Shown in pieces: positions 1 to 64,000 of a stretch of 64,000 bases of DNA. Each line of letters starts with the position of its first letter. The first letter of the stretch is position 1. This stretch comes from a virus. Position numbers and translations under genes: made by a program. The notes beneath the pieces are model-generated. The model ran no database searches, was not told the origin of the DNA, and was given only the letters and a program-made list of their open reading frames with translations. The stretch covers positions 1-64,000 of the IMG/VR virus record IMGVR_UViG_3300002461_000812; one strand, written 5' to 3'.

Positions 1-176
1 CCCCCGCGACACTCCGCCGTGATGCGGTCGCGGATGAGCTTCTCGAACTCCTCGTCCCTCTCCTGCGGGGTCTTGGCGGCCCGCGCGGCGTGAGACGACA
101 CCCCCAGGCCGAGCATCATCGCGATGCGTGTCAGCCAGTTCAGCTTCGGCAGCTCCTCTTCGATCTTCACTTCCAC
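1..176 (-). CDS. hypothetical protein (3' end lies outside the window)
   Basis: Absent from the ORF track because it is open at the window edge. GTG at 176-174 sits 8 nt downstream of GGAAGGAGA. The minus frame stays open to position 1 (VEVKIEEELPKLNWLTRIAMMLGLGV...). Confidence 0.5.
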   Translation of the reverse strand, partial: MEVKIEEELPKLNWLTRIAMMLGLGVSSHAARAAKTPQERDEEFEKLIRDRITAECRG

Positions 177-177
177 G

Positions 178-357
178 TCAGCGTCTCCTTCCGCAGCAAC
201 CGCTGCCTGCCAGGTGCTTCCTGGTGTCGTACTTCTCGACGCTCACCACCGTGCCGCCCTGGCGCTTCGCGCGTGAAGCGGCGGACTTCTGGGCCTCGTC
301 GAGTGAGGTCGCCGGGACGATGATCCCGGACGTGTTCCCGAGCGGGAACTTGATCAT
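178..357 (-). CDS. hypothetical small protein (59 aa)
   Basis: Internal ATG at 357-355 of ORF 178..840 (MIKFPLGNTSGIIVPATSLDEAQK...). The upstream part of that ORF is Arg/Pro-rich noise. No clear SD. Confidence 0.35.
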   Translation of the reverse strand: MIKFPLGNTSGIIVPATSLDEAQKSAASRAKRQGGTVVSVEKYDTRKHLAGSGCCGRRR

Positions 358-386
358 GGCGTAGAACCACGGCTTGCGTTGCGTGG

Positions 387-779
387 TCACGACTCCTCGG
401 GGTTCACCTTGGTCGTGTCGGCCTTCGCAGCACGGACGCCAGCTTCGATTCGACGGAGTCGCAGAGAGCGATCGAGTTCCTTCGATCGCTCGAACCCCAC
501 CGGGACCAGCCGGAGGAGCTTCACGCTCTCGGGGACGAGGATGTACTTCATCTCGTCGCTGGCCATCGCGGCCACCTCCAGGAAGCCCTGCATGAAGGCG
601 GCGCGCGAAGCAGGTGGCATCCCCTCGGGGACCTTCACGATGACGACATCGTCGATGCGACCGAGCACGTACTGAGCGTGCTCGTCTCCGATGGCGTGCT
701 CGCTCTTGGTCTTCTCGTCGAAGTAGGCGTCGAGCTTGTACCAGCGCGGCGGGTCGGCTCGCCTGTCCTTGCGGTTCAT
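387..779 (-). CDS. hypothetical protein (130 aa)
   Basis: Protein-like tail of ORF 387..1631, starting at ATG 779-777 (MNRKDRRADPPRWYKLDAYFDEK...). ATGA overlap with the upstream gene. Confidence 0.7.
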   Translation of the reverse strand: MNRKDRRADPPRWYKLDAYFDEKTKSEHAIGDEHAQYVLGRIDDVVIVKVPEGMPPASRAAFMQGFLEVAAMASDEMKYILVPESVKLLRLVPVGFERSKELDRSLRLRRIEAGVRAAKADTTKVNPEES

Positions 780-1693
780 GCTTCGGCCCCGCCGGAGTTG
801 ATGGGAGGGGTCGGTTCCGGCTTCCACGCGATCGACCCACCGTACTTGCGGCGGTTCCTGAGCACCGACTGCACGACGCTGGCGATGGCCTCGGTCACTC
901 CGCCCTCGCCGCTCTGCGAGAAGAGCGCGTCGTCGCCGCAGTCCCAGGAGTTCTCTCCCTTCCCCGGGAAGGGGATCTGCTCGTGGTCCTCCATCTTGAG
1001 GTCGTAGCCGAGCGACTCGTGGAAGAGCACTCGGGGCCCACGCCGGAACGGCCACCGAGGCCGCGCCCAGGTGCGACGTTCGAGGGTCACGGTCCCGCGG
1101 TAGTTGCGCTCCGGCATCGGGACGAGCACCGCCTGCGCCGCTTCGACGATCTCCTTCTTGAAGCTCGACCGACCGAAGATCGCGTCGATGAAGTTGAAGT
1201 TGCCCTTGCGCCAGCGCGGGTCGCCGCTTCGGCTCATCATCGAAGGCATCCAGAGCGACCACCAGAGCGCCCAGTCGTGGACCGAGACACGGATCTCGCG
1301 GTCGCAGAGGTAGACTCCGTCCGGCAGATTCTTGACCGTCTCGTAGTCCACGCCCAGCGCCTTGAAGATCCCGTTCGGGAGACCCTCGACGTTCAGGTAG
1401 AACGCGACCGGCGGAAGAGAAAAGCTCGCCGAGACCTCCCTGTCGGAGTCGTCCACCGACAGATTCGCGTGACACGAGTTGGAGCGGAAGCTCCACTCGA
1501 TGCAGATCACCGGGCGCCGCCGCTTGCCACCCGTCAGGTGCAGCCACGCGCGCCCGTGCATGAGCTTCGAGCCCGACGCCGTGTCGCCGTCGCCGGGGCG
1601 CGTGTCGAGGTTCTGGGAATGCCAGAAGCACGGGATGATCGCATCGTCGTCGGCCTTGCCGAAGAGCGGGCGGCCCAGGAATCGCTCCATCAT
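776..1693 (-). CDS. hypothetical protein (305 aa)
   Basis: ORF track 776..1693 with balanced composition (MMERFLGRPLFGKADDD...GKGENSWDCGDD...). ATGA overlaps with both neighbours. Confidence 0.8.
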   Translation of the reverse strand: MMERFLGRPLFGKADDDAIIPCFWHSQNLDTRPGDGDTASGSKLMHGRAWLHLTGGKRRRPVICIEWSFRSNSCHANLSVDDSDREVSASFSLPPVAFYLNVEGLPNGIFKALGVDYETVKNLPDGVYLCDREIRVSVHDWALWWSLWMPSMMSRSGDPRWRKGNFNFIDAIFGRSSFKKEIVEAAQAVLVPMPERNYRGTVTLERRTWARPRWPFRRGPRVLFHESLGYDLKMEDHEQIPFPGKGENSWDCGDDALFSQSGEGGVTEAIASVVQSVLRNRRKYGGSIAWKPEPTPPINSGGAEA

Positions 1694-1929
1694 GAGAACA
1701 TCCTCACGATCGCGCCGACGACGAGGGTCGCGCCGATGCCGGCGAAGAAGGCGACACCGGTCTTGATCCGGTACTCCAGCCGCATGATGCGGCCGGTTTC
1801 GGCCAGGTAGGCCATGACCACGCGCGCACGTTCCTCGCCGAACACCTCCTTGAGGTGCTCGATGACCAGGTTGCCCCTCGATCCCATCATTGCCTCGCGG
1901 AACTTCACGAGGTTCATCTTCTTCTGCAT
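1690..1929 (-). CDS. small membrane protein (79 aa)
   Basis: AGGAGG SD upstream of ATG 1929. C-terminal hydrophobic segment GVAFFAGIGATLVVGAIV. Confidence 0.75.
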   Translation of the reverse strand: MQKKMNLVKFREAMMGSRGNLVIEHLKEVFGEERARVVMAYLAETGRIMRLEYRIKTGVAFFAGIGATLVVGAIVRMFS

Positions 1930-1942
1930 CTCTTTCCTCCTG

Positions 1943-2263
1943 CTACTTGGCGACGATCTTGGGAACGACGCCCAAGACCGAAACGGTCTGCACGATACGC
2001 TCTCCGGTGACGGGCAGTTCCCTGTAGAAATGCCAGGTCATGTCCATCTCGCCCGCGCGACCGGTGATCTTGCCGGTGGGCATCGGCTCTTCGGGCATCG
2101 GGTGGACCTCGTAGCCCTTGACCAGGAACGAGGTCCGGTCGCCAGCGTCCGTGACGTGGATGAAGAAGCCGTTCCCGTCCCCGTCGTCATCGACGATCGT
2201 GAGCGTGCCGGTGGGCTGCGTGCGACCCTTGCCGCACACCCGGAACATCCGGTGAATCTTCAT
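1943..2263 (-). CDS. hypothetical protein (106 aa)
   Basis: ORF track with protein-like composition. ATGA overlap with the upstream gene at 2260-2263. Confidence 0.75.
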   Translation of the reverse strand: MKIHRMFRVCGKGRTQPTGTLTIVDDDGDGNGFFIHVTDAGDRTSFLVKGYEVHPMPEEPMPTGKITGRAGEMDMTWHFYRELPVTGERIVQTVSVLGVVPKIVAK

Positions 2264-2475
2264 CGGCGCCTCAGCGCATCGACGATGTCTTCCATGGCGT
2301 TGGCCTGGCGCTCCTCGGCGGCAGCGATGCGCCGGAGGAGGACCAGTTCTTCACGCGGGGTCGAGTCCTGGGCGTGGGCGCTTACGACGATGTCGATGAG
2401 GCTCAGCGCGAACAAGGCCCAAAGCACCCATGGCAAGACGCGCAACAGCTCACTTTTCGGCGGGCAGAGCATCAT
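2260..2475 (-). CDS. small membrane protein (71 aa), apparently leaderless
   Basis: Hydrophobic segment LRVLPWVLWALFALSLIDIVV. ATG 2475 lies 6 nt downstream of the -10 element of promoter 2482-2509. Confidence 0.7.
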   Translation of the reverse strand: MMLCPPKSELLRVLPWVLWALFALSLIDIVVSAHAQDSTPREELVLLRRIAAAEERQANAMEDIVDALRRR

Positions 2476-2481
2476 GGCCTG

Positions 2482-2509
2482 ACGTTACACCATCGAAATC
2501 GTTTGTCAA
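2482..2509 (-). promoter_or_regulatory. sigma70-like promoter TTGACA-N16-TAACGT driving a leaderless gene
   Basis: Read on the minus strand. The -10 element ends 6 nt before ATG 2475. Confidence 0.55.
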
Positions 2510-2537
2510 AGCCCATTTAGGCGCGAAAGTGGATTCT

Positions 2538-2915
2538 CTACCGCAGCGAATGACCATGGTAGTAGACCTCGGTGAGGTTGGGCTCCAGTCGGCCTCCGCG
2601 GATGTCGAGGATGACCAGCCGGAACTCCCACTCCGTCGCGTCCAGTTCGGACCAGAGACGGGCGTAGGCCCGCAGCTTCACTCGATCTACGCGATGCGTG
2701 TCCTCGACCTCGTAGGCCACGACGAGACCGGGAGAGACCTCGAACGCGTCGGGCACGAGACGCACCCAGGCCAGATCCACCTGGCCCTCCAGCGCCTCCG
2801 CCACCATCCGCTTGAAGCCCCTGGTGAGGGCGCCGCGCTCGACGAGGCTACCGACGACGAGCTGGTGCGCCGAGGTCGAGGGCGAGCTGGGGTTGCTCGA
2901 TCGGGAAGTGCTCAT
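2538..2915 (-). CDS. hypothetical protein, start uncertain
   Basis: ORF 2538..2924. Candidate starts are GTG 2924, ATG 2915 and ATG 2807. The first two overlap the DUF2493 gene by about 70 nt. The C-terminal 89 aa look clearly protein-like. Confidence 0.5.
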   Translation of the reverse strand: MSTSRSSNPSSPSTSAHQLVVGSLVERGALTRGFKRMVAEALEGQVDLAWVRLVPDAFEVSPGLVVAYEVEDTHRVDRVKLRAYARLWSELDATEWEFRLVILDIRGGRLEPNLTEVYYHGHSLR

Positions 2916-3297
2916 GCGGAACACCGTCGAGACGATAGACGAAGCCGGGCTTCTTGGCTCGCCTGGTCTTCGTGATCATGTCGTGCGTCCCGGGGCTCTC
3001 CCCGTCCCAGAGGGCGACCAGGGCATTGCCGATCTTCGCCAGCTCACCGTTCCTGATCGGGCCGGCTGCTCCGCGCGGAAGACCGCGAGCCAAGGTTCCT
3101 TCCCAGTCGGCGGGGTAGCCCTGCTCGGGGAGCTTGTTCCTCCTCGCCCACTCCCGGGCGAGGCGGTCCACGGAGGTCATCTCCGCGCCGTGGATGATCT
3201 TGGTGGGCTTGAACCCGGAGAGACGGATGGCCTCGTCGAGCTTCGGCATGTACTCGTCGCGGTGGTAGCCGCGCGAACCGGCGATGATGAGGATCAT
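2848..3297 (-). CDS. DUF2493 / SLOG-family (YspA-like) nucleotide-binding domain protein
   Basis: MILIIAGSRGY...KIIHGAEMTSVDRLAREWA...AGPIRNGELA...LVALWDGESPGTHDMI matches my recollection of the DUF2493 pattern. Start re-picked at ATG 3297, which forms an ATGA overlap. Confidence 0.7.
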   Translation of the reverse strand: MILIIAGSRGYHRDEYMPKLDEAIRLSGFKPTKIIHGAEMTSVDRLAREWARRNKLPEQGYPADWEGTLARGLPRGAAGPIRNGELAKIGNALVALWDGESPGTHDMITKTRRAKKPGFVYRLDGVPHEHFPIEQPQLALDLGAPARRR

Positions 3298-3521
3298 CCG
3301 GGCTCCTTCGGGGTCTGCGTGGCCTCCCATCCCTTGCGGCACGTGACCGAGCGGCAGCCCTTGGTGTTGCCCCTCTTGAGGGCGTGGTTGAGCGCGATGG
3401 CCTCGCTCCCGCAGATGCAGCGGACGACGGAACGAGACCGACCGATGTTGTCTCGTGCGGCAGCTCTGACGACCTGCCACCGACCCCATCGACTGTTGCG
3501 ATCGATCTCTTCGTCGCTCAT
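3294..3521 (-). CDS. small Cys-containing protein (75 aa)
   Basis: ORF track. Contains CICGSE...GCRSVTC. ATGA overlaps on both sides. Confidence 0.65.
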   Translation of the reverse strand: MSDEEIDRNSRWGRWQVVRAAARDNIGRSRSVVRCICGSEAIALNHALKRGNTKGCRSVTCRKGWEATQTPKEPG

Positions 3522-4042
3522 CCGACGCTCCTTCCCTTGCCGTGTAGATGCGGGCGCGCCGCATTCGCGATCGTCTTCAACTCGATGATCGACAGGAGGT
3601 CGATGCCCATTCGGTCGGCGAGCCGGAACGTCTCCAGGAGCGCCAGCTCACAGCAGATCATCGCGTCCTTCCGGCCGATCTCCGGGTCGTTCTTCCTCCA
3701 GCACTCGATGGCCTCGGAGACCTTCCGGAGGATCGGCCAGACGGCCACCTCGATGGGCTGCCACACCCCGACGCGCTCGGGTGGGCGTCGTCCCTCGATG
3801 CGCCCCGGGGACCAGCTCGTGCCAGAGATGCCGTAGAGGCAGGCCAGGAGCCGGATGGCCACGTCGGCCAGTTCCAGTTCCACCGGGTCCTTGCCGATGC
3901 CCTTGGCCGCCTGGACGGCTTCGTCCAACTCCGTGACGACGAAGGCGAGCTTCTGGACGAAGTTCTCGTCCCAGTTGGCCTTGTCGAACCCCTTTTCGGA
4001 GGCGATTCGGCTCACGCGCTCGGCCACCTCGAAGAGGTTCAT
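3518..4042 (-). CDS. MazG-like nucleotide pyrophosphohydrolase
   Basis: Starts at internal ATG 4042 (MNLFEVAERV...). Carries the paired acidic helices VVTELDEAV and ELELADVAIRLL typical of all-alpha MazG NTP-PPases. Confidence 0.65.
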   Translation of the reverse strand: MNLFEVAERVSRIASEKGFDKANWDENFVQKLAFVVTELDEAVQAAKGIGKDPVELELADVAIRLLACLYGISGTSWSPGRIEGRRPPERVGVWQPIEVAVWPILRKVSEAIECWRKNDPEIGRKDAMICCELALLETFRLADRMGIDLLSIIELKTIANAARPHLHGKGRSVG

Positions 4043-4581
4043 CCCTTGGCCTCGCCGATGCCCAGGTCGATGCGCTTGGACTGGAGCGCCGCCTCGAACG
4101 CCATGCGCCCATCCTCCAGACCGCGCAGCCACTCGGGGCTCATGTCGCCCGGGTCCTCTCGACCGCTTGCGCCGGCCACCCATCCCTCGCGGTACTCCAC
4201 GAAGAGCTGCTCGGGAGGCATCTGGAAGACGACGCGAGCGTCGCCGGTCATCTCTTCGCCGACCGTGCGCACTTTCGGGTCGGCCCAGAGCGCCTCCTGG
4301 AACTCGCGCGAGGCGGAGACGAGCGACTGGTAGTCGCACTTGGTGAGCGAGGCGATCTGTTGGAGGTGGTCGGTCCCCATCGGGATCATCCCGCGCTCGA
4401 CGTGACCGAGCTGGACGTGTGTGATCCCCAGGATGTTGGAGACCTCGGCCAGGCCCAGCTTCGCGCCCACGCGCGCGCGCCTGATCAGCGTGCCGAGCCG
4501 AAGCCTCGGTTCGATCTGTTCGATGGGCGCTTCTGGCTCCGCCGAGAACGCCCTACCGATTGTCTTGATCTCATCCGCCAT
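4039..4581 (-). CDS. XRE-family helix-turn-helix DNA-binding protein
   Basis: LGTLIRRARVGAKLGLAEVSNILGITHVQLGHVERG fits the HTH_3 pattern, followed by a C-terminal domain of about 110 aa. Confidence 0.7.
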   Translation of the reverse strand: MADEIKTIGRAFSAEPEAPIEQIEPRLRLGTLIRRARVGAKLGLAEVSNILGITHVQLGHVERGMIPMGTDHLQQIASLTKCDYQSLVSASREFQEALWADPKVRTVGEEMTGDARVVFQMPPEQLFVEYREGWVAGASGREDPGDMSPEWLRGLEDGRMAFEAALQSKRIDLGIGEAKG

Positions 4582-5299
4582 CGCCCACTGCCTCCTGCTT
4601 CTGTTTCGCCTTTGCCGCTTGCTCCTCGTCGAGGAGCCGACAGAGCTTTTTGAGCGCCTCGTGTGCGTAGATCAAGCGTGCCGAGGGTACCTTGCCCCAC
4701 TCCATGACACCAGCCTCGTACGCCTTGGAGGTGAGGGCGCAGTCTGCGACGACCTGCTCGATGTTGTCGTCTCCTTCGAGCACCCTGTTGATCAGGTCGA
4801 AGAGCCACTCGTCGATCTGGTCCCGGTAGGGCTCCAGATCGATCTCGGCCATGCCATCGAAAGCGCCCTTTTTGTCGAGGACATTGATCTCGACGTGGTC
4901 GAGCGCATGGTCGAGCCAGACGCCTTCATCCAAGACTTCCAGTACGCCCGCGGAGTTCGGGAGGTTCATCCCGATGCATGCCTTCTGGAGGACGTAGTAC
5001 CCGAGGTCGTTCGTGCCGCCCATCCAGTAGAGCACCTGCTCGGGGCGCTCGTGCCTGCCGTAGTGGGCGAAGTGGACGCTGGAGATGTCGCCGTGGACGT
5101 ACAGTTCTCCACCAGCCAGAACGATTGCCTCGAACCAGAGGTGAGAGTTCCAGCCCCCCTTCTCGTCGGTGTACGGCTGAAAGCAGAGCCAGCTCCGCGA
5201 GTCGCGCGACCGGATGATGTGCTTCTCGAACCCCTTACGGGCCTGCTCCTGGTACTTCGCCAGGTAGTCCTTCGAGGTTTGCCGCTTCGTCTGGCTCAC
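4571..5299 (-). CDS. hypothetical protein (242 aa)
   Basis: Protein-like part of ORF 4571..5545. GTG 5299 lies 2 nt after the thyX stop (VSQTKRQTSKDYLAKYQEQ...). Confidence 0.65.
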   Translation of the reverse strand: MSQTKRQTSKDYLAKYQEQARKGFEKHIIRSRDSRSWLCFQPYTDEKGGWNSHLWFEAIVLAGGELYVHGDISSVHFAHYGRHERPEQVLYWMGGTNDLGYYVLQKACIGMNLPNSAGVLEVLDEGVWLDHALDHVEINVLDKKGAFDGMAEIDLEPYRDQIDEWLFDLINRVLEGDDNIEQVVADCALTSKAYEAGVMEWGKVPSARLIYAHEALKKLCRLLDEEQAAKAKQKQEAVGDGG

Positions 5300-5301
5300 G
5301 G

Positions 5302-6204
5302 TCAGCCCTGCTCGAAGAGGTTCGGCCAGCGCTTGCGGGCGATGTCGCGCCACTTGAGAGCGAACCGCTGGAACTCCTTGTCGGCCGCCTCCGAGCACCG
5401 CTCCTTGAAGAGTTTGCTCAGGGCGAGCGGGTTCGTCGTCCACTGCATCGAGGTGCATGCCTGCATCGGGAGCAGGCCCGCCGCGCACTCGTAGATGCGC
5501 TTGCGGTCGATGGCCTTCGGCTTCTCGCCGTGGCGACGCTCCCACGCACTCTCCTCTTCTTCGATGAATGTGAGGTAGTTGCCGTACGCCTGCTTCATCG
5601 CGACCCCGAAGCTGGTGAACGCTTCGCCGGCCGACGTGGACTCTCTTGTGCGCTCGATGATGTACGGCGGCACCGCGAAATGCCCCGGGTGGAACGTGTA
5701 GCGCGTGCTCTCCTGGGAGGGGCTACCCTCCTCCGAGCGATCGGCGCCGACGTAGTGCCGGATCAGTTCGTGCGACACGCGTCGCGAGATTCCCGCGATG
5801 AAGAAGGTCATCTTCGCGTGGTACGCGACGCTCGCGTGAGGAAGGATCTTCGGATCATCGGGGAAGAGCATTCGGCCGATGTATTCGGCGTTGTCCTTCC
5901 TCCCCGCTTTGAGGCCGTACGAGTGGTAGCACTCACGTCCCCCCAGTTCGACGAGCAGCTCGTTGTCGGTGAGCTTGCGCTGCTCACCATCGGGCGTGCC
6001 TCCCTTCGGGTGATGCCAGCCGAGGCCACCGTGGGGGAAGAGCGCCATCGCTCGCTCGTGAGCGGCGTCCGGCAAGTTCTCCGGGACGCACTCCGGACGG
6101 TAGTCCTCGACCCAGTCGAGGAGCTGATTCATCCCATCCACGTCGAGCTTCATCTCGCCGAGCACGATCACGGTCGGCTCGGTCACCAGTCGAATGTCGG
6201 TCAT
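5302..6204 (-). CDS. thyX: flavin-dependent thymidylate synthase ThyX
   Basis: FFIAGISRRVSHELIRH...SQESTRY and a C-terminal TNPLALSKLFKERCSEAADKEFQ resemble the ThyX signature. The RHR motif reads RHY here. Start at ATG 6204 with an ATGA overlap. Confidence 0.8.
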   Translation of the reverse strand: MTDIRLVTEPTVIVLGEMKLDVDGMNQLLDWVEDYRPECVPENLPDAAHERAMALFPHGGLGWHHPKGGTPDGEQRKLTDNELLVELGGRECYHSYGLKAGRKDNAEYIGRMLFPDDPKILPHASVAYHAKMTFFIAGISRRVSHELIRHYVGADRSEEGSPSQESTRYTFHPGHFAVPPYIIERTRESTSAGEAFTSFGVAMKQAYGNYLTFIEEEESAWERRHGEKPKAIDRKRIYECAAGLLPMQACTSMQWTTNPLALSKLFKERCSEAADKEFQRFALKWRDIARKRWPNLFEQG

Positions 6205-6404
6205 CGGGTCGGATCCTTCCGTACTTTCTTCCACTTGAGAACGTCTACAGAGATGAATGACTTGCAGGACGGGCACACGACGTAGTTCCCGTCGCGCTGA
6301 TCCGGCTTCACGTCTTTCGGCTCGAACTCCACGGTCGCGCCGCAGGAGTCCTTCCAGATCGCGATCTCTCGCATGGGCGGTGGCGACTTGATCACGCGCG
6401 CCAT
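6201..6404 (-). CDS. small protein with CxxC motif (67 aa)
   Basis: ATG 6404 overlaps the upstream stop (TGATG). Contains VVCPSCKSF. Confidence 0.6.
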   Translation of the reverse strand: MARVIKSPPPMREIAIWKDSCGATVEFEPKDVKPDQRDGNYVVCPSCKSFISVDVLKWKKVRKDPTR

Positions 6405-6790
6405 CACTCGCTCCACTGGAGGGCGATGAGATGGGCGTTCAGTTCGACCAGGGCGCGCTTGCTGTCGTGGTGTCGGATGTGTCCGACGGTCAGGGCGAGG
6501 TGAACCGGAAGCTCCCAGGCCGAGGCCACCTCTTCGGCGGTCATGCTGAACTCGGGTCCGTCGCGGTCGGGGTGATCAGAGTCACGCGCCAGATACCAGC
6601 GGGCCTTGTCGAGGTCTTGCTTCTCGGTCCCCTTGTGCGGGGCGCGCAGGATGTACTTGAGCGCGTTCCCCATGCAGAAGCCCAGCGACCAGTCCTCGAT
6701 GACCTTGATCGTCTCGTACTTCGCGGTGCCGTCGGCTTCCTTCGGGCCGCCCATGTTGTAGTGGGCGGGGTGGTTGACCTGGTCGGCCAT
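6404..6790 (-). CDS. DUF3310 phage protein
   Basis: NHPAHY...IKVIEDW...GNALKYILRAPHKG...DLDKARWYL is the classic DUF3310 pattern. Confidence 0.8.
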   Translation of the reverse strand: MADQVNHPAHYNMGGPKEADGTAKYETIKVIEDWSLGFCMGNALKYILRAPHKGTEKQDLDKARWYLARDSDHPDRDGPEFSMTAEEVASAWELPVHLALTVGHIRHHDSKRALVELNAHLIALQWSE

Positions 6791-6793
6791 CGC

Positions 6794-6973
6794 TCAGTGA
6801 TCCGCTCGGCAGTCCGCACACTGCGCCTGGTTGCGCACCTGGCCGTTGCTCATCGTGCGGAGCCCGAACTTCGAGGCCGCCTTCGTCTTGCCGCACTTGG
6901 TGCAGCGGAACTTCGCGCCCGTGAGCACGACCTTGCCGTGCTCGACCTTGTCTCTCTTCGTCTGCTGACCCAT
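6794..6973 (-). CDS. zinc-ribbon mini-protein (59 aa), below the ORF-track length cutoff
   Basis: My own translation is [74 protein letters not shown] lies upstream of ATG 6973. CxxC occurs twice. Confidence 0.6.
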
Positions 6974-7001
6974 CTGCTTCTCCTTCTCCGGCGCGGCCGG
7001 A

Positions 7002-7661
7002 CTACTCGAACGCGATCTGGACCTTGGGCTTCCTGAGCCCGGACCAGATCTCCACCTGCTCGGGACGGATGCCGTCCTGGAGGAGCTGGCCGACCACGGT
7101 CTTCACCTCGCCCTGGGTCGTCCGGATGATGTTCTCCGGGGGAGCGGACGCGCCTCGGTAGTCGGCCCTGGTGCTGTCCGCGAGGACCAGGACCAGCACC
7201 GGATCGGACGGGCTCGTCGCCTTGGCGGCGAAGCCATCGGCCGGCTTGGCCGGGTTTGAGGTCACCTGGCCCACGGACGGCGTCGGGGAGATCGACTCGG
7301 CCATCGCCACCACGTCCGCGCCGTAGGCGCCCTCGACGCTGGGCAGCGCCTTCTTCTCTCGCTGGAGCGCTTCGATGTCGTCCCCTTCGACGACGGCCAC
7401 GATCTGGCGTGTCCCGCCACCGATGGATCTGACCACGGCGTAGAGCATCTCCTCGTTGAACTGCTCCGAGAGGTCGATCAACCAGCCAGCTCCGTGCTGG
7501 TCGCTGAACGACTTGGTGCTGGTGGTTCCCCAGCCACGAGCTACCCCGCGGCTGATTTTCGTCCTTACCTCCCCCGGCTGCACCGACAGACCCGTCCTGC
7601 GCAGGTGCTCCACCAGCCCGAGCACCGCTGGCTCCAGAACGACGACCTCCGGATTCTCCAT
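7002..7661 (-). CDS. hypothetical protein (219 aa)
   Basis: Internal ATG 7661 of ORF 7002..7808, preceded by AGGAGAGG ([20 protein letters not shown]...). Confidence 0.7.
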
Positions 7662-7672
7662 TCGACCTCTCC

Positions 7673-7685
7673 TGTACTCAGTACA
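7673..7685. promoter_or_regulatory. 13-bp perfect palindrome TGTACTCAGTACA (candidate operator)
   Basis: Same 14-mer CTGTACTCAGTACA as at 29335-29348. Confidence 0.5.
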
Positions 7686-7704
7686 CCCCATGTTGCATGG
7701 GGTG
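7684..7704. other. perfect 9-bp inverted repeat CACCCCATG-ttg-CATGGGGTG in the 5' leader
   Basis: Read directly from the sequence. Lies between promoter 7721-7748 and the SD of gene 7002-7661. Confidence 0.6.
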
Positions 7705-7720
7705 CCTGATTCGACCTCGC

Positions 7721-7748
7721 ACCCTACGCCATCACCTGCGTTTGTCAA
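7721..7748 (-). promoter_or_regulatory. sigma70-like promoter TTGACA-N16-TAGGGT
   Basis: Minus strand. Produces a ~55-nt leader containing the hairpin at 7684-7704 and the palindrome at 7673-7685. Confidence 0.45.
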
Positions 7749-7863
7749 CAGAAACGTCGGCCCATCTGGCGTCAGTGGGGTCGGAAGCGAAAGTCTCGAA
7801 CAATCCACGTGATTCGGCTAATCTTGGGGTGACCCGGCGCGGTTCGGGCTGCGGGAACTGCGC

Positions 7864-8691
7864 ATGGACCAAAAAGCCAACAAATCCGACTCGGAAGAGA
7901 TCGAGAAGCTCCGTGCGGACCTGGAGCGGGAGCGCGCCACCAACCGGGCCGTCGAGGCCAGGGTCACCAGGTACGTCCGCGAACTGGAGCGCTCGAACGC
8001 CGAGTTGGAGCAGTTCGCCTACGCCGCCAGCCACGATCTCCAGGAGCCCCTGCGGATGGTGGTCCAGTTCGCCACCCTCCTGGAGCGCGACCTGCGGGCC
8101 CAGTTCCCCGAGGCCGTCACGGGCGATCTGGAGGTCTGCCTCAAGCACATGGGCAACGGCGCCGAGAGGGCCAAGAGGCTCATCGACGGGCTCCTCTCCT
8201 ACTCAAGGGTGGGGCGCCAAGCGGAGTTCGTCAGCGTGTCCCTGGATGGGGCGCTGGATGAAGCCATCGCGCTCCTCAACGGCGCCGTGACCGAGGCGGG
8301 CGCGGTCATCACCAGGGACCCGCTACCGGTCGTCTGGGGCGACATGGGGATGGTGTCCAGGGTCTTCTTGAACCTCATCACGAACGCCATCCGTTTCGCG
8401 AAGGATGGCGAGCCAGCTCGCATCCATGTCACATGCGAGGACCTGGGTGACGAACTGGAAGTGTCGGTGAGCGACTCGGGCATCGGCATCGACCCGCGTC
8501 ACGCCGAGCGCATCTTCACCATCTTCGCTCGTCTCAATCCCGAGAAGAACGGGACGGGCATCGGACTCGCGGTCTGCAAGAAGATCGTCGAAAAGCATGG
8601 GGGTCGGATCTGGGTGGAGTCGGTTCCAGGCCAGGGAGCGACCTTCAAGTTCACGCTCCTCAAGCAGGAGCCCGGCAACCCTGGCGTATGA
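7864..8691 (+). CDS. cytoplasmic sensor histidine kinase (coiled coil + HisKA + HATPase_c, with no TM or sensor domain)
   Basis: H-box FAYAASHDLQEPLR, N-box NLITNAIRFA, G1 DSGIGID, G2 GTGIGLAVCKKIVEKHGG. Only about 55 aa of coiled coil precede the H-box. Confidence 0.9.
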   Translation: MDQKANKSDSEEIEKLRADLERERATNRAVEARVTRYVRELERSNAELEQFAYAASHDLQEPLRMVVQFATLLERDLRAQFPEAVTGDLEVCLKHMGNGAERAKRLIDGLLSYSRVGRQAEFVSVSLDGALDEAIALLNGAVTEAGAVITRDPLPVVWGDMGMVSRVFLNLITNAIRFAKDGEPARIHVTCEDLGDELEVSVSDSGIGIDPRHAERIFTIFARLNPEKNGTGIGLAVCKKIVEKHGGRIWVESVPGQGATFKFTLLKQEPGNPGV

Positions 8692-9140
8692 CCATCACCA
8701 CCCCGCCAAAGAAGAACAAAGCCGATGTCCTCCTGGTCGAGGACAACGCGGCCGACGTGTACGTGACGCGGCTCGCCTTCGCGAAGGGCCGCGTTGCGGT
8801 GTCGCTTCACGTCGCAACGGACGGCGACGACGCCATGCACTTCCTTCGCAAGCAGGGGAAGTGGCTCGGTGCACCGCGTCCGGATCTCGTGATCCTCGAC
8901 CTCAACATGCCGCGTCGCAACGGGAGAGAGGTCCTCGCCGAGATGCGAGCTGACCCGTTGCTGCGCCGGATCCCGGTGGTGGTCTTGACCAGCTCGTCAG
9001 CAGACGCGGACATCTTCGACGTGTATGATCTCGGTGCGAACGCTTGCTTCACCAAACCAAGCGACTTCGATTCCCTCACCCAGATCGTCCTGACGTTGGA
9101 AGATTTGTGGTTCGTGCTCGGTCAGCTTCCGTCGAGGTGA
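8688..9140 (+). CDS. single-domain response regulator (CheY/Rcp1-like receiver)
   Basis: LLVEDN acidic pocket, DLVILDLNMP phospho-Asp, VVVLTSS and FTKP Lys. ATGA overlap with the kinase gene. Confidence 0.9.
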   Translation: MTITTPPKKNKADVLLVEDNAADVYVTRLAFAKGRVAVSLHVATDGDDAMHFLRKQGKWLGAPRPDLVILDLNMPRRNGREVLAEMRADPLLRRIPVVVLTSSSADADIFDVYDLGANACFTKPSDFDSLTQIVLTLEDLWFVLGQLPSR

Positions 9141-9144
9141 TGCC

Positions 9145-9972
9145 GTGACCACCTACTCCATCCTCCTGGTCGAGGACAACGCAGGCGACGCCGACTACAT
9201 CCAGCGCGCGCTCCGACGGAGCGAGGACGGTGTTCGGTTCGAGGTCTCGGTCGTTGGATGGCTGAACACGGCGCTCACCACCGTTGGGGCTAGGTCCTTC
9301 GATGCGGTCCTGCTCGACCTGTCCCTTCCGGACTCCCAGGGCCTCGACACCGTCGTCCAGTTCCTCGCCTCCGCTCCCCAGCTCCCGGTGATCGTCATGA
9401 CCGGTCACGACGACATGGTCACCGGGATCAACGCCGTCCGGTACGGTGCCCAGGACTACCTCATCAAGGGGGACACGGGGGACCGTTCCCTGGAGCGCTC
9501 GATCATCTACGCCATCGAGCGCAAGCGGGCCGACATGGTCGGCAAGAAGCTGCTCCGAGCGAGCATCGGAACGCTCTCCAGCGCGGGCGGTGGAGCGACA
9601 GCGCTCGTCCACGAGCACCTGGCACACGTTGCCGACTTCCTCCACGACCTGCGCGCGTACATCGCGCGCAACGCGCCCGCGCACGCGGACAGCATCGAAG
9701 CCATCGCCTCCAACCACCAGATCGACGTGGTGCTCAGGGAGATCAGGGCCATCGTCCAGATGGACGTGCAGTCCACGAGGCCGGGGACGGCGCGCCCCAA
9801 GAAGATCTCGGAGGAGGCGTTGCAGGCGGTGTCGTCCTTGTCCTCCGCCTCCGGAAGGCCGGTAGCTCCGTCCTCTGCGCGCGGAGCCCTGCTCTCGGTG
9901 ATCGAGTCGTCCGGCGAGATCGGAGAAAGGTACGCCGTTCCGGGCGTGAAAAATGGTTCCGACGATGAGTGA
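9145..9972 (+). CDS. response regulator: receiver domain plus a C-terminal helical region of about 150 aa with unknown function
   Basis: ILLVEDNAGD, DAVLLDLSLPD, VIVMTGH and DYLIKG. The C-terminus (HEHLAHVADFLHDLRAYI...) has no recognisable DNA-binding output. GTG start 4 nt after the preceding stop. Confidence 0.85.
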   Translation: MTTYSILLVEDNAGDADYIQRALRRSEDGVRFEVSVVGWLNTALTTVGARSFDAVLLDLSLPDSQGLDTVVQFLASAPQLPVIVMTGHDDMVTGINAVRYGAQDYLIKGDTGDRSLERSIIYAIERKRADMVGKKLLRASIGTLSSAGGGATALVHEHLAHVADFLHDLRAYIARNAPAHADSIEAIASNHQIDVVLREIRAIVQMDVQSTRPGTARPKKISEEALQAVSSLSSASGRPVAPSSARGALLSVIESSGEIGERYAVPGVKNGSDDE

Positions 9973-10522
9973 CTTGGATGGCATTCGGCGAGACGTAGCC
10001 AAGCTGGCCTCTGACCTGTCGCGTGGCGTGAGCGCGACATCGGTCCTGATCGAGCAGATCCAGAAGCAGCTCAACGAGGTCGCTCGTCGGCTCGACGAGA
10101 AGGTCCGCGACGACCACCAGGGCGCGTTGAAGCTGGCTGCCGACCTGGCGGAGATCAAGACCAAGCTCGACGGGCTGCGGACCGACGCCGACCACCTCTC
10201 CGGAACGCCCGAGCGCATCGCCAAGCTGGAGGCCGGTCACGAGCACGTCAGGGCCGACATCACCGGCAAGCACGACATGGCGAAGGACCTGGCGAAGGTC
10301 ACGGTCGAATCGCACGAGAAGAAGGAAGACCGCCTTCTGGAGGAGAAGAGGATCAAGGCCGAGCAGCACAAGGCCAAGCTCCAGTTCTGGGGGGCCGTGG
10401 CGGTCGTCTCGTTGCCCGGCATCATCGCGCTCCTCTGGCACCTCTTCGGTCTTCCAGGATCCCCGCCTACGACTCCCTCGGCGCCCCGACCGCCGACGCA
10501 CTCTGCGGCTGAGCCTCACTGA
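9965..10522 (+). CDS. coiled-coil protein with C-terminal transmembrane anchor
   Basis: ATG 9965 overlaps the receiver gene stop by 8 nt. Long heptad-like region followed by FWGAVAVVSLPGIIALLWHLFGL. Confidence 0.7.
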   Translation: MSDLDGIRRDVAKLASDLSRGVSATSVLIEQIQKQLNEVARRLDEKVRDDHQGALKLAADLAEIKTKLDGLRTDADHLSGTPERIAKLEAGHEHVRADITGKHDMAKDLAKVTVESHEKKEDRLLEEKRIKAEQHKAKLQFWGAVAVVSLPGIIALLWHLFGLPGSPPTTPSAPRPPTHSAAEPH

Positions 10523-11963
10523 CGGCCGGCAAGCGGATGGCAGGGATGTACGGCTTCGACTCGTCGCCGACGACCGTCGGATCGATCCACCGGGTGAGGA
10601 TGGCGATCCACTCGTCCGGAGCCTTCGGCGGCTGCCCACGCTCCATGAGCTGGCGGTAGGCGTTCGAGGTCGGTTCGTCGATCGTCCAGACCTGGTACTC
10701 CGCCTCCTGGAGCTTCTGCGCGTCCTTCGTGGAGAGCGGCAGCTTCCCGCGCCGGATGTAGCAGCGCTCGTGGCCGCGTCGGTCGTGCCGGTACGCCAGC
10801 TCGCGAGAGATCTGCGCGAGAGCCTCACGCGAGCGCGCGCCCGAGTCCTCGATGAGCTTCTTCTCCATCCGGACCGTGTAGTAGGGCTTCGGGATGAGGC
10901 CCTGGACCTTGAGCCTCTTGCTCTTCTTGCCCCAGTCGTGGCGCTGGTTGTTGGTCAGCCGAGTCTCGATGACGAGCTGGCGGTGGTCGTTGACCACGGC
11001 CACCAGGTGCGTCGAGATCCAGGGCGCCATGTTCAGCACCGGGTGATGCCAGATCCCGTCCATGCACACGATGTTCGGCATGATGTAGTTGTCCTCCGGC
11101 TCGACGGCCTGGATGACCTCGACCACCCACCCGCCGGTCGGTCCGGTCCACACCACGTACCCGAGGATCGCCGCGGCGATGACCTCGCGGGCATCCATGC
11201 CGACGGCTCTCGCCTTCCACTGGTACTCAGCGAGAGAGACGCCGTGTCCGAGGCCGAAGTAGCAGGCGTCGAACGGGAGCGGATCGGGGAACGGAACCCG
11301 GGAGCCAGCCTCGTCGATCCGATCCGTGTACTGGTCGCTGTCCTCCTTCGAGGGCAGCTTGCCCTTGCCCAGGTCGGCCCAGTTCTGCTTCGCGATCTTC
11401 GTGGTCGTGTAGTGGTCGGCCGCCTCCCAGATGGTCGTGAAGTCGCTCGGCGAGAAGTCGAAGATGCGCGCGTTGCGCATGGTGGCCCAGAGCTGCCGAG
11501 CGAACTCCTTGCCACGGTCGATCGGTGCCCCGTCGAGAGTCCGGAGCGCACCGCTCTCGTCGCGGGCAGCCTGGAGCAACGACTCCATGATCCGGAGGTA
11601 CCCGGCGAGAGTCTCGTCGCCTGGCTTGTGCCGTCCCCTGCTTCCGATCGAGGCCGCGACGGCCGGCGTGCGCTTGGCCGCTGCATCGACCCGCGCGGCC
11701 ACCCGTTCGGCGGCCCGCTCACGGAGCCACCGGTACCGAGCTGGATCGGTCACCATCGCCCCGGTGAAGGCGAGCGCCAGGCGCTTGTGGAGGTGCTCGT
11801 TCAACCCCTGCACCGCGCGTGTGGTGGCGCTCTCGAAGGCGGCGTTGAGCGATGCCTGGACGCCGAGCTTGGTCAGCGCATCGACGTACCAGTCGGCCGC
11901 CTCGTCGATGGCGCGCTGCTCGGTCGCGGTGATGCCGAGGGCCTGTTCCACGGGGGTTCTCAC
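10467..11963 (-). CDS. hypothetical protein (498 aa)
   Basis: Protein-like part of ORF 10467..12065. GTG 11963 forms a GTGA overlap with the upstream stop (VRTPVEQALGITATEQRAIDEAADWY...). The 3' end converges on and overlaps 9965-10522. Confidence 0.7.
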   Translation of the reverse strand: MRTPVEQALGITATEQRAIDEAADWYVDALTKLGVQASLNAAFESATTRAVQGLNEHLHKRLALAFTGAMVTDPARYRWLRERAAERVAARVDAAAKRTPAVAASIGSRGRHKPGDETLAGYLRIMESLLQAARDESGALRTLDGAPIDRGKEFARQLWATMRNARIFDFSPSDFTTIWEAADHYTTTKIAKQNWADLGKGKLPSKEDSDQYTDRIDEAGSRVPFPDPLPFDACYFGLGHGVSLAEYQWKARAVGMDAREVIAAAILGYVVWTGPTGGWVVEVIQAVEPEDNYIMPNIVCMDGIWHHPVLNMAPWISTHLVAVVNDHRQLVIETRLTNNQRHDWGKKSKRLKVQGLIPKPYYTVRMEKKLIEDSGARSREALAQISRELAYRHDRRGHERCYIRRGKLPLSTKDAQKLQEAEYQVWTIDEPTSNAYRQLMERGQPPKAPDEWIAILTRWIDPTVVGDESKPYIPAIRLPAVSEAQPQSASAVGAPRES

Positions 11964-12556
11964 AGCTTCTCCTTCGCGGCCTGAGCGAGCTGGCCTTCGT
12001 AGTACCGGCGCTGCTTCTGGAGCTTCTTGAGGGCCGTCTCGGCGCGCTTGCGCTTCGACTCCCACTTGACGATCCGGGCCTCGATGGAGGTCAACTTCGT
12101 GACCCGTCTCTCCTCGATGGAGACCGACTTCTTCGTCGGCAGCGGTTCTTCCTTCACGACTTCGCCGTATCGGGCGAGGAGGTGGGCGTGCATTTCACCG
12201 GCGGCGGCCGTGCCTCTATCCGACCAGCGGTTGACGGCGTTGGGCATGGCGGCGTGGTGGACGCCGAACAGGTGGTAGACCTCGTGCCGGATCAGCCAGA
12301 TGAGCTGAGCGAGACTCACCTCATTGCGCGCGATCCGGATGCGGCACCAGCCCCCGCCCAGCGACGCTCGCCCCGAGCATCCGCCCCGGCGCGTGTAGAC
12401 GTACTCGACGTGGCAGTGCTCCCGGATGAACTCGGCCCGGCGCTTCGTAACGACCGGTAGGTCCTTCGAGAAGACGCGCTCCACATCGGAGACGACCGAC
12501 AGGAAGATCGAGCGCAGCATGACGCCCGAGTACCGGGTGGCGTTGGTGACCTTCAT
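11960..12556 (-). CDS. putative zinc metallopeptidase (HExxH, SprT-like)
   Basis: Internal ATG 12556 (MKVTNATRY...). LIRHEVYHLFGVHH contains HExxH, followed by a coiled-coil basic tail. Confidence 0.55.
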   Translation of the reverse strand: MKVTNATRYSGVMLRSIFLSVVSDVERVFSKDLPVVTKRRAEFIREHCHVEYVYTRRGGCSGRASLGGGWCRIRIARNEVSLAQLIWLIRHEVYHLFGVHHAAMPNAVNRWSDRGTAAAGEMHAHLLARYGEVVKEEPLPTKKSVSIEERRVTKLTSIEARIVKWESKRKRAETALKKLQKQRRYYEGQLAQAAKEKL

Positions 12557-12577
12557 GACTTCGAGTCCTCTCGTGCG
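12551..12577. repeat. gene-junction repeat, copy A
   Basis: 24 of 27 nt are identical to 12811-12837. Encodes AREDSKS-stop overlapping ATG-AAG. Confidence 0.8.
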
Positions 12578-12816
12578 ACCGCCTGCTCCCATAGGGTTTC
12601 GACGCCCTTGGCCCATCCCGCCGCGTATGCACGCAGCACTGCCGTTCGGTCTGCCGCGTTCATCTCGTACGTGCGGACACCCAGACCCACGAACAAGTCT
12701 CGTGCGCCTGAGCGCTTGCCGCGGACCCTCGCATTGTTGAAGCCCTCCGCTGACGCCAGAACGAGCAGCGATTGCAGTCGCTCCATCGTTAGGCCGATCT
12801 TGGTTCGTTCCTTCAT
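12553..12816 (-). CDS. hypothetical protein (87 aa)
   Basis: Internal ATG 12816 (MKERTKIGLTMERLQSLL...). ATGA overlaps on both sides. Ends AREDSKS. Confidence 0.65.
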   Translation of the reverse strand: MKERTKIGLTMERLQSLLVLASAEGFNNARVRGKRSGARDLFVGLGVRTYEMNAADRTAVLRAYAAGWAKGVETLWEQAVAREDSKS

Positions 12817-12837
12817 GACTTCGATTCCTCCCGCGCG
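12811..12837. repeat. gene-junction repeat, copy B
   Basis: Encodes AREESKS-stop overlapping ATG-AAG. Confidence 0.8.
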
Positions 12838-12989
12838 TCCTTGCAGTCCAGGTGCGTGCAGGCGTGCGCGCACGGGAAACGATCGTTGCAGCCCTCGCAG
12901 CGGGAAGACTTGCCCCCTCGCCCGAGAAGCCACCGAGTCTTGGACCTGCACTTGTGGCAGGTCATGACCTCCACGGGCGGCAGGCTCAC
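12813..12989 (-). CDS. Cys-rich mini-protein (50-58 aa)
   Basis: MTCHKCRSKTRWLLGRGGKSSRCEGCNDRFPCAHACTHLDC. GTG 12989 (GTGA overlap, AAGGAG SD) or ATG 12965. Ends AREESKS. Confidence 0.55.
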   Translation of the reverse strand: MSLPPVEVMTCHKCRSKTRWLLGRGGKSSRCEGCNDRFPCAHACTHLDCKDAREESKS

Positions 12990-13207
12990 CACGTCTCCTT
13001 GCCGCAGTCCCAACGACCGGATTCCTCGTCGGCGTAGACGGCGAGACGCTCCGCCTCGCGGGCGAGCATCTCTGCCTCGCGAGCATCCATCCAGGCGTCC
13101 ATGGCGGCCAGTTCGGCTTCCTCCTGGGCCGCGCGCGCAGCGCAGACGCAGCACGCGGGAATGGGGGCGGGAGCGGTAGGGGCGTGGACGTGGGCGAGAG
13201 CAGACAT
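12986..13207 (-). CDS. small protein (73 aa) with a CCVC motif
   Basis: ORF track. AAAGGAA lies upstream of ATG 13207. First gene downstream of promoter 13233-13260. Confidence 0.6.
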   Translation of the reverse strand: MSALAHVHAPTAPAPIPACCVCAARAAQEEAELAAMDAWMDAREAEMLAREAERLAVYADEESGRWDCGKETW

Positions 13208-13232
13208 CGTCAGTTCCTTTCTCTACAAGTCC

Positions 13233-13260
13233 ATCATAGCGTGTACGAAGCGTTTGTCAA
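13233..13260 (-). promoter_or_regulatory. sigma70-like promoter TTGACA-N16-TATGAT
   Basis: Minus strand. The -35 hexamer contains the TGA stop (13257-13259) of the upstream gene. Confidence 0.7.
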
Positions 13261-13784
13261 GCCGCCTCCAGGACCATGAACGCCTCGATCGGCGGCTCGG
13301 GGATGAGGACCATGAATGCCTCGACCGGGGGCTCGGGGATGAGGACCGCGTCGTGGGTCATGTCCCAGACCGGAGGGGGCGAGGTCACGACGACCGAGAG
13401 GGTTGCCAGCTCCGACTCGACTCGCGCGTCGCGCTCGGCGCGAAGGCGGGAGATGAGGGCGTCGTGGGCCGCCTTGCTGGCCGCGCGCACCGCACGCGCC
13501 TTGGTCACGAGGCGAGTCGTCTCGGCCTCCGCCGCCGCGTGGGCAGCCGCCTTGGCCGCCAGCTTCTTGGCCGCTCGACGCTCCGCCGCGCGCTCCTTGC
13601 GCGCCTGGTAGACGGGGTCGGTGCCTGGGTACCAGCGGACGCTCACGCCGGGGCAGAGGACCTTGGCCCAGCCACCCTTCTTCGAGGTGGCCATGGGGCC
13701 GTAGCCGGCCGGAGGAGTCGCCCAGCCCACGATCACACGAAGCTCGCCACCACCCAAACGCTCGACCTTGACCGCTGCACCCAT
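13257..13784 (-). CDS. hypothetical protein (175 aa) with a duplicated C-terminal 12-aa unit
   Basis: GAAGGAGAG SD. Ala/Lys-rich helical centre. C-terminus reads LIPEPPVEAFMV LIPEPPIEAFMV. Confidence 0.7.
   Translation of the reverse strand: MGAAVKVERLGGGELRVIVGWATPPAGYGPMATSKKGGWAKVLCPGVSVRWYPGTDPVYQARKERAAERRAAKKLAAKAAAHAAAEAETTRLVTKARAVRAASKAAHDALISRLRAERDARVESELATLSVVVTSPPPVWDMTHDAVLIPEPPVEAFMVLIPEPPIEAFMVLEAA
13271..13342. repeat. 36-bp tandem duplication (2 copies) inside CDS 13257-13784
   Basis: GGACCATGAACGCCTCGATCGGCGGCTCGGGGATGA is followed by a near-identical copy with 3 differences. Confidence 0.9.
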
Positions 13785-13808
13785 GACGCACTCTCCTTCT
13801 GCACTGAG

Positions 13809-13836
13809 TTCTTATCATGTAACTAGCGTTGGTCAA
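13809..13836 (-). promoter_or_regulatory. sigma70-like promoter TTGACC-N16-TAAGAA
   Basis: Minus strand, divergent from promoter 13875-13902. Confidence 0.6.
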
Positions 13837-13874
13837 TGTGAGAACATCTCTCTAGAATGGCCAAAGATAGATTC

Positions 13875-13902
13875 TTGACAGACTCATTTTAGACTGTAAG
13901 AT
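13875..13902 (+). promoter_or_regulatory. sigma70-like promoter TTGACA-N16-TAAGAT, leaderless
   Basis: CTTGACAGACTCATTTTAGACTGTAAGATgggtgcATG. Confidence 0.75.
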
Positions 13903-13908
13903 GGGTGC

Positions 13909-14685
13909 ATGGGCAAGACGACGAACAAGGGAACCTGCGGAGCCTGCTTCCGCTCGATGACGCTCGGCGCGGACGGCAAGGTCGTTCGCCACGGCTGGCG
14001 CGAGGCTGGCGGCACTCGCCGGGTCGGCAGCTACGGCCACGTCTTCCACTCCGGCGCCTGCTTCGGGGTCGGCTGGCTGCCCTACGAAGTCAGCTCGGAC
14101 TGCACGACGGCCTTCGTCGAGCAGGTGCTCTTCCCGATGGGCGTGAACGCCCAGGGCTACCTGACCCACCTGGCCACCCGCCCGGCGCTCGTCTACGAGG
14201 GCGCGACCTGGGCCGCGAACTTCACCGAGGTGCGCAACGCGCCCGGGTGTCGTGGTCACCGGGGCGGCTCGGACTACTGGGACGGCTACTACCGCTGGTC
14301 GCTCAAGCTCCGCGACGGCGACCCGGCCGTGACCCTCAAGAATCACCCCGAGAACTGGGGCGGGGACAAGGTCCCGAGCTACGACACCTACCTCGCGAGC
14401 AAGGTCAGCGACGGCCAGCGCACCTGGGAGGGGATCGCCAAGGACGCGCTCTACTGCCTCTCGATGGTGTCGAACTGGAAGCCGGTCGCGGTGAAGACGG
14501 TCGAGAAGAAGCTCCCCCTGCTCCACACGGGCCACACGAACTCCCTCTGGCTCGCTCGCTGCCGGATGACCTTCGGCCGGGGGCCCAGCCTCCGGGTCAC
14601 GCAGGTGGCCGCCGACGTGACCTGCCCGAAGTGCCTGGCCATCATGGCGAGGGAAGCGGAACGGGCCGCAAAGAAGTCGGCCTAG
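13909..14685 (+). CDS. hypothetical Cys-rich protein (258 aa), leaderless
   Basis: ORF track. GTCGACF...HSGACFG...CPKC. ATG lies 6 nt after the -10 element. Confidence 0.75.
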   Translation: MGKTTNKGTCGACFRSMTLGADGKVVRHGWREAGGTRRVGSYGHVFHSGACFGVGWLPYEVSSDCTTAFVEQVLFPMGVNAQGYLTHLATRPALVYEGATWAANFTEVRNAPGCRGHRGGSDYWDGYYRWSLKLRDGDPAVTLKNHPENWGGDKVPSYDTYLASKVSDGQRTWEGIAKDALYCLSMVSNWKPVAVKTVEKKLPLLHTGHTNSLWLARCRMTFGRGPSLRVTQVAADVTCPKCLAIMAREAERAAKKSA

Positions 14686-14689
14686 ACTC

Positions 14690-14717
14690 TTGACAGACGC
14701 AACCTATCGGCTATGAT
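14690..14717 (+). promoter_or_regulatory. sigma70-like promoter TTGACA-N16-TATGAT
   Basis: CTTGACAGAC...TATGAT, followed by the GAGAAGGAGA SD. Confidence 0.75.
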
Positions 14718-14738
14718 GGGAGAGAAGGAGACGGCGAC

Positions 14739-15065
14739 ATGAGAAGCACGGAGATCGAACTGGAGGTCGAGGTCGAGGTGGACGGAGCCATCGTCATGGC
14801 CACGGCTACGGTCGAGGTCAGCGGCGAGTACATGCCCGGGACCTGGGGTCCCAACGGCGGCGACCCGCCCGAGTACCCGGAGGCCGAGGTGGTCTCCCTC
14901 TCCTACAAGACCGAGGCGGGCGAGGAGCGCACGCTCTCTCTCGACCTGCTCACCGACAACCAGAACGAAGACCTCACCAACCGCGCCATCGAGCAGCGCG
15001 ACGACGGCCCCGACCCCGACTCCGACTGGGATTCCCGCTGCGACCGCGACGACTACGCCTACTGA
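14739..15065 (+). CDS. hypothetical acidic protein (108 aa)
   Basis: ORF track, GAGAAGGAGA SD, strongly acidic composition. Confidence 0.7.
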   Translation: MRSTEIELEVEVEVDGAIVMATATVEVSGEYMPGTWGPNGGDPPEYPEAEVVSLSYKTEAGEERTLSLDLLTDNQNEDLTNRAIEQRDDGPDPDSDWDSRCDRDDYAY

Positions 15066-15078
15066 GAAGCCAACGACC

Positions 15079-15657
15079 ATGACCACCACCGCCCACTCCT
15101 GCTCCTGCGGCACCTCGACCCCTCACGTCATCGCGCGTCGCATGACGGCCGACGGGATCGGCGTCGCGTTGCACCACGACGGGGCGGTCACCGGTCGATT
15201 CGGCTCCGGCCTCGCCGGGGTCCCGGTGGTGCGCCCCCGCACGAGCGAGGCTCGTGACCTGGCGCTCCGCGCGGGCTGGCTCTTTGCGGACGAGGTGTGC
15301 CTCTACGACTACTCCGAGCTGGGCGCGCTCTACGCGGCCTGCCGCTGGGCAGCCGCCCACGATGGGCTCCCTGGCACCGTCCGAGACCGGATGGCCAGGC
15401 CCGCACGCCTCACCCCGGTGTGGACGGTCGAGAGTGCCGACCGCGATGGTCGTCCGACCAGCCGCTACTGGCGCCTCCCGCGTCTCCTCTCGCCCGGCAC
15501 CGTGGTCTGGGACCACGTCAGCGTCGGCGCCTCGGGCGGTCGCTACGAGATCCACCGGACCGTGCGCGGTTCGCACGGAGAGACGTGCGTGCCCACGGGC
15601 ATCCGCTTTCACACGCTCGACGAGGTGTCGAGCTTCATCCTGTCGGAGAAGTCATGA
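15079..15657 (+). CDS. hypothetical protein (192 aa)
   Basis: ORF track with protein-like composition. Confidence 0.65.
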   Translation: MTTTAHSCSCGTSTPHVIARRMTADGIGVALHHDGAVTGRFGSGLAGVPVVRPRTSEARDLALRAGWLFADEVCLYDYSELGALYAACRWAAAHDGLPGTVRDRMARPARLTPVWTVESADRDGRPTSRYWRLPRLLSPGTVVWDHVSVGASGGRYEIHRTVRGSHGETCVPTGIRFHTLDEVSSFILSEKS

Positions 15658-15968
15658 CGAAGAAGACCTGGTTCGAGCTGGAGAGCCACACCGGAGAGGT
15701 GCTCTGTCGCCTCAATCCCGACCTCTCCGTTCACCCCATTCGCGCCAACAGGCGTCGGCACTTTGCTAAGCGGTCCTACGGCTACTCCGTTGTGGAGTTC
15801 AAGACCGAGAAGTCGGCAAAGCTCTGCGCCGCGAAGCTCTTCGCGTCAGGTCGTGCCGACTTGCCGAAGTTCATCGTCGTCGTCCGGTTCGAGCCCACCG
15901 TCAACCGCACCACCCCGTTCATGTTCCGAAACCCCAAGGCTCCGCCCGCCAAGAAGCGCGCAGCCTGA
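15654..15968 (+). CDS. hypothetical protein (104 aa)
   Basis: Internal ATG 15654 of ORF 15297..15968 with an ATGA overlap (MTKKTWFELESHTGEVL...). Confidence 0.65.
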   Translation: MTKKTWFELESHTGEVLCRLNPDLSVHPIRANRRRHFAKRSYGYSVVEFKTEKSAKLCAAKLFASGRADLPKFIVVVRFEPTVNRTTPFMFRNPKAPPAKKRAA

Positions 15969-15997
15969 GCAGAAGCAGATCAAGGAGAAGCAGACCC

Positions 15998-17506
15998 ATG
16001 TCCAAGTTCACCCTTCCGATCAAGTCCACCTACGTCAGCTCGTGGGGCCTCTGGGAGTGCCTCCGAGAGATGGTCCAGAACGCCAAGGACGAGGAGGACC
16101 AGAACGGTCACGCGATGGCCGTCGAGTGGAAGCCGACCGCCGCGATGCCGGGGCCTGCCGTGGGCCAGGTCTGGCGAAACGGCTCGGTCACGATCGAGAT
16201 CCTCGAAGTCACCGACACGCACGTGATCTCCGCGTACTCGCGCACCTCGCTTCGCCAGTGGGAGAGCTGGGTGAACGGTGATGCGGTCGGTCAGCCGAAG
16301 CTCGACGGCTTCGACCGCCCGGGTCTCCTCACCCTCCGGAACGAGGGCGCAGACATGGACCGCAAGGCCCTCCTGATCGGTCACTCCGGCAAGGCCGGCA
16401 GCGACCTGCGCGGCAAGCACGGCGAGGGCCTGAACCTCGCTCTCCTCGCGGGCGTGCGCCTCGGGCGCAAGATCCTCATCGAGACGAAGACCGAGCGCTG
16501 GACGCCGACCATCGGCTACGCCGAGGAGTTCGGTGCGAACTGCCTCTCCATCGCCACGCGCGCACGCAAGTCGGCGGGCCCTGGCGTCGCGGTCACCATC
16601 GAGGTCACCGAAGGCGAGTGGGCCAAGTACCGCGACCGCTTCATCTTCCTCTCGAACATCCCGGACAACCGTGTCGTCCGGATCCCGGACCAGGGCTCCA
16701 TCCTCCTGGAGGAGAGTCGCAAGGGCTGCGTCTACGTCCGCGGCATCTACGTGGACACGCTCCCGAAGCTCGAAGCCGGGTACGACCTGACGCAGATGAC
16801 CCTCGACCGCGACCGCCGGATGATCGACGTGTGGGACCTCCAGTGGCGCCTCGGGCAGATGTACCAGGACGCGATGGCGCGTCGCCCCGAGCTGCTCGGC
16901 GGACGGGTCTACAAGATGCTCCGCGACGGGTCCGAGGACACCAAGGGCTTCCACTACCACGCGACCAAGGAAGCGGCGGCAGCCCTGGCGATCGAGTTCC
17001 GCACCGAGCACGGGGACGACGCTGTCCCGGTCGCGTCGATCGCCGAGGCTCGCGAGCTGGAGCACCTGGGTCGCCGCGGTGTCGTCGTCCAGGACGCCCT
17101 GCGCGACTCCCTCAAGAAGGAGATGGGCGACATCTCCGAGATCAAGACCAAGCTCAAGAACGAGGTCGTCCGCTCGGTTCCATGGGCCGACCTGGCCTTC
17201 GAGCACAAGGCCATCTTCACCCAGTACACCACGCTCATCGACTCGCTCGGCGCGATCCCGACGCCGGTCGCCCAGCGCATCGACATCGTCGAGTTCCGAG
17301 ACCCTCGCATCGAGGGGCTCTGGCAGGGAGACAACGGCCGGATCAGCATCGCGCTCCGGATGCTCGACGACCCGCGCGGCCTCCTCAAGGTCCTGGTTCA
17401 CGAGGTGGCTCACGCGGTGTCCGAGGCGGGCGATGGTCACCACGGTCACACCGAGTCCATCGAGGACCTCTGGGCGAAGCTCTACTTCCGCCGCACCGCT
17501 TCGTGA
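15998..17506 (+). CDS. GHKL-type ATPase domain protein with a C-terminal HExxH motif
   Basis: N-box-like ECLREMVQNAKDE, NEGADMD, and Gly-rich GKHGEGLNLAL. C-terminal LVHEVAHAVSEAGDGHHGH (HEVAH at 17399-17413). Strong AAGGAGAAGCAG SD. Confidence 0.6.
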   Translation: MSKFTLPIKSTYVSSWGLWECLREMVQNAKDEEDQNGHAMAVEWKPTAAMPGPAVGQVWRNGSVTIEILEVTDTHVISAYSRTSLRQWESWVNGDAVGQPKLDGFDRPGLLTLRNEGADMDRKALLIGHSGKAGSDLRGKHGEGLNLALLAGVRLGRKILIETKTERWTPTIGYAEEFGANCLSIATRARKSAGPGVAVTIEVTEGEWAKYRDRFIFLSNIPDNRVVRIPDQGSILLEESRKGCVYVRGIYVDTLPKLEAGYDLTQMTLDRDRRMIDVWDLQWRLGQMYQDAMARRPELLGGRVYKMLRDGSEDTKGFHYHATKEAAAALAIEFRTEHGDDAVPVASIAEARELEHLGRRGVVVQDALRDSLKKEMGDISEIKTKLKNEVVRSVPWADLAFEHKAIFTQYTTLIDSLGAIPTPVAQRIDIVEFRDPRIEGLWQGDNGRISIALRMLDDPRGLLKVLVHEVAHAVSEAGDGHHGHTESIEDLWAKLYFRRTAS

Positions 17507-17507
17507 G

Positions 17508-17535
17508 TAGACAGACTCACGACACACTGTAAGAT
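17508..17535 (+). promoter_or_regulatory. sigma70-like promoter TAGACA-N16-TAAGAT, leaderless
   Basis: GTAGACAGACTCACGACACACTGTAAGATggcgccATG. 28 of 37 positions are identical to 13875-13911. Confidence 0.6.
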
Positions 17536-17541
17536 GGCGCC

Positions 17542-17796
17542 ATGACGATCTCGAAAGACGAGCGAGCCACCACCAGCATCCTTCGGGAGAACAGCTTCCC
17601 GGTGGCCGCAGTCGAGGGTGAGTACAAGGGCGAGCGCCGGGTCTTCCTCTGCCTCATGGGCAGGGACAAGGAGGGCAAGCTCGCCATCGAGGCTCCCCTC
17701 GCGATGCTCCTGTCCGAGGACGACTTCAAGGACATCAAGAACCACGAGGGCACCGGGCTGGCCCAGCCCTCCAGGATCATCCTGGCCAAGGGCTAG
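17542..17796 (+). CDS. hypothetical protein (84 aa), leaderless
   Basis: ORF track. ATG lies 6 nt after the -10 element of promoter 17508-17535. Confidence 0.7.
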   Translation: MTISKDERATTSILRENSFPVAAVEGEYKGERRVFLCLMGRDKEGKLAIEAPLAMLLSEDDFKDIKNHEGTGLAQPSRIILAKG

Positions 17797-17813
17797 CGCA
17801 CCAAGGGGGGAAC

Positions 17814-18116
17814 ATGATCACGAACGCCGAGCTGAGATCGCTGGTCCTATCCGAGGACACGGTGGTGTCGTCTCTCGCAGCCGAAGTGATCCAGGCCCGC
17901 AAGGACCTGCTCCATGACCGTCGCCGGTGCGCTGAGTTGGCCGGAGCCGTCAGTCACGAGGCCGGGGCCGCCGTGCGGGAGTACGCGCAGGACTGCGAGT
18001 GCTCCTACATCACGGGTGAGACGCTTTCGCGTGATCCGGCGAATCAGCTACCATCGGGCTCGTGGCAGATCCCGAGGTCAAGTGGATCCAGTTCCGGTCG
18101 TATTCGGGACCGGTGA
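17814..18116 (+). CDS. hypothetical protein (100 aa)
   Basis: ORF track, GGGGGGAAC upstream. The last ~20 aa overlap the next gene and look low-complexity. Confidence 0.5.
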   Translation: MITNAELRSLVLSEDTVVSSLAAEVIQARKDLLHDRRRCAELAGAVSHEAGAAVREYAQDCECSYITGETLSRDPANQLPSGSWQIPRSSGSSSGRIRDR

Positions 18117-19084
18117 TCAACGCAGGGGCGCCCGTCGGACCACCGAGGTCCGGTCACGCCCAGCGAGCCTACTGGTTGACGACGAAGGTCGAAACCGGCG
18201 GAGTTCTCGGCAAGGTGATGGCCTACGACGGCACCTGCATGACGGCGGGGCCGGACCAGCACATCGCCGTCTACCCGAAAGAGTTGTCCGAGGAGGACTG
18301 GCGCGCTGAGGACGACCAGGGCTCGCTTTGGAGTCTTCTCGCACGTCTGCTCCGCGTCCGTGGATCCGACTCCCAGCTCGCCGCCCATTTCGACGCGCTG
18401 CTCTCCGAGCTGGCGTCCGACGGGTTCCGCGTGGGAACGGATGGGCGCCTCGTCTACGCCGCCGACCGGCAGGTCACCGTGGGTGAAGTGGTCGTTCGCG
18501 TCAGGGCCGGAGAGCTTGCGCACGGCAACGTCATCCGAGACACGTACACCGGCCCGTCCGACGGGAAGGTTCCTTCGTCCGGTCCGTACTGGGAGAAGGC
18601 AAAGCGCTGGGCGCTCCTCTGGCATCGGATCACGGTCCACCCGGCGGCACGCCAGGTCCAGCTCGACTACGGCATCGACCACCTGGTGAAACGGACCCGG
18701 ACACGGAAGATCGCCGATCTGGGCACCGTGGACGCCGTGCTCTACGGTCCCCAGAACGTCATGTCGGCCAACGGGCTCGACCCGGCGCTCGACCTGGCCG
18801 CGTGCGTGTTCCACTCCCACTCGGTGAACGGTCCGAGTCCGGCGGTTCGAGCCCTCGCCGAGGCGGCTCGTGCGCACCCGCGCACGAAGGACCCGGTCGC
18901 GTTCGCGCGGGACCTGCTCATCAGGCTCGGGAACAACGACTACGGACGCTGGGACGACGACGTGAAGAGCGGGCGTTGGCAGCGCACGCGCACCCACGCG
19001 ATGAACTCCGGTCTCTGGCCTGAGCGACTGTTTCTCGGCGAGTCCGCGGTGATGCCGCTCGACCTTCCTGACGAAGAGGAGTGA
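18062..19084 (+). CDS. hypothetical protein (340 aa)
   Basis: ORF track with a GTG start and balanced composition (MADPEVKWIQFRSYSGPVINAG...). Confidence 0.7.
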   Translation: MADPEVKWIQFRSYSGPVINAGAPVGPPRSGHAQRAYWLTTKVETGGVLGKVMAYDGTCMTAGPDQHIAVYPKELSEEDWRAEDDQGSLWSLLARLLRVRGSDSQLAAHFDALLSELASDGFRVGTDGRLVYAADRQVTVGEVVVRVRAGELAHGNVIRDTYTGPSDGKVPSSGPYWEKAKRWALLWHRITVHPAARQVQLDYGIDHLVKRTRTRKIADLGTVDAVLYGPQNVMSANGLDPALDLAACVFHSHSVNGPSPAVRALAEAARAHPRTKDPVAFARDLLIRLGNNDYGRWDDDVKSGRWQRTRTHAMNSGLWPERLFLGESAVMPLDLPDEEE

Positions 19085-19087
19085 TCG

Positions 19088-19657
19088 ATGGAGGCTATCG
19101 CAACGCCGCTGTCACTGGTCGAGTACGAGGCGCACCGAAGTGCTCGCGTCACCCGGCTCAAGACCGAGGCGGCAAGACCAGAGGCGGTGGTACGCGAGAT
19201 CGCGAAGATCGTCAGGTGGCTCGGGACAGAGCAGCCGATGGAAGCCATCGGTCCCATCCACGGGATCTACAGCGACGGAGCGTTCGCTCTTCACGCCGGG
19301 GCCTACGTCCTCCGCACCGTCGTCCACACGGCAACGGGGAAGCCGGCCATCCAGCTCGTGAAGATCGAGGACCCCATCGACGGGCGGGACTCGGAACTGT
19401 TCCTCCGGATCGTCGATCGGGTACTCCAAGGCCAGGTGCTCACCTCGTGGGAGGCGCCCGACTGCTTCTCGGTCGCGCTCAAGGTCAGGGTCCACCCGAC
19501 GCTCGTCCGGACCGTGACCCACAACTACCGGACCATGGCCTGCTCGGGTGCCCGCGAGAGGAACTCGAAGAGCGGCTGTCCGATCTCCTGCGGTGACTGC
19601 CCGTACCGCTTCGACCGCCAGGCCAAGTTCATCGTCCCGCCCGGCTGGCACATCTGA
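19088..19657 (+). CDS. hypothetical protein (189 aa)
   Basis: ORF track. GAGGAG SD lies upstream of the ATG. C-terminal CSG...CPISCGDCP cluster. Confidence 0.7.
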   Translation: MEAIATPLSLVEYEAHRSARVTRLKTEAARPEAVVREIAKIVRWLGTEQPMEAIGPIHGIYSDGAFALHAGAYVLRTVVHTATGKPAIQLVKIEDPIDGRDSELFLRIVDRVLQGQVLTSWEAPDCFSVALKVRVHPTLVRTVTHNYRTMACSGARERNSKSGCPISCGDCPYRFDRQAKFIVPPGWHI

Positions 19658-19681
19658 CACCACGGGTAGTGGTGGTCGGTC

Positions 19682-19718
19682 CGGGGCTACACAAGAGCGC
19701 GACGTATCCCCGTTTTTT
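19682..19718 (+). terminator. weak terminator-like element (5-bp stem, T6)
   Basis: CGGGG-N21-CCCCG followed by TTTTTT. Confidence 0.3.
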
Positions 19719-19927
19719 GGGTCTTGCGCGCTTTTGCGGCCCTGAGTAGACCGATCGTCCGCCTCAGCTTCGGATACACCAGCCCCGCCACGCCGAGGGG
19801 GAAACTCGGCGCGGAGGTTCGGGCGTTGGTGCGCCCAAGCTGGAGGTCACGAAAGCCAGGGTACGTGACGCTGACCGATGTATCTCAAGCCGATCCTTCA
19901 TGCAACGTATCGTCACGCAGTGTCATC

Positions 19928-21220
19928 ATGTCGATGGCCGCGAAGAAGCCTCGGAGGAGAACCCCCCCGAAGGATCCCGCGTTCGTCCGTGAGCGACGCC
20001 TACTAGATGAAGGAGGAAGAAACTCCTCAACCATACGCAGTCCATGGGGAAGTGCGGACGGCGTCGAGGGGAGGGAGACGTACTACTCCGGGGGCTACAG
20101 CGACAACCTGCTCCAGTGGAAGGGGCTGGTGGGACGCTTCTGGTCCGAGATGCTCAAGGACATCGAAGAGCCCTCTCTACGGACCGCTCTCTCCAAGCGA
20201 CTGGAGTCTTTCCTCACCTGCGGGAAGGCCGTCTCTGTCCGGAGGTGCGGCGGGTGCCAGACCGACAGGGAGGGCAGCGGCACCTTCCGTGGAACGAGGA
20301 CCTGCAAGACCAGAGCGTGCCCTGTCTGCTCGAAGCTCCGGTCAGAGCGCTACTCCGAGTGGGTCGAGTCCGCCTGGTCCCTCATGGAGGCGCGGCCGGG
20401 GTACGCGTGGCGGTGGCTGACCCTCACGACGAAGTACGACCCCTACTCCAAGGAGGACGCCTCCTGGCAAAGCCTGCGAGGGCGCGCGCGGGCATGCGCG
20501 AAGGCGGCCGAGAAGGTCTGGACCAAGCTCCTCAAGGGCAAGGGCGGTGAACTCAGTACAGGCGCGATCCGGACGATCGAGGTCGCGCGCCGGGGAATGG
20601 TCCACGTCAACCTGGTCTACTTCGGCCCGGCGCTCGACATCGACGAGGTCGAGGCGCTGATCTCGAAGGTCTCCCCCCACATGGGCCACGCCCACTTCCA
20701 GAAGGTGAACCGCAAGCCTGCGCCGCCTGAACTCAGTTCCGACGGTCGGAAGAAGAAGCGGCCGAAGGGCGACGAGGAGTTCGAGCTGGACGAGTCGGAC
20801 GAGCGCGGCTCGCTCGAAGGGCTCAAGCGGGTGGCGAAGTACATCTCCAAGGGCCTCGACCACGAGACCAGCTCCATGAAGATGCGAGACGAGGACTGGG
20901 TGACGGGAGCCCAGCCGGTGGTGACGGTGGATCCGGAGCTGGCGGTGGCGTGGGAGTTCGCGACCTACAAGATGCACCTGGTCCAGCGGTACGGCGCGCT
21001 CCGGAAGCTGGAGCTGGACGAGCACGCGGAGAAGTCGAAGTCGGACAACGAGGACGACGCCCACATCGCCTGTAAGTGCTGCGGCGCCGTGGGAAAGTGG
21101 AAGACGGGCTTCCGCTCGACCCGGGAGTGGTTCGGCGAATGCCACGAGCGAGGCATCAAGGCGTTGCACGGAACGCCGGATGACTGGCTGCCGAGAGACT
21201 GGGTAGAGCTGAACTCTTGA
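19928..21220 (+). CDS. HUH-type rolling-circle replication initiator-like protein (Rep_1/pC194-like motifs) with an N-terminal zinc ribbon
   Basis: Motif 1 WRWLTLTTKYD, motif 2 GMVHVNLVYFGP, motif 3 LKRVAKYISKGLDHE, plus CGGC...CKTRACPVC. Start set at ATG 19928 because the in-frame stretch upstream has poor third-position GC. Confidence 0.6.
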   Translation: MSMAAKKPRRRTPPKDPAFVRERRLLDEGGRNSSTIRSPWGSADGVEGRETYYSGGYSDNLLQWKGLVGRFWSEMLKDIEEPSLRTALSKRLESFLTCGKAVSVRRCGGCQTDREGSGTFRGTRTCKTRACPVCSKLRSERYSEWVESAWSLMEARPGYAWRWLTLTTKYDPYSKEDASWQSLRGRARACAKAAEKVWTKLLKGKGGELSTGAIRTIEVARRGMVHVNLVYFGPALDIDEVEALISKVSPHMGHAHFQKVNRKPAPPELSSDGRKKKRPKGDEEFELDESDERGSLEGLKRVAKYISKGLDHETSSMKMRDEDWVTGAQPVVTVDPELAVAWEFATYKMHLVQRYGALRKLELDEHAEKSKSDNEDDAHIACKCCGAVGKWKTGFRSTREWFGECHERGIKALHGTPDDWLPRDWVELNS

Positions 21221-21223
21221 CAG

Positions 21224-21535
21224 GTGCCACTGTTGACAACGCGATCTTGGAGGCTCAATCTCGTCTGTGTGAGCGGAAACGGCAACGGAAAGCACAAGCA
21301 GCCCACCACGATCAAGTGTCGTGGATGCGGCGGAGACCTGGTGAAAGGGTCGCCCGAGTGCGCCCGTGTCGAGGTCGGTCGCATCGCCGGGATGGACGGC
21401 GGGTACGAGGACTGGGACGTGGCCGGCGAACCGTGGGGCTACATGCACCTCCGGTGCTTCTACCTCTCGGTCGGTGACCCTCGCGCGGTGACCACGCCCC
21501 AACCGCCTCCGACCAGGTCCCCTAATCCCGCTTGA
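21224..21535 (+). CDS. small Cys-containing protein, start uncertain (GTG 21224 or GTG 21269)
   Basis: ORF track. KCRGCGGDL...HLRCF. Confidence 0.5.
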   Translation: MPLLTTRSWRLNLVCVSGNGNGKHKQPTTIKCRGCGGDLVKGSPECARVEVGRIAGMDGGYEDWDVAGEPWGYMHLRCFYLSVGDPRAVTTPQPPPTRSPNPA

Positions 21536-21559
21536 CTGACGCTCTATCTGGTATAAGAT
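21532..21559 (+). promoter_or_regulatory. sigma70-like promoter TTGACT-N16-TAAGAT
   Basis: The -35 hexamer contains the TGA stop at 21533-21535. Confidence 0.7.
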
Positions 21560-21579
21560 GCCAGGTAGGAGGTCAGACA

Positions 21580-22128
21580 ATGGGAACGGAAGGAACGCGC
21601 TACATCGAGGTCCCCAGCGACAAGCTCATGGGCTTGCTCCAGGACATCGGCTCGAAGGTCATGGCGAAGGGAGGGGCCCTCGTCGAGGGAGTCCAGGGTC
21701 GCGAGGTCGTGGTGGACCTGACGCCCGCCGGCAGCCGCACGGTCATCCGGGTCTACACCTCGGTGGCGCGAGGCGCTGACGCGGTGCGGGGATGTGGCGA
21801 GGACGCCGTCCGCCTGGTGATCGGCTACAACGGCAAGGGCCGCGACGGCAAGCCCCGCTTCTTCCCCCTCTCCGACGGGCGCCGCATCTACCGGACCGCC
21901 CCCACCAAGCTCCCCACGGACGAGCGCGTCACCGTATTCCTCGGACGCTTCCAGGACGCCCTCCGTGAGACCTACGCCGAGGCCCGCGCCTGGACCGCTT
22001 GCCCTTCCTGCGGGGCTCCCATGAGCCTCCGAACCAACAAGGCCACCCAGTCGAAGTTCTGGGGATGCACCAGCTTCCCGGATTGCCGCGGAACGAGACC
22101 CCACGTGGCATCGAAGAACGATGCTTGA
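21580..22128 (+). CDS. protein with a C-terminal topoisomerase-type C4 zinc ribbon
   Basis: ATG 21580 follows AGGAGG. CPSCGAPMSLRTNKATQSKFWGCTSFPDCRGT matches the Topo I-type zinc-finger pattern. Confidence 0.65.
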   Translation: MGTEGTRYIEVPSDKLMGLLQDIGSKVMAKGGALVEGVQGREVVVDLTPAGSRTVIRVYTSVARGADAVRGCGEDAVRLVIGYNGKGRDGKPRFFPLSDGRRIYRTAPTKLPTDERVTVFLGRFQDALRETYAEARAWTACPSCGAPMSLRTNKATQSKFWGCTSFPDCRGTRPHVASKNDA

Positions 22129-22152
22129 CTGACGTTGGTTAGATTGTATAAT
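22125..22152 (+). promoter_or_regulatory. sigma70-like promoter TTGACT-N16-TATAAT
   Basis: The -35 hexamer contains the TGA stop at 22126-22128. Consensus -10 element. Confidence 0.8.
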
Positions 22153-22203
22153 GAGTCCTGAGAGAGACACTACCGCCCCGGCTTGAGCCGGAAGGAGAAC
22201 GCG

Positions 22204-24312
22204 ATGGGTATCGGAGACATGGTTCGTGAGGCTTCCGGTGGTTCGGCCAAGAGCGAGGCAGAGATCCTCAGCGGCCTGAACCCGGAGCAGACTGAGGTGG
22301 TCCTCCACGACAAGGGTCCGATCCTCGCGGTCGCGGTAGCAGGAGCCGGAAAGACGGCCGCCATCGTGCGCCGGATGGGCTACCTGGTGAAGATGCGAGG
22401 GGTGAACCCCGGTCGCATCCTCGCGGTCACGTTCTCCCGCAAGGGCGCGGACGAGATGAACGAGCGCCTCGAAGCGCTCATCGGGAAGTCGGATGCCCGG
22501 GTCGGCACCTTCCACTCCCTCGGGCTGGAGGTCTGCAAGAAGGAGATCGACCTGGAGGACTGGACGATCGACGACCGGGACCGCTACCGGATCTGCATCA
22601 AGGACGCCGTCTCCTACAAGGAGATGAAGTGGGAGAAGGCGGACGCCACTCTCATCGCGAGCTTCATCGGCCTCTGCAAGGCGAACCTCGCGCGTCCCTT
22701 CTCGGACACGGCCATCGAGATCGCCCAGGGCATCTACCGGGCGAGCCCCAAGCAACAGGCCATCCCGCAGAAGCTCAACCAGGCGTACGAGGTCGCCGAG
22801 CGACTCCGCCGAGACCGCCGGCTTCTGACCTTCGACGACATGCTCCTCGACTCGGTCGAGCTGTTCCAGCGCGACGACTCGGTCCGCGCTCGCTGGGCGA
22901 GCCGCTGGGACTACGTCATCCAGGACGAGGCCCAGGACCAGAACCTCGCGCAGCTCATGATGGGCGAGTTGCTCGCCAAGGATCACCGGAACTACTGCCT
23001 GGTCGGCGACCCCGCCCAGACCATCTACACCTGGCGCGGCGCGCAGCCGACCAAGCTCCTAGGGTTCGAGCAGAGCTGGGGCGCGAAGGTCGTGCGGATG
23101 GGCCGGAACTACCGGTGCGGCTCGACCATCATCGACGCGGCGAACAAGTCGCTCGACGCGATGGACCCGGAGCAGCGCCTCCCGATCGCGATGATCGCCG
23201 AGCGCGGGGTGGAAGGCGAGGTCATCGCCAAGGTGTTCGAGGACCTCGACGCTGAGGGCGAGGAGATCGCCCACAAGGTCCTCTCGATGGTCGAGGACGG
23301 GTCGAAGTACAGCGACTTCGCGGTGCTCTACCGGACCAACGCTCAGTCCCGCGCGGTCGAAGAGTCGATGCTCTCCAGCCGCATCCCCTACCGCATCATC
23401 GGGGGCACGAACTTCTACGAGCGACGCGAGGTCCGCTCGCTCCTCTCCTACCTCCGCCTGGCCGACGGCCGTGGGACGTTCGAGGACATCGAGCGCTGCA
23501 TCAACGCGCCCTTCCGGTTCCTCGGCCGGGCCTTCGTGGATCGCGTGACCGACGCGGCCAAGGAGATGATGAACGGCAGCTCGAAGATCGACTGGGCCAC
23601 CCTGGTCCGGGATGTCGCCATGGGAGCCGGCGTCCAGTCCCGCCAGAAGGAGTCGGTCTACGAGTGGGCTAACCTCATCGAGCGCACCGCCAAGCGCATC
23701 CAGCTCGCTGGCGAGACCGAGAGCCCCGAGGTCAAGGACGCCGGCAAGCCGGCCCGGCTCCTGGAGGAGATCGTCCACGTCACCCGCTACACCTCGTGGC
23801 TGGAGAAGGACGAGGGCGAGGAGACCACCGAGAACAGCCGCGTGAGCAACGTCCGCGAGCTGATCCGAGCGGCGACCCGGTTCCCGAACGTGAAGGAACT
23901 GCTCGACTACATCGAGAACGTCGGCCGCAAGGCGGCGAGGGCGCGCAAGGACACCCAGCCGAACAAGGTGACCCTCACCACGCTCCACCGGAGCAAGGGC
24001 CTGGAGTGGCCGGTGGTGTTCCTCTGCGGTGTCTCCCAGGGCATCCTCCCGCACGCGCGGTGCGAGGACATCGAGGAGGAGCGCCGGCTCTTCTACGTGG
24101 GCGTCACCCGCGCGCGCGACACCCTCCACGTCAGCTCGGTGCTGAACGTCAGCCTGGGCTCGAAGGTCATCGTGACCGAGCCCTCGGACTTCATCCGGGA
24201 GGCAGGGATCACCCCGGTCTATGTGCTCGCCAAGGGCGACCTTCGGCACCACGACCAGGACGCCGCCAACGATGCGGTGGTCGGAGCGGCAGCGGACGAC
24301 TGGGAGGACTGA
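22204..24312 (+). CDS. UvrD/PcrA/Rep-family SF1 DNA helicase
   Basis: LNPEQ...AGAGKTAAIV (I), VIQDEAQDQN (II), TLHRSKGLEWPVVF (V), YVGVTRAR (VI). ATG 22204 follows GGAAGGAGA. Confidence 0.9.
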   Translation: MGIGDMVREASGGSAKSEAEILSGLNPEQTEVVLHDKGPILAVAVAGAGKTAAIVRRMGYLVKMRGVNPGRILAVTFSRKGADEMNERLEALIGKSDARVGTFHSLGLEVCKKEIDLEDWTIDDRDRYRICIKDAVSYKEMKWEKADATLIASFIGLCKANLARPFSDTAIEIAQGIYRASPKQQAIPQKLNQAYEVAERLRRDRRLLTFDDMLLDSVELFQRDDSVRARWASRWDYVIQDEAQDQNLAQLMMGELLAKDHRNYCLVGDPAQTIYTWRGAQPTKLLGFEQSWGAKVVRMGRNYRCGSTIIDAANKSLDAMDPEQRLPIAMIAERGVEGEVIAKVFEDLDAEGEEIAHKVLSMVEDGSKYSDFAVLYRTNAQSRAVEESMLSSRIPYRIIGGTNFYERREVRSLLSYLRLADGRGTFEDIERCINAPFRFLGRAFVDRVTDAAKEMMNGSSKIDWATLVRDVAMGAGVQSRQKESVYEWANLIERTAKRIQLAGETESPEVKDAGKPARLLEEIVHVTRYTSWLEKDEGEETTENSRVSNVRELIRAATRFPNVKELLDYIENVGRKAARARKDTQPNKVTLTTLHRSKGLEWPVVFLCGVSQGILPHARCEDIEEERRLFYVGVTRARDTLHVSSVLNVSLGSKVIVTEPSDFIREAGITPVYVLAKGDLRHHDQDAANDAVVGAAADDWED

Positions 24313-24314
24313 CC

Positions 24315-24551
24315 ATGATCGTGAAGAAGGGAGACGGGCCCACGGAGTTTGGGCCCGGCGTACTCATCGAACTCGAAGGAGATGAGATCGCACGAGCGAT
24401 CGACTCCTGGCTCGTTGGGCAGGGGATCCACGTCAGCGGGCCCCGAACGATCATGGTGAACGGCGAGCTTTGCGAGTCTGGATCGGTCTACGTCGATCCT
24501 TCGGGGTTCGTGATAACCGCCAAGGGGAAGAAGATAGACGGCCGCAAGTAG
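24315..24551 (+). CDS. hypothetical protein (78 aa)
   Basis: Internal ATG 24315 of ORF 23796..24551, preceded by GGGAGGA (MIVKKGDGPTEFGPGVLIELEGD...). Confidence 0.65.
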   Translation: MIVKKGDGPTEFGPGVLIELEGDEIARAIDSWLVGQGIHVSGPRTIMVNGELCESGSVYVDPSGFVITAKGKKIDGRK

Positions 24552-24553
24552 GG

Positions 24554-25315
24554 CTAACGGACAACGTCTCCGAGCGCCACGAAGGCGCCGTAGGCGACGG
24601 TCTTCGTCTTCGCTCGGAAGGCGTAGACCGCCGAGTCGCCGTGCGGTGCCGTGACGATCGGCCCGCTCGAAGGGAGTAGGCCGCCGGTCCAGTCGCTCCA
24701 GTCCACCCGAAGGTGCTGGGCGCTGTCGATGGCCAGCACGCGCACGGTGCGACCTTGGGCCCGCACAAGATCGCCAGGACGCAGGCGCACCTTCGTCCAG
24801 TCGAGAGCGGGCGAGACCGAGAGGAGCGTGTCGGAACCGGGCGTGAGGAGCACGTCGCCCACCGGGAGCCCGAGGGTCTCGGTGGCCTTCACCAGCTCCA
24901 GGCCCCAGACGGCCGGGACCGTGGGCAGGAGGTACGTGTCCTCGCGCGTGAGGTGGACGATCGCCTGGCCGTTCGACTCCGAAGTGATCTCGATCTGCTC
25001 GGGGTCGGCGCTGGTCTTGAGCAGGAGCGCGGCCTCGTTCCCGAGGACGAGCTTGTTCTTGAGCGAGGAGGGCACGTTGCCGTGCCCCTGCTTCGCCGCC
25101 CAGCGCAAGACCGAGTCGGTGAGCGTCACCTTGTCGGCGGGGTCCCCGTCGTTCTGGACCTGGACGGCGATGTCGAGGGAGTCGCCACGGTAGAAGCGAA
25201 TCTCCTGGGCGTGCGGGAGGATGGTCGAGGAGAGTTCAGGGAACACGGCGATCACCTCCGGGTCGGACAGGACCACGCCCAGGACGCCAACATCGACGGT
25301 CGGGACGCGGTCCAT
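24554..25315 (-). CDS. hypothetical protein (253 aa), inverted relative to its neighbours
   Basis: ORF track with beta-rich composition (FYRGDSLDIAVQVQNDGDPADKVTL...). Confidence 0.7.
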   Translation of the reverse strand: MDRVPTVDVGVLGVVLSDPEVIAVFPELSSTILPHAQEIRFYRGDSLDIAVQVQNDGDPADKVTLTDSVLRWAAKQGHGNVPSSLKNKLVLGNEAALLLKTSADPEQIEITSESNGQAIVHLTREDTYLLPTVPAVWGLELVKATETLGLPVGDVLLTPGSDTLLSVSPALDWTKVRLRPGDLVRAQGRTVRVLAIDSAQHLRVDWSDWTGGLLPSSGPIVTAPHGDSAVYAFRAKTKTVAYGAFVALGDVVR

Positions 25316-25318
25316 TGT

Positions 25319-25627
25319 TCACCTCCGACCCATCCCGCCCTGGGAAGAGCAGATCTGGACCGTCACCCGGATCTTCCGGGCGGCAGCGGCGGCCATCATG
25401 AGCGATCGGATCGACTCGGCGTGCGACCCGCGCTTGCCCACCAGGCTGCCCGCTTCCTCCTCGCGGCACGTCACCTCGAAGGCAACGAAGCCGGTCGGCG
25501 ATACGGCGCGCTGGATGACGATGTCACCTGGATGATCGACGATCGACTTCGCCATCGTCGAAAGCAACAGCTCCAACTCGTCCACCGCCTGTTCGAGCGA
25601 CTTGGTCTGCATCATCGGCTTCTTCAT
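25319..25627 (-). CDS. KH-domain RNA-binding protein (KhpA/UPF0109-like)
   Basis: LLLSTMAKSIVDHPGDIVIQ...VAFEVTCREEEAGSLVGKRGSHAESIRSLM...IRVTVQI, including the GxxG-like GKRG loop. Start at ATG 25627, or alternatively 25645. Confidence 0.7.
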   Translation of the reverse strand: MKKPMMQTKSLEQAVDELELLLSTMAKSIVDHPGDIVIQRAVSPTGFVAFEVTCREEEAGSLVGKRGSHAESIRSLMMAAAAARKIRVTVQICSSQGGMGRR

Positions 25628-25674
25628 CGGGATAGGATCTCCCATTCTTCTTCTGCTCCTTCTCCCTCTTGTGG

Positions 25675-25703
25675 TTGAGCCCTGGCGAGTCTCAGTGTAC
25701 GCT
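25675..25703 (+). promoter_or_regulatory. possible promoter TTGAGC-N17-TACGCT
   Basis: Lies in the divergent gap between the KH-domain gene and 25750. Confidence 0.35.
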
Positions 25704-25749
25704 GCCCACTCTCAACGCGGAAGCATTCCGCGCGTAGAAGGAGAAGCAG

Positions 25750-26088
25750 ATGCCGAAGAAGATCGAAAAGAAGAGCGCGCTCGACATGGTGGGTTGGATC
25801 GAGAAGCTGCCAGAGCAGGGCGGCACCTGGGGCAAGGGAATCATCGACACCGTGATGGCGTTCGAGGCCGAGGCCGGGGCCACGGACACCGAGGTCGACA
25901 AGCTCGAAGCGCAGGTGAAGGTCCTCAAGGACAAGGCCGCCCAGCGTCGATCCATGGCGCTCCAGGCAGCGCGTCGCGCGGAGAGGGAGGCCACCAAGCT
26001 CTACGACGCGGCCATCCTCGCCAAGGTGAAGCCCGCCGAGCAGCCATCCGAGCCCGCCAACGGCGCGAAGTCGGCCACTCCGAGCTGA
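25750..26088 (+). CDS. hypothetical coiled-coil protein (112 aa)
   Basis: ORF track. GAAGGAGAAGCAG SD lies directly upstream. Confidence 0.7.
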   Translation: MPKKIEKKSALDMVGWIEKLPEQGGTWGKGIIDTVMAFEAEAGATDTEVDKLEAQVKVLKDKAAQRRSMALQAARRAEREATKLYDAAILAKVKPAEQPSEPANGAKSATPS

Positions 26089-26092
26089 CCAG

Positions 26093-26452
26093 GTGGAGGA
26101 GCCGAAGGCTCTCCTGGAGGCTCTTCGGGCCACCAGGTTCCACTACACCTCGGAAGACGACCTCCAGCGCGGCATCGCCAAGGTCCTTGAGACCGCGGGG
26201 ATCCCGCACCAGAGGGAGTTCCGTCTCGGTGCCCAGTCCCGTCTCGACTTCATGGTCGAAGGCGGGCTGGGCATCGAGGTGAAGATCGACGGGTCCGCAA
26301 TGGACCTGGGGTATCAGGTCCTCCGTTACCTCAAGGACGAGGCCGTCAAGGGCATCGTCGTGGTAACGACCAGGTCATCTCATCGGGACTTGCCCAGGGA
26401 GCTGGAGGGCAAGCCGATCTGGGTTCTCTACCTTTTCGCGAGCGCGTTCTGA
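26093..26452 (+). CDS. putative PD-(D/E)XK-fold nuclease-like protein
   Basis: GTG start. RLDFMVEGGLGIEVK resembles a D...E-x-K core. Its position just upstream of an SNF2 helicase is a pairing commonly seen in phages. Confidence 0.4.
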   Translation: MEEPKALLEALRATRFHYTSEDDLQRGIAKVLETAGIPHQREFRLGAQSRLDFMVEGGLGIEVKIDGSAMDLGYQVLRYLKDEAVKGIVVVTTRSSHRDLPRELEGKPIWVLYLFASAF

Positions 26453-26453
26453 C

Positions 26454-28259
26454 ATGGCCCAACCCCGTCTGTACGGTTCCGTGATCCTCCACGGAGACAC
26501 CTGGCACGTCCACGCTGAGCCCCACGTCATGATGAAGGCGCGCCGCGTTTTCACGCGCGCGGTGCTCAAGCACGGGACGATGGAGCTGCGCGACTCGGAG
26601 GAGATCTGCAAGGACCTCCTCTGGTTCATGGAGCGCTACCCGCTCTCGATGGAGATCGAGCACCGGGCGCACATGATGGAGAGCGCCAAGCAGTACGACG
26701 TGCGCGCGGACGCGTTCGCCGGGATCCTCTCGGGCCGGAAGGAGCCGAAGGAGTTCGAGCTGGCGCTGCCCCCGCGGCAGTATCAGCGCGTCGCCGCCGA
26801 CCTGGCCCTGCGGGTCAAGGGGCTCCTGATCGCCGACGAACTGGGCATCGGCAAGACGCTCATGGCCATCGCCATGCTCACCGACCCGCGCACGAGGCCG
26901 GCGCTCGTCGTGACGATGACGCACCTGCCGAAGCAGTGGGAGCGCGAGATCGCGAAGTTCGCTCCGAAGCTCACGACGCACATCATCAAGAAGGGCACGC
27001 CCTACGACATCGTGAACAAGAAGCCGCCGAAGGGGCAGCTCAGCCTCATCGAGCCGGAGTTCCCGGACGTGCTGATCATCAACTATCACAAGCTCCAGGG
27101 GTGGAGGAACACGCTCGCCGGCATCATGCGGTCCGTCGTCTTCGACGAGGTCCAGGAGCTACGCCGGGACGAGAGCGACAAGTACAAGGCGGCCGAGCAC
27201 ATCGCTCACGCGGCAGCGTTCCGAGTCGGTCTCTCCGCCACGCCCATCTACAACTACGGGAGCGAGTTCTACACCGTGATCAACGTGCTCCGGCCCGACG
27301 CCCTCGGGACTCGGACCGAGTTCGTGCGCGAGTGGTGTGGCGGCGTCCAGGACATGCAGGGGCGCTCGAAGATCTCCGAGCCCAAGGCGTTCGGCACCTA
27401 TCTCCGTGAGCAGGGCATCATGATCCGGCGCACGCGCCGGGACGTGGGTCGCGAGCTGCCTGCGCTCACGCGCACGCCGCACTACGTGGACTCCGACGTG
27501 AAGGCGCTCGACAAGGTGCGCAGCTCGGTCGTGGACCTCGCGCGCTTCCTTCTAGAGCGCCAGGGCTCGACCTTCGACCGGATGAAGGCGGGTGGCGAGC
27601 TGGACTACAAGCTCCGCCAAGCCACCGGTCTCGCGAAGGCGCCGTTCGTGGCCGAGTTCGTCCGGATGATCGCCGAGTCGGGGGAGAAGGTCGTCCTCTA
27701 CGGATGGCACCACGCCGTCTACAAGATCTGGGAAGACCGCCTCAAGGGGTTCTGCAAGGTCGCCTTCTACACCGGCGACGAGAGCCCGACCCAGAAGGAC
27801 AAGGCGCGGAGCGACTTCATCGAGGGAGACACCCAGATCCTCATCATGAGCCTGCGCTCGGGCGCGGGGCTCGACGGTCTCCAGGGAGTCTGTCGGACCG
27901 TCGTCTTCGGCGAGCTGGACTGGAGCCCAGGCGTCCACGAGCAGTGCATCGGACGCGTCTACCGGGACGGGCAGCCGGACCCGGTGGTGGCCTACTTCCT
28001 CGTGTCCGAGGAGGGCTCGGACCCGGTCATCGCCGACGTGCTCGGCCTCAAGAAGTCCCAGATCGAAGGGGTCAGGGACCCGGACGCCGAGCTGATCGAG
28101 AAGTCGGAAGCCCCCGAGCACGGCATCCGGAGGCTGGCCGAGTCGGTGATGAGGTCGCAGGGAATCGACCCGGCATCGTTCACTCCGCTTGACAAACCCA
28201 AATCAGCCGATAGTATCGGAGAAACAGCAGCAGAAGCAGTCAACGCAGGAGGAGAGTAA
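26454..28259 (+). CDS. SNF2-family helicase/ATPase
   Basis: PRQYQ, ADELGIGKT (I), FDEVQELR (II), GLSATP (III), SLRSGAGLDGL, QCIGRVYRDGQ (VI). Confidence 0.9.
   Translation: MAQPRLYGSVILHGDTWHVHAEPHVMMKARRVFTRAVLKHGTMELRDSEEICKDLLWFMERYPLSMEIEHRAHMMESAKQYDVRADAFAGILSGRKEPKEFELALPPRQYQRVAADLALRVKGLLIADELGIGKTLMAIAMLTDPRTRPALVVTMTHLPKQWEREIAKFAPKLTTHIIKKGTPYDIVNKKPPKGQLSLIEPEFPDVLIINYHKLQGWRNTLAGIMRSVVFDEVQELRRDESDKYKAAEHIAHAAAFRVGLSATPIYNYGSEFYTVINVLRPDALGTRTEFVREWCGGVQDMQGRSKISEPKAFGTYLREQGIMIRRTRRDVGRELPALTRTPHYVDSDVKALDKVRSSVVDLARFLLERQGSTFDRMKAGGELDYKLRQATGLAKAPFVAEFVRMIAESGEKVVLYGWHHAVYKIWEDRLKGFCKVAFYTGDESPTQKDKARSDFIEGDTQILIMSLRSGAGLDGLQGVCRTVVFGELDWSPGVHEQCIGRVYRDGQPDPVVAYFLVSEEGSDPVIADVLGLKKSQIEGVRDPDAELIEKSEAPEHGIRRLAESVMRSQGIDPASFTPLDKPKSADSIGETAAEAVNAGGE
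28189..28216 (+). promoter_or_regulatory. sigma70-like promoter TTGACA-N16-TAGTAT inside the 3' end of the SNF2 gene
   Basis: CTTGACAAACCCAAATCAGCCGATAGTAT. Confidence 0.6.
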
Positions 28260-28260
28260 C

Positions 28261-29190
28261 ATGGGTGGACAGCTCATCGAGGGGAAGGGTGTTTCGCGGA
28301 CGAACGGGTTTTCGGTCCCCGCGAACATGCTCACGGTCATCGGGGTAGACACCCCGCATCGGTCGCAGGTCGAACATCGCCTGTACGACAAGCGCGTCCA
28401 CATGCCGGCCCCGCACGGGCACGCCGACATCGCGGACAACCACCCGCACGTCCTCTCGATGATGGAGTTCGGCGTCCAGTTGCCGGTCATCATCGAGGTC
28501 GAGGAGATCGACGGCAAGGACGTGTACCTGGTCGCCGAGGGTCGCGGGCGCGTGCTCAAGCAGCGCATCGCCGACCGTCTGCTCAAGGCGGTGGGGCGCG
28601 ATCCCAAGCCGGTGCCGTGCATCGCTCGGCGGGTGAACGACAAGATCGCGAAGCTCGACCAGTCGCTCATGATCGTGCTCAACGAGCACCGGGCCGAGGA
28701 CTCGCCGATGAACCGGGCGGAGAAGGCCCAGTACCTCCTCCAGACCGGCAACTCGGCGGAGAGCGTGGCGCGCCTGTTCGGGGTCTCCGAGCAGACGATC
28801 ACCGAGTGGGTGAAGCTCTGCGAGATGCCGAGCTTCGCTCAGGCCGCGGTCGAGGCCGGCAAGGTCTCGGCGAGCGCGGTGGTCAAGCTCCACGGCCTCT
28901 CGAAGGACGACCAGAAGGGTGCCCTCGACCAGCTCATCTCCGAAGGAGGTGGGAAGGCGACGGTCAAGAAGGCGAACGCCATCGCGAAGAGCACCAAGAA
29001 CGGTGGCTCGTCCGTGGTCGTCGTCGCACCGTCCAAGCGCGCCATCAAGCGCGCGATCGAGAACGGCAAGGGCGTCCTTTCGGACGACATCATCCTCGGG
29101 ATGCGGATCGCCATCGGCGACACGCCGCCCAACAAGGTGAAGGGCCTGGTCGCCCTGCTCAGGGGTGACTCTGGCGGCGACGCCGAGTAG
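28261..29190 (+). CDS. ParB-like nuclease/N-terminal domain protein with HTH
   Basis: ATG 28261 follows AGGAGGAG. LVAEGRGRVLKQR, then an HTH-like stretch SAESVARLFGVSEQTITEWV. Confidence 0.6.
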   Translation: MGGQLIEGKGVSRTNGFSVPANMLTVIGVDTPHRSQVEHRLYDKRVHMPAPHGHADIADNHPHVLSMMEFGVQLPVIIEVEEIDGKDVYLVAEGRGRVLKQRIADRLLKAVGRDPKPVPCIARRVNDKIAKLDQSLMIVLNEHRAEDSPMNRAEKAQYLLQTGNSAESVARLFGVSEQTITEWVKLCEMPSFAQAAVEAGKVSASAVVKLHGLSKDDQKGALDQLISEGGGKATVKKANAIAKSTKNGGSSVVVVAPSKRAIKRAIENGKGVLSDDIILGMRIAIGDTPPNKVKGLVALLRGDSGGDAE

Positions 29191-29204
29191 ACTCTCGGCT
29201 GCAT

Positions 29205-29333
29205 CGATCCTCGACGAGGTGGGTTGCCAGGTGCCAACACCTGTAACCGGGCGTCGCGTAGTGGGAGGAGGGGCCCCTCCTCCCTCGGGGCCCGTGGGTT
29301 CAGTCCCAGAACGACCCACCCCGTCGAGGATCG
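29205..29333 (+). other. highly structured non-coding element: 20-bp long-range stem enclosing nested hairpins
   Basis: CGATCCTCGACGAGGTGGGT (29205-29224) pairs with ACCCACCCCGTCGAGGATCG (29314-29333) at 19 of 20 positions. Inside are CAGGTG-ccaa-CACCTG (29228-29243) and the 22-nt palindrome GGGAGGAGGGGCCCCTCCTCCC (29263-29284). Confidence 0.55.
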
Positions 29334-29335
29334 AC

Positions 29336-29348
29336 TGTACTCAGTACA
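29336..29348. promoter_or_regulatory. 13-bp perfect palindrome TGTACTCAGTACA (second copy)
   Basis: Identical to 7673-7685. Sits between the structured element and the terminator-like hairpins. Confidence 0.5.
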
Positions 29349-29376
29349 TGACGGATCCACGTCGAAGCGCGTGGAC

Positions 29377-29406
29377 CGCGGTCGCCGGTCAGTGATCCGC
29401 GTTTTT
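29377..29406 (+). terminator. possible intrinsic terminator (imperfect stem + T5)
   Basis: CGCGGTC...GATCCGCG followed by TTTTT. Confidence 0.4.
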
Positions 29407-29479
29407 GGCCTCGACTCGCGGTGCTGGTGTAGATTCGGCGCAGCGCTCGGGCTACGCTCCGGCGCAGGAGGCCCATCAC

Positions 29480-30001
29480 ATGGCCAGCACGGTCACCACG
29501 TTCGCCGTCTTCCAGACCCTCCTTGCGAGGTCGGTGGACTTGGATCCCAACCTCGACTCCGCGACGAAGTCTTCGATGAAGACCCGCGTCCAGAATCTCG
29601 TGCGTGAGCAGGAGATCGTTCTGGACCAGCCGAAGGCGCTGTCCGTGACCGGAGCGGTCACCGAGAACGCCTCCTCGAAGTCTCTCGACGTGGCCATCGC
29701 GTCCCTCGGGACGAACCGGGTGGAGTTCGATCCCATCCAGCTCTTCATCCCCGTCACGGTGGACGGGACGCGTGGCATCCGCGGCTTCATGCCTGGTCAC
29801 GCGGGCACGAGCGTTCTGCCGCTCGTCGCTCAGACGGGCATCACGGTCCGCTACCGGCTTGCCTCGGGCGACCCGTGGGCGACCTTCGACCGAACCACCG
29901 TCCTTCCCGAGGTCACCTGGATCCAGTTCGCGGTGGACATCGCTGACCAGATCGCAACCTCGTCTCTTCCCGCCATCCACATCCACGCCGAGCAGGTCTG
30001 A
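29480..30001 (+). CDS. hypothetical protein (173 aa)
   Basis: Internal ATG 29480 of ORF 29405..30001, preceded by GCAGGAGG. Confidence 0.7.
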   Translation: MASTVTTFAVFQTLLARSVDLDPNLDSATKSSMKTRVQNLVREQEIVLDQPKALSVTGAVTENASSKSLDVAIASLGTNRVEFDPIQLFIPVTVDGTRGIRGFMPGHAGTSVLPLVAQTGITVRYRLASGDPWATFDRTTVLPEVTWIQFAVDIADQIATSSLPAIHIHAEQV

Positions 30002-30003
30002 AC

Positions 30004-32979
30004 ATGAGCCTCGCCGATCTTCTCTCCGAGAGCATGGCCGACCTCGTCGAAGTCAGCGACGAGACCCTGCTCAACTTCCTCAAGACCGACCAGGGCAAGA
30101 AGAAGGCGGCCAACGCCATCTACGCGTCCAAGCACAAGGACTTCCGAGGCAAGAACGACGACGGCGAGCGCTCGGTGCTCTACAACGCGGGCTCGGGCGG
30201 GACGCAGAGCTGGCCTGTCGATGGGGCATCGGCGGAGCAGTTGCTCAAGCTCCTCAAGGCCGACCCGAAGGCCATCGCGAAGCTCAAGCTGGGCGAGGAA
30301 GCGGAGCCGACCGAGGCCGAGCTGGAGGACGAGTACACGGCGATGATCTCGGCCCTCAGCGAGGAGACCGGCGAGCCGCTTTCCCTCCTGGAGGCGATGA
30401 ACGGCAAGATCAGCACGTTCCTCACCGTCTTCTCGTCGATGCTCACGCAGTACGACCAGCTCCTCATCAAGAACGAGACGAAGCGCGGCGGTCGGGGGAA
30501 CATCTACCGCCTGAGCCTCTGGTTCGAGGCGCTCGACAAGGTGAAGCAGCGCGTCTCCTCGATGCTCGGGGACGACAGCACGGACGCCATCAAGGCGCTC
30601 CGCGCGGCCGTGGACAAGGAGTTCACCTCCGGCAACCCCGCCGACAAGTTCCGCAAGGCGATGGACGCCTACATCGAGAAGGGCACGCTCCCGAAGATCC
30701 CGATCTCCAAGGAGGTCAAGGCCCAGGTCCAGGCCGAGAAGAAGGCGGCCAAGGAAGCGGCTGCCAGGGCGAAGGCTGACAAGGTCCAGGGCGGGCCCGA
30801 GAGGCTCGTGGCTGGCCAGGGTCGGCCGGGCCAGAAGTTCGACTACGGCGGCGTGACGATCTCGACGACGCTCCACGACATCGGCGGCAAGAACGAGGAC
30901 ATCGTCGCTGGCGTCGGTCGTCTCGACGAACTGGGCGGTGGCCGGTACAGCGGCGGCGGTCGCGGTGGCGATCCGCGCTGGATCGAGGCGAAGTACCCTG
31001 GCGTCGCGAAGGACGGCACCTCGTTCCGCAAGGGCGAGCGCGTGCTCTACTTCCCGAACGGCAAGAGCTACTACGTCGGCAAGCAGGCGGAGAAGGAGTG
31101 GAAGGACTTCCTCTCGGCCAAGGGCGACGAGGAGAGCATGCCGTACGCGGAGGCGGCGGACGGCGGCGCAGCCGAGGCCAAGAAGACGCTCGACATGCTC
31201 CTCAAGGGCTCGAAGGTCGGGAAGCGGATCACCCTCAAGGACCTGCGTCTGCCGAAGAGCGTCGCCAAGTACCTCACCCACCTGGTGGCGTCCGGGGCCG
31301 ACTTCGCCGACGGTACCAGGGTGCTTCTTCGTCCCAAGGACGAGAAGGGGAACTACGTCCCCGACGAGTACATCATCGGCGGCGTGGGCGGTCGAACGGA
31401 GTCGCTCGATCTGAGCCGCCTCAGCGGCCAGCTCGAAGAGGCGCTCTCCGAGCCGCTCCACGAGGAGCAGACCGCCCACCACCACTACGACGGCAAGAAC
31501 TGGTACGTGGACACCGGCTTCGTCTCCGCCTCCGAGAAGGCGATGCCCGGCTTCTCCCTCTCGCACATGGGCATGGGCGAGTTCTCGCTCAAGGGTCCCG
31601 ACGGCGAGATCGAGTTCGACCGGATGCGCGGCAAGGACTTCCCGGGCCAGGTCGGCCGGAGCCACAAGCTCTACGACAACAAGGACGGGGCCCTCATCAA
31701 GAAGCTCATCGCGGCGATGAAGGGCAAGTCCCAGGAGATGAAGGCCGAGAGCCTCGACGAGGCGGTCTCCGGGGCCATCACCGGGGCCGCCGGCCTGCTG
31801 TTCGCCAAGCTGGTGAAGGGTGGCGTGAGCCGCGACGACATCAAGCTCTCCGGCAACTCGGTCAGCGGGACCAACAACGGACACCCCTTCCGCGTCGAGT
31901 TCGAGGACGTGAGCGGGGGCAAGGTCCGGGTGGAAGTCTTCGTGGACGACAAGTCGCGTGGCGGCGGCGCGGTCCCCCCGGACGCGGTGGCGAGCAACAT
32001 GGGCAAGGCGGCCCTCTCGATCATCTCGCTCACGAAGTCCTCGAAGACCGAGAGCCTCGCCGACAGCCTCGACGAGGCCAACCTCTCCTCCAGCTCCAGC
32101 TACAAGGAGATCAAGAAGGAGGCCGGCAAGTGGGCGAAGAGCTTCGCCGCCGACCTCATGAAGAAGATCACCCCGAAGCCGAAGTCGATCGCGGTGGTCA
32201 ACCCGGACATGGGTCGGCCCATGGCGAACTGGGACTACCGCATCCACTCGAAGTTCGACATCACGCTGGCCTCGGGCGAGACGCTGTCCGCGTTCGTGTC
32301 GATGAACGTCGCGGACGGTGAGTGCTCGGGCAACGTCACCCTCGACGACAAGTGGGGCGGCACCATGGCCACCGCTCGGCGCGGGACCAGGGACCAGGCC
32401 ACCTGGGTCCTCGTGGACGAGCTGGCGACCCACCTGAGTCGTGGGGAGCAGAACGAGTCCCTGGACGAGGCGCAGCGCGGAGCGCCCGGCCTGGCTTTCG
32501 ACGACGAGGACGCGGCCACCAAGCCCGGCGCGTTCAAGATCAGCTCCAAGGCGATGGCCATCTACAAGGGCGCGCTCGGTGACCAGTGGGAGGGGCCGGA
32601 GTCCACGGTCTTCAAGCGCTACCACGGCGTCATCACGGGCCTGAGCCAGCAAGAGCTGCTCGACCTGTTCGATGCCGAGCGCATGGACCTCGCCCAGGAC
32701 ATGATCGCGAGCAAGCCCAAGGCGGCCTTCAACAAGTGGCTGGCCAGGGCAGCGAAGGTCAGCCCTGCCCTCGGGAAGCTCGTCCGGTCTCGACCGGACT
32801 GGTCGTCCATCCTCTTCTACATGACGGTCATGCGCATCTCCGGGCGCGACATGGCCGACATCATCCTCAAGCGGTACTTCGAGACCGAGACCGACCACAT
32901 CGGCGCCGTGAAGGCGAAGATGAAGGTCGAGGATCTGGAAGAAGCCATCCGCTCGTCGCGCGACTCCTCCTTCGGCTGA
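30004..32979 (+). CDS. large hypothetical protein (991 aa) with a repeated ESLDEA motif
   Basis: ORF track. Lys/Glu-rich with plausible composition. No catalytic motif recognised. ESLDEA occurs at aa 582-587 and 818-823, and ESLADSLDEA at aa 683-692. Confidence 0.8.
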   Translation: MSLADLLSESMADLVEVSDETLLNFLKTDQGKKKAANAIYASKHKDFRGKNDDGERSVLYNAGSGGTQSWPVDGASAEQLLKLLKADPKAIAKLKLGEEAEPTEAELEDEYTAMISALSEETGEPLSLLEAMNGKISTFLTVFSSMLTQYDQLLIKNETKRGGRGNIYRLSLWFEALDKVKQRVSSMLGDDSTDAIKALRAAVDKEFTSGNPADKFRKAMDAYIEKGTLPKIPISKEVKAQVQAEKKAAKEAAARAKADKVQGGPERLVAGQGRPGQKFDYGGVTISTTLHDIGGKNEDIVAGVGRLDELGGGRYSGGGRGGDPRWIEAKYPGVAKDGTSFRKGERVLYFPNGKSYYVGKQAEKEWKDFLSAKGDEESMPYAEAADGGAAEAKKTLDMLLKGSKVGKRITLKDLRLPKSVAKYLTHLVASGADFADGTRVLLRPKDEKGNYVPDEYIIGGVGGRTESLDLSRLSGQLEEALSEPLHEEQTAHHHYDGKNWYVDTGFVSASEKAMPGFSLSHMGMGEFSLKGPDGEIEFDRMRGKDFPGQVGRSHKLYDNKDGALIKKLIAAMKGKSQEMKAESLDEAVSGAITGAAGLLFAKLVKGGVSRDDIKLSGNSVSGTNNGHPFRVEFEDVSGGKVRVEVFVDDKSRGGGAVPPDAVASNMGKAALSIISLTKSSKTESLADSLDEANLSSSSSYKEIKKEAGKWAKSFAADLMKKITPKPKSIAVVNPDMGRPMANWDYRIHSKFDITLASGETLSAFVSMNVADGECSGNVTLDDKWGGTMATARRGTRDQATWVLVDELATHLSRGEQNESLDEAQRGAPGLAFDDEDAATKPGAFKISSKAMAIYKGALGDQWEGPESTVFKRYHGVITGLSQQELLDLFDAERMDLAQDMIASKPKAAFNKWLARAAKVSPALGKLVRSRPDWSSILFYMTVMRISGRDMADIILKRYFETETDHIGAVKAKMKVEDLEEAIRSSRDSSFG

Positions 32980-32986
32980 CGTTCTC

Positions 32987-33628
32987 GTGTACCGCAGGTG
33001 GACCGAGAAGGAAGACGCCCGTCTCCAGTTTGACTGGGGCGTCTTCACGGTCGCTACGCTGGCGAAGCGGCTGGACAGGACCCCGTCTGCCGTCGTCCAG
33101 CGTGCGTACCACCTCGGGCTCGGACCGCCGTCGCGGAACACCGTGACCGTGGTGACGCTCGCGAGGACCACCGGCTACGACAAGTCGCAGATCAGAAGCG
33201 CGGCCAAGGCGCTCGGGATCCACATCGGTCGGGTGCCGAGCACGGCCATCTCGACGAAGACCACGGTGCGCTGGTCGGCCATCTCCGAGGAGGACCAGGA
33301 GAGCATCTTGGAGTTCCTCGGCGGTCGCCCAGACGGAACCAAGATTCGCGCCGAGACCAAGGGCGCATGGGGCGGTCCTGCGCGTGGTGGCGGCCTCAAG
33401 CCGACCCACTGCGTGTTCTGCCAGAAGAACGACCGACCGCACTACGCCAAGGGCGCGTGCGTGCGGTGCTACGATCAACAGAGAAAACAACCACCACCGC
33501 AACCGCAACCCCGAACAGGAATCTCCCCATGTCCTCCCGTCTCTTCATCGGAAACCTCTCCTACAACGCCACCGAGGCTGAGCTTCGCGCAGCATTCGCA
33601 GACCGAGGCTACGTGCCCCGGATCGTGA
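32987..33628 (+). CDS. SANT/Myb-like plus HTH DNA-binding protein with a C-terminal Cys cluster
   Basis: GTG start. RRWTEKEDARL, TLARTTGYDKSQIRSAAKALGI, CVFC...CVRC. The last ~100 nt overlap the next gene in another frame. Confidence 0.55.
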   Translation: MYRRWTEKEDARLQFDWGVFTVATLAKRLDRTPSAVVQRAYHLGLGPPSRNTVTVVTLARTTGYDKSQIRSAAKALGIHIGRVPSTAISTKTTVRWSAISEEDQESILEFLGGRPDGTKIRAETKGAWGGPARGGGLKPTHCVFCQKNDRPHYAKGACVRCYDQQRKQPPPQPQPRTGISPCPPVSSSETSPTTPPRLSFAQHSQTEATCPGS

Positions 33629-33900
33629 CCCTCGTCACCGACCGCGAGACCGGCCAGATGCGCGGTTTCGGCTTCGTCGAGCTGGAGTCCGAGCAGAAGG
33701 CTCGCGAGGCCATCCCGGTCGTGGACGGCACCATGGTCGGCGGACGACCCATTCGGGTCAACGAAGCCCACGAGCGTGAGCAGCGAGGAGGGTCCGGCGG
33801 CGGCAGGCGCCCCCAGGTCGATCACCGAGGACCCCCGCCCGACCCGGAGCGGAATGGCCGTGGTCGTCGTGGCAGGGGTGAGGATCGCGACCGCTGGTGA
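33529..33900 (+). CDS. RRM-type RNA-binding protein with an Arg/Gly-rich tail
   Basis: RNP-2 LFIGNL, RNP-1 RGFGFVEL, tail GGSGGGRRP...GRGRRGRGEDR. Confidence 0.85.
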   Translation: MSSRLFIGNLSYNATEAELRAAFADRGYVPRIVTLVTDRETGQMRGFGFVELESEQKAREAIPVVDGTMVGGRPIRVNEAHEREQRGGSGGGRRPQVDHRGPPPDPERNGRGRRGRGEDRDRW

Positions 33901-33954
33901 CCATCCAGAACGCTTCTTGTATGGTGACGAGCGCCATGCTAGAGACGTTTCTGC

Positions 33955-34191
33955 GTGGCAGACAGACAGACGAAGCCGTGTAAGCTGTGCGGACGACCAA
34001 TCTTCTGGGACCACGGGTTCAAGAAGAGGAACCTCCGCGAGCACGAGTACGCCTGCGCGTCGATGACCAAGGAGCAGCGAGAGGCAGCGAATGCTGCCTT
34101 CTCGCGCGCGCCCCTGCGTCCACGCAAGCGCAAGCGGAAGACCAAGAACCAGCTCGAACTATCGTTCGGCGACGAGGAGACGGCCCCATGA
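33955..34191 (+). CDS. small zinc-binding/basic protein (78 aa)
   Basis: ORF track with a GTG start. CKLCGRPIFWDH...H..C and a basic KRKRKTK stretch. Confidence 0.55.
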   Translation: MADRQTKPCKLCGRPIFWDHGFKKRNLREHEYACASMTKEQREAANAAFSRAPLRPRKRKRKTKNQLELSFGDEETAP

Positions 34192-34949
34192 TCGATCCCG
34201 TCTTTCACGACAGCCGCGTCACGCTCTACTGCGGAGACTCCAGGGAGCTGCTCCCGAAGGTCGAGGAGCGGCACGGTCGCATCATCCACGTCATGACCGA
34301 TCCGCCGTACAGCGAGCGGACCCACAAGAACGCCAGGACGCTCAAGGGGGGCGACGGGCCCAAGAAGCTCATCGAGTTCGCCTCGACCACCTTCGAGATG
34401 ATCCGGGACATCTTCGCCCTCGCGAACGCAGAGAGGTGGACCATCTCGTTCACCGACAACGTCCACGCGGCGCTCCTGGAGGTGATGCCTCCGGAGGGGA
34501 TGAGGCACATGCGGACCGGGATGTGGGAGAAGCCGGACGGCTCCCCTCAGCTCACCGGAGACAGGCCAGCCCAGGCGCATGAGTGCATCGTGGCCCTGCA
34601 CCCGATGACCGCCTCCAGGTGGAACTCGGGCGGCAAGCGCGGCGTGTGGACGCACGGCGTCGAGCGGGACATCCCCTGGCACAACACCCCCAAGCCCGTC
34701 TCGTTGTGCCGGGAGCTGATCACCGACTTCACCGACGAGGAGGACCTCATCGTCGATCCGTTCGGCGGCAGCGGTGCGTTCGGCGTGGCCGGGCGCTGGG
34801 AGAAGCGCAGGGTCGTCCTCATCGAGCTGGACCCGGCAGTTTGCCAGCTCACTGCGCAGCGCTTGCGCGATGGGCGAGCCAGGCCGGTGACGGCCGTATC
34901 GGACAAGGTGTCCAAGAAGCACAAGAATCAGATCAGGTTCGACTTCTAG
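34188..34949 (+). CDS. DNA methyltransferase (N6-adenine/N4-cytosine, beta class)
   Basis: TDPPY (motif IV) lies upstream of DPFGGSGAFG (motif I). ATGA overlap at the start. No cognate nuclease is nearby. Confidence 0.85.
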   Translation: MIDPVFHDSRVTLYCGDSRELLPKVEERHGRIIHVMTDPPYSERTHKNARTLKGGDGPKKLIEFASTTFEMIRDIFALANAERWTISFTDNVHAALLEVMPPEGMRHMRTGMWEKPDGSPQLTGDRPAQAHECIVALHPMTASRWNSGGKRGVWTHGVERDIPWHNTPKPVSLCRELITDFTDEEDLIVDPFGGSGAFGVAGRWEKRRVVLIELDPAVCQLTAQRLRDGRARPVTAVSDKVSKKHKNQIRFDF

Positions 34950-34953
34950 GCCA

Positions 34954-34981
34954 TTGACAATCGCATACGATACTGTATTGT
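34954..34981 (+). promoter_or_regulatory. sigma70-like promoter TTGACA-N16-TATTGT bracketed by the inverted repeat TGACAAT/ATTGTCA
   Basis: Inverted-repeat arms at 34955-34961 and 34977-34983. Confidence 0.6.
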
Positions 34982-34996
34982 CAGTTCTGAGGTCAG

Positions 34997-35530
34997 ATGG
35001 AAAAGGCAGGTCTGGTAGTTTCCGCGGTCGCGTTCGCGACCTCGGCTCATGAGGGTCAGGTCCGGAAGGGTGGTCGCGGCATCCCGTACATCACCCACCC
35101 GTTGGCCGTGAAAGCCATCCTGGAGGGTGCGGGGGTCACCGATCAGGTCGTGCTGGCGGCAGCGGTGCTCCACGACACCATCGAGGACTGCGGGGTCACC
35201 CAGGCGCGGCTGGAAGCCGAGTTCGGGCCCGAGGTCGCTTTGGTGGTCGCAGAGGTCTCGGACGCTCCCGGCCTGTCGAAGACGGCGGCCAAGAAAGCCC
35301 AGGAGCGGAACGCTCCCTTCATGAGCGAGCGCGCCAAGCTGGTGAAGCTCGCCGACAAGACCGCGAACCTGACCGACATCGTCGAGAATCCTCCTGGGTG
35401 GAAGCCCGAGGCGGTTCGAGGCTACGCCACCAGCGCGAAGCGGATCGTCGCGGCGATGGGGTCGGTGAATGAGGTCCTGGAGACCGGTTTCGCGGCGGCA
35501 GCGAAGCGGGCGATGGACTCTGCCGGCTGA
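34997..35530 (+). CDS. HD-domain small alarmone hydrolase ((p)ppGpp hydrolase, SpoT/Mesh1-like)
   Basis: AHEGQVRKGGRGIPYITHPLAV, LHDTIEDC, AKLVKLADKTANL. Confidence 0.8.
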   Translation: MEKAGLVVSAVAFATSAHEGQVRKGGRGIPYITHPLAVKAILEGAGVTDQVVLAAAVLHDTIEDCGVTQARLEAEFGPEVALVVAEVSDAPGLSKTAAKKAQERNAPFMSERAKLVKLADKTANLTDIVENPPGWKPEAVRGYATSAKRIVAAMGSVNEVLETGFAAAAKRAMDSAG

Positions 35531-35634
35531 CAGATTGTTTCCCGTGAAACACTTCACTGAACGCGCATCCAGTCGCAAAGTGGACGTTGCCTTGGTCGCG
35601 GGCTAGCGTTCCGGCCCATTCGGAGGAAAGAACG

Positions 35635-36324
35635 ATGTTCTCAAGAATCGCAGCGGCGGTCATCGCCATGCTCGTGCTGTTCCCGGCTTCGGCCATCGCT
35701 CAGCCTGAGCGTCCGATCCCGGAGGAGGAGTGGACGCCCGAGGCGCGCTACAACCTCGTTCGGTGCTTGGTGGGGGAAGCGGGTTGGAGCGCTCCAGATC
35801 ACGCGGCCATCCCGTGGGCTCTCGCTCGAAGCTGGCAAGCGCGGGTTCGCGGTGGCCACGAGCTTACGTTCGCCACTCAGGTGGAGCGCTACTGCTCGGT
35901 GCTGCGGGTCAGCGAGCCGACGGAGCGTCAGCTCTGGGTCAGGGCGCTTCCCGAGACCGGTCCGATGACCGAGGAGAACGAGCCGGACGCGTTCCCGGAC
36001 ACCGTGGAGTGGTCTGGGTACTCGGAGCGCCTGGATCGGATCCGTGCGTTCGTGGATCGGTGGGCGCTTGGTGAGGTACGAGACCCGTGCCCGAGGGCGG
36101 ATCACTGGGGCGGCGTCATGGACTCCATCGGAGTGGGCGCTATTCTCGTGTGCCCGCGCGCGTCCGGTGGGATGCGCAACACCTTCTTCTACGTCAGCCC
36201 GGAAGCCCGTCGTGCGCTGGTGCGAGCGCGCATCGCGCGCAGGCGCGCGGAGGAGACTGGTGAATCGATCCCGGCCGAGGTCGCCGCAGGTGCGCGACAC
36301 GGGGCCGGGATCGACCGTGACTAG
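35635..36324 (+). CDS. secreted protein, possibly a SleB-like cell-wall hydrolase
   Basis: ATG 35635 follows GGAGGAAAG. Signal peptide MFSRIAAAVIAMLVLFPASAIAQ. LVRCLVGEAGW...AIPWAL weakly resembles the Hydrolase_2 family. Confidence 0.6.
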   Translation: MFSRIAAAVIAMLVLFPASAIAQPERPIPEEEWTPEARYNLVRCLVGEAGWSAPDHAAIPWALARSWQARVRGGHELTFATQVERYCSVLRVSEPTERQLWVRALPETGPMTEENEPDAFPDTVEWSGYSERLDRIRAFVDRWALGEVRDPCPRADHWGGVMDSIGVGAILVCPRASGGMRNTFFYVSPEARRALVRARIARRRAEETGESIPAEVAAGARHGAGIDRD

Positions 36325-37133
36325 AAGGCAGGCTCCATCGAGAAGAGCGCCTGGAGTTCCGCCACGGATCGGCAGAGCGGGAGCGACGCGAAGGCGAGTC
36401 GCTTCCCGCCCTTCGGTCGAGACTGCCCAGGCGCCTTGCCGGTCTTGCTGTCCTTGCGCTGCGTGAGCAGGCGGAGCGTGTTCCGGTAGGCGGGCGTCGC
36501 GCGCTCGGGCCAGGCGACACCGCCGATGAGCGGGACCGATGAGCCGGCGAAAAGGATGATGTCCGGATTCCTGGTGGCATGACCGACCGTCCAGTGGGCG
36601 ATGACGGTGCAGCCGGCCTGGTCCCGGAGGTAGTCGGCGATGGAGTTGTCCCCGGTGCCAGGGCTCGATGTCGCCGAGGCCGGTTCGTCACCAGCCGAGC
36701 AGGCGAAGAGGGTGAGGGTCTTGAGGGACGACGACGCCTTCAAGGCCCCGACGAGGTCGGCCAGGTTCCTGGCGTCGTTGACCTTCTGCTTCCGCATCCG
36801 GAAGCCGAGCTGGAGCCCAGCGTCCCAGCCGTGGCAGAGGAAGATGATCCGATCCCACTTGGCGGACCGGATCAGGTCGATGACGGTGCGCGCCGCCAGC
36901 TCGAAGGCAGCCTGCTTGGCGCCCGGGGCGATCGTCAGGGTCTTCGGGTCCACCGTGGGGACTGGGATCTGGGCCAACGTGACCAGGGCTCCCTCCTTCG
37001 CGTAGGCGTCCTTCAACGCCGTCGCCTCGGGGAGGAAGACGTGCCGCCAGTCGGTCTTCGGCGGCGAGTCTCGGTCGGGAAGGACGATCAGGATCTTCTC
37101 TGAGGGACTCAACTGCGGTTCGGCTCCGGCCAT
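36321..37133 (-). CDS. hypothetical protein with a caspase/CHAT-like His...Cys strand motif
   Basis: ORF track with an AAGGAGG SD. IIFLCHGW and LTLFACSAGD resemble the clan-CD dyad context. Inverted relative to both neighbours. Confidence 0.7.
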   Translation of the reverse strand: MAGAEPQLSPSEKILIVLPDRDSPPKTDWRHVFLPEATALKDAYAKEGALVTLAQIPVPTVDPKTLTIAPGAKQAAFELAARTVIDLIRSAKWDRIIFLCHGWDAGLQLGFRMRKQKVNDARNLADLVGALKASSSLKTLTLFACSAGDEPASATSSPGTGDNSIADYLRDQAGCTVIAHWTVGHATRNPDIILFAGSSVPLIGGVAWPERATPAYRNTLRLLTQRKDSKTGKAPGQSRPKGGKRLAFASLPLCRSVAELQALFSMEPAF

Positions 37134-37153
37134 GGCAAACCTCCTTGAAAGTG

Positions 37154-37166
37154 CGCTATCATAGCG
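37154..37166. promoter_or_regulatory. 13-bp palindrome CGCTATCATAGCG in a divergent intergenic gap
   Basis: 6-1-6 palindrome between the starts at 37133 (minus) and 37171 (plus). Confidence 0.4.
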
Positions 37167-37170
37167 TCAA

Positions 37171-37554
37171 ATGCTGATCATAGGAGAAGAAGACGACCTT
37201 CGTCCGCTGCTTGGCAACGATGTCCGCAAGTGCGTGAAGTGCGGCAAGAGAGCGACCTGGGCGGGTGCGGACAGGTCGGGCGAGAAGGACCAGCCGATGT
37301 GCGGCTGGTGCGTGCTCTACGCCGGCTCGGGGTGGGGCTACGCGAACCGAGACGAGATCCTCGCCATGGGCATCCAGATTCGGCAGCGGGCCCTCGCGAG
37401 CCGCAACCCCAAGACCCACGTTCCAGAACTGGACGAGCGTCACCGGCTGGACCAGGCGGATGCCGAGAAGCTCATGCTGGGCGTCGGGTACACGTCCGAG
37501 TACCTTCGATCGAAGCTCATCGGCGTGCTGGGCGCGCTTCGAGGATCAGGGTGA
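37171..37554 (+). CDS. Cys-rich hypothetical protein (127 aa)
   Basis: ORF track. KCVKCG...MCGWC. Confidence 0.6.
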   Translation: MLIIGEEDDLRPLLGNDVRKCVKCGKRATWAGADRSGEKDQPMCGWCVLYAGSGWGYANRDEILAMGIQIRQRALASRNPKTHVPELDERHRLDQADAEKLMLGVGYTSEYLRSKLIGVLGALRGSG

Positions 37555-37814
37555 CAGAGAGACCGATCCCATGGCCGAGAATCGGTCAGAGCGTGAAGCT
37601 GAGGTCGGGGGCGGTCGCCGAGGTGCTCTCGGTGGCGAGGGGAATCGACGCTCTGCGGTCCAAGACCGAGATCGAGATCCTCATGCTCGGGCCATCCATG
37701 CAGTCGGCCATCGGCTCCAACTGGATGAACCTCTACTACGAGGCCACCGTCCAGCTCCAGAACATGGCGCTCCTGATCGTGACCCCCAGAGACGTGGTCG
37801 AAGTTATCGGTTGA
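37551..37814 (+). CDS. hypothetical protein (87 aa)
   Basis: GTG 37551 forms a GTGA overlap, inside ORF 37230..37814 (VTERPIPWPRIGQSVKLRSG...). Confidence 0.55.
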   Translation: MTERPIPWPRIGQSVKLRSGAVAEVLSVARGIDALRSKTEIEILMLGPSMQSAIGSNWMNLYYEATVQLQNMALLIVTPRDVVEVIG

Positions 37815-37838
37815 CCAACAGAACCGATAGTGTAAAAA
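37811..37838 (+). promoter_or_regulatory. sigma70-like promoter TTGACC-N16-TAAAAA
   Basis: The -35 hexamer contains the TGA stop at 37812-37814. Overlapped by the inverted repeat ATCGGTT/AACCGAT (37806-37812 and 37822-37828). Confidence 0.5.
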
Positions 37839-37846
37839 GGGGGAGC

Positions 37847-38296
37847 GTGAACGAGCGAACCAGGGCCATGATGCAGGCCGTGCGCGAGAGCATCGACAAG
37901 ACGAAGGCCGGCAGAGAGGCCGGACGGGCCAAGTTGGAGGCCAAGAAACCTCACATGGCTCTCCGCGACACCTGGTACGAGCTGGTTCACCTTGCTCACG
38001 GGAAGGTGCCCGGCACGAAGTGGTCGGCGGCGGTCGAGTTGAAGCTGGCCAAGACCTTCTTGACGGAGACCACGCTCGAAGAGGCGCTGACCGACATCCG
38101 CTACTTCATCAACGAGTGGTGTCGTGCGAAGGGCGTGTTCCCGAGCTTCAAGCTGTTCTGGTCCGTGCGCGGACAGGTGCGCGCGGAGGTCACTGGTGCG
38201 CTCAAGCCTTCCACCAAGCGCGCGACCAAAGGGGATCGGATGAGCAGCGGCGAGTACAATGCGGAGGAAGCCAAGAAGTACCCGAGGATCGGCTAG
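37847..38296 (+). CDS. hypothetical protein (149 aa)
   Basis: Protein-like tail of ORF 37265..38296. Start at GTG 37847 or ATG 37868. Confidence 0.6.
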   Translation: MNERTRAMMQAVRESIDKTKAGREAGRAKLEAKKPHMALRDTWYELVHLAHGKVPGTKWSAAVELKLAKTFLTETTLEEALTDIRYFINEWCRAKGVFPSFKLFWSVRGQVRAEVTGALKPSTKRATKGDRMSSGEYNAEEAKKYPRIG

Positions 38297-38299
38297 GCC

Positions 38300-38893
38300 A
38301 TGAGAATCCCAGGCATCAAGATCGTCCTGACAGAAGAGCACCTGGCGTGGATGCGCGTCCCGATGCGTTTCTGGGAGGTCAAGTCGGGGCAGATCCAGGA
38401 GAGCTTTCGGGATCTGATTCGGGACTACCGGAGCACCCTCGGCCAGAAGATGGACGACGGGGTAGGTCTGATCTTGTGGGGTCCGAACGGGGTCGGGAAG
38501 ACCGGGGCCGCCGTGGTCGTGGCGAAGGCGGCCAGGGAGGCCGGTGCCTCCGTGCTCTTCATCACGGCCGAGTCGTTTCGGCAGGCCACCCTCGACAAGG
38601 AGAAGTTCGACGACGGGCTACTGGTCACCGACCGGGCGATGGGGGTAGACGTGCTGGTGCTCGACGACCTCGGCAAGGAGCACTCGGGAGAGTCGTCGTG
38701 GGCCGAGCGCCTGATCGAGAACCTGATCCGGGTGAGAGCCGCCAACAAGCGGGTCACGATCATCACGACCAACATGAATCCTGGGCAGATGGAAGAGCGG
38801 TACAAGCGCTCCATGATGGAGGTCCTCATGGAGGCGTGCGTCCGGATCCAGGCGGATGGTGAGAGCCTCCGCGAGAAGCCATCCCTGAAATGA
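38300..38893 (+). CDS. DnaC/IstB-like AAA+ helicase loader
   Basis: Walker A LWGPNGVGKT, Walker B VLVLDDLGKE. Lies immediately upstream of dnaB. Confidence 0.8.
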   Translation: MRIPGIKIVLTEEHLAWMRVPMRFWEVKSGQIQESFRDLIRDYRSTLGQKMDDGVGLILWGPNGVGKTGAAVVVAKAAREAGASVLFITAESFRQATLDKEKFDDGLLVTDRAMGVDVLVLDDLGKEHSGESSWAERLIENLIRVRAANKRVTIITTNMNPGQMEERYKRSMMEVLMEACVRIQADGESLREKPSLK

Positions 38894-38913
38894 TCTGGTG
38901 AGAAGGGGAGCCC

Positions 38914-40278
38914 ATGGACATTGACGCCGCAACGCTCTGGTACGCGACCAGATCAGCCGATTCGTACAAGCGCGTGATCGAGATGGGGGTCGATCACGAC
39001 CTCTTCGTCGGGTCTGCCAAGGTCGCGTGGAAGTTCGTCACCGAGTACCGCGGCAAGCATGGCGAGCTGCCAGGCGTCGGGATCATCGTCGAGAACTCCG
39101 GCGCCTCCATTGCTCCCCCGGAAGAGGGCCAGGAGGTGGCGCTCGGGTTCCTGGTCGACCGCCTCCACGAGCGGGCCATCCATCGCGCGCTCAAGCACGG
39201 GATGATGAAGACGGCCGAGGCTGTCGAGGCCGACAAGCAGGACGAGGCGGTATCCGAGGTCTTCAAGCTCTCCGACCACCTGCGGAAGAAGCGTGTGGCG
39301 CAGGTCCAGATTCGGACCATCGGGCAGGTCGCTCCAGAGGTGCTGGAGCAGTACGAGAAGACCAAGCGCGGGGAGATCGGGGTGCCGTTCCCATGGCCGA
39401 CGATGACGGCCATGACGCTCGGGCTCTGGCCAGGGACCCTGACGTTCTTCGTTGCGCGCCCAGGCGTCGGCAAGACGTGGACCGCGATCCTCATGGCGCT
39501 TCACGCCTGGGAGATGGGCAAGAAGGTCCTCATCGTGTCGCCCGAACTGGGTCGGGTGGAACTCGGAGAGCGTCTCGTCTCGAAGTACGGCAAGTTCGCC
39601 TACGGCGACATGATCACCGCCCAGCTCGGGATGATGGGCGAGGCGAGTCTGCGCAACGTCGTCGCCGAGCTGGCCGTGAAGGGTGAGAACCTCTTCATCC
39701 TCGACGATGAGGATCACCTGGGTCCCGAGCACATCGAGCAGGCCATCGAGACGGTCGAGCCGGACCTCATCCTGGTGGACTCGATCTACATGATGAAGGT
39801 CGAGAAGGGCCAGGTGAAGAAGGGTGCCGGGTCCAAGGGCGGACGCTACGACCGCATTCTGGAAACGGTGGACTGGCTTCGGGGTACCTCTCGCAGGTAC
39901 AAGAGGCCGGTGGTCGGTATCAGCCAGCTCTCGCGCGACGCGAAGATGAAGAAGGAAGCAGCCGACCAGATCAAGCAGGGCAAGGGCACCGGAGGTCTCG
40001 AAGACGCCATCGCGATGTCCGACACCCTCTTCATGGACGCGCACAACCTCTTCGCGCTTTTCCAGGACAAGGACATGCGGCTCGACAAGCAGCTTGTCTA
40101 CGTCCCGCTCAAGGTCCGCCGCCAGGCGAATATCAGCCACGTCGTCATCAAGTGGGACATGGTCAACATGGACTTCTCCGAGATCGGCACGTTCGTTCCG
40201 AGCGGCGGGGCCTCTTCTGGGGCTGGCGCACAGGCCGCTGGCCGCTTCTCCGACGAAGAATACGATTCAGCCTTCTGA
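38914..40278 (+). CDS. dnaB: DnaB-family replicative DNA helicase
   Basis: FVARPGVGKTWTAILMAL, LILVDSIYMM, VVGISQLSRD. Confidence 0.9.
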   Translation: MDIDAATLWYATRSADSYKRVIEMGVDHDLFVGSAKVAWKFVTEYRGKHGELPGVGIIVENSGASIAPPEEGQEVALGFLVDRLHERAIHRALKHGMMKTAEAVEADKQDEAVSEVFKLSDHLRKKRVAQVQIRTIGQVAPEVLEQYEKTKRGEIGVPFPWPTMTAMTLGLWPGTLTFFVARPGVGKTWTAILMALHAWEMGKKVLIVSPELGRVELGERLVSKYGKFAYGDMITAQLGMMGEASLRNVVAELAVKGENLFILDDEDHLGPEHIEQAIETVEPDLILVDSIYMMKVEKGQVKKGAGSKGGRYDRILETVDWLRGTSRRYKRPVVGISQLSRDAKMKKEAADQIKQGKGTGGLEDAIAMSDTLFMDAHNLFALFQDKDMRLDKQLVYVPLKVRRQANISHVVIKWDMVNMDFSEIGTFVPSGGASSGAGAQAAGRFSDEEYDSAF

Positions 40279-40288
40279 GGTCTCCGAC

Positions 40289-40732
40289 ATGCACGACCTG
40301 AACATCATCACCGCCATCGGCCTCATCGGGGTCACGCTCGTGGTCGCCGTGGGCAAGATCTTCGATCCGCTTCGCGACTGGCTCAAGGGCTTCACGTTCT
40401 GGGCAAACCCGCTGCGGCTCATCGGAGAGGCGATGAGCTGCACCATGTGCGCTGGGTGGTGGGTCGGCTTCGTGTGGGGCATCTACACGTCGCAGCCGTG
40501 GGGCGTGGCCGTGGTGTTCGGAGGCTTCGTGAGCGTCGCGTCGTTCGCCGCGGACGAGTTGCTCGCGATCATCGCGGCCGTGAGCATCCGTCTCGTGAGG
40601 CGGCATTCCCCGCCGCCCCAGATGCAAGCGCCGGAGCCTCTGCCCAGGGCACCGCGTGTGCCCGACCAGGAGGCCCCTCTGACCGAGGAGCAGGCGAACG
40701 CGCATCTCGATGCAGCGGAAGACAACGAGTGA
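40289..40732 (+). CDS. DUF1360-like integral membrane protein
   Basis: Internal ATG 40289 of ORF 40094..40732. Three hydrophobic segments and the CTMCAGWWVG motif. Confidence 0.65.
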   Translation: MHDLNIITAIGLIGVTLVVAVGKIFDPLRDWLKGFTFWANPLRLIGEAMSCTMCAGWWVGFVWGIYTSQPWGVAVVFGGFVSVASFAADELLAIIAAVSIRLVRRHSPPPQMQAPEPLPRAPRVPDQEAPLTEEQANAHLDAAEDNE

Positions 40733-40736
40733 GAGA

Positions 40737-40809
40737 GTCCGCGTAGCTCAGGGGATAGAGCGGTCGCTTCCTAAGCGAATGGTCGGAGGTTCGATTCCTC
40801 CCGCGGGCG
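40737..40809 (+). tRNA. tRNA-Arg (anticodon CCT, reads AGG), no encoded CCA
   Basis: Hand-folded cloverleaf: acceptor GTCCGCG/CGCGGGC (one G-T pair), D arm GCTC-AGGGGATA-GAGC, anticodon stem-loop GTCGC-TTCCTAA-GCGAA, T arm GGAGG-TTCGATT-CCTCC, discriminator G. Confidence 0.9.
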
Positions 40810-40842
40810 CTGGCGCAGTAGCAGGAGCAGAAGGAGAAGATC

Positions 40843-41286
40843 ATGGACACGGAACGCAGGGCATCGAAGGTGGACGGGTTCAAGTGGGATCCGATCCTCG
40901 ACTACATCTTCGTCGCCGACTACGGGCAGCCGGACAGGAGCGCCGGAGGGATCCTCCTCGGCGACTTCAACTTCGGCTCGTACCGGTTCGATCTCTGGCG
41001 CTACGGCGAGGTCATCGCCATCGGCCCGGGGCGGCAGGGCAAGAGGTCGTCGTCGCTCAAGCCGATGCCTCCGGTCAAGCTGGGTGACGTGGTCATGTTC
41101 AGCCGCAAGCACGGAACCAGGCTCCCCGGAGAGGTCAGGTTCCACCACCCCACGTACCAGTCCGAAGACGGGCTGCTCGTTCGAGTCCTCGACCCAGAGA
41201 AGACCGTCGCCGTGCTCGGTGACTTCAAGCCGTGGTGGGATCCGACCACGCGCCAGATCGAGCCCGGTATCGACTTCTCCGGGTGA
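40843..41286 (+). CDS. GroES/Cpn10-like co-chaperonin
   Basis: ILDYIFV...SAGGILLG...YGEVIAIGPGR...VKLGDVVMF aligns by eye with the GroES pattern. Confidence 0.7.
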   Translation: MDTERRASKVDGFKWDPILDYIFVADYGQPDRSAGGILLGDFNFGSYRFDLWRYGEVIAIGPGRQGKRSSSLKPMPPVKLGDVVMFSRKHGTRLPGEVRFHHPTYQSEDGLLVRVLDPEKTVAVLGDFKPWWDPTTRQIEPGIDFSG

Positions 41287-41289
41287 TCG

Positions 41290-42429
41290 GTGGACACCGG
41301 AACGCTGGCCAAGATCGCGCGCAACCTCGGAGCAGTGGAGGTTCGCGAGAAGGCAGGGAAGATCACCTGCTCATGCCTGCTCGCACGCTGGACGCACTCC
41401 GGCGCGCACGACACCAAGCCGTCGATGGTCATCTTCCCGTCGGGGAGAAAGGGCGACCCGATCTACAAGTGCCTGGGGTGTCACGAGGAAGGCTCTCTTC
41501 GAGAGCTGACGCTCGACATCTGGGCGGCGACCGGACGAAGCCAGATGGCTTCCATCCTGCTCATCGACGGAGACAGCGAGGGCGCGGCCAAGGCGGCCAC
41601 TGCCTCGTCCAGGTTCGCGTCGTGGGACGACAACGGACCGAAGAAGGAGCACAAGGCGTGGGGCGTCGAGCTGGCGGCGCCCAAGATCTTCGACGATGGC
41701 AAGCCCTACTACTCCAAGGCCGTGCTCGTCGAGGCCGACGCCGTCCCGGAGATCCCGGCGGAGGTCTACGCGCCGTACCTCGGGTCGATTCCGGCGTACG
41801 CCATCAAGCGCGGGCTGACGATCGAGACGTGCAAGACCTGGGAGCTGGGCCACGACCCCGACGGCAAGCGCCTGCTCTTTCCCATCCGGGATCGCGCCGG
41901 ACGCCTGGTGGCCATCTCTGGGCGCCTCTACGCCAAGAACTGCGTCTTCTGCGGCGGAGCCATCGCGCGCGGGGTCATCAAGGACGGCAAGAAGGTCCGC
42001 GACACCTGCACGGTCTGCGGGAAGTGGGAGCCGCCGAAGTACCTCCACTCCGACGGCTTCAAGCGGAACCTGGTCCTCTACGGGGAGCACCGAAAGCAGG
42101 ACGACGTGGACGGCAACGTCTTCCTGGTCGAGGGCCACCTCGACATGATCCTCATGTGGCAGGCCGGCTACCGTCCAGTCGTCGCCATGCTCGGGTCGTA
42201 CCCGGGCCGGTGCCAGATCGAGAAGCTCATCGCCTACTGGGGGCGAGCGATCACCGTGGTCCCGGACGGAGACAAGGCGGGGGCCAGCATGGCGGCCAAG
42301 GTCAAACAGCTCGTCGCCGGCCGCGTCGCCGTGCTCACGAGAGAGCTTCCCGAGGGCGCCGATCCGGGTAGTCTCACGCGCGAACAGATGCGTGAGTGCA
42401 TCGGTGAGCCGACGTTCGCGGTGGATTGA
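41290..42429 (+). CDS. dnaG: DnaG-type DNA primase (zinc finger + TOPRIM)
   Basis: CSC...H...CLGCH zinc motif. TOPRIM FLVEGHLDMI and VVPDGDKAG. GTG start. Confidence 0.85.
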   Translation: MDTGTLAKIARNLGAVEVREKAGKITCSCLLARWTHSGAHDTKPSMVIFPSGRKGDPIYKCLGCHEEGSLRELTLDIWAATGRSQMASILLIDGDSEGAAKAATASSRFASWDDNGPKKEHKAWGVELAAPKIFDDGKPYYSKAVLVEADAVPEIPAEVYAPYLGSIPAYAIKRGLTIETCKTWELGHDPDGKRLLFPIRDRAGRLVAISGRLYAKNCVFCGGAIARGVIKDGKKVRDTCTVCGKWEPPKYLHSDGFKRNLVLYGEHRKQDDVDGNVFLVEGHLDMILMWQAGYRPVVAMLGSYPGRCQIEKLIAYWGRAITVVPDGDKAGASMAAKVKQLVAGRVAVLTRELPEGADPGSLTREQMRECIGEPTFAVD

Positions 42430-42454
42430 CTTATCGCATCACATAGATTAGCTT
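42426..42454 (+). promoter_or_regulatory. possible promoter TTGACT-N17-TAGCTT in an AT-rich gap
   Basis: The -35 hexamer contains the TGA stop at 42427-42429. The -10 element is weak. Confidence 0.4.
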
Positions 42455-42503
42455 GCACTTTCACACGTTCGCTCAGACGAACAAAACACAACAGAGGTAG
42501 AGC

Positions 42504-43298
42504 ATGAGCTGGTTCAAGACTGGATGGAGTGAAACCAACGAGGAGGGGGCAAAGAGCCCCTTCGAGGCGAAGGGTCCGCGGCGCTTCTGGCTGCCGCCGG
42601 ACAAGGAAGCGCTCCTGCTCTTCCTCGAAGACGAGCCCACCGGCATGTGGGAGCACGGCTTCCAGATGAACGGCAAGTGGGGAAACTTCGAGCCCTGCCA
42701 CACGAAGAACAAGATCTCCGACCGGTGCCCGCCGTGCGACTCGGGGGACAAGATGTTCCCGTCGTTCATCGGGTTCTTCTCGGTCATCAACATGACCCCC
42801 TGGTTCACCAAGAAGGACAACCGCGAGATCAACTTCCAGCGTGAGGTCTTCGCGGCCCGCATGGGCAGCAAGGAGAAGCCCGGCATCCTCAAGAAGTTGG
42901 AGCGCTTGAAGCAGTCCGAGGGTCGGCTGCGCGGCTGCGTCTACAAGGTCTACCGCTCCGGCAAGAAGACCGAGTCGGTGGGCGACGACTTCAAGCTCAT
43001 CGAGAAGGTGGACGTGGACAAGATCGAGGCGTTCGGTCGCGAGAAGCTCGCGGCGTTCGTCAAGCGCATCAACGAGAAGCTCCCGGCCAAGGACCACGTC
43101 ACCGTGGACAAGCTCTGGGAGAAGAACCCCTGGCGGCCGTTCAACTTCGAGAAGCTCTTCGAGACCGACTGGAAGCCGCGGTCGCTCGCCGACCTCGACC
43201 GCCTCTTCGGCGTCAACGGCTCCGCCTCCGGTGGTCGCAAGACCGAGGAAGAGGGCGGCGGAGAGTCCGGCTCGGACGACGACGACATCCCGTACTGA
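42504..43298 (+). CDS. putative ssDNA-binding protein with a bacterial-SSB-like acidic tip
   Basis: Zinc motif-like CH...CPPC. Gly/acidic tail ending SDDDDIPY (compare bacterial SSB DDDIPF). Sits between the primase and helicase genes. Confidence 0.55.
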   Translation: MSWFKTGWSETNEEGAKSPFEAKGPRRFWLPPDKEALLLFLEDEPTGMWEHGFQMNGKWGNFEPCHTKNKISDRCPPCDSGDKMFPSFIGFFSVINMTPWFTKKDNREINFQREVFAARMGSKEKPGILKKLERLKQSEGRLRGCVYKVYRSGKKTESVGDDFKLIEKVDVDKIEAFGREKLAAFVKRINEKLPAKDHVTVDKLWEKNPWRPFNFEKLFETDWKPRSLADLDRLFGVNGSASGGRKTEEEGGGESGSDDDDIPY

Positions 43299-43339
43299 GC
43301 GTCTGAGTCGAGTCGTCTGAACTGAGTACATCCCCATGG

Positions 43340-43373
43340 GAGGGGGCGTCCGCGTCCGCGTGGGCGCCCCCTC
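43340..43373 (+). terminator. GC-rich hairpin after the SSB-like gene (no U-tract)
   Basis: GAGGGGGCG-N16-CGCCCCCTC. Confidence 0.4.
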
Positions 43374-43394
43374 TCTGTCTCCAGGAGGTTGTTT

Positions 43395-45227
43395 GTGAAG
43401 GTGCGTGTCTCCGGCATGGTGTGGCTTCCAAAGCGCGATCTCGGCGACAGCGGTGTCGTCCAGGTCAAGCGTGAGCTTCTCATCACGCCGAAGAAGCCAT
43501 CGTACGGCGGGGACGACGAAGGTCCTCCGACGCCCATCCAGTGCTGGGCGGAGACGCTGGAGGAGCTTGGCGTGCCCAGGTCCTACTTCTTCGCCACCGC
43601 CGACAGGGCGCACGACGTGGTCTGGGAACTGGGCGAGGGCAAGCCCACGAACCTCACCAGCCTCTTGCGTCAGGAGGGCCCATACGCGGAGCAGGCGGAA
43701 GCGGTCACGGCCTTCCTCACTCGGTACGGGTCGTTCGACCAGACGCAGGCATCGGGAGCGAACCTCTCCGGGATCCTCCGTGCCACGACCGGGTTCGGCA
43801 AGACCAACACCGCGCTCGAACTGATCAAGCGCGTGGGGCTCACGACCGTCGTGGTCGTCCACAAGGAGTTCCTTCTCACCCAGTGGGTGAAGCGCATCGC
43901 CAAGTTCCTCCCGGACGCGCGCGTGGGCGTGTGCCAGGGCACGCGGTGCGACTTCGAGGGCAAGGACATCGTCTTGGCGATGGCTCAGTCGCTCGCCCGC
44001 GAGGACCCCAACGCTCCAGCTCGGTACCCGGAGGAGTTCTACAACCACTTCGGGCTGCTCATCGTGGACGAGGTCCATCGGGTCGGCGCACCGACGTGGT
44101 CACCCATTCCCCAGCTCTTCCCAGCCAGGTACAGGCTCGGGCTCACGGCCACCCCGAGACGCAAGGACGGCGCGGACAAGGTCTTCTGGTGGCACCTGGG
44201 GGAGATCGTCTACACGGCCAAGACAGAGACGCCGAAGCCTCACGTCAGGGTGGTGAACCTCTCGACGAAGGGGCCGAGCATCATGCACGAGCAGCAGGCG
44301 CCGCGTGGCCTGGTGATGAAGCTGCTCTACCAGAACACCGAGCGGAACCAGGCGATCGTCTCCGAGCTGGTGGACGCGATGAAGTCGCCGGCCCAGCGGA
44401 AGGTCCTCGTGCTCTCTCACTTCCTGGAGCACCTCCGCGAACTGGAGGAGATGCTCCGGGAGCGACTGATCCGCGAGGGCATCCCCGACATCACGACCAG
44501 CTTCTACGTGGGCGAGTGGTTCTCCGACATCGAGACGCTCTCCCTGGCCAAGCGCAAGGAGCCGCTCGGCGACGACAGAGAGCGTGCGATCGATGCCATC
44601 TACCGGCACTTTCGGCGACAGTTCTTCGAGGGCGAACTGGCGGAGGGAGAGGCCAGGGCCAGAGGCGCATGGCGGTGTGCTGAGACGTTCGGCGAGCGAG
44701 TGGGACGCGCGGGGGACGGGCCGACCAAGAGGTACGTCGCGCTCTACAAGCACGGCCTCCGTCCAGTCTGCCTCGACGACACGACCGACAAGGGCCTCAT
44801 CGCGATGGCCAAGGACTACGACGTGGCCCAGGCCAAGTCGGTCACCAAGCGCGTGACCATGACCGAGGAGCAGCTCCACAAGTCGGAGCGCGCCCGGGTC
44901 ATCTTCGCCACCTACCAGATGTGCTCCGAGGGCGTGGACATCCCGGCCGTGGACACCCTCGGCCTGGTGACCCCCATGAGCGACATCGAGCAGGCGTACG
45001 GGCGAGCCCGCCGCAACTGCGTCCCCCAGCGACACGGAGGGGAGATGTCCACCGAGGCGTGTGAGCACCTCTGCCCATGGCGCGCCTCCACCTGCACGGG
45101 CAAGCCCCACCCCGTGACCTTCGACATGGCCGACGTGCTCGTGCCGTTGGCGAACCGCTCCAAGCGCTATCGGATGGCTTTTTACCGCGAGGTAGGAGCT
45201 AAGGTTGCCGAGTCAAAGGTGGCTTGA
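43395..45227 (+). CDS. SF2 DEAD/DEAH-box helicase (Res subunit/XPB-like)
   Basis: ATTGFGKT (I), IVDEVHR (II), LGLTATP (III), QAYGRARR (VI). GTG 43395 lies 6 nt after AGGAGG, whereas the ORF track starts at TTG 43389. Confidence 0.85.
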   Translation: MKVRVSGMVWLPKRDLGDSGVVQVKRELLITPKKPSYGGDDEGPPTPIQCWAETLEELGVPRSYFFATADRAHDVVWELGEGKPTNLTSLLRQEGPYAEQAEAVTAFLTRYGSFDQTQASGANLSGILRATTGFGKTNTALELIKRVGLTTVVVVHKEFLLTQWVKRIAKFLPDARVGVCQGTRCDFEGKDIVLAMAQSLAREDPNAPARYPEEFYNHFGLLIVDEVHRVGAPTWSPIPQLFPARYRLGLTATPRRKDGADKVFWWHLGEIVYTAKTETPKPHVRVVNLSTKGPSIMHEQQAPRGLVMKLLYQNTERNQAIVSELVDAMKSPAQRKVLVLSHFLEHLRELEEMLRERLIREGIPDITTSFYVGEWFSDIETLSLAKRKEPLGDDRERAIDAIYRHFRRQFFEGELAEGEARARGAWRCAETFGERVGRAGDGPTKRYVALYKHGLRPVCLDDTTDKGLIAMAKDYDVAQAKSVTKRVTMTEEQLHKSERARVIFATYQMCSEGVDIPAVDTLGLVTPMSDIEQAYGRARRNCVPQRHGGEMSTEACEHLCPWRASTCTGKPHPVTFDMADVLVPLANRSKRYRMAFYREVGAKVAESKVA

Positions 45228-45251
45228 CTAACCATTCTGAGAGTGTAATAT
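45224..45251 (+). promoter_or_regulatory. sigma70-like promoter TTGACT-N16-TAATAT
   Basis: The -35 hexamer contains the TGA stop at 45225-45227. Confidence 0.7.
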
Positions 45252-45276
45252 GAGAGGTTATGAGGAGGCAAGGCCA

Positions 45277-45798
45277 GTGGCGAATCGACCAGGATACTTC
45301 AAGGGATACTACGCGGAGAACAAGGACGACATCCTGAACGCTCGCAAGAAGCGCTACAAGGATGACCCGGCGTACCGGGACAAGGTCCTCCAGTCCTCGC
45401 GCGAGTACCGCAAGAACCAGCGGTCCGAGCCACGGGTCAAGACGCGCCGGTACCAGAAGCCGATCGTCGGGACGAGTGCTGACGGCACCGAGGTCCAGCT
45501 CTGCTCGGTGGGCGCGCTCGCCATCATGCTCCAGCGGTCGGTCCAGGCGATCAACCACTGGCAGAAGAGGGGGCTCCTGCCGGACACTCCCTACCGCGAC
45601 GAGCGCGGTTTCCGCTTCTACACGCCCGTCATGATGGAGGCCATCCGGGACGAGGTCGGGACCAAGCGCCGGCTCTTCCCCGTGGACCCCGAGATGGCGA
45701 ACAAGATTCGGCAGAAGTGGGAAGAGTCCGGGGCTCCGGTGGACTACCAGGGCCAGGACATCCAGGAAGCCATCCGGCTCACGACGAAGAAGCCCTGA
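45277..45798 (+). CDS. MerR-type HTH DNA-binding protein
   Basis: SVGALAIMLQRSVQAINHWQKRGLLP...GFRFYT. GTG 45277 follows GAGGAGG, whereas the ORF-track ATG 45250 lies inside the predicted -10 element. Confidence 0.6.
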   Translation: MANRPGYFKGYYAENKDDILNARKKRYKDDPAYRDKVLQSSREYRKNQRSEPRVKTRRYQKPIVGTSADGTEVQLCSVGALAIMLQRSVQAINHWQKRGLLPDTPYRDERGFRFYTPVMMEAIRDEVGTKRRLFPVDPEMANKIRQKWEESGAPVDYQGQDIQEAIRLTTKKP

Positions 45799-45840
45799 TC
45801 ATCAACCCCAAAGCAGAAGCAGAACCAGGAGAAGAAGCAG

Positions 45841-46176
45841 ATGAACAAGCCAGGGGAGTACGGCGGTGTCGCCAGGATCGGCGCCCGTTTCGTTCGTAGC
45901 GGCAAGGAAGAGGTCATCAAGGAGACCGAGGAGGTCGTCGAGCCGGCCGTCTTCAAGACGGCACCGGCTATGGTGACCAGGGGGTACGGCCTCACCCTCA
46001 ACCTCGGGAACTACGAGTCGGCGCGGTTCGACGTGACCATCGTCATGCCGTGCTACCCCGAGGACGTGGACGCGTGCGACGAGTGGTGTCGCGCTTGGGT
46101 CGAGAAGCGCACGGTCGAAGAAGTGGCTTCCGTGCGCGGTAGCAAGGGGCCCAAGAAGCTGCCTGGAGCGTTCTGA
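45841..46176 (+). CDS. hypothetical protein (111 aa)
   Basis: ORF track with a strong GGAGAAGAAGCAG leader. Confidence 0.7.
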   Translation: MNKPGEYGGVARIGARFVRSGKEEVIKETEEVVEPAVFKTAPAMVTRGYGLTLNLGNYESARFDVTIVMPCYPEDVDACDEWCRAWVEKRTVEEVASVRGSKGPKKLPGAF

Positions 46177-46178
46177 AC

Positions 46179-47714
46179 ATGAACATCAAGTCCGCGCTCG
46201 CCATCTTCCAGAAGACGGTCATCAAGGCCCAGGGTCTCGGTGGCTCCGCCGAGTCGAAGGCGATGGTGGACCGGTGGATTCCCACCGGTTCGCTGTCGCT
46301 CGACGCGGGCCTCGGCGGTGGCGTCCGCGTGGGCGTCATCACGATGTTCTTCGGCGAGAAGTCCGGCGGAAAGACCACGTCCACCGCGCGTGTGGCGGGG
46401 AACTCGCAGAAGCTCTGCCGGAACTGCTTCCGTGAGGCGTCGCGTGACTTGTGGGAGATCTACACCGGGTTCCCGGTCGGCAAGACCACCGGTGGAGAGC
46501 TGTTCGTTGGTGAGCATGGGGAGTGCGACGCGACCCGCATCGAAGCGCACGAGATCTGCACCATGCTCGGCATGGAGCTGGTGGCGACGGCGCACGGGCA
46601 GATCTTCTACGCGCACCCCGAGGACGAGAAGAAGAACGCGCGCCTCGTGCAGAAGCCGGGCGGGGTGGAGGCTGTCGAGCCGTCCGAGGCTGACCGCGCT
46701 GCCATGGGAGAAGAGGCCAGGTGGGGAGCGCGCGGGTACTGCTCCTGCCACTCGGAGGGCATCTACATGCCCGAGTCGGAGCCGAAGAAGCAGGCTGGAG
46801 AGGGTCAGGGCGACTACAACAAGCGGCTCGCCCGATGGAAGCTGGACCTGCGGCTGAACAGCTACGACGAGTTCGTCGTGGCCTGGATCGATGTCGAGGG
46901 TGCCTACTCCAAGACGTGGTTCGCGAAGCTCGGCATCGACAACCGTCGCGTCCTGCTCATCCGTCCCACGAACGCTGAGGAGGCGATCGACATCTGCCAC
47001 GCGCTCGTGCTGACGAACGAGGTGGACCTCATGGTCATCGACTCGATCGCCCAGCTCGTCCCGCAGAAGGAGATCACTGCCTCGATGGAGGAGTGGCAGC
47101 AAGGGCTCCAGGCGCGGCTCATCAACAAGGCGGCGCGCAAGATCGTGTCGGCGCTCTCCGTACAGGCGAACCGCGAGAGGCCGATGACGCAGCTCTGGAT
47201 CAACCAGACCCGAGAGAAGATCGGCGTCATGTTCGGCAGCCCGATCGTGAAGCCCGGTGGCAAGGGCCAGGACTTCGCCATCCACGCCGAGATCCAGTTC
47301 AACCGATCGAAGGTGAAGACAGTCAACGAGCAGTACGGCTCGAAGGACGAGGTCGTCACCATCCCGATCGAGGAGACGTTCTCGTTCAAGAACACGAAGA
47401 ACAGGACGGCCGGAACCAGGAGCAGCGCAGGCGAGTACACGCAGTCGATGCGCGACAACGATCGCGGGCCGGCAGGTACCGTCATCGAGGACGAGTACAT
47501 CTTCAAGCTCGCGATGCACTACCTCGTCGTCGCCGACAAGAAGAAGGGCACGTACACCCTGGGCACGCACGTCTTCGACTCGCAGAAGGGACTGCTCAAC
47601 GCGATCAAGGACGACCCGGAGTTTCTCGCCGCGGTCAGGGCCACGCTCCTGCACCACATCCTCTACTCGCAGTCGGCGATCGGCGGCGGCAAGGTCGCAG
47701 AGCAGGCGGAGTGA
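46179..47714 (+). CDS. recA: RecA-family recombinase carrying a Cys-rich insertion of about 150 aa after the Walker A motif
   Basis: GEKSGGKTT, WIDVEGAYSKTWFAKLGID, MVIDSIAQLVP, INQTREKIGVMFGSP. The insertion spans roughly aa 80-231 and contains CRNC...C...C...CSCH. Confidence 0.85.
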   Translation: MNIKSALAIFQKTVIKAQGLGGSAESKAMVDRWIPTGSLSLDAGLGGGVRVGVITMFFGEKSGGKTTSTARVAGNSQKLCRNCFREASRDLWEIYTGFPVGKTTGGELFVGEHGECDATRIEAHEICTMLGMELVATAHGQIFYAHPEDEKKNARLVQKPGGVEAVEPSEADRAAMGEEARWGARGYCSCHSEGIYMPESEPKKQAGEGQGDYNKRLARWKLDLRLNSYDEFVVAWIDVEGAYSKTWFAKLGIDNRRVLLIRPTNAEEAIDICHALVLTNEVDLMVIDSIAQLVPQKEITASMEEWQQGLQARLINKAARKIVSALSVQANRERPMTQLWINQTREKIGVMFGSPIVKPGGKGQDFAIHAEIQFNRSKVKTVNEQYGSKDEVVTIPIEETFSFKNTKNRTAGTRSSAGEYTQSMRDNDRGPAGTVIEDEYIFKLAMHYLVVADKKKGTYTLGTHVFDSQKGLLNAIKDDPEFLAAVRATLLHHILYSQSAIGGGKVAEQAE

Positions 47715-48148
47715 TGGTGAAGAAGGAGGTCGTGCCGTTCCTGCTCCGGGACGGGAGCCGCGAGGAGGCCAAGAAGGACAAGAGCCACCGGCGCAAGCCG
47801 AAGGCCCAGGAGTCTCGTGTTGCGGCGGCCATCGGAGGGCTGAGGCAGCCGGGCTCGGGAGCCTTCGACCACCACAAGGGCGACGTGAAGAAGTCGCACG
47901 GCGACTTCCCGCTCCTGGTCGAGTGCAAGCGGACGAGCGGACAGAAGACGCTCCGCCTCGACTCCGCTTGGCTGGCCAAGATCACGCGCGAGGCGCACGC
48001 GCGTGCGAGCTACCCGGCGCTCTCCATCGAGTTCGATGAGGACATCGTCCGCCAGCTCGACGGGTCTCCCGAGGCCACTTGGGTCGCGCTCCCGCTCTCG
48101 GTCCTTCGCGGCCTCCTGGAGAAGGCCGGGGAGACCGTGGACCTGTGA
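47714..48148 (+). CDS. putative Holliday-junction resolvase (Hjc/PD-(D/E)XK-like)
   Basis: ATG 47714 overlaps the recA stop. ESRVAAAIGG...GSG...GDV...LLVECKRT resembles the E...SG...D...E-x-K pattern. Confidence 0.5.
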   Translation: MVKKEVVPFLLRDGSREEAKKDKSHRRKPKAQESRVAAAIGGLRQPGSGAFDHHKGDVKKSHGDFPLLVECKRTSGQKTLRLDSAWLAKITREAHARASYPALSIEFDEDIVRQLDGSPEATWVALPLSVLRGLLEKAGETVDL

Positions 48149-48963
48149 ACGAAGGACACACGTTCCGGAAGTGCGAGGTGCCGGCGCCATCGCCCGACGA
48201 GGTCAAGAGGTACAGATCGTACCTGACCAGGCTCTCGAAGTGGGCGGCGTTCGATCGCCAGAACAAGGAGGGTCTCGTCAAGGACGCGCACGTCAGGGGT
48301 TTCCTGATCGGTCGCGGAGAACTGGCGAGCTACCTCGACAGCGCGTGGGCCAAGAAGATCTTCGGCGACAAGGAGCTGTTCACCGACGCCGGGGACGGCT
48401 TCTGGACGGTCGCCGCCATGCGCCCGGAAGAAGCCCCCGGAGAGCCCACTCCGTGGACGGGTCTCAGGCCGGGCGAAGACCTTCTCGGCGATGTGCTGGT
48501 GCGGGCCCACGATGACGTGGTCAGGTGCAACACGTCCGAGCTGAACCTGCGGTCGAGGTTCCTCGACTCCGAGGGGTGGGACCCCATCCACCGGGTCATG
48601 CTCAGGGCGCTGGAGGCGGCGAAGGCCAAGGGCCTGGAGAAGCCGCTGAACGAGTTGCAGGACCGCTCGTTCCGCGAGTCGCTGCTCGATGGCGACACCT
48701 ACGTCCAGATCGTCTCGATCTGGCTCTTCAACACGAGGTTGCTCGTGGACGCGATGACGAGGTTCCTTGCGGCCGTGAAGGGAGACGCCAGCGGCGTCCA
48801 GCCGTACGAACTGGACTTCTACGCGCCGTCCGCCGTGCCGATCACCAAGGCTCCCGACGGCACGCTCCAAGCCGTGGGCGCTGCGCCAACCTACGAGACG
48901 TGCCTCGAAAACGTGAAGACTATTCTCTTGAATCGCGGCATCTTGGGTGGTAAGAAGCGATAA
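48145..48963 (+). CDS. hypothetical protein (272 aa)
   Basis: GTG 48145 forms a GTGA overlap, inside ORF 48079..48963. Confidence 0.65.
   Translation: MNEGHTFRKCEVPAPSPDEVKRYRSYLTRLSKWAAFDRQNKEGLVKDAHVRGFLIGRGELASYLDSAWAKKIFGDKELFTDAGDGFWTVAAMRPEEAPGEPTPWTGLRPGEDLLGDVLVRAHDDVVRCNTSELNLRSRFLDSEGWDPIHRVMLRALEAAKAKGLEKPLNELQDRSFRESLLDGDTYVQIVSIWLFNTRLLVDAMTRFLAAVKGDASGVQPYELDFYAPSAVPITKAPDGTLQAVGAAPTYETCLENVKTILLNRGILGGKKR
48928..48956 (+). promoter_or_regulatory. possible promoter TTGAAT-N17-TAAGAA
   Basis: Lies inside the 3' end of gene 48145-48963, 10 nt before ATG 48967. Confidence 0.45.
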
Positions 48964-48966
48964 CCA

Positions 48967-49899
48967 ATGCCCATCATGGACATGATAGAAGCGATTCGCG
49001 GCGCGCGTGAGGATCGCGGGCTCCTCGTGCCGATGCTCATGGAGAGCTTGGTCAGGACCGACATCAAGGCTCCGCCGGGGCCGAAGTCCTGGCTCGGCGT
49101 GTCGAGGCTTCCCTCCCTCTGCCCGAAGGCAGTGGTCATGGCCCATCGGCTCCAGGTCCAGCTTGTGGACGAGGTGGACCTCAAGGGTCGCTGGAACATG
49201 GACCGCGGGACCGGTCTTCACGTCATGGTCCAGGAGTTGTGGTTGGGTCCCACGGGCTACCTGCTCGGCGGATGGCAGTGCCCGCGCTGCGCGCACATAC
49301 ACGGCTCGGTCGATGGCGAGGATCGCGAGGGTCTCGTGGTGCCAACCGTGACCTTCTGCTCCGCGGTGCCGATGCCGGAGGAGTGCGAGAAGTGCAAGCT
49401 CCACGGCGGGAAGTGGCATCGCTTCCGGTTCATCGAGCCCGAGTTCCGTGACTACCGGCTGTTCGTCTCGGGGAAGAGCGACGGGCTGCTCCACCTGGCG
49501 CCGAACCCGATCGAGGTCATGGACCTCAAGACCACCGGGACCGACTTCGACAAGACGTACACCAGGCGCGACGGCACCTTCTTCCCGAGCCTTCGCGACG
49601 CCCCGCGCAAGAACGACGTGGGCCAGCTCCAGTGGTACCTCGATGCGGCCGGCCTGAACTCGGGGAGGCTGATCTACCTGAACCCAGGCGCGGACAGCGT
49701 CGAGACGGCGATGGTCGAGCACAAGGTCGCGTTCGACCCCGTCTACATGCACAACGAGAAGGAGAAGCTGCGTGGTCTCCGTGAAGCCCTTGAAGAAGAA
49801 GCCCGACCCGTCCCTGATTGCCCGTATGACGGAGCGGGTCCGTACGGGGAGTGCAGTTGCGTCGAGGTGGCAGTGCTCTGGGCGCGTTCTAGGCGTTGA
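48967..49899 (+). CDS. Cas4/RecB-like PD-(D/E)XK exonuclease with Cys cluster
   Basis: N-terminal SLCPKA plus C-terminal CPYDGAGPYGECSC (a 1+3 Cys pattern). DGLLH...VMDLKT core. Inserted CPRC...CEKC ribbon. Confidence 0.6.
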   Translation: MPIMDMIEAIRGAREDRGLLVPMLMESLVRTDIKAPPGPKSWLGVSRLPSLCPKAVVMAHRLQVQLVDEVDLKGRWNMDRGTGLHVMVQELWLGPTGYLLGGWQCPRCAHIHGSVDGEDREGLVVPTVTFCSAVPMPEECEKCKLHGGKWHRFRFIEPEFRDYRLFVSGKSDGLLHLAPNPIEVMDLKTTGTDFDKTYTRRDGTFFPSLRDAPRKNDVGQLQWYLDAAGLNSGRLIYLNPGADSVETAMVEHKVAFDPVYMHNEKEKLRGLREALEEEARPVPDCPYDGAGPYGECSCVEVAVLWARSRR

Positions 49900-50386
49900 A
49901 CTCTCTCCGGCCCACACCGGGCTGGTCGTCCTCTCCGAATCCGGGGTTTTCCTCCATGCAAGCACCCTCGACTACCAGCTCACCAGGCAGCACAAGGGCG
50001 ACCAGCCGGTCACCGAGGCGCAGCGCATCGAGAGGATGCTCGGCATCGCGAACGACGTGGTCGGCATCACCAAGGACTGGAAGATCCGGTACGTCGGGAT
50101 CAGGGGTCACGCGATGAACGCGGCGGCCTATCAGGTGGGCGAGGTGTCGGGGGTCCTCAAGACCCAGCTCTACCTGGCGCTCAGGATCGTCTCGGAGGTC
50201 GTACCGTCGATCCCCGCTCACAAGCATGTCTTGGGGCAGGGCCGACCGGCGGGTCACGAAGTAGTTCGGGCGGTTCGAGACGGTCTGGGATACGACGCCA
50301 AGACGCCCACGGAAGCGGAGGCAGCGATCGTGGCCAGGTACCTGTTCGACAAGAAAGTGGCTGAGCAGAAGGAGGTCGCTCGATGA
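49772..50386 (+). CDS. RuvC-like resolvase-fold protein, start uncertain and acidic residues partly substituted
   Basis: LGVELSPAHTGLVVL...EAEAAIVARY resembles RuvC motifs. GTG 49772 follows GAGAAGGAGAAG but overlaps the upstream gene by 128 nt. The alternative start is ATG 49826. Confidence 0.45.
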   Translation: MVSVKPLKKKPDPSLIARMTERVRTGSAVASRWQCSGRVLGVELSPAHTGLVVLSESGVFLHASTLDYQLTRQHKGDQPVTEAQRIERMLGIANDVVGITKDWKIRYVGIRGHAMNAAAYQVGEVSGVLKTQLYLALRIVSEVVPSIPAHKHVLGQGRPAGHEVVRAVRDGLGYDAKTPTEAEAAIVARYLFDKKVAEQKEVAR

Positions 50387-51672
50387 GCGACGACAAGAAG
50401 AAGAAGCAGGAAGACGCAGACGACGACGCCAGGTTCGACCACCTGGTTCCAGTCACCGGCGGTCTCATTCAGACCGAGGTGGTCGAGGAAGACGAGTCGG
50501 ATCTCATCCGGCACCGCATCCAGGAGATCACGCGCAGGGTGGACGAGAACCGCCTGGAGCTTGGCGCGCTCTTCTTCCGGGTCCGACTGAACGCGATCTA
50601 CGGCAGGTGGAAGAGCCCGGTCACCGGGAAGGCGTATCAGACCTGGGAGGAGTACGTGGACACGGAGAGCGCGTTCTCCGTCCGGTCCATCCAGCACATG
50701 GTTGCGATGTGGTGGTGGTTCTCCGAGCTGACGGCCTTCCCTCAGATCCGGCAGCGCATCAACGAGATCGGCTGGGGCAAGGCTCGCATCCTCGTGGGGC
50801 TCGCCGACGACACGAACTACGAGGCGTGGTTCGACCTGGCGAAGGAGACGCCCCAGGCCAAGCTGGCGGTCAGCGCCAGGGCGGCGATGGACAAGGTCGG
50901 CATCCCGCGCCGGCCCAGCATCGGCGTGGCGAGGCCGGACCCGAAGGGGATCCTCCCCCCGAACGCGACCACGCCCGCGCCCGCGGAGGGCGTCGACACG
51001 AAGGTCGAGACGAAGGCGACCGTCTCCGCCGATGGAGTTGTCGCGGAGCTGGCCGGGGACGTGATCGTTTCGCCGGTCAACGCGGCTCCCGTCAACGCGA
51101 CGCCGACGGCCCCGCTGGGGGAGAGCGAGCGGAAGGGTGTGGACGTTCCTACTGGGGCGGACCTGGACGCGTACGCCGAGAAGCGGATTCCCTGGAAGTG
51201 CCTCATGGACGCGGCCCAGTCGAAGCACGTCGATGAGGCGGTCAAGGTGACGTACGACGTGCTCCGGGACACCGGGGCCATGAAGGACAGGCCGGCGAGC
51301 GCGGACGTTGGGCGCGGGATGGCGCTGGAGATGATGGCCACCCACTTCCTGTCGTTCTACTCGGGCGCCAACGCGGTCAACAAGGGCGTGCGCAGCCGGA
51401 TCTTCTTCGGCGACATCGCGAGGGGCCTGGAGAAGAACTTCGAGGTCGATGCCTTGCTCATCGATCGGAAGACGGGCGAGGTGCTTCACGGTATCCAGGG
51501 CACCGGGGACAAGGTCTTCGAGTCCCTGGAGAAGCGGCTCGGCGTGCAGATCGTGGCCCTCAAGGCAGGAACCCACGAGTGCGTCTACGGCTACGACAGC
51601 CTGACGCGCATCGTGAGCGGCAGCGAAGAAGAGTCAGAGGAGCCCGAAGAGGGCGGAGGAGAAGAGTCATGA
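50383..51672 (+). CDS. hypothetical protein (429 aa)
   Basis: ORF track with an ATGA overlap. The N-terminal region is loosely DUF3102-like (W..W.EYV...S.RS.QHMV). Confidence 0.7.
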   Translation: MSDDKKKKQEDADDDARFDHLVPVTGGLIQTEVVEEDESDLIRHRIQEITRRVDENRLELGALFFRVRLNAIYGRWKSPVTGKAYQTWEEYVDTESAFSVRSIQHMVAMWWWFSELTAFPQIRQRINEIGWGKARILVGLADDTNYEAWFDLAKETPQAKLAVSARAAMDKVGIPRRPSIGVARPDPKGILPPNATTPAPAEGVDTKVETKATVSADGVVAELAGDVIVSPVNAAPVNATPTAPLGESERKGVDVPTGADLDAYAEKRIPWKCLMDAAQSKHVDEAVKVTYDVLRDTGAMKDRPASADVGRGMALEMMATHFLSFYSGANAVNKGVRSRIFFGDIARGLEKNFEVDALLIDRKTGEVLHGIQGTGDKVFESLEKRLGVQIVALKAGTHECVYGYDSLTRIVSGSEEESEEPEEGGGEES

Positions 51673-51911
51673 ACGTTTCTAGGGAGTTCGCCATCGATCA
51701 GCTCAAGGCAGTCCGCAAGACCCTCGGGGACTGGGTCAGAGACCTGGAGAAGCCCACCGTGGTCGGGCCGGACGGCAAGGATGTCGAGGTGTACCAGGGG
51801 GAAGTGCCCCAGGGGCTCTCGGTCTCCTCGATCGACGGCGTCCCGTCCGAGCAGCTCAGGGCCGAGTTGATCGCCATGGCCGGCATCCTGGAGGCGCTCG
51901 CCACCAGCTAA
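51669..51911 (+). CDS. hypothetical protein (80 aa)
   Basis: Internal ATG 51669 of ORF 51579..51911 with an ATGA overlap. Confidence 0.6.
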   Translation: MNVSREFAIDQLKAVRKTLGDWVRDLEKPTVVGPDGKDVEVYQGEVPQGLSVSSIDGVPSEQLRAELIAMAGILEALATS

Positions 51912-51966
51912 GATGACGAAACTTGCCTGATAAGTAGGGGTCGTGCATCATGAGTGACAAGCAGAG

Positions 51967-52755
51967 ATGCGCAACAAGCCTACCATCCCGCAACTCATAG
52001 AGAATCTATCGTTTGTCAAGGCGATTGACCTCATGCTTCTGGAGGGTGTGTCGGCCACCAACGTGGCCAAGTTCATCCACGACGACCAGAAGGCCCTCGT
52101 CGAGATCAAGCCCAAGGCGCTCATCAACGCCTTGGCGGCCCGCAAGGAAGCCCTGGTCGCGGAGGCGGTAGAGAAGTCGTCCGAGCAGACGCGCCGGTGG
52201 TTCGACACCGAGGTCAAGTCGACCCCGAAGGTCACCACGGTCCCTGACGAGACCGAGGCCGACGACGACGAAGAAGACGAGGGGGAGGACCACCAGGCGG
52301 TGGTCCTCCAGTTCCCCGGCGGAGAGAAGGTCGGCGGGGAACCGCTTCCCAAGATGATCCCGAGCGCCGTCTCCAGGCGGATCTACGAACGCCACATCAA
52401 GGGCGGCATCGACGAGTTGGTCGAACTGGAGGCGCTCTACCGGACGCAAGTCCATCGGCTCGATCGGCTGATCGCGATGGAGGAGAGCAAGAACGGCTAC
52501 ATCGAGAACCTCGACAAGGGGATCAAGGTGGCCAACGATCTGCTCATGGCTCGCGTCGCGGTGAAGAAGGAGTTCGGTCTCATCGACGGCGACCAGAAGT
52601 TCCGCGAGCAGCTCGACATCAAGGGCTACTCGGAGAAGACGGTCAAGACGCTCGCCAATCCTGAGTCGCGCCATCGCGTCGTTGTCCTCATGGAGAAGCT
52701 GGCCAAGCTCGAAGAACGCAAGCGGGCTCGACGATCGGGATCGTCAGAGGGGTGA
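51967..52755 (+). CDS. putative terminase small subunit
   Basis: Called only from position (immediately upstream of terL), size, N-terminal HTH-like region and coiled coil. Confidence 0.5.
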   Translation: MRNKPTIPQLIENLSFVKAIDLMLLEGVSATNVAKFIHDDQKALVEIKPKALINALAARKEALVAEAVEKSSEQTRRWFDTEVKSTPKVTTVPDETEADDDEEDEGEDHQAVVLQFPGGEKVGGEPLPKMIPSAVSRRIYERHIKGGIDELVELEALYRTQVHRLDRLIAMEESKNGYIENLDKGIKVANDLLMARVAVKKEFGLIDGDQKFREQLDIKGYSEKTVKTLANPESRHRVVVLMEKLAKLEERKRARRSGSSEG

Positions 52756-52758
52756 TGA

Positions 52759-54864
52759 GTGCCCATTCTCGACGACAAGGGGCGGCCTCGCTCGGTTCGG
52801 ACCGAAGACGAGGAAGAGGAACTTCTTCTCGAACAGATCTCGCGTCTCCCGCCTGACGAACAAGAGGCGCTTCGAGAGGTCCACGACATCGCCATCGCCG
52901 GTCGGTGGGGCGAGTACGAGCAGCTTGCCGAGATCGAGTACGCCCGCAAGCCGGTGGGCATCGAGACGTTCCTGACGGACCCGTACTTCCTCGGGGAGAG
53001 CGGCAACTCGCTCTGGCCGCGATTGCGGGCCGACATGATCGAGCTGTTCGAGGGCGACTACTACGAGGGGGTGCTCGGTGGCTCGATCGGATGGGGCAAG
53101 AGCTTCTTCGCGACCTGCGCGATGGCCTACACCATCTACCAGATGTCGTGCCTGCGGAACCCGCAGAAGACATACGGCATCGACTCGGGGTCGTTCATCT
53201 ACATCGCCATGCTGAGCGTCACCGAGAAGGTGGCCCGTCGCGTGGCGGTCAACGAGCTGATCGGCAAGATCGAGCACTCGCGGTACTTCAAGGAGCACTT
53301 CCCGCTCAAGGCCGCGCCGTCGCAGTTGGAGATCAAGTTCCCCAACCAGATCCAGGTCGTGGCCGGTTCGACCGGAAGCTCGGCCATCATCGGCCTCAAC
53401 GTCTTCGCCGGGTTCATCGACGAGTCGAGCTTCATGGGCGACGCCAAGGAGGTCGATCGCTCTGGCAAGTTCATCGCCGCGGACAACGGCGAGAAGATCT
53501 ACAAGTCGATCATCCGCCGCATGAAGTCACGCTTCCAGCGTGCGGGACGGTTGCCGGGCGTGCTCCTGACCGTCAGCTCGAAGGAGCGCCCAGGTGCCTT
53601 CATCGAGAAGCGGGTGCGCGAGGCTCGTGAGCAAGGCGACCAGCACTTCTTCGTTCGGGAGTACGCGACGTGGGACGTGAAGCCGGCCGAGTTCTTCTCG
53701 GCGGAGACGTTCAAGGTCGTCGCCGGCAACGACAAGATCCAGAGCCGCATCCTCACCTCTGGCGATCCGAAGGAAGAGGAGCGGTACAGGGAACTCGGCC
53801 TCCAGGTCATCGACGTGCCGGTGGACTACCGGTCCGACTTCGAGCGAGACATCGACGGCTCGCTGCGCGACGTGGCGGGCATCGCAACCGAGTCGGTCAG
53901 CCCGTTCATGCAGCGGACCGACACCATCTTCGATGCGGCCGACCCGGCGCTGCCGATGGGCACCAGGGATGAGGACGGGACGCCCATCGAGGAGTGGGTG
54001 GCGAACCGTCCGCTCCAGATCCACTGGCCGTCGATCGCCGTGCAGTTCGAGCGGAAGCTGGCGGGCGGGTTCGTCGAGGTCGGCTGGAGGCCACTGCGCC
54101 ACCCGAACGCCATCCGCTACGTCCACATCGACGCCTCGCTCACCGGGGACGCGACGGGCCTGGCCATCGGGCACATCGCCAACTGGACCGAGGTCGTTCG
54201 GAGGGCCTTCGGCGGGGACGAGTACACCGAGCTGGCGCCGGTGCTGGAGACCGACCTTCTGCTCCGGATCATCCCCCCGCCTGGCGACGAGATCTTGCTC
54301 TCTGACGTGCGAAACATCGTCTACCAGTACATCGAGCACGGCTTCCAGGTCGGCTACGTCTCGATGGACCAGTACCAGTCCGCCGACTCGCTCCAGCAGT
54401 TCCGGAAGCGAGGAATCGAGGCCGAGTTGGTGTCCGTGGATCGGACCACCGAGCCCTACGATGTACTCAAGGGTGCGTTCTACGAGAAGCGGATCCGTAC
54501 CCAGGCTCACGCCTACCTCGCCATCGAACTGAGGAACCTCCAGCGGGTTCCCACCTCCGGCGGTCGGGTGAAGATCGACCACCCGAAGCTCATGACCGGG
54601 CCGAAGGGGAACCAGGTCCGAGGCACAAAGGACCTCGCCGACGCCCTGGCCGGCCTCGTCTACGGCATCACCCAGCGGAGCCCCGGACGACCGATCCCGC
54701 CCATGCTCGGGACGAGCGACTCGGCTACGTCCGACAAGAAAGACGATCCCTCGTGGGTCACCGGTGGATCGGTCATGGTAGGAGAGGACTCTGGCAGAAA
54801 CCCCTCCCGAGGCGGTATGGTGAAGCCCGGTGGAGGTCCCCCCCTCCCGTTCGTCAAGGGGTAA
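52759..54864 (+). CDS. terL: terminase large subunit
   Basis: Walker A GGSIGWGKS, Walker B FAGFIDESSF, nuclease-domain VHIDASLTGDATGLAIGH. Confidence 0.9.
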   Translation: MPILDDKGRPRSVRTEDEEEELLLEQISRLPPDEQEALREVHDIAIAGRWGEYEQLAEIEYARKPVGIETFLTDPYFLGESGNSLWPRLRADMIELFEGDYYEGVLGGSIGWGKSFFATCAMAYTIYQMSCLRNPQKTYGIDSGSFIYIAMLSVTEKVARRVAVNELIGKIEHSRYFKEHFPLKAAPSQLEIKFPNQIQVVAGSTGSSAIIGLNVFAGFIDESSFMGDAKEVDRSGKFIAADNGEKIYKSIIRRMKSRFQRAGRLPGVLLTVSSKERPGAFIEKRVREAREQGDQHFFVREYATWDVKPAEFFSAETFKVVAGNDKIQSRILTSGDPKEEERYRELGLQVIDVPVDYRSDFERDIDGSLRDVAGIATESVSPFMQRTDTIFDAADPALPMGTRDEDGTPIEEWVANRPLQIHWPSIAVQFERKLAGGFVEVGWRPLRHPNAIRYVHIDASLTGDATGLAIGHIANWTEVVRRAFGGDEYTELAPVLETDLLLRIIPPPGDEILLSDVRNIVYQYIEHGFQVGYVSMDQYQSADSLQQFRKRGIEAELVSVDRTTEPYDVLKGAFYEKRIRTQAHAYLAIELRNLQRVPTSGGRVKIDHPKLMTGPKGNQVRGTKDLADALAGLVYGITQRSPGRPIPPMLGTSDSATSDKKDDPSWVTGGSVMVGEDSGRNPSRGGMVKPGGGPPLPFVKG

Positions 54865-54865
54865 C

Positions 54866-56701
54866 GTGGCAAGTAAGCAGCGCTCCCTCAGTGAGGGTTT
54901 CATCCAACAGGTCGGCCAAGGGATTCGGCGTTTTTTCGCCCGATCCCCGGAGGTCGTTGCGGCCGACCTGCGTCGCGGTGGAATGCCGTCCGTGGAGCGC
55001 GCCGGGCTCCCGTTCAACCTAGCGTCGGCCTTCGGGCACGATGGTCTCGCGGAGCACCTGCGGATCGACCAGGATCTCATGGCCCGCTACGCGGACTACG
55101 AGGAGATGGACGAGTACCCGGAGATCAGCTCCGCGTTCGACATCTACGCCGACGACTCGACCATGCCGGACATGGAGGAGTCCAAGTCGATCTGGGTCAC
55201 GTCCGAGAACGAACAGGTCGCCAAGGAACTCGACATGGTCCTGCACAAGCGGATCATGGTCGAGGACGACATCTGGGGGCTGAACCGGACGCTCGGGAAG
55301 TACGGCAACGCCTACGGCGAACTGATCATCGCCGAGCAGGGTCTCGTCGGCATCAACTACCTGCCCCCGCCGACCTGCCGTCGCGTCGAGGACCCCAAGG
55401 GCAAGCTACTCGGGTTCGTGCAGGACGTGCGCGGCGAGTTCAACCTCTCCTTGGAGGACTTCTACCAGATCGCCAAGGAGCAGAACGGAGGGTCGAACCT
55501 TCGTGGCCGCGGGCCAGGCGAGATGACGGTCTTCGAGGACTGGGAGCTGATCCACTGGCGCTTGCGCGGCAAGCACATGCGGTCGGTCTACGGCCACGGC
55601 GTGGCGGACCCGGCGCGGTGGGTCTGGAAGCGGCTCGCCCTCCTGGAGGATGCGATCCTCATCTACAAGCTCTCGCGCGCGCCCGCGCGGTACGCCTTCT
55701 ACATCGACGTGGGCGAGCTGGATAACGTCCGCGGCCTCGCGTACGTGAACCAGGTCAAGAACAACTTCATCAAGAAGAAGTTCATGAACCCCCAGACGGG
55801 GAAGCTCGACATGCGGCACAACCCGCTGTCGATGGACGAGGACTTCTTCGTCCCGTCCCGCAACGGCAAGGACTCGACGCGCATCGAGGTGCTCCAGGGC
55901 CCCGACTACGCCGAGGTGGACACGCTGGAGTACCACCGGGACAAGCTGGTCGCGGGCCTCAAGGTGCCCAAGACCTACCTCGGCTTCGGAGGGGAATCGA
56001 CGCGGGCCTCTCTCTCGTCCGAGGACATCCGGTTCGCGCGCACCGTCATGCGGATTCAGCGTGAGACGAGGTCCGGGTTCCGGCGCGCACTGCGGGTGCA
56101 TCTCGTGGCCATCGGGGCGGACGCCGAGCGGCTCGACTTCGATGTCCAGATGTCGGTCCCGTCGGCCATCCTGGAGCTGGCGAAGCTGGAGGTCCTGAGC
56201 GCGACGGCTGACGTGGCGCAGCGCATGGGCGAGCAGGTGAGCACTCGATGGATCCTCACGAAGCTCTACAAGTTCTCTGAGGAAGAGGCCGCCAAGCTCA
56301 TGGACGAGCGCGAAGAAGAGCAGCTCCGCAGGGGCGAGGCGGACGCCAACATCATGGCGATGCAGGCCCAGGCCCAGCAGGGCGGCGAGGGTGGCGAAGG
56401 GGCTCCGCCGGAGGACGAAGAGGGGCAGGATGGCGGCCCCGAACAGCAGGTTGCCTCGGCAAAGAGGCCGAACAAGAAGGCCCTGGCCGAGCGCAAGAGC
56501 GGGCACCCGTGGAGGGGCAAGCGGCTCTCCGAGATCATGATCGCGCGTCGCGACAACTGGCGCGCCGAGTTCGAGGGCAAGAGCCCCGGCCGCTACGGCG
56601 AGGACAAGCTCGCGGGCATCTTGAAGAACGACAAGGCGCTCGGTCGCCGTCTCAAGTCGATCGAGGGTATGCTCGGGGACATCCAGAACACGTTGCGGTG
56701 A
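54866..56701 (+). CDS. portal protein
   Basis: 611 aa, directly after terL and upstream of the protease and capsid genes. GTG 54866 lies 2 nt after the terL stop. Acidic C-terminus. Confidence 0.7.
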   Translation: MASKQRSLSEGFIQQVGQGIRRFFARSPEVVAADLRRGGMPSVERAGLPFNLASAFGHDGLAEHLRIDQDLMARYADYEEMDEYPEISSAFDIYADDSTMPDMEESKSIWVTSENEQVAKELDMVLHKRIMVEDDIWGLNRTLGKYGNAYGELIIAEQGLVGINYLPPPTCRRVEDPKGKLLGFVQDVRGEFNLSLEDFYQIAKEQNGGSNLRGRGPGEMTVFEDWELIHWRLRGKHMRSVYGHGVADPARWVWKRLALLEDAILIYKLSRAPARYAFYIDVGELDNVRGLAYVNQVKNNFIKKKFMNPQTGKLDMRHNPLSMDEDFFVPSRNGKDSTRIEVLQGPDYAEVDTLEYHRDKLVAGLKVPKTYLGFGGESTRASLSSEDIRFARTVMRIQRETRSGFRRALRVHLVAIGADAERLDFDVQMSVPSAILELAKLEVLSATADVAQRMGEQVSTRWILTKLYKFSEEEAAKLMDEREEEQLRRGEADANIMAMQAQAQQGGEGGEGAPPEDEEGQDGGPEQQVASAKRPNKKALAERKSGHPWRGKRLSEIMIARRDNWRAEFEGKSPGRYGEDKLAGILKNDKALGRRLKSIEGMLGDIQNTLR

Positions 56702-56805
56702 AACAACCCGTCGTGACGTGACAATACGCGAACTGACCATACTTGACAGGCCAAGTGTCCGAGTGCCATACGAAGGACATTCGGCTCGGCGAAGAGGAAC
56801 CTGAC

Positions 56806-57756
56806 ATGGCCACGGAAAAGCTGGTGGATGGCGAGTTTCTCGGAAAGCTCCTTGGGGGCTCTTTCGAGGTCGCCATGGGCGCCGTCGAGGAAGCGGTCTC
56901 CGAGAACACTTCCCTGTTCGGCGGCAGCGACGAGACTCAGGTTCGCGTCATCGGCACCTACTCGGACCACGCCATCGTCGCGAACCGCGAGGGCGAGTTC
57001 TACCGCTGCGAGTGGTCGAACGAGGACGGCGAGATCCAGCTCCGGAACATCCGGCAGATCGACGTGCCGGTCATCGAGGCGGAGGTCCGCCAGTCGGCCA
57101 TCCGCGCGAAGTACGAGGAGGCCGTCGGCGACCTCTTGGAGTGCCGAGCCGACGAGGCCGAGGAGAAGCTCAAGGAGCTGCTCGACTTGGTCAACGGCGG
57201 GGTCCCGATGACGGCCGAGGCTGTCGAGTTCGTCTTCACGGAGAACCGTGAGCGCTTCACCGAGGCGGACTGGGTCCAGATGGTCGTCGAGAAGGAAGCC
57301 GATATCCGGCGCTTCATCGGCGCGGACTCGCTCCGGCTCGACTACCCGAAGGTCCGCTTCGAGCACCTGACCGGCGAGACCATCGACGAGTCGGTCGCCG
57401 AGGCCAAGCGCGACCAGGTCATCGAGTCGCTCAAGGGCGTGCGGTCCTTCCTCGGTCGCATCCACGACCAGACGGCGGGAGCGCGTCAGATCGGTGAGGG
57501 CCATCGCGTCCGTGGATCCGCGGAAGACACGGAGACGGTGGCAGACTTCGTCCAGTTCTCGGCCGGATTCACGGAAGACCTGGACGGTATGATCTCCATC
57601 GTGGACGATGCACTGGCAGTGGCCGAGGACGGGTGCGTCAAGTGCCTGGCTCGGCTTCATGACGGAATCGCCGGTCAGATGCGAGAATGGGCCGTCGCGG
57701 CAGCCTTCGCGGAGAAGATGGCTCGCCGGTTCGAGTCAACCACGAAGGCAGCCTGA
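56806..57756 (+). CDS. hypothetical acidic head-module protein (316 aa)
   Basis: Internal ATG 56806 of ORF 56743..57756, preceded by GAAGAGGAA. Confidence 0.65.
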   Translation: MATEKLVDGEFLGKLLGGSFEVAMGAVEEAVSENTSLFGGSDETQVRVIGTYSDHAIVANREGEFYRCEWSNEDGEIQLRNIRQIDVPVIEAEVRQSAIRAKYEEAVGDLLECRADEAEEKLKELLDLVNGGVPMTAEAVEFVFTENRERFTEADWVQMVVEKEADIRRFIGADSLRLDYPKVRFEHLTGETIDESVAEAKRDQVIESLKGVRSFLGRIHDQTAGARQIGEGHRVRGSAEDTETVADFVQFSAGFTEDLDGMISIVDDALAVAEDGCVKCLARLHDGIAGQMREWAVAAAFAEKMARRFESTTKAA

Positions 57757-57775
57757 GAAGGCACGGAGGATCGAG

Positions 57776-58696
57776 ATGCTGGGCACCAAGATGAAGGTCG
57801 GTTCGCTGGAAGAGGATCTCAAGGAAGTCGGCCTCGACGCCGGGAAGGTTCTCGGCGAGATCGATCGGGTGACCGGTCGTCTCTCGGAGGCTCGGACGAA
57901 CCCCGGAGCGGGCGGTCCGCCCGTCCCAGGCGCAGCTCCCGCGCGTTCCGTCGAGAACCGCGGCCTGTACGAGGGTCGTCAGACCCCCGGCAGCCGCCCC
58001 TCGTCGGCATCGGTGCCGGCACGGGCAGGCGGCAAGGCCCTCACGCTCGCCGAGCAGGCGCGACGTGAACTGAGTGCAGACGGCACGGACCCCGCGGCCA
58101 ACCAGGCCGAGGCGTTCCGCGCGATCAAGAAGAAGCGCAAGTCCGCGGCGATGAAGCTCGCGGCGCGCCTCTACCGCAAGGGCAAGAAGGCCACCCTGCG
58201 CGTCGCGAGCCGGATGTACCGGAAGCGCAACAAGCGCAAGATCCTTCTCCGCGCGAAGAAGAAGCTCAAGAAGTTCGGCGCGAAGATGCTCTCGAAGCTC
58301 CACAAGGCCGGCAAGCGCATCATGATGCAGCATGCCGACACGGCGCTCGCGAACCTCCGCGAGGACCTGAACACGGGCGGCAACGCCGACGAAGCGGTCA
58401 ACTCCTACGAGGAGGCTGCCTTCAACAGCGGGATGCTCGCGATGCACCTCGGCGAGGTGTTCGAGGCGCTCGGTGACAAGGAGTCGGCCGAGACGATGTA
58501 CTCGCTCTCGGACATCGCCTCCGACCTCTCCGAGGATCTCGACAAGGTCGGCGAGGCCGACCTCTCCGAGGGCCAGGAGGAGAAGCTCCGCCGGGTGCTC
58601 GACCAGACGGTCAAGGCCCTGCGCGTGTGGGAGGGCTTCGGCTCGCCCACGCTCTTCCAGGCCATCACCGCTGCCAACCAGGCGGTCGAGGGCTGA
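57776..58696 (+). CDS. hypothetical head-module protein with an extremely basic central segment
   Basis: Internal ATG 57776, preceded by GGAGGA. Contains KKKRKSAAMKLAARLYRKGKKATLRVASRMYRKRNKRKILLRAKKKLKK. Confidence 0.65.
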   Translation: MLGTKMKVGSLEEDLKEVGLDAGKVLGEIDRVTGRLSEARTNPGAGGPPVPGAAPARSVENRGLYEGRQTPGSRPSSASVPARAGGKALTLAEQARRELSADGTDPAANQAEAFRAIKKKRKSAAMKLAARLYRKGKKATLRVASRMYRKRNKRKILLRAKKKLKKFGAKMLSKLHKAGKRIMMQHADTALANLREDLNTGGNADEAVNSYEEAAFNSGMLAMHLGEVFEALGDKESAETMYSLSDIASDLSEDLDKVGEADLSEGQEEKLRRVLDQTVKALRVWEGFGSPTLFQAITAANQAVEG

Positions 58697-58710
58697 GGGA
58701 TGTCCCTGAT

Positions 58711-58739
58711 CCCCCTCTCCCTTCTCCTGGGAGAGGGGG
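58711..58739 (+). terminator. 11-bp GC-rich hairpin after gene 57776-58696 (no U-tract)
   Basis: CCCCCTCTCCC-ttctcct-GGGAGAGGGGG. Confidence 0.45.
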
Positions 58740-58913
58740 CTCGGAAGCGAAGGACGGCGTACTCAAGCGGCAGGCGTGAACTGATCGGCTTCGAGATGCC
58801 AAAGAACGCAACGCCGAAGCGGAAGTCTCCCAAGACGAAGCCCGGCAGACTGATCGCGAGGACGCCATACGCCTACAAGCGTTGGCGCGTGTTCTGAGGA
58901 AAGAGACGACGAC

Positions 58914-60515
58914 ATGGCCAACCAGCTCCTCATCGAGAACGCCCCCTTCACCCTCAAGCTGGAGGAGTCGAAGGACAGTGCCGGCAACGCGCGATACGTC
59001 GTGCGGGGCCAGTTTGCGCGTTCCGACAAGGCGACGGAGAACAAGCGCCTCTACAAGGAGCATCTCTGGAAGCGCGAGATCGGTCGTCTGAACGAGTCGA
59101 TGGCGGCTCGCCGGGCGTTCGGTGAGCTGGATCATCCGGCCGACGGTCGCACGAAGCTCCAGCGCGTCTCCCACCTCATGACCGGCCTCCGGGTCGAGGG
59201 CAACGAGGTGGTCGGCGAGGCCGAGATTCTCGACACGCCGAACGGCCGCATCCTCAAGAGCCTCTTCCAGGCGGGCGCCCAGGTGGGCGTCTCGTCGCGG
59301 GGCTACGGCTCGACCAAGAGCCTCCCCGATGGTGTCGAGGAGGTCCAAGAGGACTTCCGGCTCGACACGTTCGACTTCGTGGCGGACCCCGCCACCAAGA
59401 CGGCGTACCCGAAGGTCTTCCAGGAGGAGCTGGAGCACATCCACCAGGCCGAGAGGGACCTGACCGTGGAGAGCCTCAAGCGCGACTATCCCGGCCTCCT
59501 CAAGGAGATCGCGGAGTCGTCCATCGGTGACGTGGCCAAGGCCATCACCGAGGCGGAGTCGCGCGCGGGCGAGCGTCTCAAGGGCACCTTCCAGGCGCAG
59601 CTTCGGCGCGTCGTGGAGAGCCTGGCCGAGGACGCCTACCGCAAGGCTCGCTCCGACCTGGAGTCGGATCCCGAGGTCGCGGGCGCCAAGCAGGTCTTGG
59701 AGCAGATCGTCTCCATCGTCTCGCCGTTCGGCATGGGCGAGAGGGTCCAGGCCGACATGGCCTCGAAGGACCAGGAGATCGCGTCGCTCCGCTCCAAGCT
59801 CGCCGACCGCGAGCTGGAGGTCCAGAAGTACGCCCGCGAGCAGGCCGAGGTCGAGAAGCTGGCCAAGCGGGCCGGGTACACGCTCCACATGGAGCGCCGC
59901 GTGAGCGACCACCCCTCGAAGGACACGATCACGAAGCTCATCGGCGACGTGGTCTCGTACGCCTCCATCAAGGAGATGGACGAGAAGATCGAGGCGCTCC
60001 TCAAGGAGTTCAAGCACGTCAAGCCGGCGGCGGTCGAAGCGACCGAGCGACACGACGACCTGCTCACCCAGATCGAGGCCCTCAAGACCAAGGTCTCCGC
60101 CTCGGAAGAGAAGGCAGCGACCGCGCTGTCGTCCCGCGACAAGGCTCTGGAGCAGGCACGCGAGGCGACGAAGATCGCCGAGTCGTTCCAGATCCAGCTC
60201 GCCCTGGAGAAGAAGATTGGCGGGCGTCCGGATGCAGCGCGCATCCGCACCCTCGCCGAGTCCAGCAACCTCTCCTCGGAAGAGGACATCGAGAAGCTGC
60301 TCAGGGACATCGCCATGACCCCGTCGGGGGACCTGAGCAGTGAGCAGGCGGTTCGCATCCGCGAGCGCGCTCAGCGTGGCAAGGCTTCGGGGCTCGTGGA
60401 AGACACGGGCTCCAAGAAGAGTGCAGGTAACGGGAACCAGGGGTCCGGACTCCTGGAGCAGGTTGGTCTCAGCGACGAGCAGTTCGACAAGCTCACGGGC
60501 TCCCGCCCCCAGTGA
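58914..60515 (+). CDS. prohead protease (T4 gp21/S77-like) fused to a coiled-coil scaffold-like region
   Basis: N-terminal GELDHPADGRT...VSH...VGVSSRGYGS. The C-terminal ~330 aa are coiled-coil-rich. Lies just upstream of the capsid gene. Confidence 0.65.
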   Translation: MANQLLIENAPFTLKLEESKDSAGNARYVVRGQFARSDKATENKRLYKEHLWKREIGRLNESMAARRAFGELDHPADGRTKLQRVSHLMTGLRVEGNEVVGEAEILDTPNGRILKSLFQAGAQVGVSSRGYGSTKSLPDGVEEVQEDFRLDTFDFVADPATKTAYPKVFQEELEHIHQAERDLTVESLKRDYPGLLKEIAESSIGDVAKAITEAESRAGERLKGTFQAQLRRVVESLAEDAYRKARSDLESDPEVAGAKQVLEQIVSIVSPFGMGERVQADMASKDQEIASLRSKLADRELEVQKYAREQAEVEKLAKRAGYTLHMERRVSDHPSKDTITKLIGDVVSYASIKEMDEKIEALLKEFKHVKPAAVEATERHDDLLTQIEALKTKVSASEEKAATALSSRDKALEQAREATKIAESFQIQLALEKKIGGRPDAARIRTLAESSNLSSEEDIEKLLRDIAMTPSGDLSSEQAVRIRERAQRGKASGLVEDTGSKKSAGNGNQGSGLLEQVGLSDEQFDKLTGSRPQ

Positions 60516-60580
60516 GCCGCGTCGGTAGAAGTAGAAGAGACGCCTGAACAACAACCCGGATTCGGAGGCAAGGAAATATC

Positions 60581-62098
60581 ATGGAAGCAAGGCAGATGAT
60601 GGAGGCGGGGAAGCAGTCCGTCAGGGACGAGTCCTACACCGCACTCCTGGAGAGCAAGTGGGGCCGGTTCCTCGGCGGCGTGAAGGATGGCTACACCCGC
60701 AAGACGATGGCGATTCTCTTCGAGAACCAGCTCGGCGACATGCAGCGCCAGCTCTCGGAGGACACGCTCGCCGTCAACGCGGGGTCGTACACCAAGTACA
60801 TCTTCCCGGTGCTGCGTCGCGTGTTCCCGAACCTGATCGCGAACGAGATCGTCTCGGTGCAGCCGATGACGGCCCCGGTCGGCGCGGTCTTCTACTTCGA
60901 GTACAAGCACGGCAAGGCCAAGGGCACGACCGTCGCTGGCTCGAACCTCATCCAGAACTTCGACCGTGACTACACCTCGGAGAAGGTCACGGACGAGACG
61001 CTCGCGATTCCCGACGGCGTCCTCTACGGCGGCGCTGGCGCGGCGCTCTCGTGCGTCCTCCAGTACAGCCCGGTTCGTCCGCTCAGTGCGTCGGACGGCT
61101 ACTCGGTGCTGATCCAGGACGTGGATGCTGACGGCACCGTCGTGCAGGAAGCGACCGACAACGGCAGCGGCGGCTTCACTGGCGACACGAGCGCGGGCTC
61201 GATCAACTACGCGACCGGTCAGGTCACCGCCTTCAAGTTCACGGCGGCTCCCACGGCTGGCGCGGGTCGGAAGATCGTCGCCACGTACTTCTACGACTCG
61301 GAAGGCAACCGTCAGGTTCCCGATGTCTTCATCGACATCGACTTCGAGACCATCCGCGCTCGCACGCGCAAGCTCAAGGCGCGCTGGTCGGCGGAAGCGG
61401 CGGATGACCTTCGCTCGCTCCACGGCATCGACGCGGAGACCGAGCTGGTCAGCGGCATCTCCCAGGAGATCTCGCTGGAGCTGGATCGTGACATCCTCGA
61501 TCAGCTCTTCGCGGCCTCGGCCACCACGACCTCGACGTTCGACTTCACGGTGCCCGCTGGCGTGACGGAGCTGGATCACATCCGCTCGGTCCTCACCCGC
61601 ATGAGCGCGGTCAGCTTCCTGATCCACAAGAAGACCCTCCGCGCTCCCGCGAACTGGTTCGTCACCAGCCCCGAGATCTCGGCGAAGCTCGTGCAGCTCC
61701 AGACGCACGGCGACTACCAGCCGCCGTGGATGAGCCAGTTCGGTCCCAACCCGATGGGCGGCGCTGGCGGCGGCTCCTCGTACGACGGCACCGTGGTTCC
61801 CCCGAGCTACGGCCCGATCTCGTCGCACCAGGGCATCATCAAGATGGGCGCCCTGTCCAACAAGTGGTACGGCTACCAGGACCCGTTCTTCCGGTTCAAC
61901 CAGATCATGCTCGGCCTTCGCGGCCAGAGCTACCTGGATGCCGGGTTCGTGTTCGCGCCGTACGTCCCCCTCCAGATGACGCCGACGTTCCTCGATCCCG
62001 AGGACCAGACGTACCGCAAGGGGATGCGCACCCGCTACGCGACCAAGCTGCTCCGCTCGGAGTGGTACGGCCGCGTGACGATCACCGGCGGCCTCTGA
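60581..62098 (+). CDS. major capsid protein, T4 gp23-like
   Basis: PNLIANEIVSVQPMTAPVGAVFYFEY matches the gp23-family signature as I recall it. Followed by a canonical terminator. Confidence 0.85.
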   Translation: MEARQMMEAGKQSVRDESYTALLESKWGRFLGGVKDGYTRKTMAILFENQLGDMQRQLSEDTLAVNAGSYTKYIFPVLRRVFPNLIANEIVSVQPMTAPVGAVFYFEYKHGKAKGTTVAGSNLIQNFDRDYTSEKVTDETLAIPDGVLYGGAGAALSCVLQYSPVRPLSASDGYSVLIQDVDADGTVVQEATDNGSGGFTGDTSAGSINYATGQVTAFKFTAAPTAGAGRKIVATYFYDSEGNRQVPDVFIDIDFETIRARTRKLKARWSAEAADDLRSLHGIDAETELVSGISQEISLELDRDILDQLFAASATTTSTFDFTVPAGVTELDHIRSVLTRMSAVSFLIHKKTLRAPANWFVTSPEISAKLVQLQTHGDYQPPWMSQFGPNPMGGAGGGSSYDGTVVPPSYGPISSHQGIIKMGALSNKWYGYQDPFFRFNQIMLGLRGQSYLDAGFVFAPYVPLQMTPTFLDPEDQTYRKGMRTRYATKLLRSEWYGRVTITGGL

Positions 62099-62129
62099 GC
62101 CACTGAGGGAGCAAGACCCTCGCACGATG

Positions 62130-62171
62130 GAAGGGCTTCGAGGCTACGGTCTCGGGGCCCTTCGTCTTTTT
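62130..62171 (+). terminator. rho-independent terminator after the major capsid gene
   Basis: GAAGGGC..CGAG-loop-CTCG..GCCCTTC followed by GTCTTTTT. Confidence 0.8.
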
Positions 62172-62210
62172 GGAACCTGGGCTGTCTTCGGCGTCTGGTG
62201 TAGGATGGTC

Positions 62211-62225
62211 TCCCAACGGTTGGGA
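62211..62225. promoter_or_regulatory. 15-bp palindrome TCCCAACGGTTGGGA
   Basis: 7-1-7 palindrome in the gap downstream of the capsid terminator. Confidence 0.35.
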
Positions 62226-62263
62226 CCGCATCGTCAACACGAACCCTCTCGGAGAAGCAGACC

Positions 62264-62704
62264 ATGAGCACGCCCCGTTTCAAGAAGCACAAGAACTGGA
62301 TCGGCAAGGACCTCACCCTCCACATCGGTGGCGGGGACCGGAAGATCAAGGACCACGACGTTCTCGAAGGCTCCCAGTGGGCCAAGTTCGTCGGCATGGG
62401 CTTCCTGACTCAGATCGCCGACAGCGCGGAGCTGATCAAGGCGGCGGCTCCCGTGAGCCCTCCCGCGGATCCCCCGGGCGTCAAGTCCGAGGGCTCGGTG
62501 ACGAAGTCCAGCGCCGGCAAGGTCAGCATGGGCGAGGCCAAGGGCGGCAAGGGCGGAGGCAAGGGCAAGGGTCATCACGTCGAGAAGGAGCCCGAGGCCA
62601 AGGTCGAGACCGAGGTCAAGACCGAGACCGCCGAGACCGAGCCCAAGACCGACGAGCCCCCGGTCGACTCGGAGCCCAAGACCGACGAGACCAAGAGCGA
62701 GTGA
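62264..62704 (+). CDS. hypothetical head-associated protein with a low-complexity acidic tail
   Basis: ORF track. GKGGGKGKG followed by EPKTDE repeats. Confidence 0.65.
   Translation: MSTPRFKKHKNWIGKDLTLHIGGGDRKIKDHDVLEGSQWAKFVGMGFLTQIADSAELIKAAAPVSPPADPPGVKSEGSVTKSSAGKVSMGEAKGGKGGGKGKGHHVEKEPEAKVETEVKTETAETEPKTDEPPVDSEPKTDETKSE
62639..62689. repeat. 18-bp direct repeat GAGCCCAAGACCGACGAG (2 copies) within a low-complexity coding tail
   Basis: Copies at 62639-62656 and 62672-62689, each encoding EPKTDE. Confidence 0.8.
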
Positions 62705-62741
62705 TCGTGCCCCCGGAAGGGGGTAGGGAAGGTGACGAGCC

Positions 62742-63527
62742 ATGACCGACCCGATGAACAAGACGGAAGCCATCGAGTGGCTCAAGCTCCAACTCGGTGG
62801 CGGAGTCGTTGTGATCGAGCTGCTCAAGGAGCACTTCGACACGGCGTTCAACGACGCGCTGCGGTGGTACGTCGCCCGCAAGGGGATCAAGCGTAGGGCG
62901 GTGGTCAATCTCTCCCCGAGCATCGTGGACTACGTGATGCCCGACGACTGCGACGTGGTCATCAACGTGATCTTCCCGGGGGTCGCGCTCGACATCATCG
63001 GCGCCGTCAACCCCTACAGCTTCATCGACGTGGATCAGCTCCCGGTGGCTCACGCTTCCATCACCGGGGTGCCTGGGGGTCAGTTCTACTCGACCTTCAA
63101 GCTCATCCTCCAGCACGCCGAGACGGCCAGGCGGATCGTTGGATCCGAGCCGGCCTGGGAATACGACAAGGGCACCAACACGGTCCACGTCTACCCGAAC
63201 TCGCAGCGGTCGGGGGCCATGGTGGCGGAGTACCTCTCGACGATCGTGGTCGCCGACGATCCGGTGTCTCCAGCCGTGACGCCCGTCAACGACTTCCGGA
63301 GGCGGATGACCTTCCGCGACCGGGACATCATCCTGCGGTACGCCCACGCGAAGACGAAGTGGATGCTCTCGCGTGTGCGCGGGAAGTACACCGATGGGAT
63401 GCCGAGCGCCGGTGGGTCGAAGAACCTCGACGGCGACACGCTCCTGGGTGAAGCTCAGGGAGAGATCGAGGCGCTCAACGAGGAGATCAAGGCCCTCAGC
63501 GAGCCCGTCGGCTTCATCACCGGGTGA
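62742..63527 (+). CDS. hypothetical structural protein (possible neck/head-completion protein)
   Basis: ORF track. The functional guess rests on position only. Confidence 0.6.
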   Translation: MTDPMNKTEAIEWLKLQLGGGVVVIELLKEHFDTAFNDALRWYVARKGIKRRAVVNLSPSIVDYVMPDDCDVVINVIFPGVALDIIGAVNPYSFIDVDQLPVAHASITGVPGGQFYSTFKLILQHAETARRIVGSEPAWEYDKGTNTVHVYPNSQRSGAMVAEYLSTIVVADDPVSPAVTPVNDFRRRMTFRDRDIILRYAHAKTKWMLSRVRGKYTDGMPSAGGSKNLDGDTLLGEAQGEIEALNEEIKALSEPVGFITG

Positions 63528-63529
63528 CG

Positions 63530-64000
63530 ATGGACCGCGTATCCCTGAACGACGTGATCGACGCTTCCAGGCCCAGGACATACCTGGTCCGGCAGGGGCA
63601 GATCGTCGTTCGTCCGCGTGAGGGCGAGATCGACGAGGGGCTGCGCGACTTCCTCAAGTCGATCGCCAAGCGCGCGGTCTCCAAGGGAACCGAGGCCATC
63701 CGCAAGGCCCTCGGCAAGAAGAAGCCGAGTGAGGTCCAGAAGAAGGCCGAGAAGAGCGGGGCGCAGGCGCCCGAGGCTCCCGAGAAGACCGCGACGCCGC
63801 CGACGGTGAGCAAGGCCGATCGTGCTGACCAGGAGGCGGACAAGGCGAAGAAGCGCGCCGCCGAGAAGGTGAGGGCGGCGGCAGCCGAGGCGGAGCGCCC
63901 GAGGACGCCGTCCGAGAAGCGCGCCGCAACGGTGGCGGCCAAGCGGAAGGCGGCCATGAAGGCCGCCATCGACGCCAACAAGGTGGCCAGGCAGAAGCGC
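63530..64000 (+). CDS. hypothetical Lys/Ala-rich protein (3' end outside the window)
   Basis: Absent from the ORF track because it is open at the window edge. From ATG 63530 my translation is MDRVSLNDVIDASRPRTYLVRQGQIVV..., with no stop before position 64000. Confidence 0.6.
   Translation, partial: MDRVSLNDVIDASRPRTYLVRQGQIVVRPREGEIDEGLRDFLKSIAKRAVSKGTEAIRKALGKKKPSEVQKKAEKSGAQAPEAPEKTATPPTVSKADRADQEADKAKKRAAEKVRAAAAEAERPRTPSEKRAATVAAKRKAAMKAAIDANKVARQKR

Follow-up and report, generated by a model that had tools for sequence, protein, structure and literature searches.

Two-component systems are commonly viewed as cellular sensory equipment, and the closest described relatives of the locus analyzed here are the Cph1-Rcp1 and CphA-RcpA systems. 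The Cph1 photoreceptor kinases carry a PAS-GAF-PHY bilin-binding module, and in cellular operons of the Cph1/Rcp1 type, kinase and receiver genes overlap, as they do here. Related cellular three-gene operons encode (i) a CHASE3 kinase, a 151-aa receiver, and a REC-HisKA-HATPase hybrid (L016) or (ii) a PAS kinase, a 153-aa receiver, and a REC-GGDEF-EAL protein (L018, from Ca. Nitricoxidivorans), the output of this archetype being a kinase or c-di-GMP enzymes. Among viruses, the kinases that phaeoviruses and giant viruses encode are large hybrid proteins and not operons, and the viral kinase and receiver genes already deposited are mostly annotated as hypothetical, with none functionally characterized. 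Our literature search found no paper describing a complete phage-borne two-component system.

The DNA studied here (hereafter the window, which is the full 64,000-nt stretch) derives from a large uncultured T4-like phage and carries, at positions 7864-10522 of the plus strand, a four-gene cassette that resembles the cellular three-gene operons in its gene order and receiver subfamilies. Unlike those operons, the cassette in the clade to which the window belongs has lost the kinase sensor and gained a fourth gene; and unlike the Cph1-Rcp1 systems, it is encoded by a phage, with a second receiver that bears a phage-specific domain and is followed by a membrane protein. The features of the cassette and of its upstream region are as follows.

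7721..7749, minus strand: putative sigma-70-like promoter GTTGACA-N16-TAGGGT, reading into the minus-strand block, conserved in six diverged loci
7814..7824, plus strand: -10-like element TC(G/A)GNTANNCT, candidate promoter of the cassette, aligned in six loci
7864..8691, plus strand: gene 1, soluble sensorless class-I histidine kinase, 275 aa (Pfam HisKA and HATPase_c)
8688..9140, plus strand: gene 2 (receiver 1), single-domain response regulator of the Rcp1/RcpA type ("phytochrome response regulator"), 150 aa (Response_reg and PDB matches)
9145..9519, plus strand: gene 3, receiver domain of the second response regulator (receiver 2), residues 1-125 (Pfam Response_reg)
9520..9972, plus strand: gene 3, all-helical C-terminal domain (CTD), residues ~126-275, proposed output domain (profile searches and AF2)
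9965..10522, plus strand: gene 4, tail-anchored membrane protein, 185 aa, or 189 aa from 9953 (hydrophobicity and homologs)

As the initial annotation had described, the cassette comprises four translationally coupled plus-strand genes (7864-8691, 8688-9140, 9145-9972, and 9953/9965-10522) forming an island that is flanked on both sides by minus-strand gene blocks. Direct reading of the junctions showed that the kinase and receiver 1 genes share an ATGA overlap (8688-8691); that receiver 1 stops at 9140, with a GTG start for receiver 2 at 9145 preceded by GAGG; and that gene 4 begins at 9965 within an 8-nt overlap with the receiver 2 gene (ATGAGTGA). An alternative ATG for gene 4 lies at 9953, with either start chosen by independent gene callers, and the 3' end of gene 4 shares 56 nt with a convergent 498-aa gene. 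The four genes are coupled as in an operon. The putative promoter at 7721..7749 belongs to a conserved divergent control region adjoining the cassette and is the sole match to its pattern within the window, where 0.02 would be expected by chance. The -10-like element at 7814..7824 lies ∼40 nt 5' of the kinase start, has no conserved -35 element, and retains invariant T, C, G, TA, and CT positions in the six loci; as a motif alone, it is not statistically unusual (one match found vs. 1.04 expected), and a consensus promoter and terminator scan detected nothing, including at this position.

The cassette is phage-internal and is neither host DNA nor a prophage edge, since (i) the exact kinase lies within a 186-kb contig, (ii) the window also encodes T4-type structural proteins (a portal, a gp21-type prohead protease, and a gp23-type capsid protein, in addition to helicases), and (iii) the cassette is syntenic in at least six diverged relatives (L008, L010, L012, L013, L014, and L015). 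The exact kinase was found on nine examined contigs from several samples, in an identical context each time. In the syntenic relatives, kinase identity is 62-72%, GC content is 57-68%, and the downstream flank varies. The nearest clearly cellular kinases (those with sensor domains or a source with a bacterial name) reach ∼55% identity at most. A 453-aa "fused" receiver reading frame in one of these relatives (L012) proved to be a scaffold-gap artifact containing a run of X. Near-identical DNA was not found among deposited phages, none of which has a capsid or portal protein exceeding 34% identity to those of the window. PADLOC defense models gave only weak receiver- or coiled-coil-type matches, the best being 8e-7 over 60 receiver residues. 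All four genes are under strong purifying selection, as measured between L014 and L015, the one unsaturated pair (dS of 0.3-0.56), with dN/dS values of 0.045 for the kinase, 0.010 for receiver 1, 0.005 for receiver 2, and 0.096 for gene 4; values from more distant pairs are unreliable because their dS is saturated (0.6-1.7).

The kinase comprises an N-terminal helix (residues 1-47), a DHp domain that contains His57, and a catalytic ATP-binding domain, the latter two matching Pfam HisKA (residues 48-117, 28.0 bits, above the 26.9 cut-off) and the Bergerat-fold HATPase_c (residues 164-267, 101 bits), respectively. The H-box (SHDLQEPxR, with His57) is unchanged in 14/14 orthologs, in which Asn170/Asn174, Asp204-x-Gly206-x-Gly208, Phe218, and Gly230-x-Gly232-x-Gly234 are also invariant; the H-box, N-box, G1, and G2 motifs previously reported as intact are joined by an F box. 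From their sequences, the kinase and the two receivers make up a complete and apparently functional set. The nearest solved structures to the kinase are 8f71 (5e-45) and bacteriophytochrome kinase modules, and its relatives are labeled Cph1 or COG4251 by their sources; having neither a PAS-GAF-PHY module nor any other sensor, it is not a phytochrome. A sensory input domain is indeed absent, as first noted, with only 47 residues preceding HisKA, no transmembrane segment, no further Pfam domain, and no in-frame start codon in the interval that separates the preceding stop from the ATG at 7864. The kinases of two other loci (L022 and L007) bear a PAS domain, and their alignment to the window kinase breaks at a clean gap, with the ∼47-residue N-terminal helix as the counterpart of the PAS-DHp linker. 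The overall architecture given in the initial annotation for the kinase and gene 4 stands, and the coiled-coil nature assigned to this helix and to gene 4 is a prediction from composition, weak SMC/Rad50/MukB-type matches, and the alignment to PAS-DHp linkers.

Receiver 1 matches Response_reg with 69 bits and aligns over its full length with 5te9 (2e-38), RcpA (1k68, 3e-35), and Rcp1 (1i3c, 2e-28). The alignment with Rcp1/RcpA spans residues 12-149 and includes the C-terminal xxFW-type helix (EDLWFVL against EEFWL). Its translated active site consists of Glu18, Asp19, the phospho-acceptor Asp71, Thr101, and Lys123. The adjacency of its gene to that of the kinase, together with the ATGA overlap, suggests that receiver 1 may be phosphorylated by this kinase.

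Receiver 2 forms the N-terminal part of a 275-aa protein (gene 3) in which it is fused to the ∼150-aa CTD, and matches Response_reg with 63 bits over residues 6-109. Its residues Glu10, Asp11, Asp58 (the phospho-acceptor), Thr86, and Lys108 are invariant within the clade, and across the 41-member family, Lys108 remains invariant while Glu10, Asp11, and Asp58 are at least 90% conserved. The acidic pocket, phospho-Asp, Thr/Ser, and Lys positions are thus kept in both receivers, as had been reported, and neither the catalytic His nor the receiver Asp residues are substituted in the window. The gene 3 receiver shares 42% identity with that of the cellular third-gene protein (REC-HisKA-HATPase), with an hhalign E value of 3e-28 and with the AIERxR linker included. 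Like gene 1 and gene 2, gene 3 contains no transmembrane segment.

In the cellular archetype, the position that follows this receiver is occupied by a kinase or by c-di-GMP enzymes; in gene 3, it is occupied by the CTD, an uncharacterized helical domain. A word search of 5.8 billion proteins returned only seven homologs of the CTD, and a profile search of 1.84 billion representatives returned 39 matches, of which about 37 clusters are real; almost all family members are 247-298 aa long, with a receiver in front. The CTD had no match in Pfam, NCBIfam, or PDB sequences, and tblastn against deposited phages found none. A reference-genome scan gave 86 pattern matches and no relatives, its sensitivity being limited to one peptide pattern since the wider CTD alignment is too variable for deriving a search pattern. 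In the searches made, the CTD is known only from phage-like contexts. Its pI is 7.3, and gene 3 matched no DNA-binding output domain of the OmpR, NarL, NtrC, or LytTR classes (nor anything else beyond the receiver) in Pfam or NCBIfam, in line with the earlier observation of no recognizable DNA-binding output. The accompanying statement, which denies both receivers an output domain, is nevertheless misleading, as gene 3 bears a conserved, phage-restricted helical domain at the output position of the archetype.

An AF2 model of gene 3 from a 41-sequence alignment reached a pLDDT of 87 (an earlier model from seven sequences, with a pLDDT of 57, was discarded). The receiver is modeled with a pLDDT of 94-98, and helix 113-145 extends receiver helix α5, with five further helices after it (pLDDT 60-94), making the CTD all-helical in this model. 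Foldseek searches with the whole model were dominated by the receiver, with receiver-long-helix-effector proteins at the top, such as the dual-sensor histidine kinase 6oap, and with the diguanylate cyclase DgcR (6zxb) at rank 17. In both of these proteins, α5 likewise runs into a long helix, which suggests signaling by helix or dimer rearrangement; the likeness is limited to the receiver and first long helix, the effector parts being unrelated. One protein, A0A8S5LY51 ("Response regulator protein" of Myoviridae sp. ctrnx29), matches the model over its whole length. No relative of the CTD fold emerged from these whole-model searches, and a DNA-binding, RNA-binding, or Hpt-like fold is conceivable.

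In the gene 4 protein, a long and charged N-terminal portion, helical or coiled-coil, precedes a single transmembrane segment near the C-terminus and a tail rich in Pro. Its only hydrophobic segment (residues 145-163 of 185) has a 19-residue Kyte-Doolittle mean of 2.09, which, together with the junction reading, bears out the C-terminal membrane anchor and the 8-nt overlap described initially. Only eight homologs were found, all of them within this phage clade. In L019/L020 (hhalign 92.6%, E of 4e-7) and in L022 (hhalign 83.7%, E of 8e-6), too, the receiver-CTD gene is followed by a gene 4 homolog. The two genes are hence adjacent, with overlapping stop and start, in three phage backbones (the window clade, L019/L020, and L022), and gene 4 is present only in phage-like contexts, with no cellular homolog in the searches made. 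PHROG families 857, 10912, and 731 match the kinase and both receivers, and the deposited Microcoleus phage My-WqHQDG (OR578706.1) likewise encodes a kinase and an Rcp1-like receiver, then another receiver from the same subfamily, and lastly a coiled-coil protein whose C-terminal region contains a transmembrane segment. It differs in that the second receiver has no CTD and the fourth protein has no detectable sequence homology to gene 4. The cassette had been called unusual cargo for phages, which is fair but incomplete, since the same four-gene module occurs in several unrelated-looking phage backbones.

The cassette most likely originated, judging from these comparisons, from a cellular Cph1/Rcp1-type operon that encoded a sensor kinase, a single-domain receiver, and a receiver with an output domain. 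In this clade, the kinase sensor would have been lost and the output domain exchanged for the phage-specific helical domain, and the gene for a membrane-anchored partner (gene 4) would have been added to the cellular set of three. We consider it an even chance that the cassette constitutes a phage-owned, self-contained, branched two-component pathway whose output, the CTD, would probably act at the membrane together with the gene 4 protein. The soluble kinase dimer would autophosphorylate on His57 once expressed and pass the phosphoryl group to Asp71 of the small receiver and to Asp58 of the larger one, with the small receiver serving as a competing acceptor, that is, as a phosphate sink or modulator. 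Phosphorylation of Asp58 would then act through the long helix emerging from α5 to change the state of the helical CTD, which we propose as the real output because it occupies the output-domain position of the archetype. Instead of binding DNA, this output would work by contacting another protein, most probably that of gene 4 at the inner membrane; we infer the CTD-gene 4 partnership from the co-occurrence and translational coupling of the two genes. Among distant CTD family members, one (P0142) adjoins neither a kinase nor a small receiver and another (P0149) has lost the phospho-Asp, which indicates that the CTD can work without this kinase in some lineages. The biological outcome may be lysis timing or another membrane-level decision.

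The same kinase could instead act on the host. Under such a hijack, a constitutive, sensorless kinase would phosphorylate host Rcp1-type or related receivers, or the phage receivers would drain host kinases, and infection would rewire the host pathways that Cph1-type kinases feed (often c-di-GMP enzymes). In its core, the kinase shows 45-55% identity to a great many cellular kinases of the Cph1/COG4251 type, with which it shares the H-box FAYxASHDLQEPLR. Further, the archetype operons feed GGDEF/EAL proteins, and the loss of the sensor domain suggests signal-independent activity; a kinase with no obvious signal input fits host manipulation at least as well. However, a hijack requires only a kinase or only a sink, whereas all four genes are kept under strong purifying selection, both phospho-acceptor sites and the phage-specific output domain are retained, and versions of the kinase with a PAS sensor exist. 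We regard this reading as unlikely.

Alternatively, the gene 4 protein might be the input module of a split sensor kinase, binding the N-terminal helix of the kinase and relaying a membrane or envelope cue, by analogy with chemoreceptor control of CheA; the CTD would then act elsewhere. Such a division would suit a sensorless kinase that starts with a helix matching the PAS-DHp linker and a helical, membrane-anchored protein that is always coinherited. Against it, gene 4 is also kept beside the PAS-bearing kinase in L022, which argues against a mere substitute sensor, and in My-WqHQDG, a fourth gene of similar architecture accompanies a kinase that has a large N-terminal sensor region. Moreover, gene 4 overlaps the receiver-CTD gene rather than the kinase gene, and its periplasmic tail consists of only ∼20 poorly conserved residues; we consider this arrangement quite unlikely.

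We consider very improbable a multistep phosphorelay with an Hpt- or Spo0B-like CTD (kinase His to gene 3 Asp, to gene 3 His, to gene 2 Asp), which would accord with the helical AF2 model, with a second receiver available as the final acceptor, and with the invariance of His158 and His180 of the CTD in the nine closest orthologs. In the wider family, however, His158 is replaced by Gly, Phe, Gln, Tyr, Pro, or Arg and His180 by Val, Gln, Thr, Cys, or Leu, and no CTD histidine is at least 90% conserved. HisKA, HATPase_c, and Response_reg were all matched in the HMM searches of the cassette, but Hpt was not: individual Pfam scans of the window CTD and nine orthologs gave no Hpt (PF01627) or HisKA match at E values up to 10, and the CTD profile matched no Hpt, Spo0B, or ChpT among PDB sequences. 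The Hpt assignment first suggested for this region is not supported, there being neither a profile match nor a family-wide invariant His; the predicted structure is all-helical, and its fold matches are dominated by the receiver. A profile-profile comparison (hhalign) of the CTD with the kinase family, DHp domain included, gave a probability of 0.5%, and we reject the view that the CTD is a degenerate DHp domain left over from a REC-kinase hybrid.

Lastly, the notion that the cassette is recently captured host DNA, a roleless "moron" passenger, or host sequence from the boundary of a prophage or an assembly, which the strand switch of the island, its own promoter-like region, and the abundant cellular relatives of its kinase and receivers might call to mind, is refuted by the independently assembled 186-kb phage contig, the synteny in relatives of differing GC with kinases at about 60% identity, the dN/dS values far below 1, a cassette GC equal to that of the remaining window, and the lack of cellular homologs of the CTD and gene 4 in the searches made.

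Phage-encoded kinases and receivers are present in databases and almost unstudied, and My-WqHQDG, as a deposited, named phage with a matching gene layout, is possibly a tractable entry point. The locus also offers two new protein families to characterize, namely the receiver-linked helical domain and its tail-anchored partner. The recurrence of the four-gene set under purifying selection in several phage lineages indicates, as far as sequence comparison can tell, that a phosphorylation circuit belonging to the phages themselves is probably at work. More tentatively, it is possible that several large-phage lineages share this four-gene circuit, built on a kinase with or without PAS and on a CTD family and a tail-anchored protein without cellular counterparts, as a phosphorylation-gated phage decision at the host membrane, and do more than borrow or disturb host signaling; if so, the decision might concern lysis timing, the response to superinfection, or envelope remodeling. 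An old, conserved module whose proposed output domain and partner are known only from phage-like contexts points to virus-run regulation by phosphorylation.

The cassette occupies positions 7864-10522 and consists of four plus-strand open reading frames (ORFs), which our ORF listing returned exactly as the initial annotation had placed them. It had also been described as an island between minus-strand blocks, and both flanking neighbours do lie on the minus strand. The features are as follows.

5302-6276, minus strand: ThyX, upstream flank (maximal ORF, 324 aa)
6404-6790, minus strand: DUF3310 protein, upstream flank
7002-7661, minus strand: protein without assigned function, upstream flank (219 aa according to gene callers; maximal ORF to 7808)
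7864-8691, plus strand: gene 1, kinase (ORF, 275 aa)
8688-9140, plus strand: gene 2, receiver 1 (ORF, 150 aa)
9145-9972, plus strand: gene 3, receiver 2 (ORF, GTG start, 275 aa)
9965-10522, plus strand: gene 4 (ORF, 185 aa; an alternative ATG at 9953 gives 189 aa)
10467-11963, minus strand: 498-aa protein without assigned function, downstream flank (its 3' end shares 56 nt with gene 4)

At the junctions, the sequence reads as an ATGA overlap between genes 1 and 2, a 4-nt gap between genes 2 and 3 with GAGG upstream of the gene 3 start, and an 8-nt overlap (ATGAGTGA) between genes 3 and 4, so that both overlaps claimed earlier are present. The GC content of the cassette (0.645-0.65) is the same as that of the rest of the window.

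In Pfam, gene 1 matched HisKA over residues 48-117 and HATPase_c over residues 164-267 (101 bits), and receiver 2 matched Response_reg over residues 6-109 (63 bits). Because we found no transmembrane segment in gene 1, no Pfam domain in its first 59 residues, and no extra start codon in the stretch from the upstream stop to its ATG, the product is, as read from its sequence, a soluble, sensorless kinase, as had been claimed. An alignment of 14 orthologues shows no variation in its H, N, G1, F, and G2 boxes. The nearest solved structures are 8f71 (5e-45), followed by bacteriophytochrome kinase modules; the nearest cellular kinases (45-55% identical) bear PAS, GAF, or CHASE3 sensors and are labelled 'Cph1' or 'bacteriophytochrome-type' kinases at source, and a tight group of short sensorless kinases is 59-98% identical to the window kinase. 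In two phage-like loci, L007 and L022, the kinase bears a PAS domain that fills a clean gap in the kinase alignment; in the window kinase, this gap falls after the N-terminal helix and before the helix that runs into the H-box, which is consistent with loss of PAS in the window clade or its gain elsewhere.

Receiver 1 matches Rcp1/RcpA 'phytochrome response regulator' structures over its full length (5te9, 2e-38; 1k68, 3e-35; 1i3c, 2e-28), and the receiver part of receiver 2 belongs to the NtrC/DctD/LuxO-like type and contains the motif GAQDYLIKG. The active-site residues of the receivers are conserved among orthologues. That kinase and receivers are intact and co-conserved suggests that they probably carry out phosphotransfer. 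A subgroup of the family that combines a receiver with the gene 3 C-terminal domain (CTD) has a divergent acidic pocket (P0149, P0142, and P0148 in alignment A5); P0149 carries Gly in place of the phospho-accepting Asp (VVFLGLHLP), P0142 has no adjoining kinase or small receiver, and these members may be pseudo-receivers working without phosphorylation. As for what the kinase module acts on, a constitutive manipulation of host signalling of the Cph1/Rcp1 type seems to us doubtful.

Gene 4 gave no family match, and its weak matches are to coiled-coil proteins (SMC, Rad50, and MukB-like). It has one strongly hydrophobic segment close to its C-terminus, where the initial annotation had placed a membrane anchor; since this segment is preceded by basic residues and followed by a Pro-rich tail, it points to a tail-anchored protein that is mostly cytoplasmic. 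Searching returned eight homologues, all from the window phage clade, and hhalign detected homologues in L019/L020, a 142-aa protein (92.6%, E 4e-7), and in L022 (83.7%, E 8e-6). Gene 4 could also be the missing sensor of a split kinase, a proposal that would suit a sensorless gene 1; gene 4 is kept with or without a sensor on the kinase, and we regard this proposal as rather unlikely.

For the ~150 CTD residues, we found no match in Pfam, NCBIfam, or PDB sequences, profile search included, none in deposited phage genomes, and none in one-genome-per-species bacterial and archaeal contigs scanned with a single peptide pattern. Seven homologues were present among 5.8 billion clustered proteins, and a profile search gave 39 matches among 1.84 billion representatives; two of these are to be discounted, a TPR false positive and a frameshifted fragment, and nearly all of the remaining ~37 are 247-298 aa long with a receiver in front. 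An AlphaFold2 model of gene 3 from a 41-member family alignment (mean pLDDT 87) has a canonical receiver (pLDDT 94-98), whose last helix runs on as a long helix (residues 113-145), followed by CTD helices at residues 151-176, 178-190, 193-209, 221-235, and 242-263 (pLDDT 60-94). In a PDB fold search with this model, the dual-sensor kinase 6oap ranked first, two other long-helix receiver-effector proteins, DgcR (6zxb) and PA3702, ranked 17 and 25, and all further matches were plain receivers. In 6oap, DgcR, and PA3702, the receiver drives an effector via a long helix. The best match in a viral structure library, an uncharacterised Myoviridae 'Response regulator protein', spans the whole model.

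The initial annotation had considered the CTD helical and perhaps Hpt-like; the model upholds the first of these, and the second found no backing. H158 and H180 are invariant in 9/9 closest orthologues, as a relay through the CTD might lead one to expect; in the wider CTD family, both positions carry substitutions (H158: G, F, Q, Y, P, or R; H180: V, Q, T, C, or L). A conservation of 90% is reached by the acidic pocket, Asp, and Lys of the receiver but by none of the CTD histidines. Because these histidines are substituted and because sequence and profile comparisons detected no Hpt, HisKA, or DHp similarity in the CTD, we consider a role as histidine phosphotransferase, and an Hpt relay via the CTD, unlikely.

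Two cellular operons have the same gene order as genes 1-3, namely L016, with a CHASE3 kinase, a 151-aa receiver, and a REC-HisKA-HATPase protein, and L018 (Ca. Nitricoxidivorans), with a PAS kinase, a 153-aa receiver, and a REC-GGDEF-EAL protein. The gene 3 receiver is 42% identical to that of the third L016 gene through the AIERxR linker (hhalign E 3e-28). Given the common order and this identity, genes 1-3 look to have been derived en bloc from an operon of this type. In gene 3, the output domain at the C-terminus looks to have been swapped, in that the third cellular gene encodes a REC-kinase or REC-GGDEF-EAL output, whereas the phage gene encodes the CTD.

In every search made, the CTD and gene 4 occurred in phage-like contexts only. 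The module is also seen on other phage backbones. L019/L020, the context of the distant CTD-family member P0137, encodes a sensorless kinase, a 147-aa Rcp1-like receiver, a receiver-CTD protein, and the 142-aa C-terminal-TM protein, amid small same-strand genes without assigned function plus NUDIX and DnaJ-like genes (GC 60%). L022, an IMG/VR viral contig, has all four genes with a PAS-bearing kinase, and on a short contig, P0150 is likewise preceded by a 148-aa receiver. L007, a 298-kb AT-rich IMG/VR jumbo-phage contig, encodes a PAS kinase with the same H-box as the window kinase (AELEQFAYVASHDLQEPLR) and both receiver types (34% and 33% identical to the window's two receivers), but lacks gene 4; its kinase/receiver loci, 9581-10714 (plus strand) and 13694-14577 (minus strand), are ~3 kb apart on opposite strands. 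An adjoining L007 gene (7654-9102) encodes a protein with a ~60-residue poly-serine run. The deposited genome of Microcoleus phage My-WqHQDG has an analogous layout, in which a 545-aa kinase is accompanied by a 138-aa Rcp1-like receiver, a second receiver, and a coiled-coil C-terminal-TM protein; its second receiver, of the same subfamily as receiver 2 (hhalign 99%), has only a short tail, and its fourth protein has no detectable homology to gene 4.

Among the proteins encoded in the window are a gp20-type portal, a gp23-type major capsid protein, and a gp21-type prohead protease, together with a UvsX-like recombinase and with helicases, DnaB-like and others. The source virus is T4-like and about 190-200 kb in size, and we found no close deposited relative for it. 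The sole tRNA in the window is a tRNA-Arg (anticodon CCT) at 40737-40810 (plus strand). The ORFs at 30004-32979 (plus strand, 991 aa), 52759-54864 (plus strand, 701 aa), and 10467-11963 (minus strand, 498 aa) have no Pfam match, and the first two and the 532-aa maximal form of the third (10467-12065) have no PHROG match. A different 498-aa protein (19724-21220, plus strand) has weak matches of two kinds, Rep_1 (at E 7e-7, short of the Pfam cut-off) and IS91-type zinc-binding, and may represent an initiator of rolling-circle-type replication or the relic of a mobile element; L010, a diverged relative, has a faint Rep_1 match at 18920-20023.

On all 9 contigs read, which come from several independent samples, the exact kinase stands in an unchanged context; among these contigs is L001, 186 kb long, from an activated-carbon metagenome. 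Upstream of the window, at 1-797 and 1564-2313, L001 has minus-strand genes including those for an RCC1/WD40-like repeat protein, a peptide deformylase, and a YAcAr-domain protein. Among six diverged relatives inspected (L008, L010, L012, L013, L014, and L015; GC 57%-68%), L008 lies on a 200.7-kb contig and L010 is also listed in IMG/VR as a viral genome. All six have the four genes after a minus-strand ThyX/DUF3310/~215-aa block, and their downstream genes vary; the 498-aa gene overlapping the cassette end is not at that position in L008, L010, L014, or L015. An apparent fusion of receivers 1 and 2 in L012 (10759-12120) proved to be a scaffold-gap artefact, with a run of N inside both receiver genes (GCA_040384045.1, JAWVHH010002605.1) yielding a false 453-aa ORF that gene callers report without Pfam annotation.

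For L014 versus L015, the only unsaturated pair (dS 0.31-0.56), dN/dS was 0.045, 0.010, 0.005, and 0.096 for genes 1, 2, 3, and 4, respectively. Phage context, synteny, these ratios, and the conserved active-site residues thus speak against the two failings that the initial annotation had named, namely host DNA at a prophage boundary and a substituted catalytic His or receiver Asp. The module belongs to the phage and is old. That it is a real, selected feature is well supported, and passive cargo is refuted.

Gene callers give ThyX 432-443 aa in some relatives (L010 6612-7910; L014 2047-3378; L015 2074-3405) and 291-300 aa in others, and in L010 and L011 an HNH/HTH_7 homing-endonuclease-like gene lies between the DUF3310 gene and the ~216-aa gene. 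Together, these variations point to mobile insertions next to the cassette, perhaps an intein or extra domain. A consensus scan found no promoter or terminator, and alignment of the ~200-nt divergent intergenic region from the window and five relatives (L008, L010, L012, L013, and L014) showed two elements conserved in all six loci.

7721-7749, minus strand: candidate host sigma-70-type promoter GTTGACA-N16-TAGGGT (perfect TTGACA -35, -10-like TAGGGT)
7814-7824, plus strand: -10-like TC(G/A)GNTANNCT, ~40 nt ahead of the kinase start

The first has a single match in the 64-kb window, with 0.02 expected by chance, and this conserved, window-unique motif suggests that host RNA polymerase reads the leftward ThyX/DUF3310 block from the candidate promoter. 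No -35 element is conserved with the second, a motif that alone is not statistically unusual.

Phage kinase and receiver genes are on record in PHROG families, deposited genomes, and viral structure libraries, and a recent preprint mentions them among auxiliary genes of ammonia-oxidiser phages; we found no description in the literature of a complete conserved phage-borne pathway, the CTD, or gene 4. In the pathway that we propose, the kinase would pass phosphate from H57 to both receivers (to D71 in receiver 1 and D58 in receiver 2). Cellular branched pathways offer an analogy, as do single-domain receivers, which are described as sinks, hubs, or direct enzyme regulators (PMC5964349, PMC12802240), and on that basis receiver 1 would most simply be a competing acceptor or modulator. 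Receiver 2 would be the output protein, its phosphorylation being passed via the long helix to the CTD. We favour a partnership in which the CTD would act at the inner membrane, on the gene 4 protein or jointly with it, because (i) the two were found in phage-like contexts only, (ii) they are always adjacent, with stop and start overlapping, and (iii) gene 4 is kept whether the kinase has a sensor or not.

Follow-up and report, generated by a model that had tools for sequence, protein, structure and literature searches.

Two small stable RNAs that are not tRNAs, RNA C and RNA D (species 1 and 2), have long been known from the tRNA cluster of phage T4, where they are co-transcribed with the tRNAs and where their roles are still open (PMC3014915). 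Few RNAs of such clusters are well supported and have a defined fold. The Y RNAs, which are the partners of Ro60/Rsr, form another group of small RNAs that is relevant here. They are encoded within 4 kb of the gene for Ro60 and on the same strand, and the YrlA type is marked by a 5' GNCGAAN0-1G motif and by D and T arms that hardly vary (Chen et al. 2014, PMC4201824).

The locus described here lies in a stretch of 64,000 nucleotides (the window), positions 1 to 64,000 of the IMG/VR virus record IMGVR_UViG_3300002461_000812. The window begins at base 1 of a 186-kb phage genome with direct terminal repeats. The non-coding gap behind a ParB-like gene of this phage contains, at 29204-29334 on the + strand, what is probably a gene for a structured non-coding RNA, stable and ~131 nt long, perhaps a trans-acting protein binder and with a likely tRNA-type maturation in relatives. 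Judged from sequence and predicted fold, it belongs to a small RNA family that is not in Rfam 15 and whose members were all found in a single clade of T4-like uncultured phages, ~190 kb in size and high in G+C. With RNA C and RNA D it has in common the genomic setting and a putative co-processing with tRNAs, a likeness taken from the published description of those RNAs; it differs from them in having its own conserved four-way junction and in surviving in genomes without a tRNA cluster.

Extent and fold of the element

A sequence-only reading of this DNA had taken the 290 bp behind the ParB-like gene as one highly structured non-coding region. The structured element, taken as all that its terminal stem P1 spans, is 131 nt long and starts 13 nt after the ParB-like stop codon (Table 1). 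The folding energy of the segment 29201-29337 is -87.4 kcal/mol and that of its shuffles -57.6 +/- 4.9 (z = -6.12), none of 200 being as good, and the fold of the element reaches z = -6.12, -6.66 and -6.38 in three divergent versions. The segment 29335-29480 has z = -0.58, with 60 of 200 shuffles folding equally well, and is alignable at 54.5% with the closest divergent relative. As the 5' part is structured beyond chance and conserved, and the 3' part is neither, the structured unit is 131 nt and not 290 bp: the earlier description stands for 29204-29334 and has to be given up for 29335-29480. The comparison yields a defined 131-nt construct.

In the predicted fold, a 22-bp P1 closes three hairpins (H1, H2 and H3) in a four-way junction, and RNAalifold alone gives the same 48-pair structure as the model of the element. 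The stems and palindromes that had first been picked out by eye were recovered at their positions: the P1 arms (29204-29224 and 29314-29334, 21 nt each and 95% complementary), the hairpin 29228-29243, the perfect 22-nt palindrome 29263-29284, which is the apical stem of H2, and TGTACTCAGTACA at 29336-29348. Inspection of the sequence shows the TCCACG/CGTGGA pair, GACCGCGGTC and the T5 run as well. The outermost bases of P1 make the palindrome TCGATC...GATCGA. Within P1, an invariant A (29217) stands opposite C 29321 as an A.C mismatch in all eight aligned sequences. Two covariance models, R1 and R2, score 29204-29334 at 168.9 and 158.7 bits on the + strand and at 50.7 and 47.1 bits on the - strand. 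The element occurs once per genome, and in the 186-kb genome no second copy was found, the sole other match being that of the 22-nt palindrome against itself on the opposite strand.

Table 1. Positions of the element, its parts and its neighbours, in the window and (rows with a genome handle) in relatives
Feature	Location	Strand	Remarks
ParB-like HTH gene	28261..29190	+	Pfam HTH_ParB E = 4.4e-7; PHROG 1033 ParB-like E = 2.8e-17
Putative structured small RNA gene	29204..29334	+	four-way junction; MFE = centroid structure; z = -6.12
P1 5' strand	29204..29225	+	invariant blocks UCGAUC, CGA(C/U)GAG
Hairpin H1	29228..29243	+	CAGGTG-CCAA-CACCTG; 6-bp stem, invariant CCAA tetraloop
Junction strand H1-H2, (U/G)AAC	29244..29247	+	conserved in alignment; GAGC in L175
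Hairpin H2	29248..29294	+	conserved base CGGGC/GCCCG, conserved internal loop GCG(C/U)AGU, variable apical stem
Hairpin H3	29295..29308	+	UGGG-UUCAGU-CCCA; likeness to shortened tRNA T arm
Junction strand H3-P1, GAAC	29309..29312	+	invariant in 8 of 8 sequences
P1 3' strand	29313..29334	+	pairs with P1 5' strand; covariation
Palindromic motif TGTACTCAGTACA	29336..29348	.	outside RNA fold; recurs in genome
Decamer GACGGATCCA	29350..29359	+	same as spacer between two tRNA-Arg genes of relatives
Weak intrinsic-terminator-like hairpin + T5 run	29380..29407	+	consensus scan, single match, 0.3 expected by chance
Conserved leader of 173-aa gene	29420..29479	+	GGTGCT; GTAGAT (-10-like, 29429-29434); Shine-Dalgarno AGGAGG (29466-29471)
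173-aa gene	29480..30001	+	synteny anchor
L016 P1	4678-4806	tRNA strand	tRNA-Val(cac) 4606-4677 before, tRNA-Leu(gag) 4811 after
L017 P1	5244-5374	tRNA strand	tRNA-Val 5171-5243 before, tRNA-Leu 5378 after
L175 P1	9695-9825	tRNA strand	tRNA-Pro(cgg) 9621-9694 before, tRNA-Val(cac) 9831 after
L175 Ro60	12064-13719

Covariation and strand

The fold was found in six lineages, all from one clade of uncultured phages with ~190-kb genomes and 65% G+C, and eight sequences from these lineages were aligned. MAFFT misaligned the insertion-bearing L012, so model-fitted alignments were used instead. Double (compensatory) changes are seen in 20 of the 48 pairs, 97.9% of cells are paired and all five helices are supported, with partners lying 89-170 nt apart. 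None of 500 shuffles matches the observed pairing or covariation score; when the partners are slid by 1-3 columns to either side, pairing falls to 34-50% and at most four pairs covary. The independent covariation events are few, because the alignment draws on only six lineages of one clade. Double changes affect 9 of 21 pairs in P1 (99.4% of cells paired), 3 of 6 in H1 and 2 of 4 in H3 (100% paired in both), and 5 of 9 in the apical stem of H2. The H1 loop is identical across all lineages, and the H3 loop of relatives is UUCUGU or UUCG. The H2 and H3 of L012 carry insertions that add 84 nt and do not touch the junction or P1, with a far longer, branched H2 built on the same base and a 42-nt hairpin in the place of H3.

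A coding frame is ruled out for the element by the loss of 2 nt in L016, and neither the 84 nt inserted in L012 only at the hairpin tips nor the clustering of substitutions at compensating pairs is what a reading frame would give. The variable pairs run through G.U on the + strand (C-G / U.G / U-A at columns 25/227, 54/170 and 55/169). Pair counts barely split the strands (366 of 382 cells on +, 361 of 382 on -), an A.C mismatch on the + strand being a would-be G.U on the other, and the assignment to the + strand comes mainly from the tRNA-array context and the positions of the variable G.U pairs. Taken as a whole, the comparison makes it very probable that a functional folded RNA is encoded on this strand. 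A structured non-coding RNA was among the roles first proposed, and two of the checks suggested for it, folding and covariation in related phages, came out in its favour, as did the G.U intermediates of the + strand and the tRNA-strand slot in the arrays of relatives.

Search for known families and further members

No family of Rfam 15 matches the element at the gathering threshold, and at E <= 10 only chance-level matches are obtained on 29100-29560, some of them partly outside the element; the best of these sub-threshold matches are Actinomyces-1 (21 bits against 39) and CcsR1 (11 against 65). On the same segment and at the same E value, the tRNA model RF00005 gives no match. ARAGORN calls only a tRNA-Arg at 40737 in the window and not the element, and in the arrays of relatives all neighbouring tRNAs are called by detectors and the element is not. 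It nevertheless shares with tRNA the four-way junction, the order of the arms, the T-arm-like H3 and a tRNA-like spacing in its array slot. It differs from tRNA in its terminal stem (22 bp instead of 7), in its 6-bp H1 with a 4-nt loop devoid of the D-loop GG, in the absence of a 7-nt anticodon loop (the tip of H2 has 4 nt), in an H3 loop of 4-6 nt and in a 4-nt spacer between H3 and the 3' strand. The 6-bp, 4-nt-loop H1 and the T-like H3 had also suggested tmRNA, tRNA-Sec or a permuted tRNA, and these were rejected because arm count and loops misfit. No self-cleaving ribozyme of Rfam (hammerhead, twister, twister-sister, hairpin, hatchet, pistol, HDV-like) matches at E <= 10, nor can a CUGAUGA/GAAA core be made out in the element.

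Further members were sought in several collections. The INPHARED phage collection gave no match to the DNA query 28200-30200, tblastn with the 173-aa protein gave none either, and a SNF2 helicase query found distant phages only. In IMG/VR, nothing was returned by a related-locus search with ParB alone or by the exact 26-mer of the 3' core, and the true members returned by degenerate core patterns were G001, G002 and G003 only. The same kind of patterns gave chance matches only in JGI metagenomes, and at least 120 pattern matches in GTDB genomes; among the 80 loci listed from the latter, none is a member by the covariance model, with which 14 new IMG/VR pattern loci were rescored alongside the genome loci. 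Model R2 finds no match in 401 Actinomycetota genomes, and no element was found in the L177 sub-clade, searched with filters off. No analogue was seen in the hand-folded inter-tRNA gaps of Myxococcus phage Mx1.

Setting in tRNA arrays and proposed maturation

In L016, L017 and L175, the element lies inside tRNA arrays and on the tRNA strand, its 5' end being the base after one tRNA and its 3' end falling 3-5 nt before the next. An embedding of the kind described for RNA C and RNA D is seen in the gene positions of these relatives. It is the second tRNA array of each that holds the element, the ParB gene being 6-7 kb away with two other genes in between, and the other tRNA spacers of the same arrays contain no such element. 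Three positions are known overall: after ParB, in a Pro/Val gap and in a Val/Leu gap. Being flush between tRNA genes on their strand, the element is best read as an RNA gene on the + strand, and not as a parS, origin or packaging site. This phage has 3 tRNAs, compared with more than 30 in the array-bearing relatives, and its own copy lies outside any cluster; judging from this gene content, its lineage has lost the arrays and kept the RNA behind the ParB-like gene.

The proposed model is that, in the array-bearing relatives, the element is a unit of the tRNA array, beginning with the nucleotide next to the discriminator of a CCA-less tRNA. RNase Z or an equivalent would cut at the 5' end of the RNA and RNase P at its 3' end, and because the element abuts tRNAs on both sides, the cuts that free those tRNAs would also free the RNA. 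A maturation of tRNA type is likely in these relatives, and the case would then illustrate how, in bacteria, a passenger RNA can take its processing signals from the tRNAs on either side. This route does not apply as such to the present phage, where flanking tRNAs are lacking. No promoter-like site for the element was detected there, and the RNA would probably derive from read-through of the helicase/ParB operon, the transcript then being trimmed to the long stem, which may shield it from exonucleases. The earlier suggestion of a 3' UTR element fits the arrangement of this phage, but it does not fit that of its relatives.

It could be argued that the element works only in cis, for processing or stability, its 22-bp stem being a cleavage signal for host RNase III or of RNase P type that splits the array tRNAs or, in this phage, sets and guards the ParB mRNA at its 3' end. 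In phage T7, sites for RNase III define and protect mRNA 3' ends, and the determinants of RNase III reactivity resemble the conserved blocks and fixed mismatch in the long helix. A stem of 22 bp is long enough for this enzyme and can be extended by 4-6 more pairs in L006 and L012, and the close distance to the ParB stop codon and the lack of a promoter-like site agree with such a role. The RNase III stems of T7 early mRNA and of rRNA operons have in common with the element a long helix around a structured RNA, a conserved irregularity and a polycistronic transcript. However, the three-hairpin junction enclosed here is itself conserved, no RNase III gene is found in this phage and cleavage is only hypothetical in this case. 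The conserved four-way junction, the invariant CCAA loop and the conserved internal loop would be superfluous in a mere processing stem, the array tRNAs already supply sites for RNase P and RNase Z, and the other spacers do without the element; nor does a U tract follow P1. A purely cis-acting element is therefore unlikely.

Ro60 and the proposed role of the RNA

A Ro60 ortholog (vWA_Ro60 E = 7.9e-16, TROVE E = 8e-7) is encoded 2.2-2.8 kb downstream of the element and on the same strand in L175, G001 and G003, so that the element could be regarded as its Y RNA. The terminal stem with its mismatch would be the Ro60 site and the three hairpins a tRNA-like effector domain, as in Yrn1 of Deinococcus, and phages without Ro60 would use the Rsr of the host. 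Close to their paired ends, the Y RNAs known so far contain a conserved, bulged helix. With YrlA (RF02553) and Yrn1 the element shares a long end-paired stem with a conserved irregularity and a multi-hairpin, tRNA-like module; no YrlA of Rfam was found near the Ro60 genes of L175, G001, G003 and Mx1 that could take this place. In these three genomes the distance to Ro60 is within the 4 kb of the rule, and the order of terminal stem, D-like, middle and T-like arm is the layout described for Yrn1 (PMC4201824).

The hallmarks of YrlA are nonetheless missing. The element has no canonical D and T loops or near-invariant D and T arms, the YrlA model gives no match on the region at E <= 10, and the strings of the P1 5' strand nearest to GNCGAAN0-1G, GACGACG or CUCGACG, are not conserved as a motif. 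The complete genomes G000 (this phage) and G002, both devoid of tRNA arrays and of Ro60, keep the RNA under selection, and no TROVE domain is found in G000. Conversely, the element is missing from the majority of phages that carry this Ro60 subtype: among 57 IMG/VR loci of this subtype, it is present within +/-6 kb in the two already known only, it is absent from the whole of ten complete or partial Ro60-bearing records, some with a Ro60 67-76% identical, and it is missing from Mx1 (Ro60 45% identical). The link to Ro60 can be explained by the tRNA-array region shared within one clade. As the RNA and Ro60 are each found without the other, a role as Y RNA is quite unlikely.

These genomes amount to a natural experiment, in which some relatives have the RNA in arrays of more than 30 tRNAs beside Ro60, and others have shed tRNAs and Ro60 and keep the RNA. 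Its retention after these losses argues for a role of its own. Our best guess is a stable protein-binding RNA with tRNA-like maturation, although a function as scaffold or decoy for proteins, taken by itself, is advanced tentatively, as one of several possibilities. The conserved stem block, the mismatch and the junction would form the docking surface, the tips of H2 and H3 may be dispensable, and the partner need not be the Ro60 of the phage. An RRM protein gene lies 3.6-4.7 kb downstream of the element in every carrier genome, and is also present in a sub-clade whose 14.5-kb locus has no element.

A bolder and rather doubtful proposal is that the element founds a new class of phage ribonucleoprotein RNAs, excised by the tRNA machinery and independent of Ro60, in which the stem block, the A.C mismatch and the GAAC/GAAC junction would dock a phage RNA-binding protein, so as to redirect the RNA metabolism of the host or neutralise an RNA-targeting defence. 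The downstream RRM protein, encoded at 33529-33900 in the window, or a KH protein, encoded at 25319-25645, would be candidate partners. Less likely than such a class would be a small catalytic RNA whose core is new.

Conservation of the element and its genomic position

The identity with L006 is 87.0% in the element, 88.7% and 86.2% in the flanking genes and 54.5% in the spacer 3' of the element. This pattern bears on the view that the element is selfish or decaying, either a mobile miniature inverted-repeat element or a tRNA-derived remnant, now degenerate, of the array that was lost. Its 21-nt terminal inverted repeats flank ~90 bp, it occupies three different genomic positions, its H3 (GUGGGUUCAGUCCCAG) is similar to the T arm of the adjacent tRNA-Val (GUGGGUUCGACCCCCAC), and the nearby GACGGATCCA and leader could be array relics too. 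Against this, the element is conserved like the flanking genes while the adjoining spacer has decayed, it is present in a single copy per genome with no transposase nearby, and two lineages with only 56% identity between their ParB proteins have kept it after losing the arrays. Moreover, the inner hairpins covary and use G.U pairs, which points to selection on the RNA and not on transposase-binding ends. A selfish or relic element is accordingly very unlikely.

The parS centromere consists of short palindromic duplex sites, usually several, that are bound by the cognate ParB and linked to parB. A role of this kind in double-stranded DNA, or as replication origin or packaging signal, had been suggested, and it agrees with the ParB-like HTH gene that adjoins the element in G000 and G002 and with the palindrome of the outer stem, but it is hardly tenable for an element that lies 6-7 kb from ParB and inside a tRNA array in three lineages, is single-copy with no repeated half-sites in the genome, has covarying, G.U-tolerant arms 89-170 nt apart and hairpin insertions that preserve the RNA junction, and stands 29 kb from the direct-terminal-repeat end with no turn of the GC skew.

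The remainder of the gap

The gap had also been read as a single unit that marks a module boundary. On sequence grounds, 29335-29479 is instead made up of a recurring 13-bp motif, spacer that has degenerated and a conserved leader belonging to the next gene, so that, for annotation, a supposed parS or origin region becomes an RNA gene followed by a recurring operator-like motif and a promoter leader. The exact 13-mer TGTACTCAGTACA occurs at 7673, 29336, 71698 (inverted) and 170821 of the 186-kb genome, and L006 carries a symmetric variant, GAACTCAGTTC; the motif looks like an operator. In L016 and L017 the decamer GACGGATCCA separates tRNA-Arg(acg) from tRNA-Arg(ccg), ahead of the ortholog of the 173-aa gene; it also stands 3' of the element in L003, L006 and L012, and its copy in this phage is probably a relic of the tRNA array. 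No T run follows P1 directly, so that P1 does not qualify as an intrinsic terminator, and the only terminator-like site, 45 nt beyond the element, has no conserved counterpart in L003, L006 or L012.

The 173-aa protein, which has no match in Pfam or PHROG, is 82-98% identical across lineages whose ParB is 56-95% identical. Its leader has invariant columns in the alignment, and it aligns with the region upstream of the orthologous gene of L016 with a local score of 42, against 17.6 +/- 2.3 for shuffles.

Structure and conservation of the element

The element behind the ParB-like gene is a genuine gene for a structured RNA and matches none of the Rfam families. It represents a new family among the small stable RNAs known from phage tRNA clusters, with T4 RNA C and D, neither of which has a known role (PMC3014915), as the classical cases. 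The record holding the window is a complete IMG/VR phage of 186,003 bp with direct terminal repeats, and the G+C content of the window is about 65%. Every inverted repeat and palindrome listed in the sequence-only reading was found in its place. That reading had taken the whole 290-bp gap as structured, which holds for 29201-29337, where the minimum free energy is -87.4 kcal/mol vs -57.6 +/- 4.9 for shuffles (z = -6.12) and the centroid and minimum-free-energy structures are identical, but not for 29335-29480 (z = -0.58). In the window phage an extra G-C pair (29226/29312) can extend the terminal stem P1, and no spacer separates the inner hairpins H2 and H3.

Features of the element and its surroundings (window coordinates unless a relative's locus is named)
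Feature	Coordinates	Strand	Remarks
UvrD-type and SNF2-type helicase genes			further upstream of ParB-like gene
ParB-like HTH gene	28261-29190		upstream neighbour of gap
Structured element	29204-29334	+	P1 closing a four-way junction of three hairpins
P1, terminal stem	29204-29225 with 29313-29334		21 pairs, one A.C mismatch (29217/29321)
H1	29228-29243		6 bp, CCAA loop
Junction strand UAAC	29244-29247
H2	29248-29294		conserved base and internal loop; tip is the 22-nt palindrome
H3	29295-29308		UGGG-UUCAGU-CCCA
Junction strand GAAC	29309-29312
Degenerate spacer	29350-29419		weak, non-conserved terminator-like hairpin
Conserved leader of next gene	29420-29479		-10-like GTAGAT, Shine-Dalgarno sequence
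173-aa gene	29480-30001		function unknown; downstream neighbour of gap
P1 in L016	4678-4806		tRNA-Val(cac) ends 4677; tRNA-Leu(gag) starts 4811
P1 in L017	5244-5374		tRNA-Val(cac) ends 5243; tRNA-Leu(gag) starts 5378
P1 in L175	9695-9825		tRNA-Pro(cgg) ends 9694; tRNA-Val(cac) starts 9831
Ro60 ortholog in L175	12064-13719
RRM protein gene in L175	13918-14265		after Ro60

Contigs of relatives, reached through proteins homologous to the ParB-like and the 173-aa protein, belong to a single clade of uncultured phages, about 180-200 kb in size. Searches with two covariance models (R1, built on the window plus the three relatives nearest to it, and R2, rebuilt from eight sequences) revealed the element as a single copy per genome in six lineages, represented by the window with loci L003 and L004, by L006, by L012 (the same phage as complete genome G002), by L016 (complete genome G001), by L017 (complete genome G003) and by L175. 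L012 has large insertions in H2 and H3 with the junction fold unchanged (z = -6.38). The fold is conserved in these related phages: in the eight-sequence alignment, which covers six lineages only and is fitted to the covariance model, 20 of the 48 pairs show double-sided changes and 97.9% of cells are paired. None of 500 shuffles matches the observed pairing, number of covarying pairs or covariation score, and pairing falls to 34-50%, with at most four covarying pairs, once the 3' partners are shifted by 1-3 columns. RNAalifold independently returns the identical 48 pairs. Against L006, identity is 87.0% in the element, 88.7% and 86.2% in the flanking genes and 54.5% in the spacer behind the element. 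The gap had been called non-coding, rightly, because a reading frame is ruled out by the L012 insertions, which stay within hairpins, and by the loss of 2 nt in L016. The 156-kb ENA contig L007 terminates within H2 of the element (3990-4134), in a G/C-only run, which is probably an assembly artefact at a strong hairpin.

The family is seen in this one phage clade only, across the databases searched. Pattern scans returned known members only in IMG/VR and chance matches only in JGI metagenomes, the GTDB genome scan contained no member among the matches listed after covariance-model rescoring, and 401 Actinomycetota genomes searched with the covariance model gave no match. The structural and comparative evidence is strong, and the family narrow.

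tRNA arrays and history of the locus

In most relatives a large tRNA array lies directly 3' of ParB, and a second one comes after the 173-aa gene and the gene next to it. In three lineages (L016, L017, L175) the element forms one unit of the second array, on the tRNA strand, and CCA is not encoded in the tRNA genes flanking it there. Fold, covariation and this setting bear out the role of structured ncRNA proposed among others from the sequence. Pair counts barely resolve the strand (366 of 382 cells on + vs 361 of 382 on -), and variable positions pass via U.G on the + strand (C-G / U.G / U-A). From these U.G states and the array orientation, we conclude that the element is an RNA gene on the + strand. 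It is presumably transcribed, and its maturation in the arrays is probably of tRNA type: RNase Z-type cleavage after the upstream tRNA would free the 5' end, and RNase P cleavage before the downstream tRNA would leave a 3' tail of 3-5 nt.

The window's genome has three tRNA genes only, and the element stands directly behind ParB in it and in G002. Two pieces are retained 3' of the element: the decamer GACGGATCCA, which in relatives stands between the two final tRNA-Arg genes of array one, and the conserved leader of the 173-aa gene (alignment score 42 vs 17.6 +/- 2.3 for shuffles). Because both are shared with array-bearing relatives, the likeliest history would be loss of the arrays with retention of the RNA. 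No promoter-like site was found upstream of the element; in the window phage, read-through from the ParB operon would probably produce its RNA.

Arrays were seen in L008/L175 (4370-6934 and 9545-14433), L009, L011, L014, L016, L017, L034 and L036, and are gained or lost wholesale between otherwise syntenic phages of the clade; the two flanking the 173-aa gene total >30 tRNA genes in close relatives, against the window genome's 3. Upstream of Ro60, L175 carries four tRNA-Ser-like genes in tandem, each with a long variable arm (~11390-11800; anticodons UGA, GGA, CGA and GCU by eye), three of which have a non-canonical T loop (GGGUCAGGACCUCC); ARAGORN missed them, and the Rfam tRNA-Sec model gave a sub-threshold match to the first only. 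In L009 (3960-4350), and likewise in the array-bearing L008, L011, L014, L034 and L036, a conserved leader of ~250-300 nt separates ParB from the first tRNA (tRNA-Tyr). It contains a TTGAC-type promoter, the box CCACCAGGAGGGTACC, the hairpin GGCCGCCCGGGAAACC..GGCGGCC and, as called in most of these loci, a short ORF of 30-50 aa; it may represent a leader peptide or another RNA that is so far unannotated.

Ro60 and other interpretations

Reading the element as a Y RNA, partner of Ro60, was attractive because Ro60 lies nearby without YrlA and because the arms come in an order similar to that given for Yrn1 by Chen et al. 2014 (PMC4201824). In L175, G001 and G003, a genuine Ro60 ortholog (TROVE plus vWA_Ro60) is encoded on the element's strand 2.2-2.8 kb further downstream, with an RRM protein gene after it, and recognisable YrlA was found near none of the four Ro60 loci tested. 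The association fails in both directions, however, which leaves this identity improbable. The RNA is present and Ro60 absent in complete genomes G000 (the window phage's own) and G002; conversely, the element lies within +/-6 kb at only 2 of 57 IMG/VR loci of this Ro60 subtype, both already known, and it occurs neither in ten Ro60-bearing records, several incomplete, nor in the Myxococcus phage Mx1, whose Ro60 is the nearest from a cultured phage (45% identity). The element also lacks the sequence hallmarks of YrlA. The small stable RNA is independent of Ro60, as it is of the arrays, though it might still make use of a host Rsr.

The RNA may bind a protein. The four carrier genomes tested (G000 to G003) all have the RRM protein gene on the element's strand, 3.6-4.7 kb downstream, as does L175 (4.1 kb), but this gene also serves as a clade marker. 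It is missing from six other Ro60 phages, and the lower-G+C sub-clade L177-L180 has it with a 14.5-kb locus that lacks the element. No RNase III was found in the phage. The window phage keeps the RRM protein (33529-33900) and a KhpA-like KH protein (25319-25645, - strand), without Ro60.

The DNA sites suggested earlier do not survive, as the pairing follows RNA-type rules: a parS site is contradicted by the single copy per genome and by unlinking from ParB in three lineages, and a replication origin or packaging site by a GC skew that does not turn at the element and a genome end 29 kb away. Neither ARAGORN nor Rfam 15 recognises the element; a tRNA is rejected on the terminal stem of 21-22 bp, the absent anticodon loop, the 6-bp D-like arm with its 4-nt loop and the shortened T-like loop, and a simple terminator is likewise rejected.

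Remainder of the gap and neighbouring genes

The 13-mer TGTACTCAGTACA (TGTAC-N3-GTACA) has exact copies at 7673-7685, 29336-29348, 71698-71710 (inverted) and 170821-170833, the last two outside the window, and four copies in a 186-kb genome are far above chance. It resembles an operator and may serve a dimeric regulator, perhaps the response regulator of the phage itself. One copy lies ~180 bp upstream of a two-component signalling operon (7864-10522), and another sits between a hairpin and a Shine-Dalgarno sequence. The 173-aa protein, which matched no family, keeps 82-87% identity between lineages that share just 56-71% in ParB, and the gene after it (30004-32979 in the window) ranges in length from 404 to 1142 aa among relatives.
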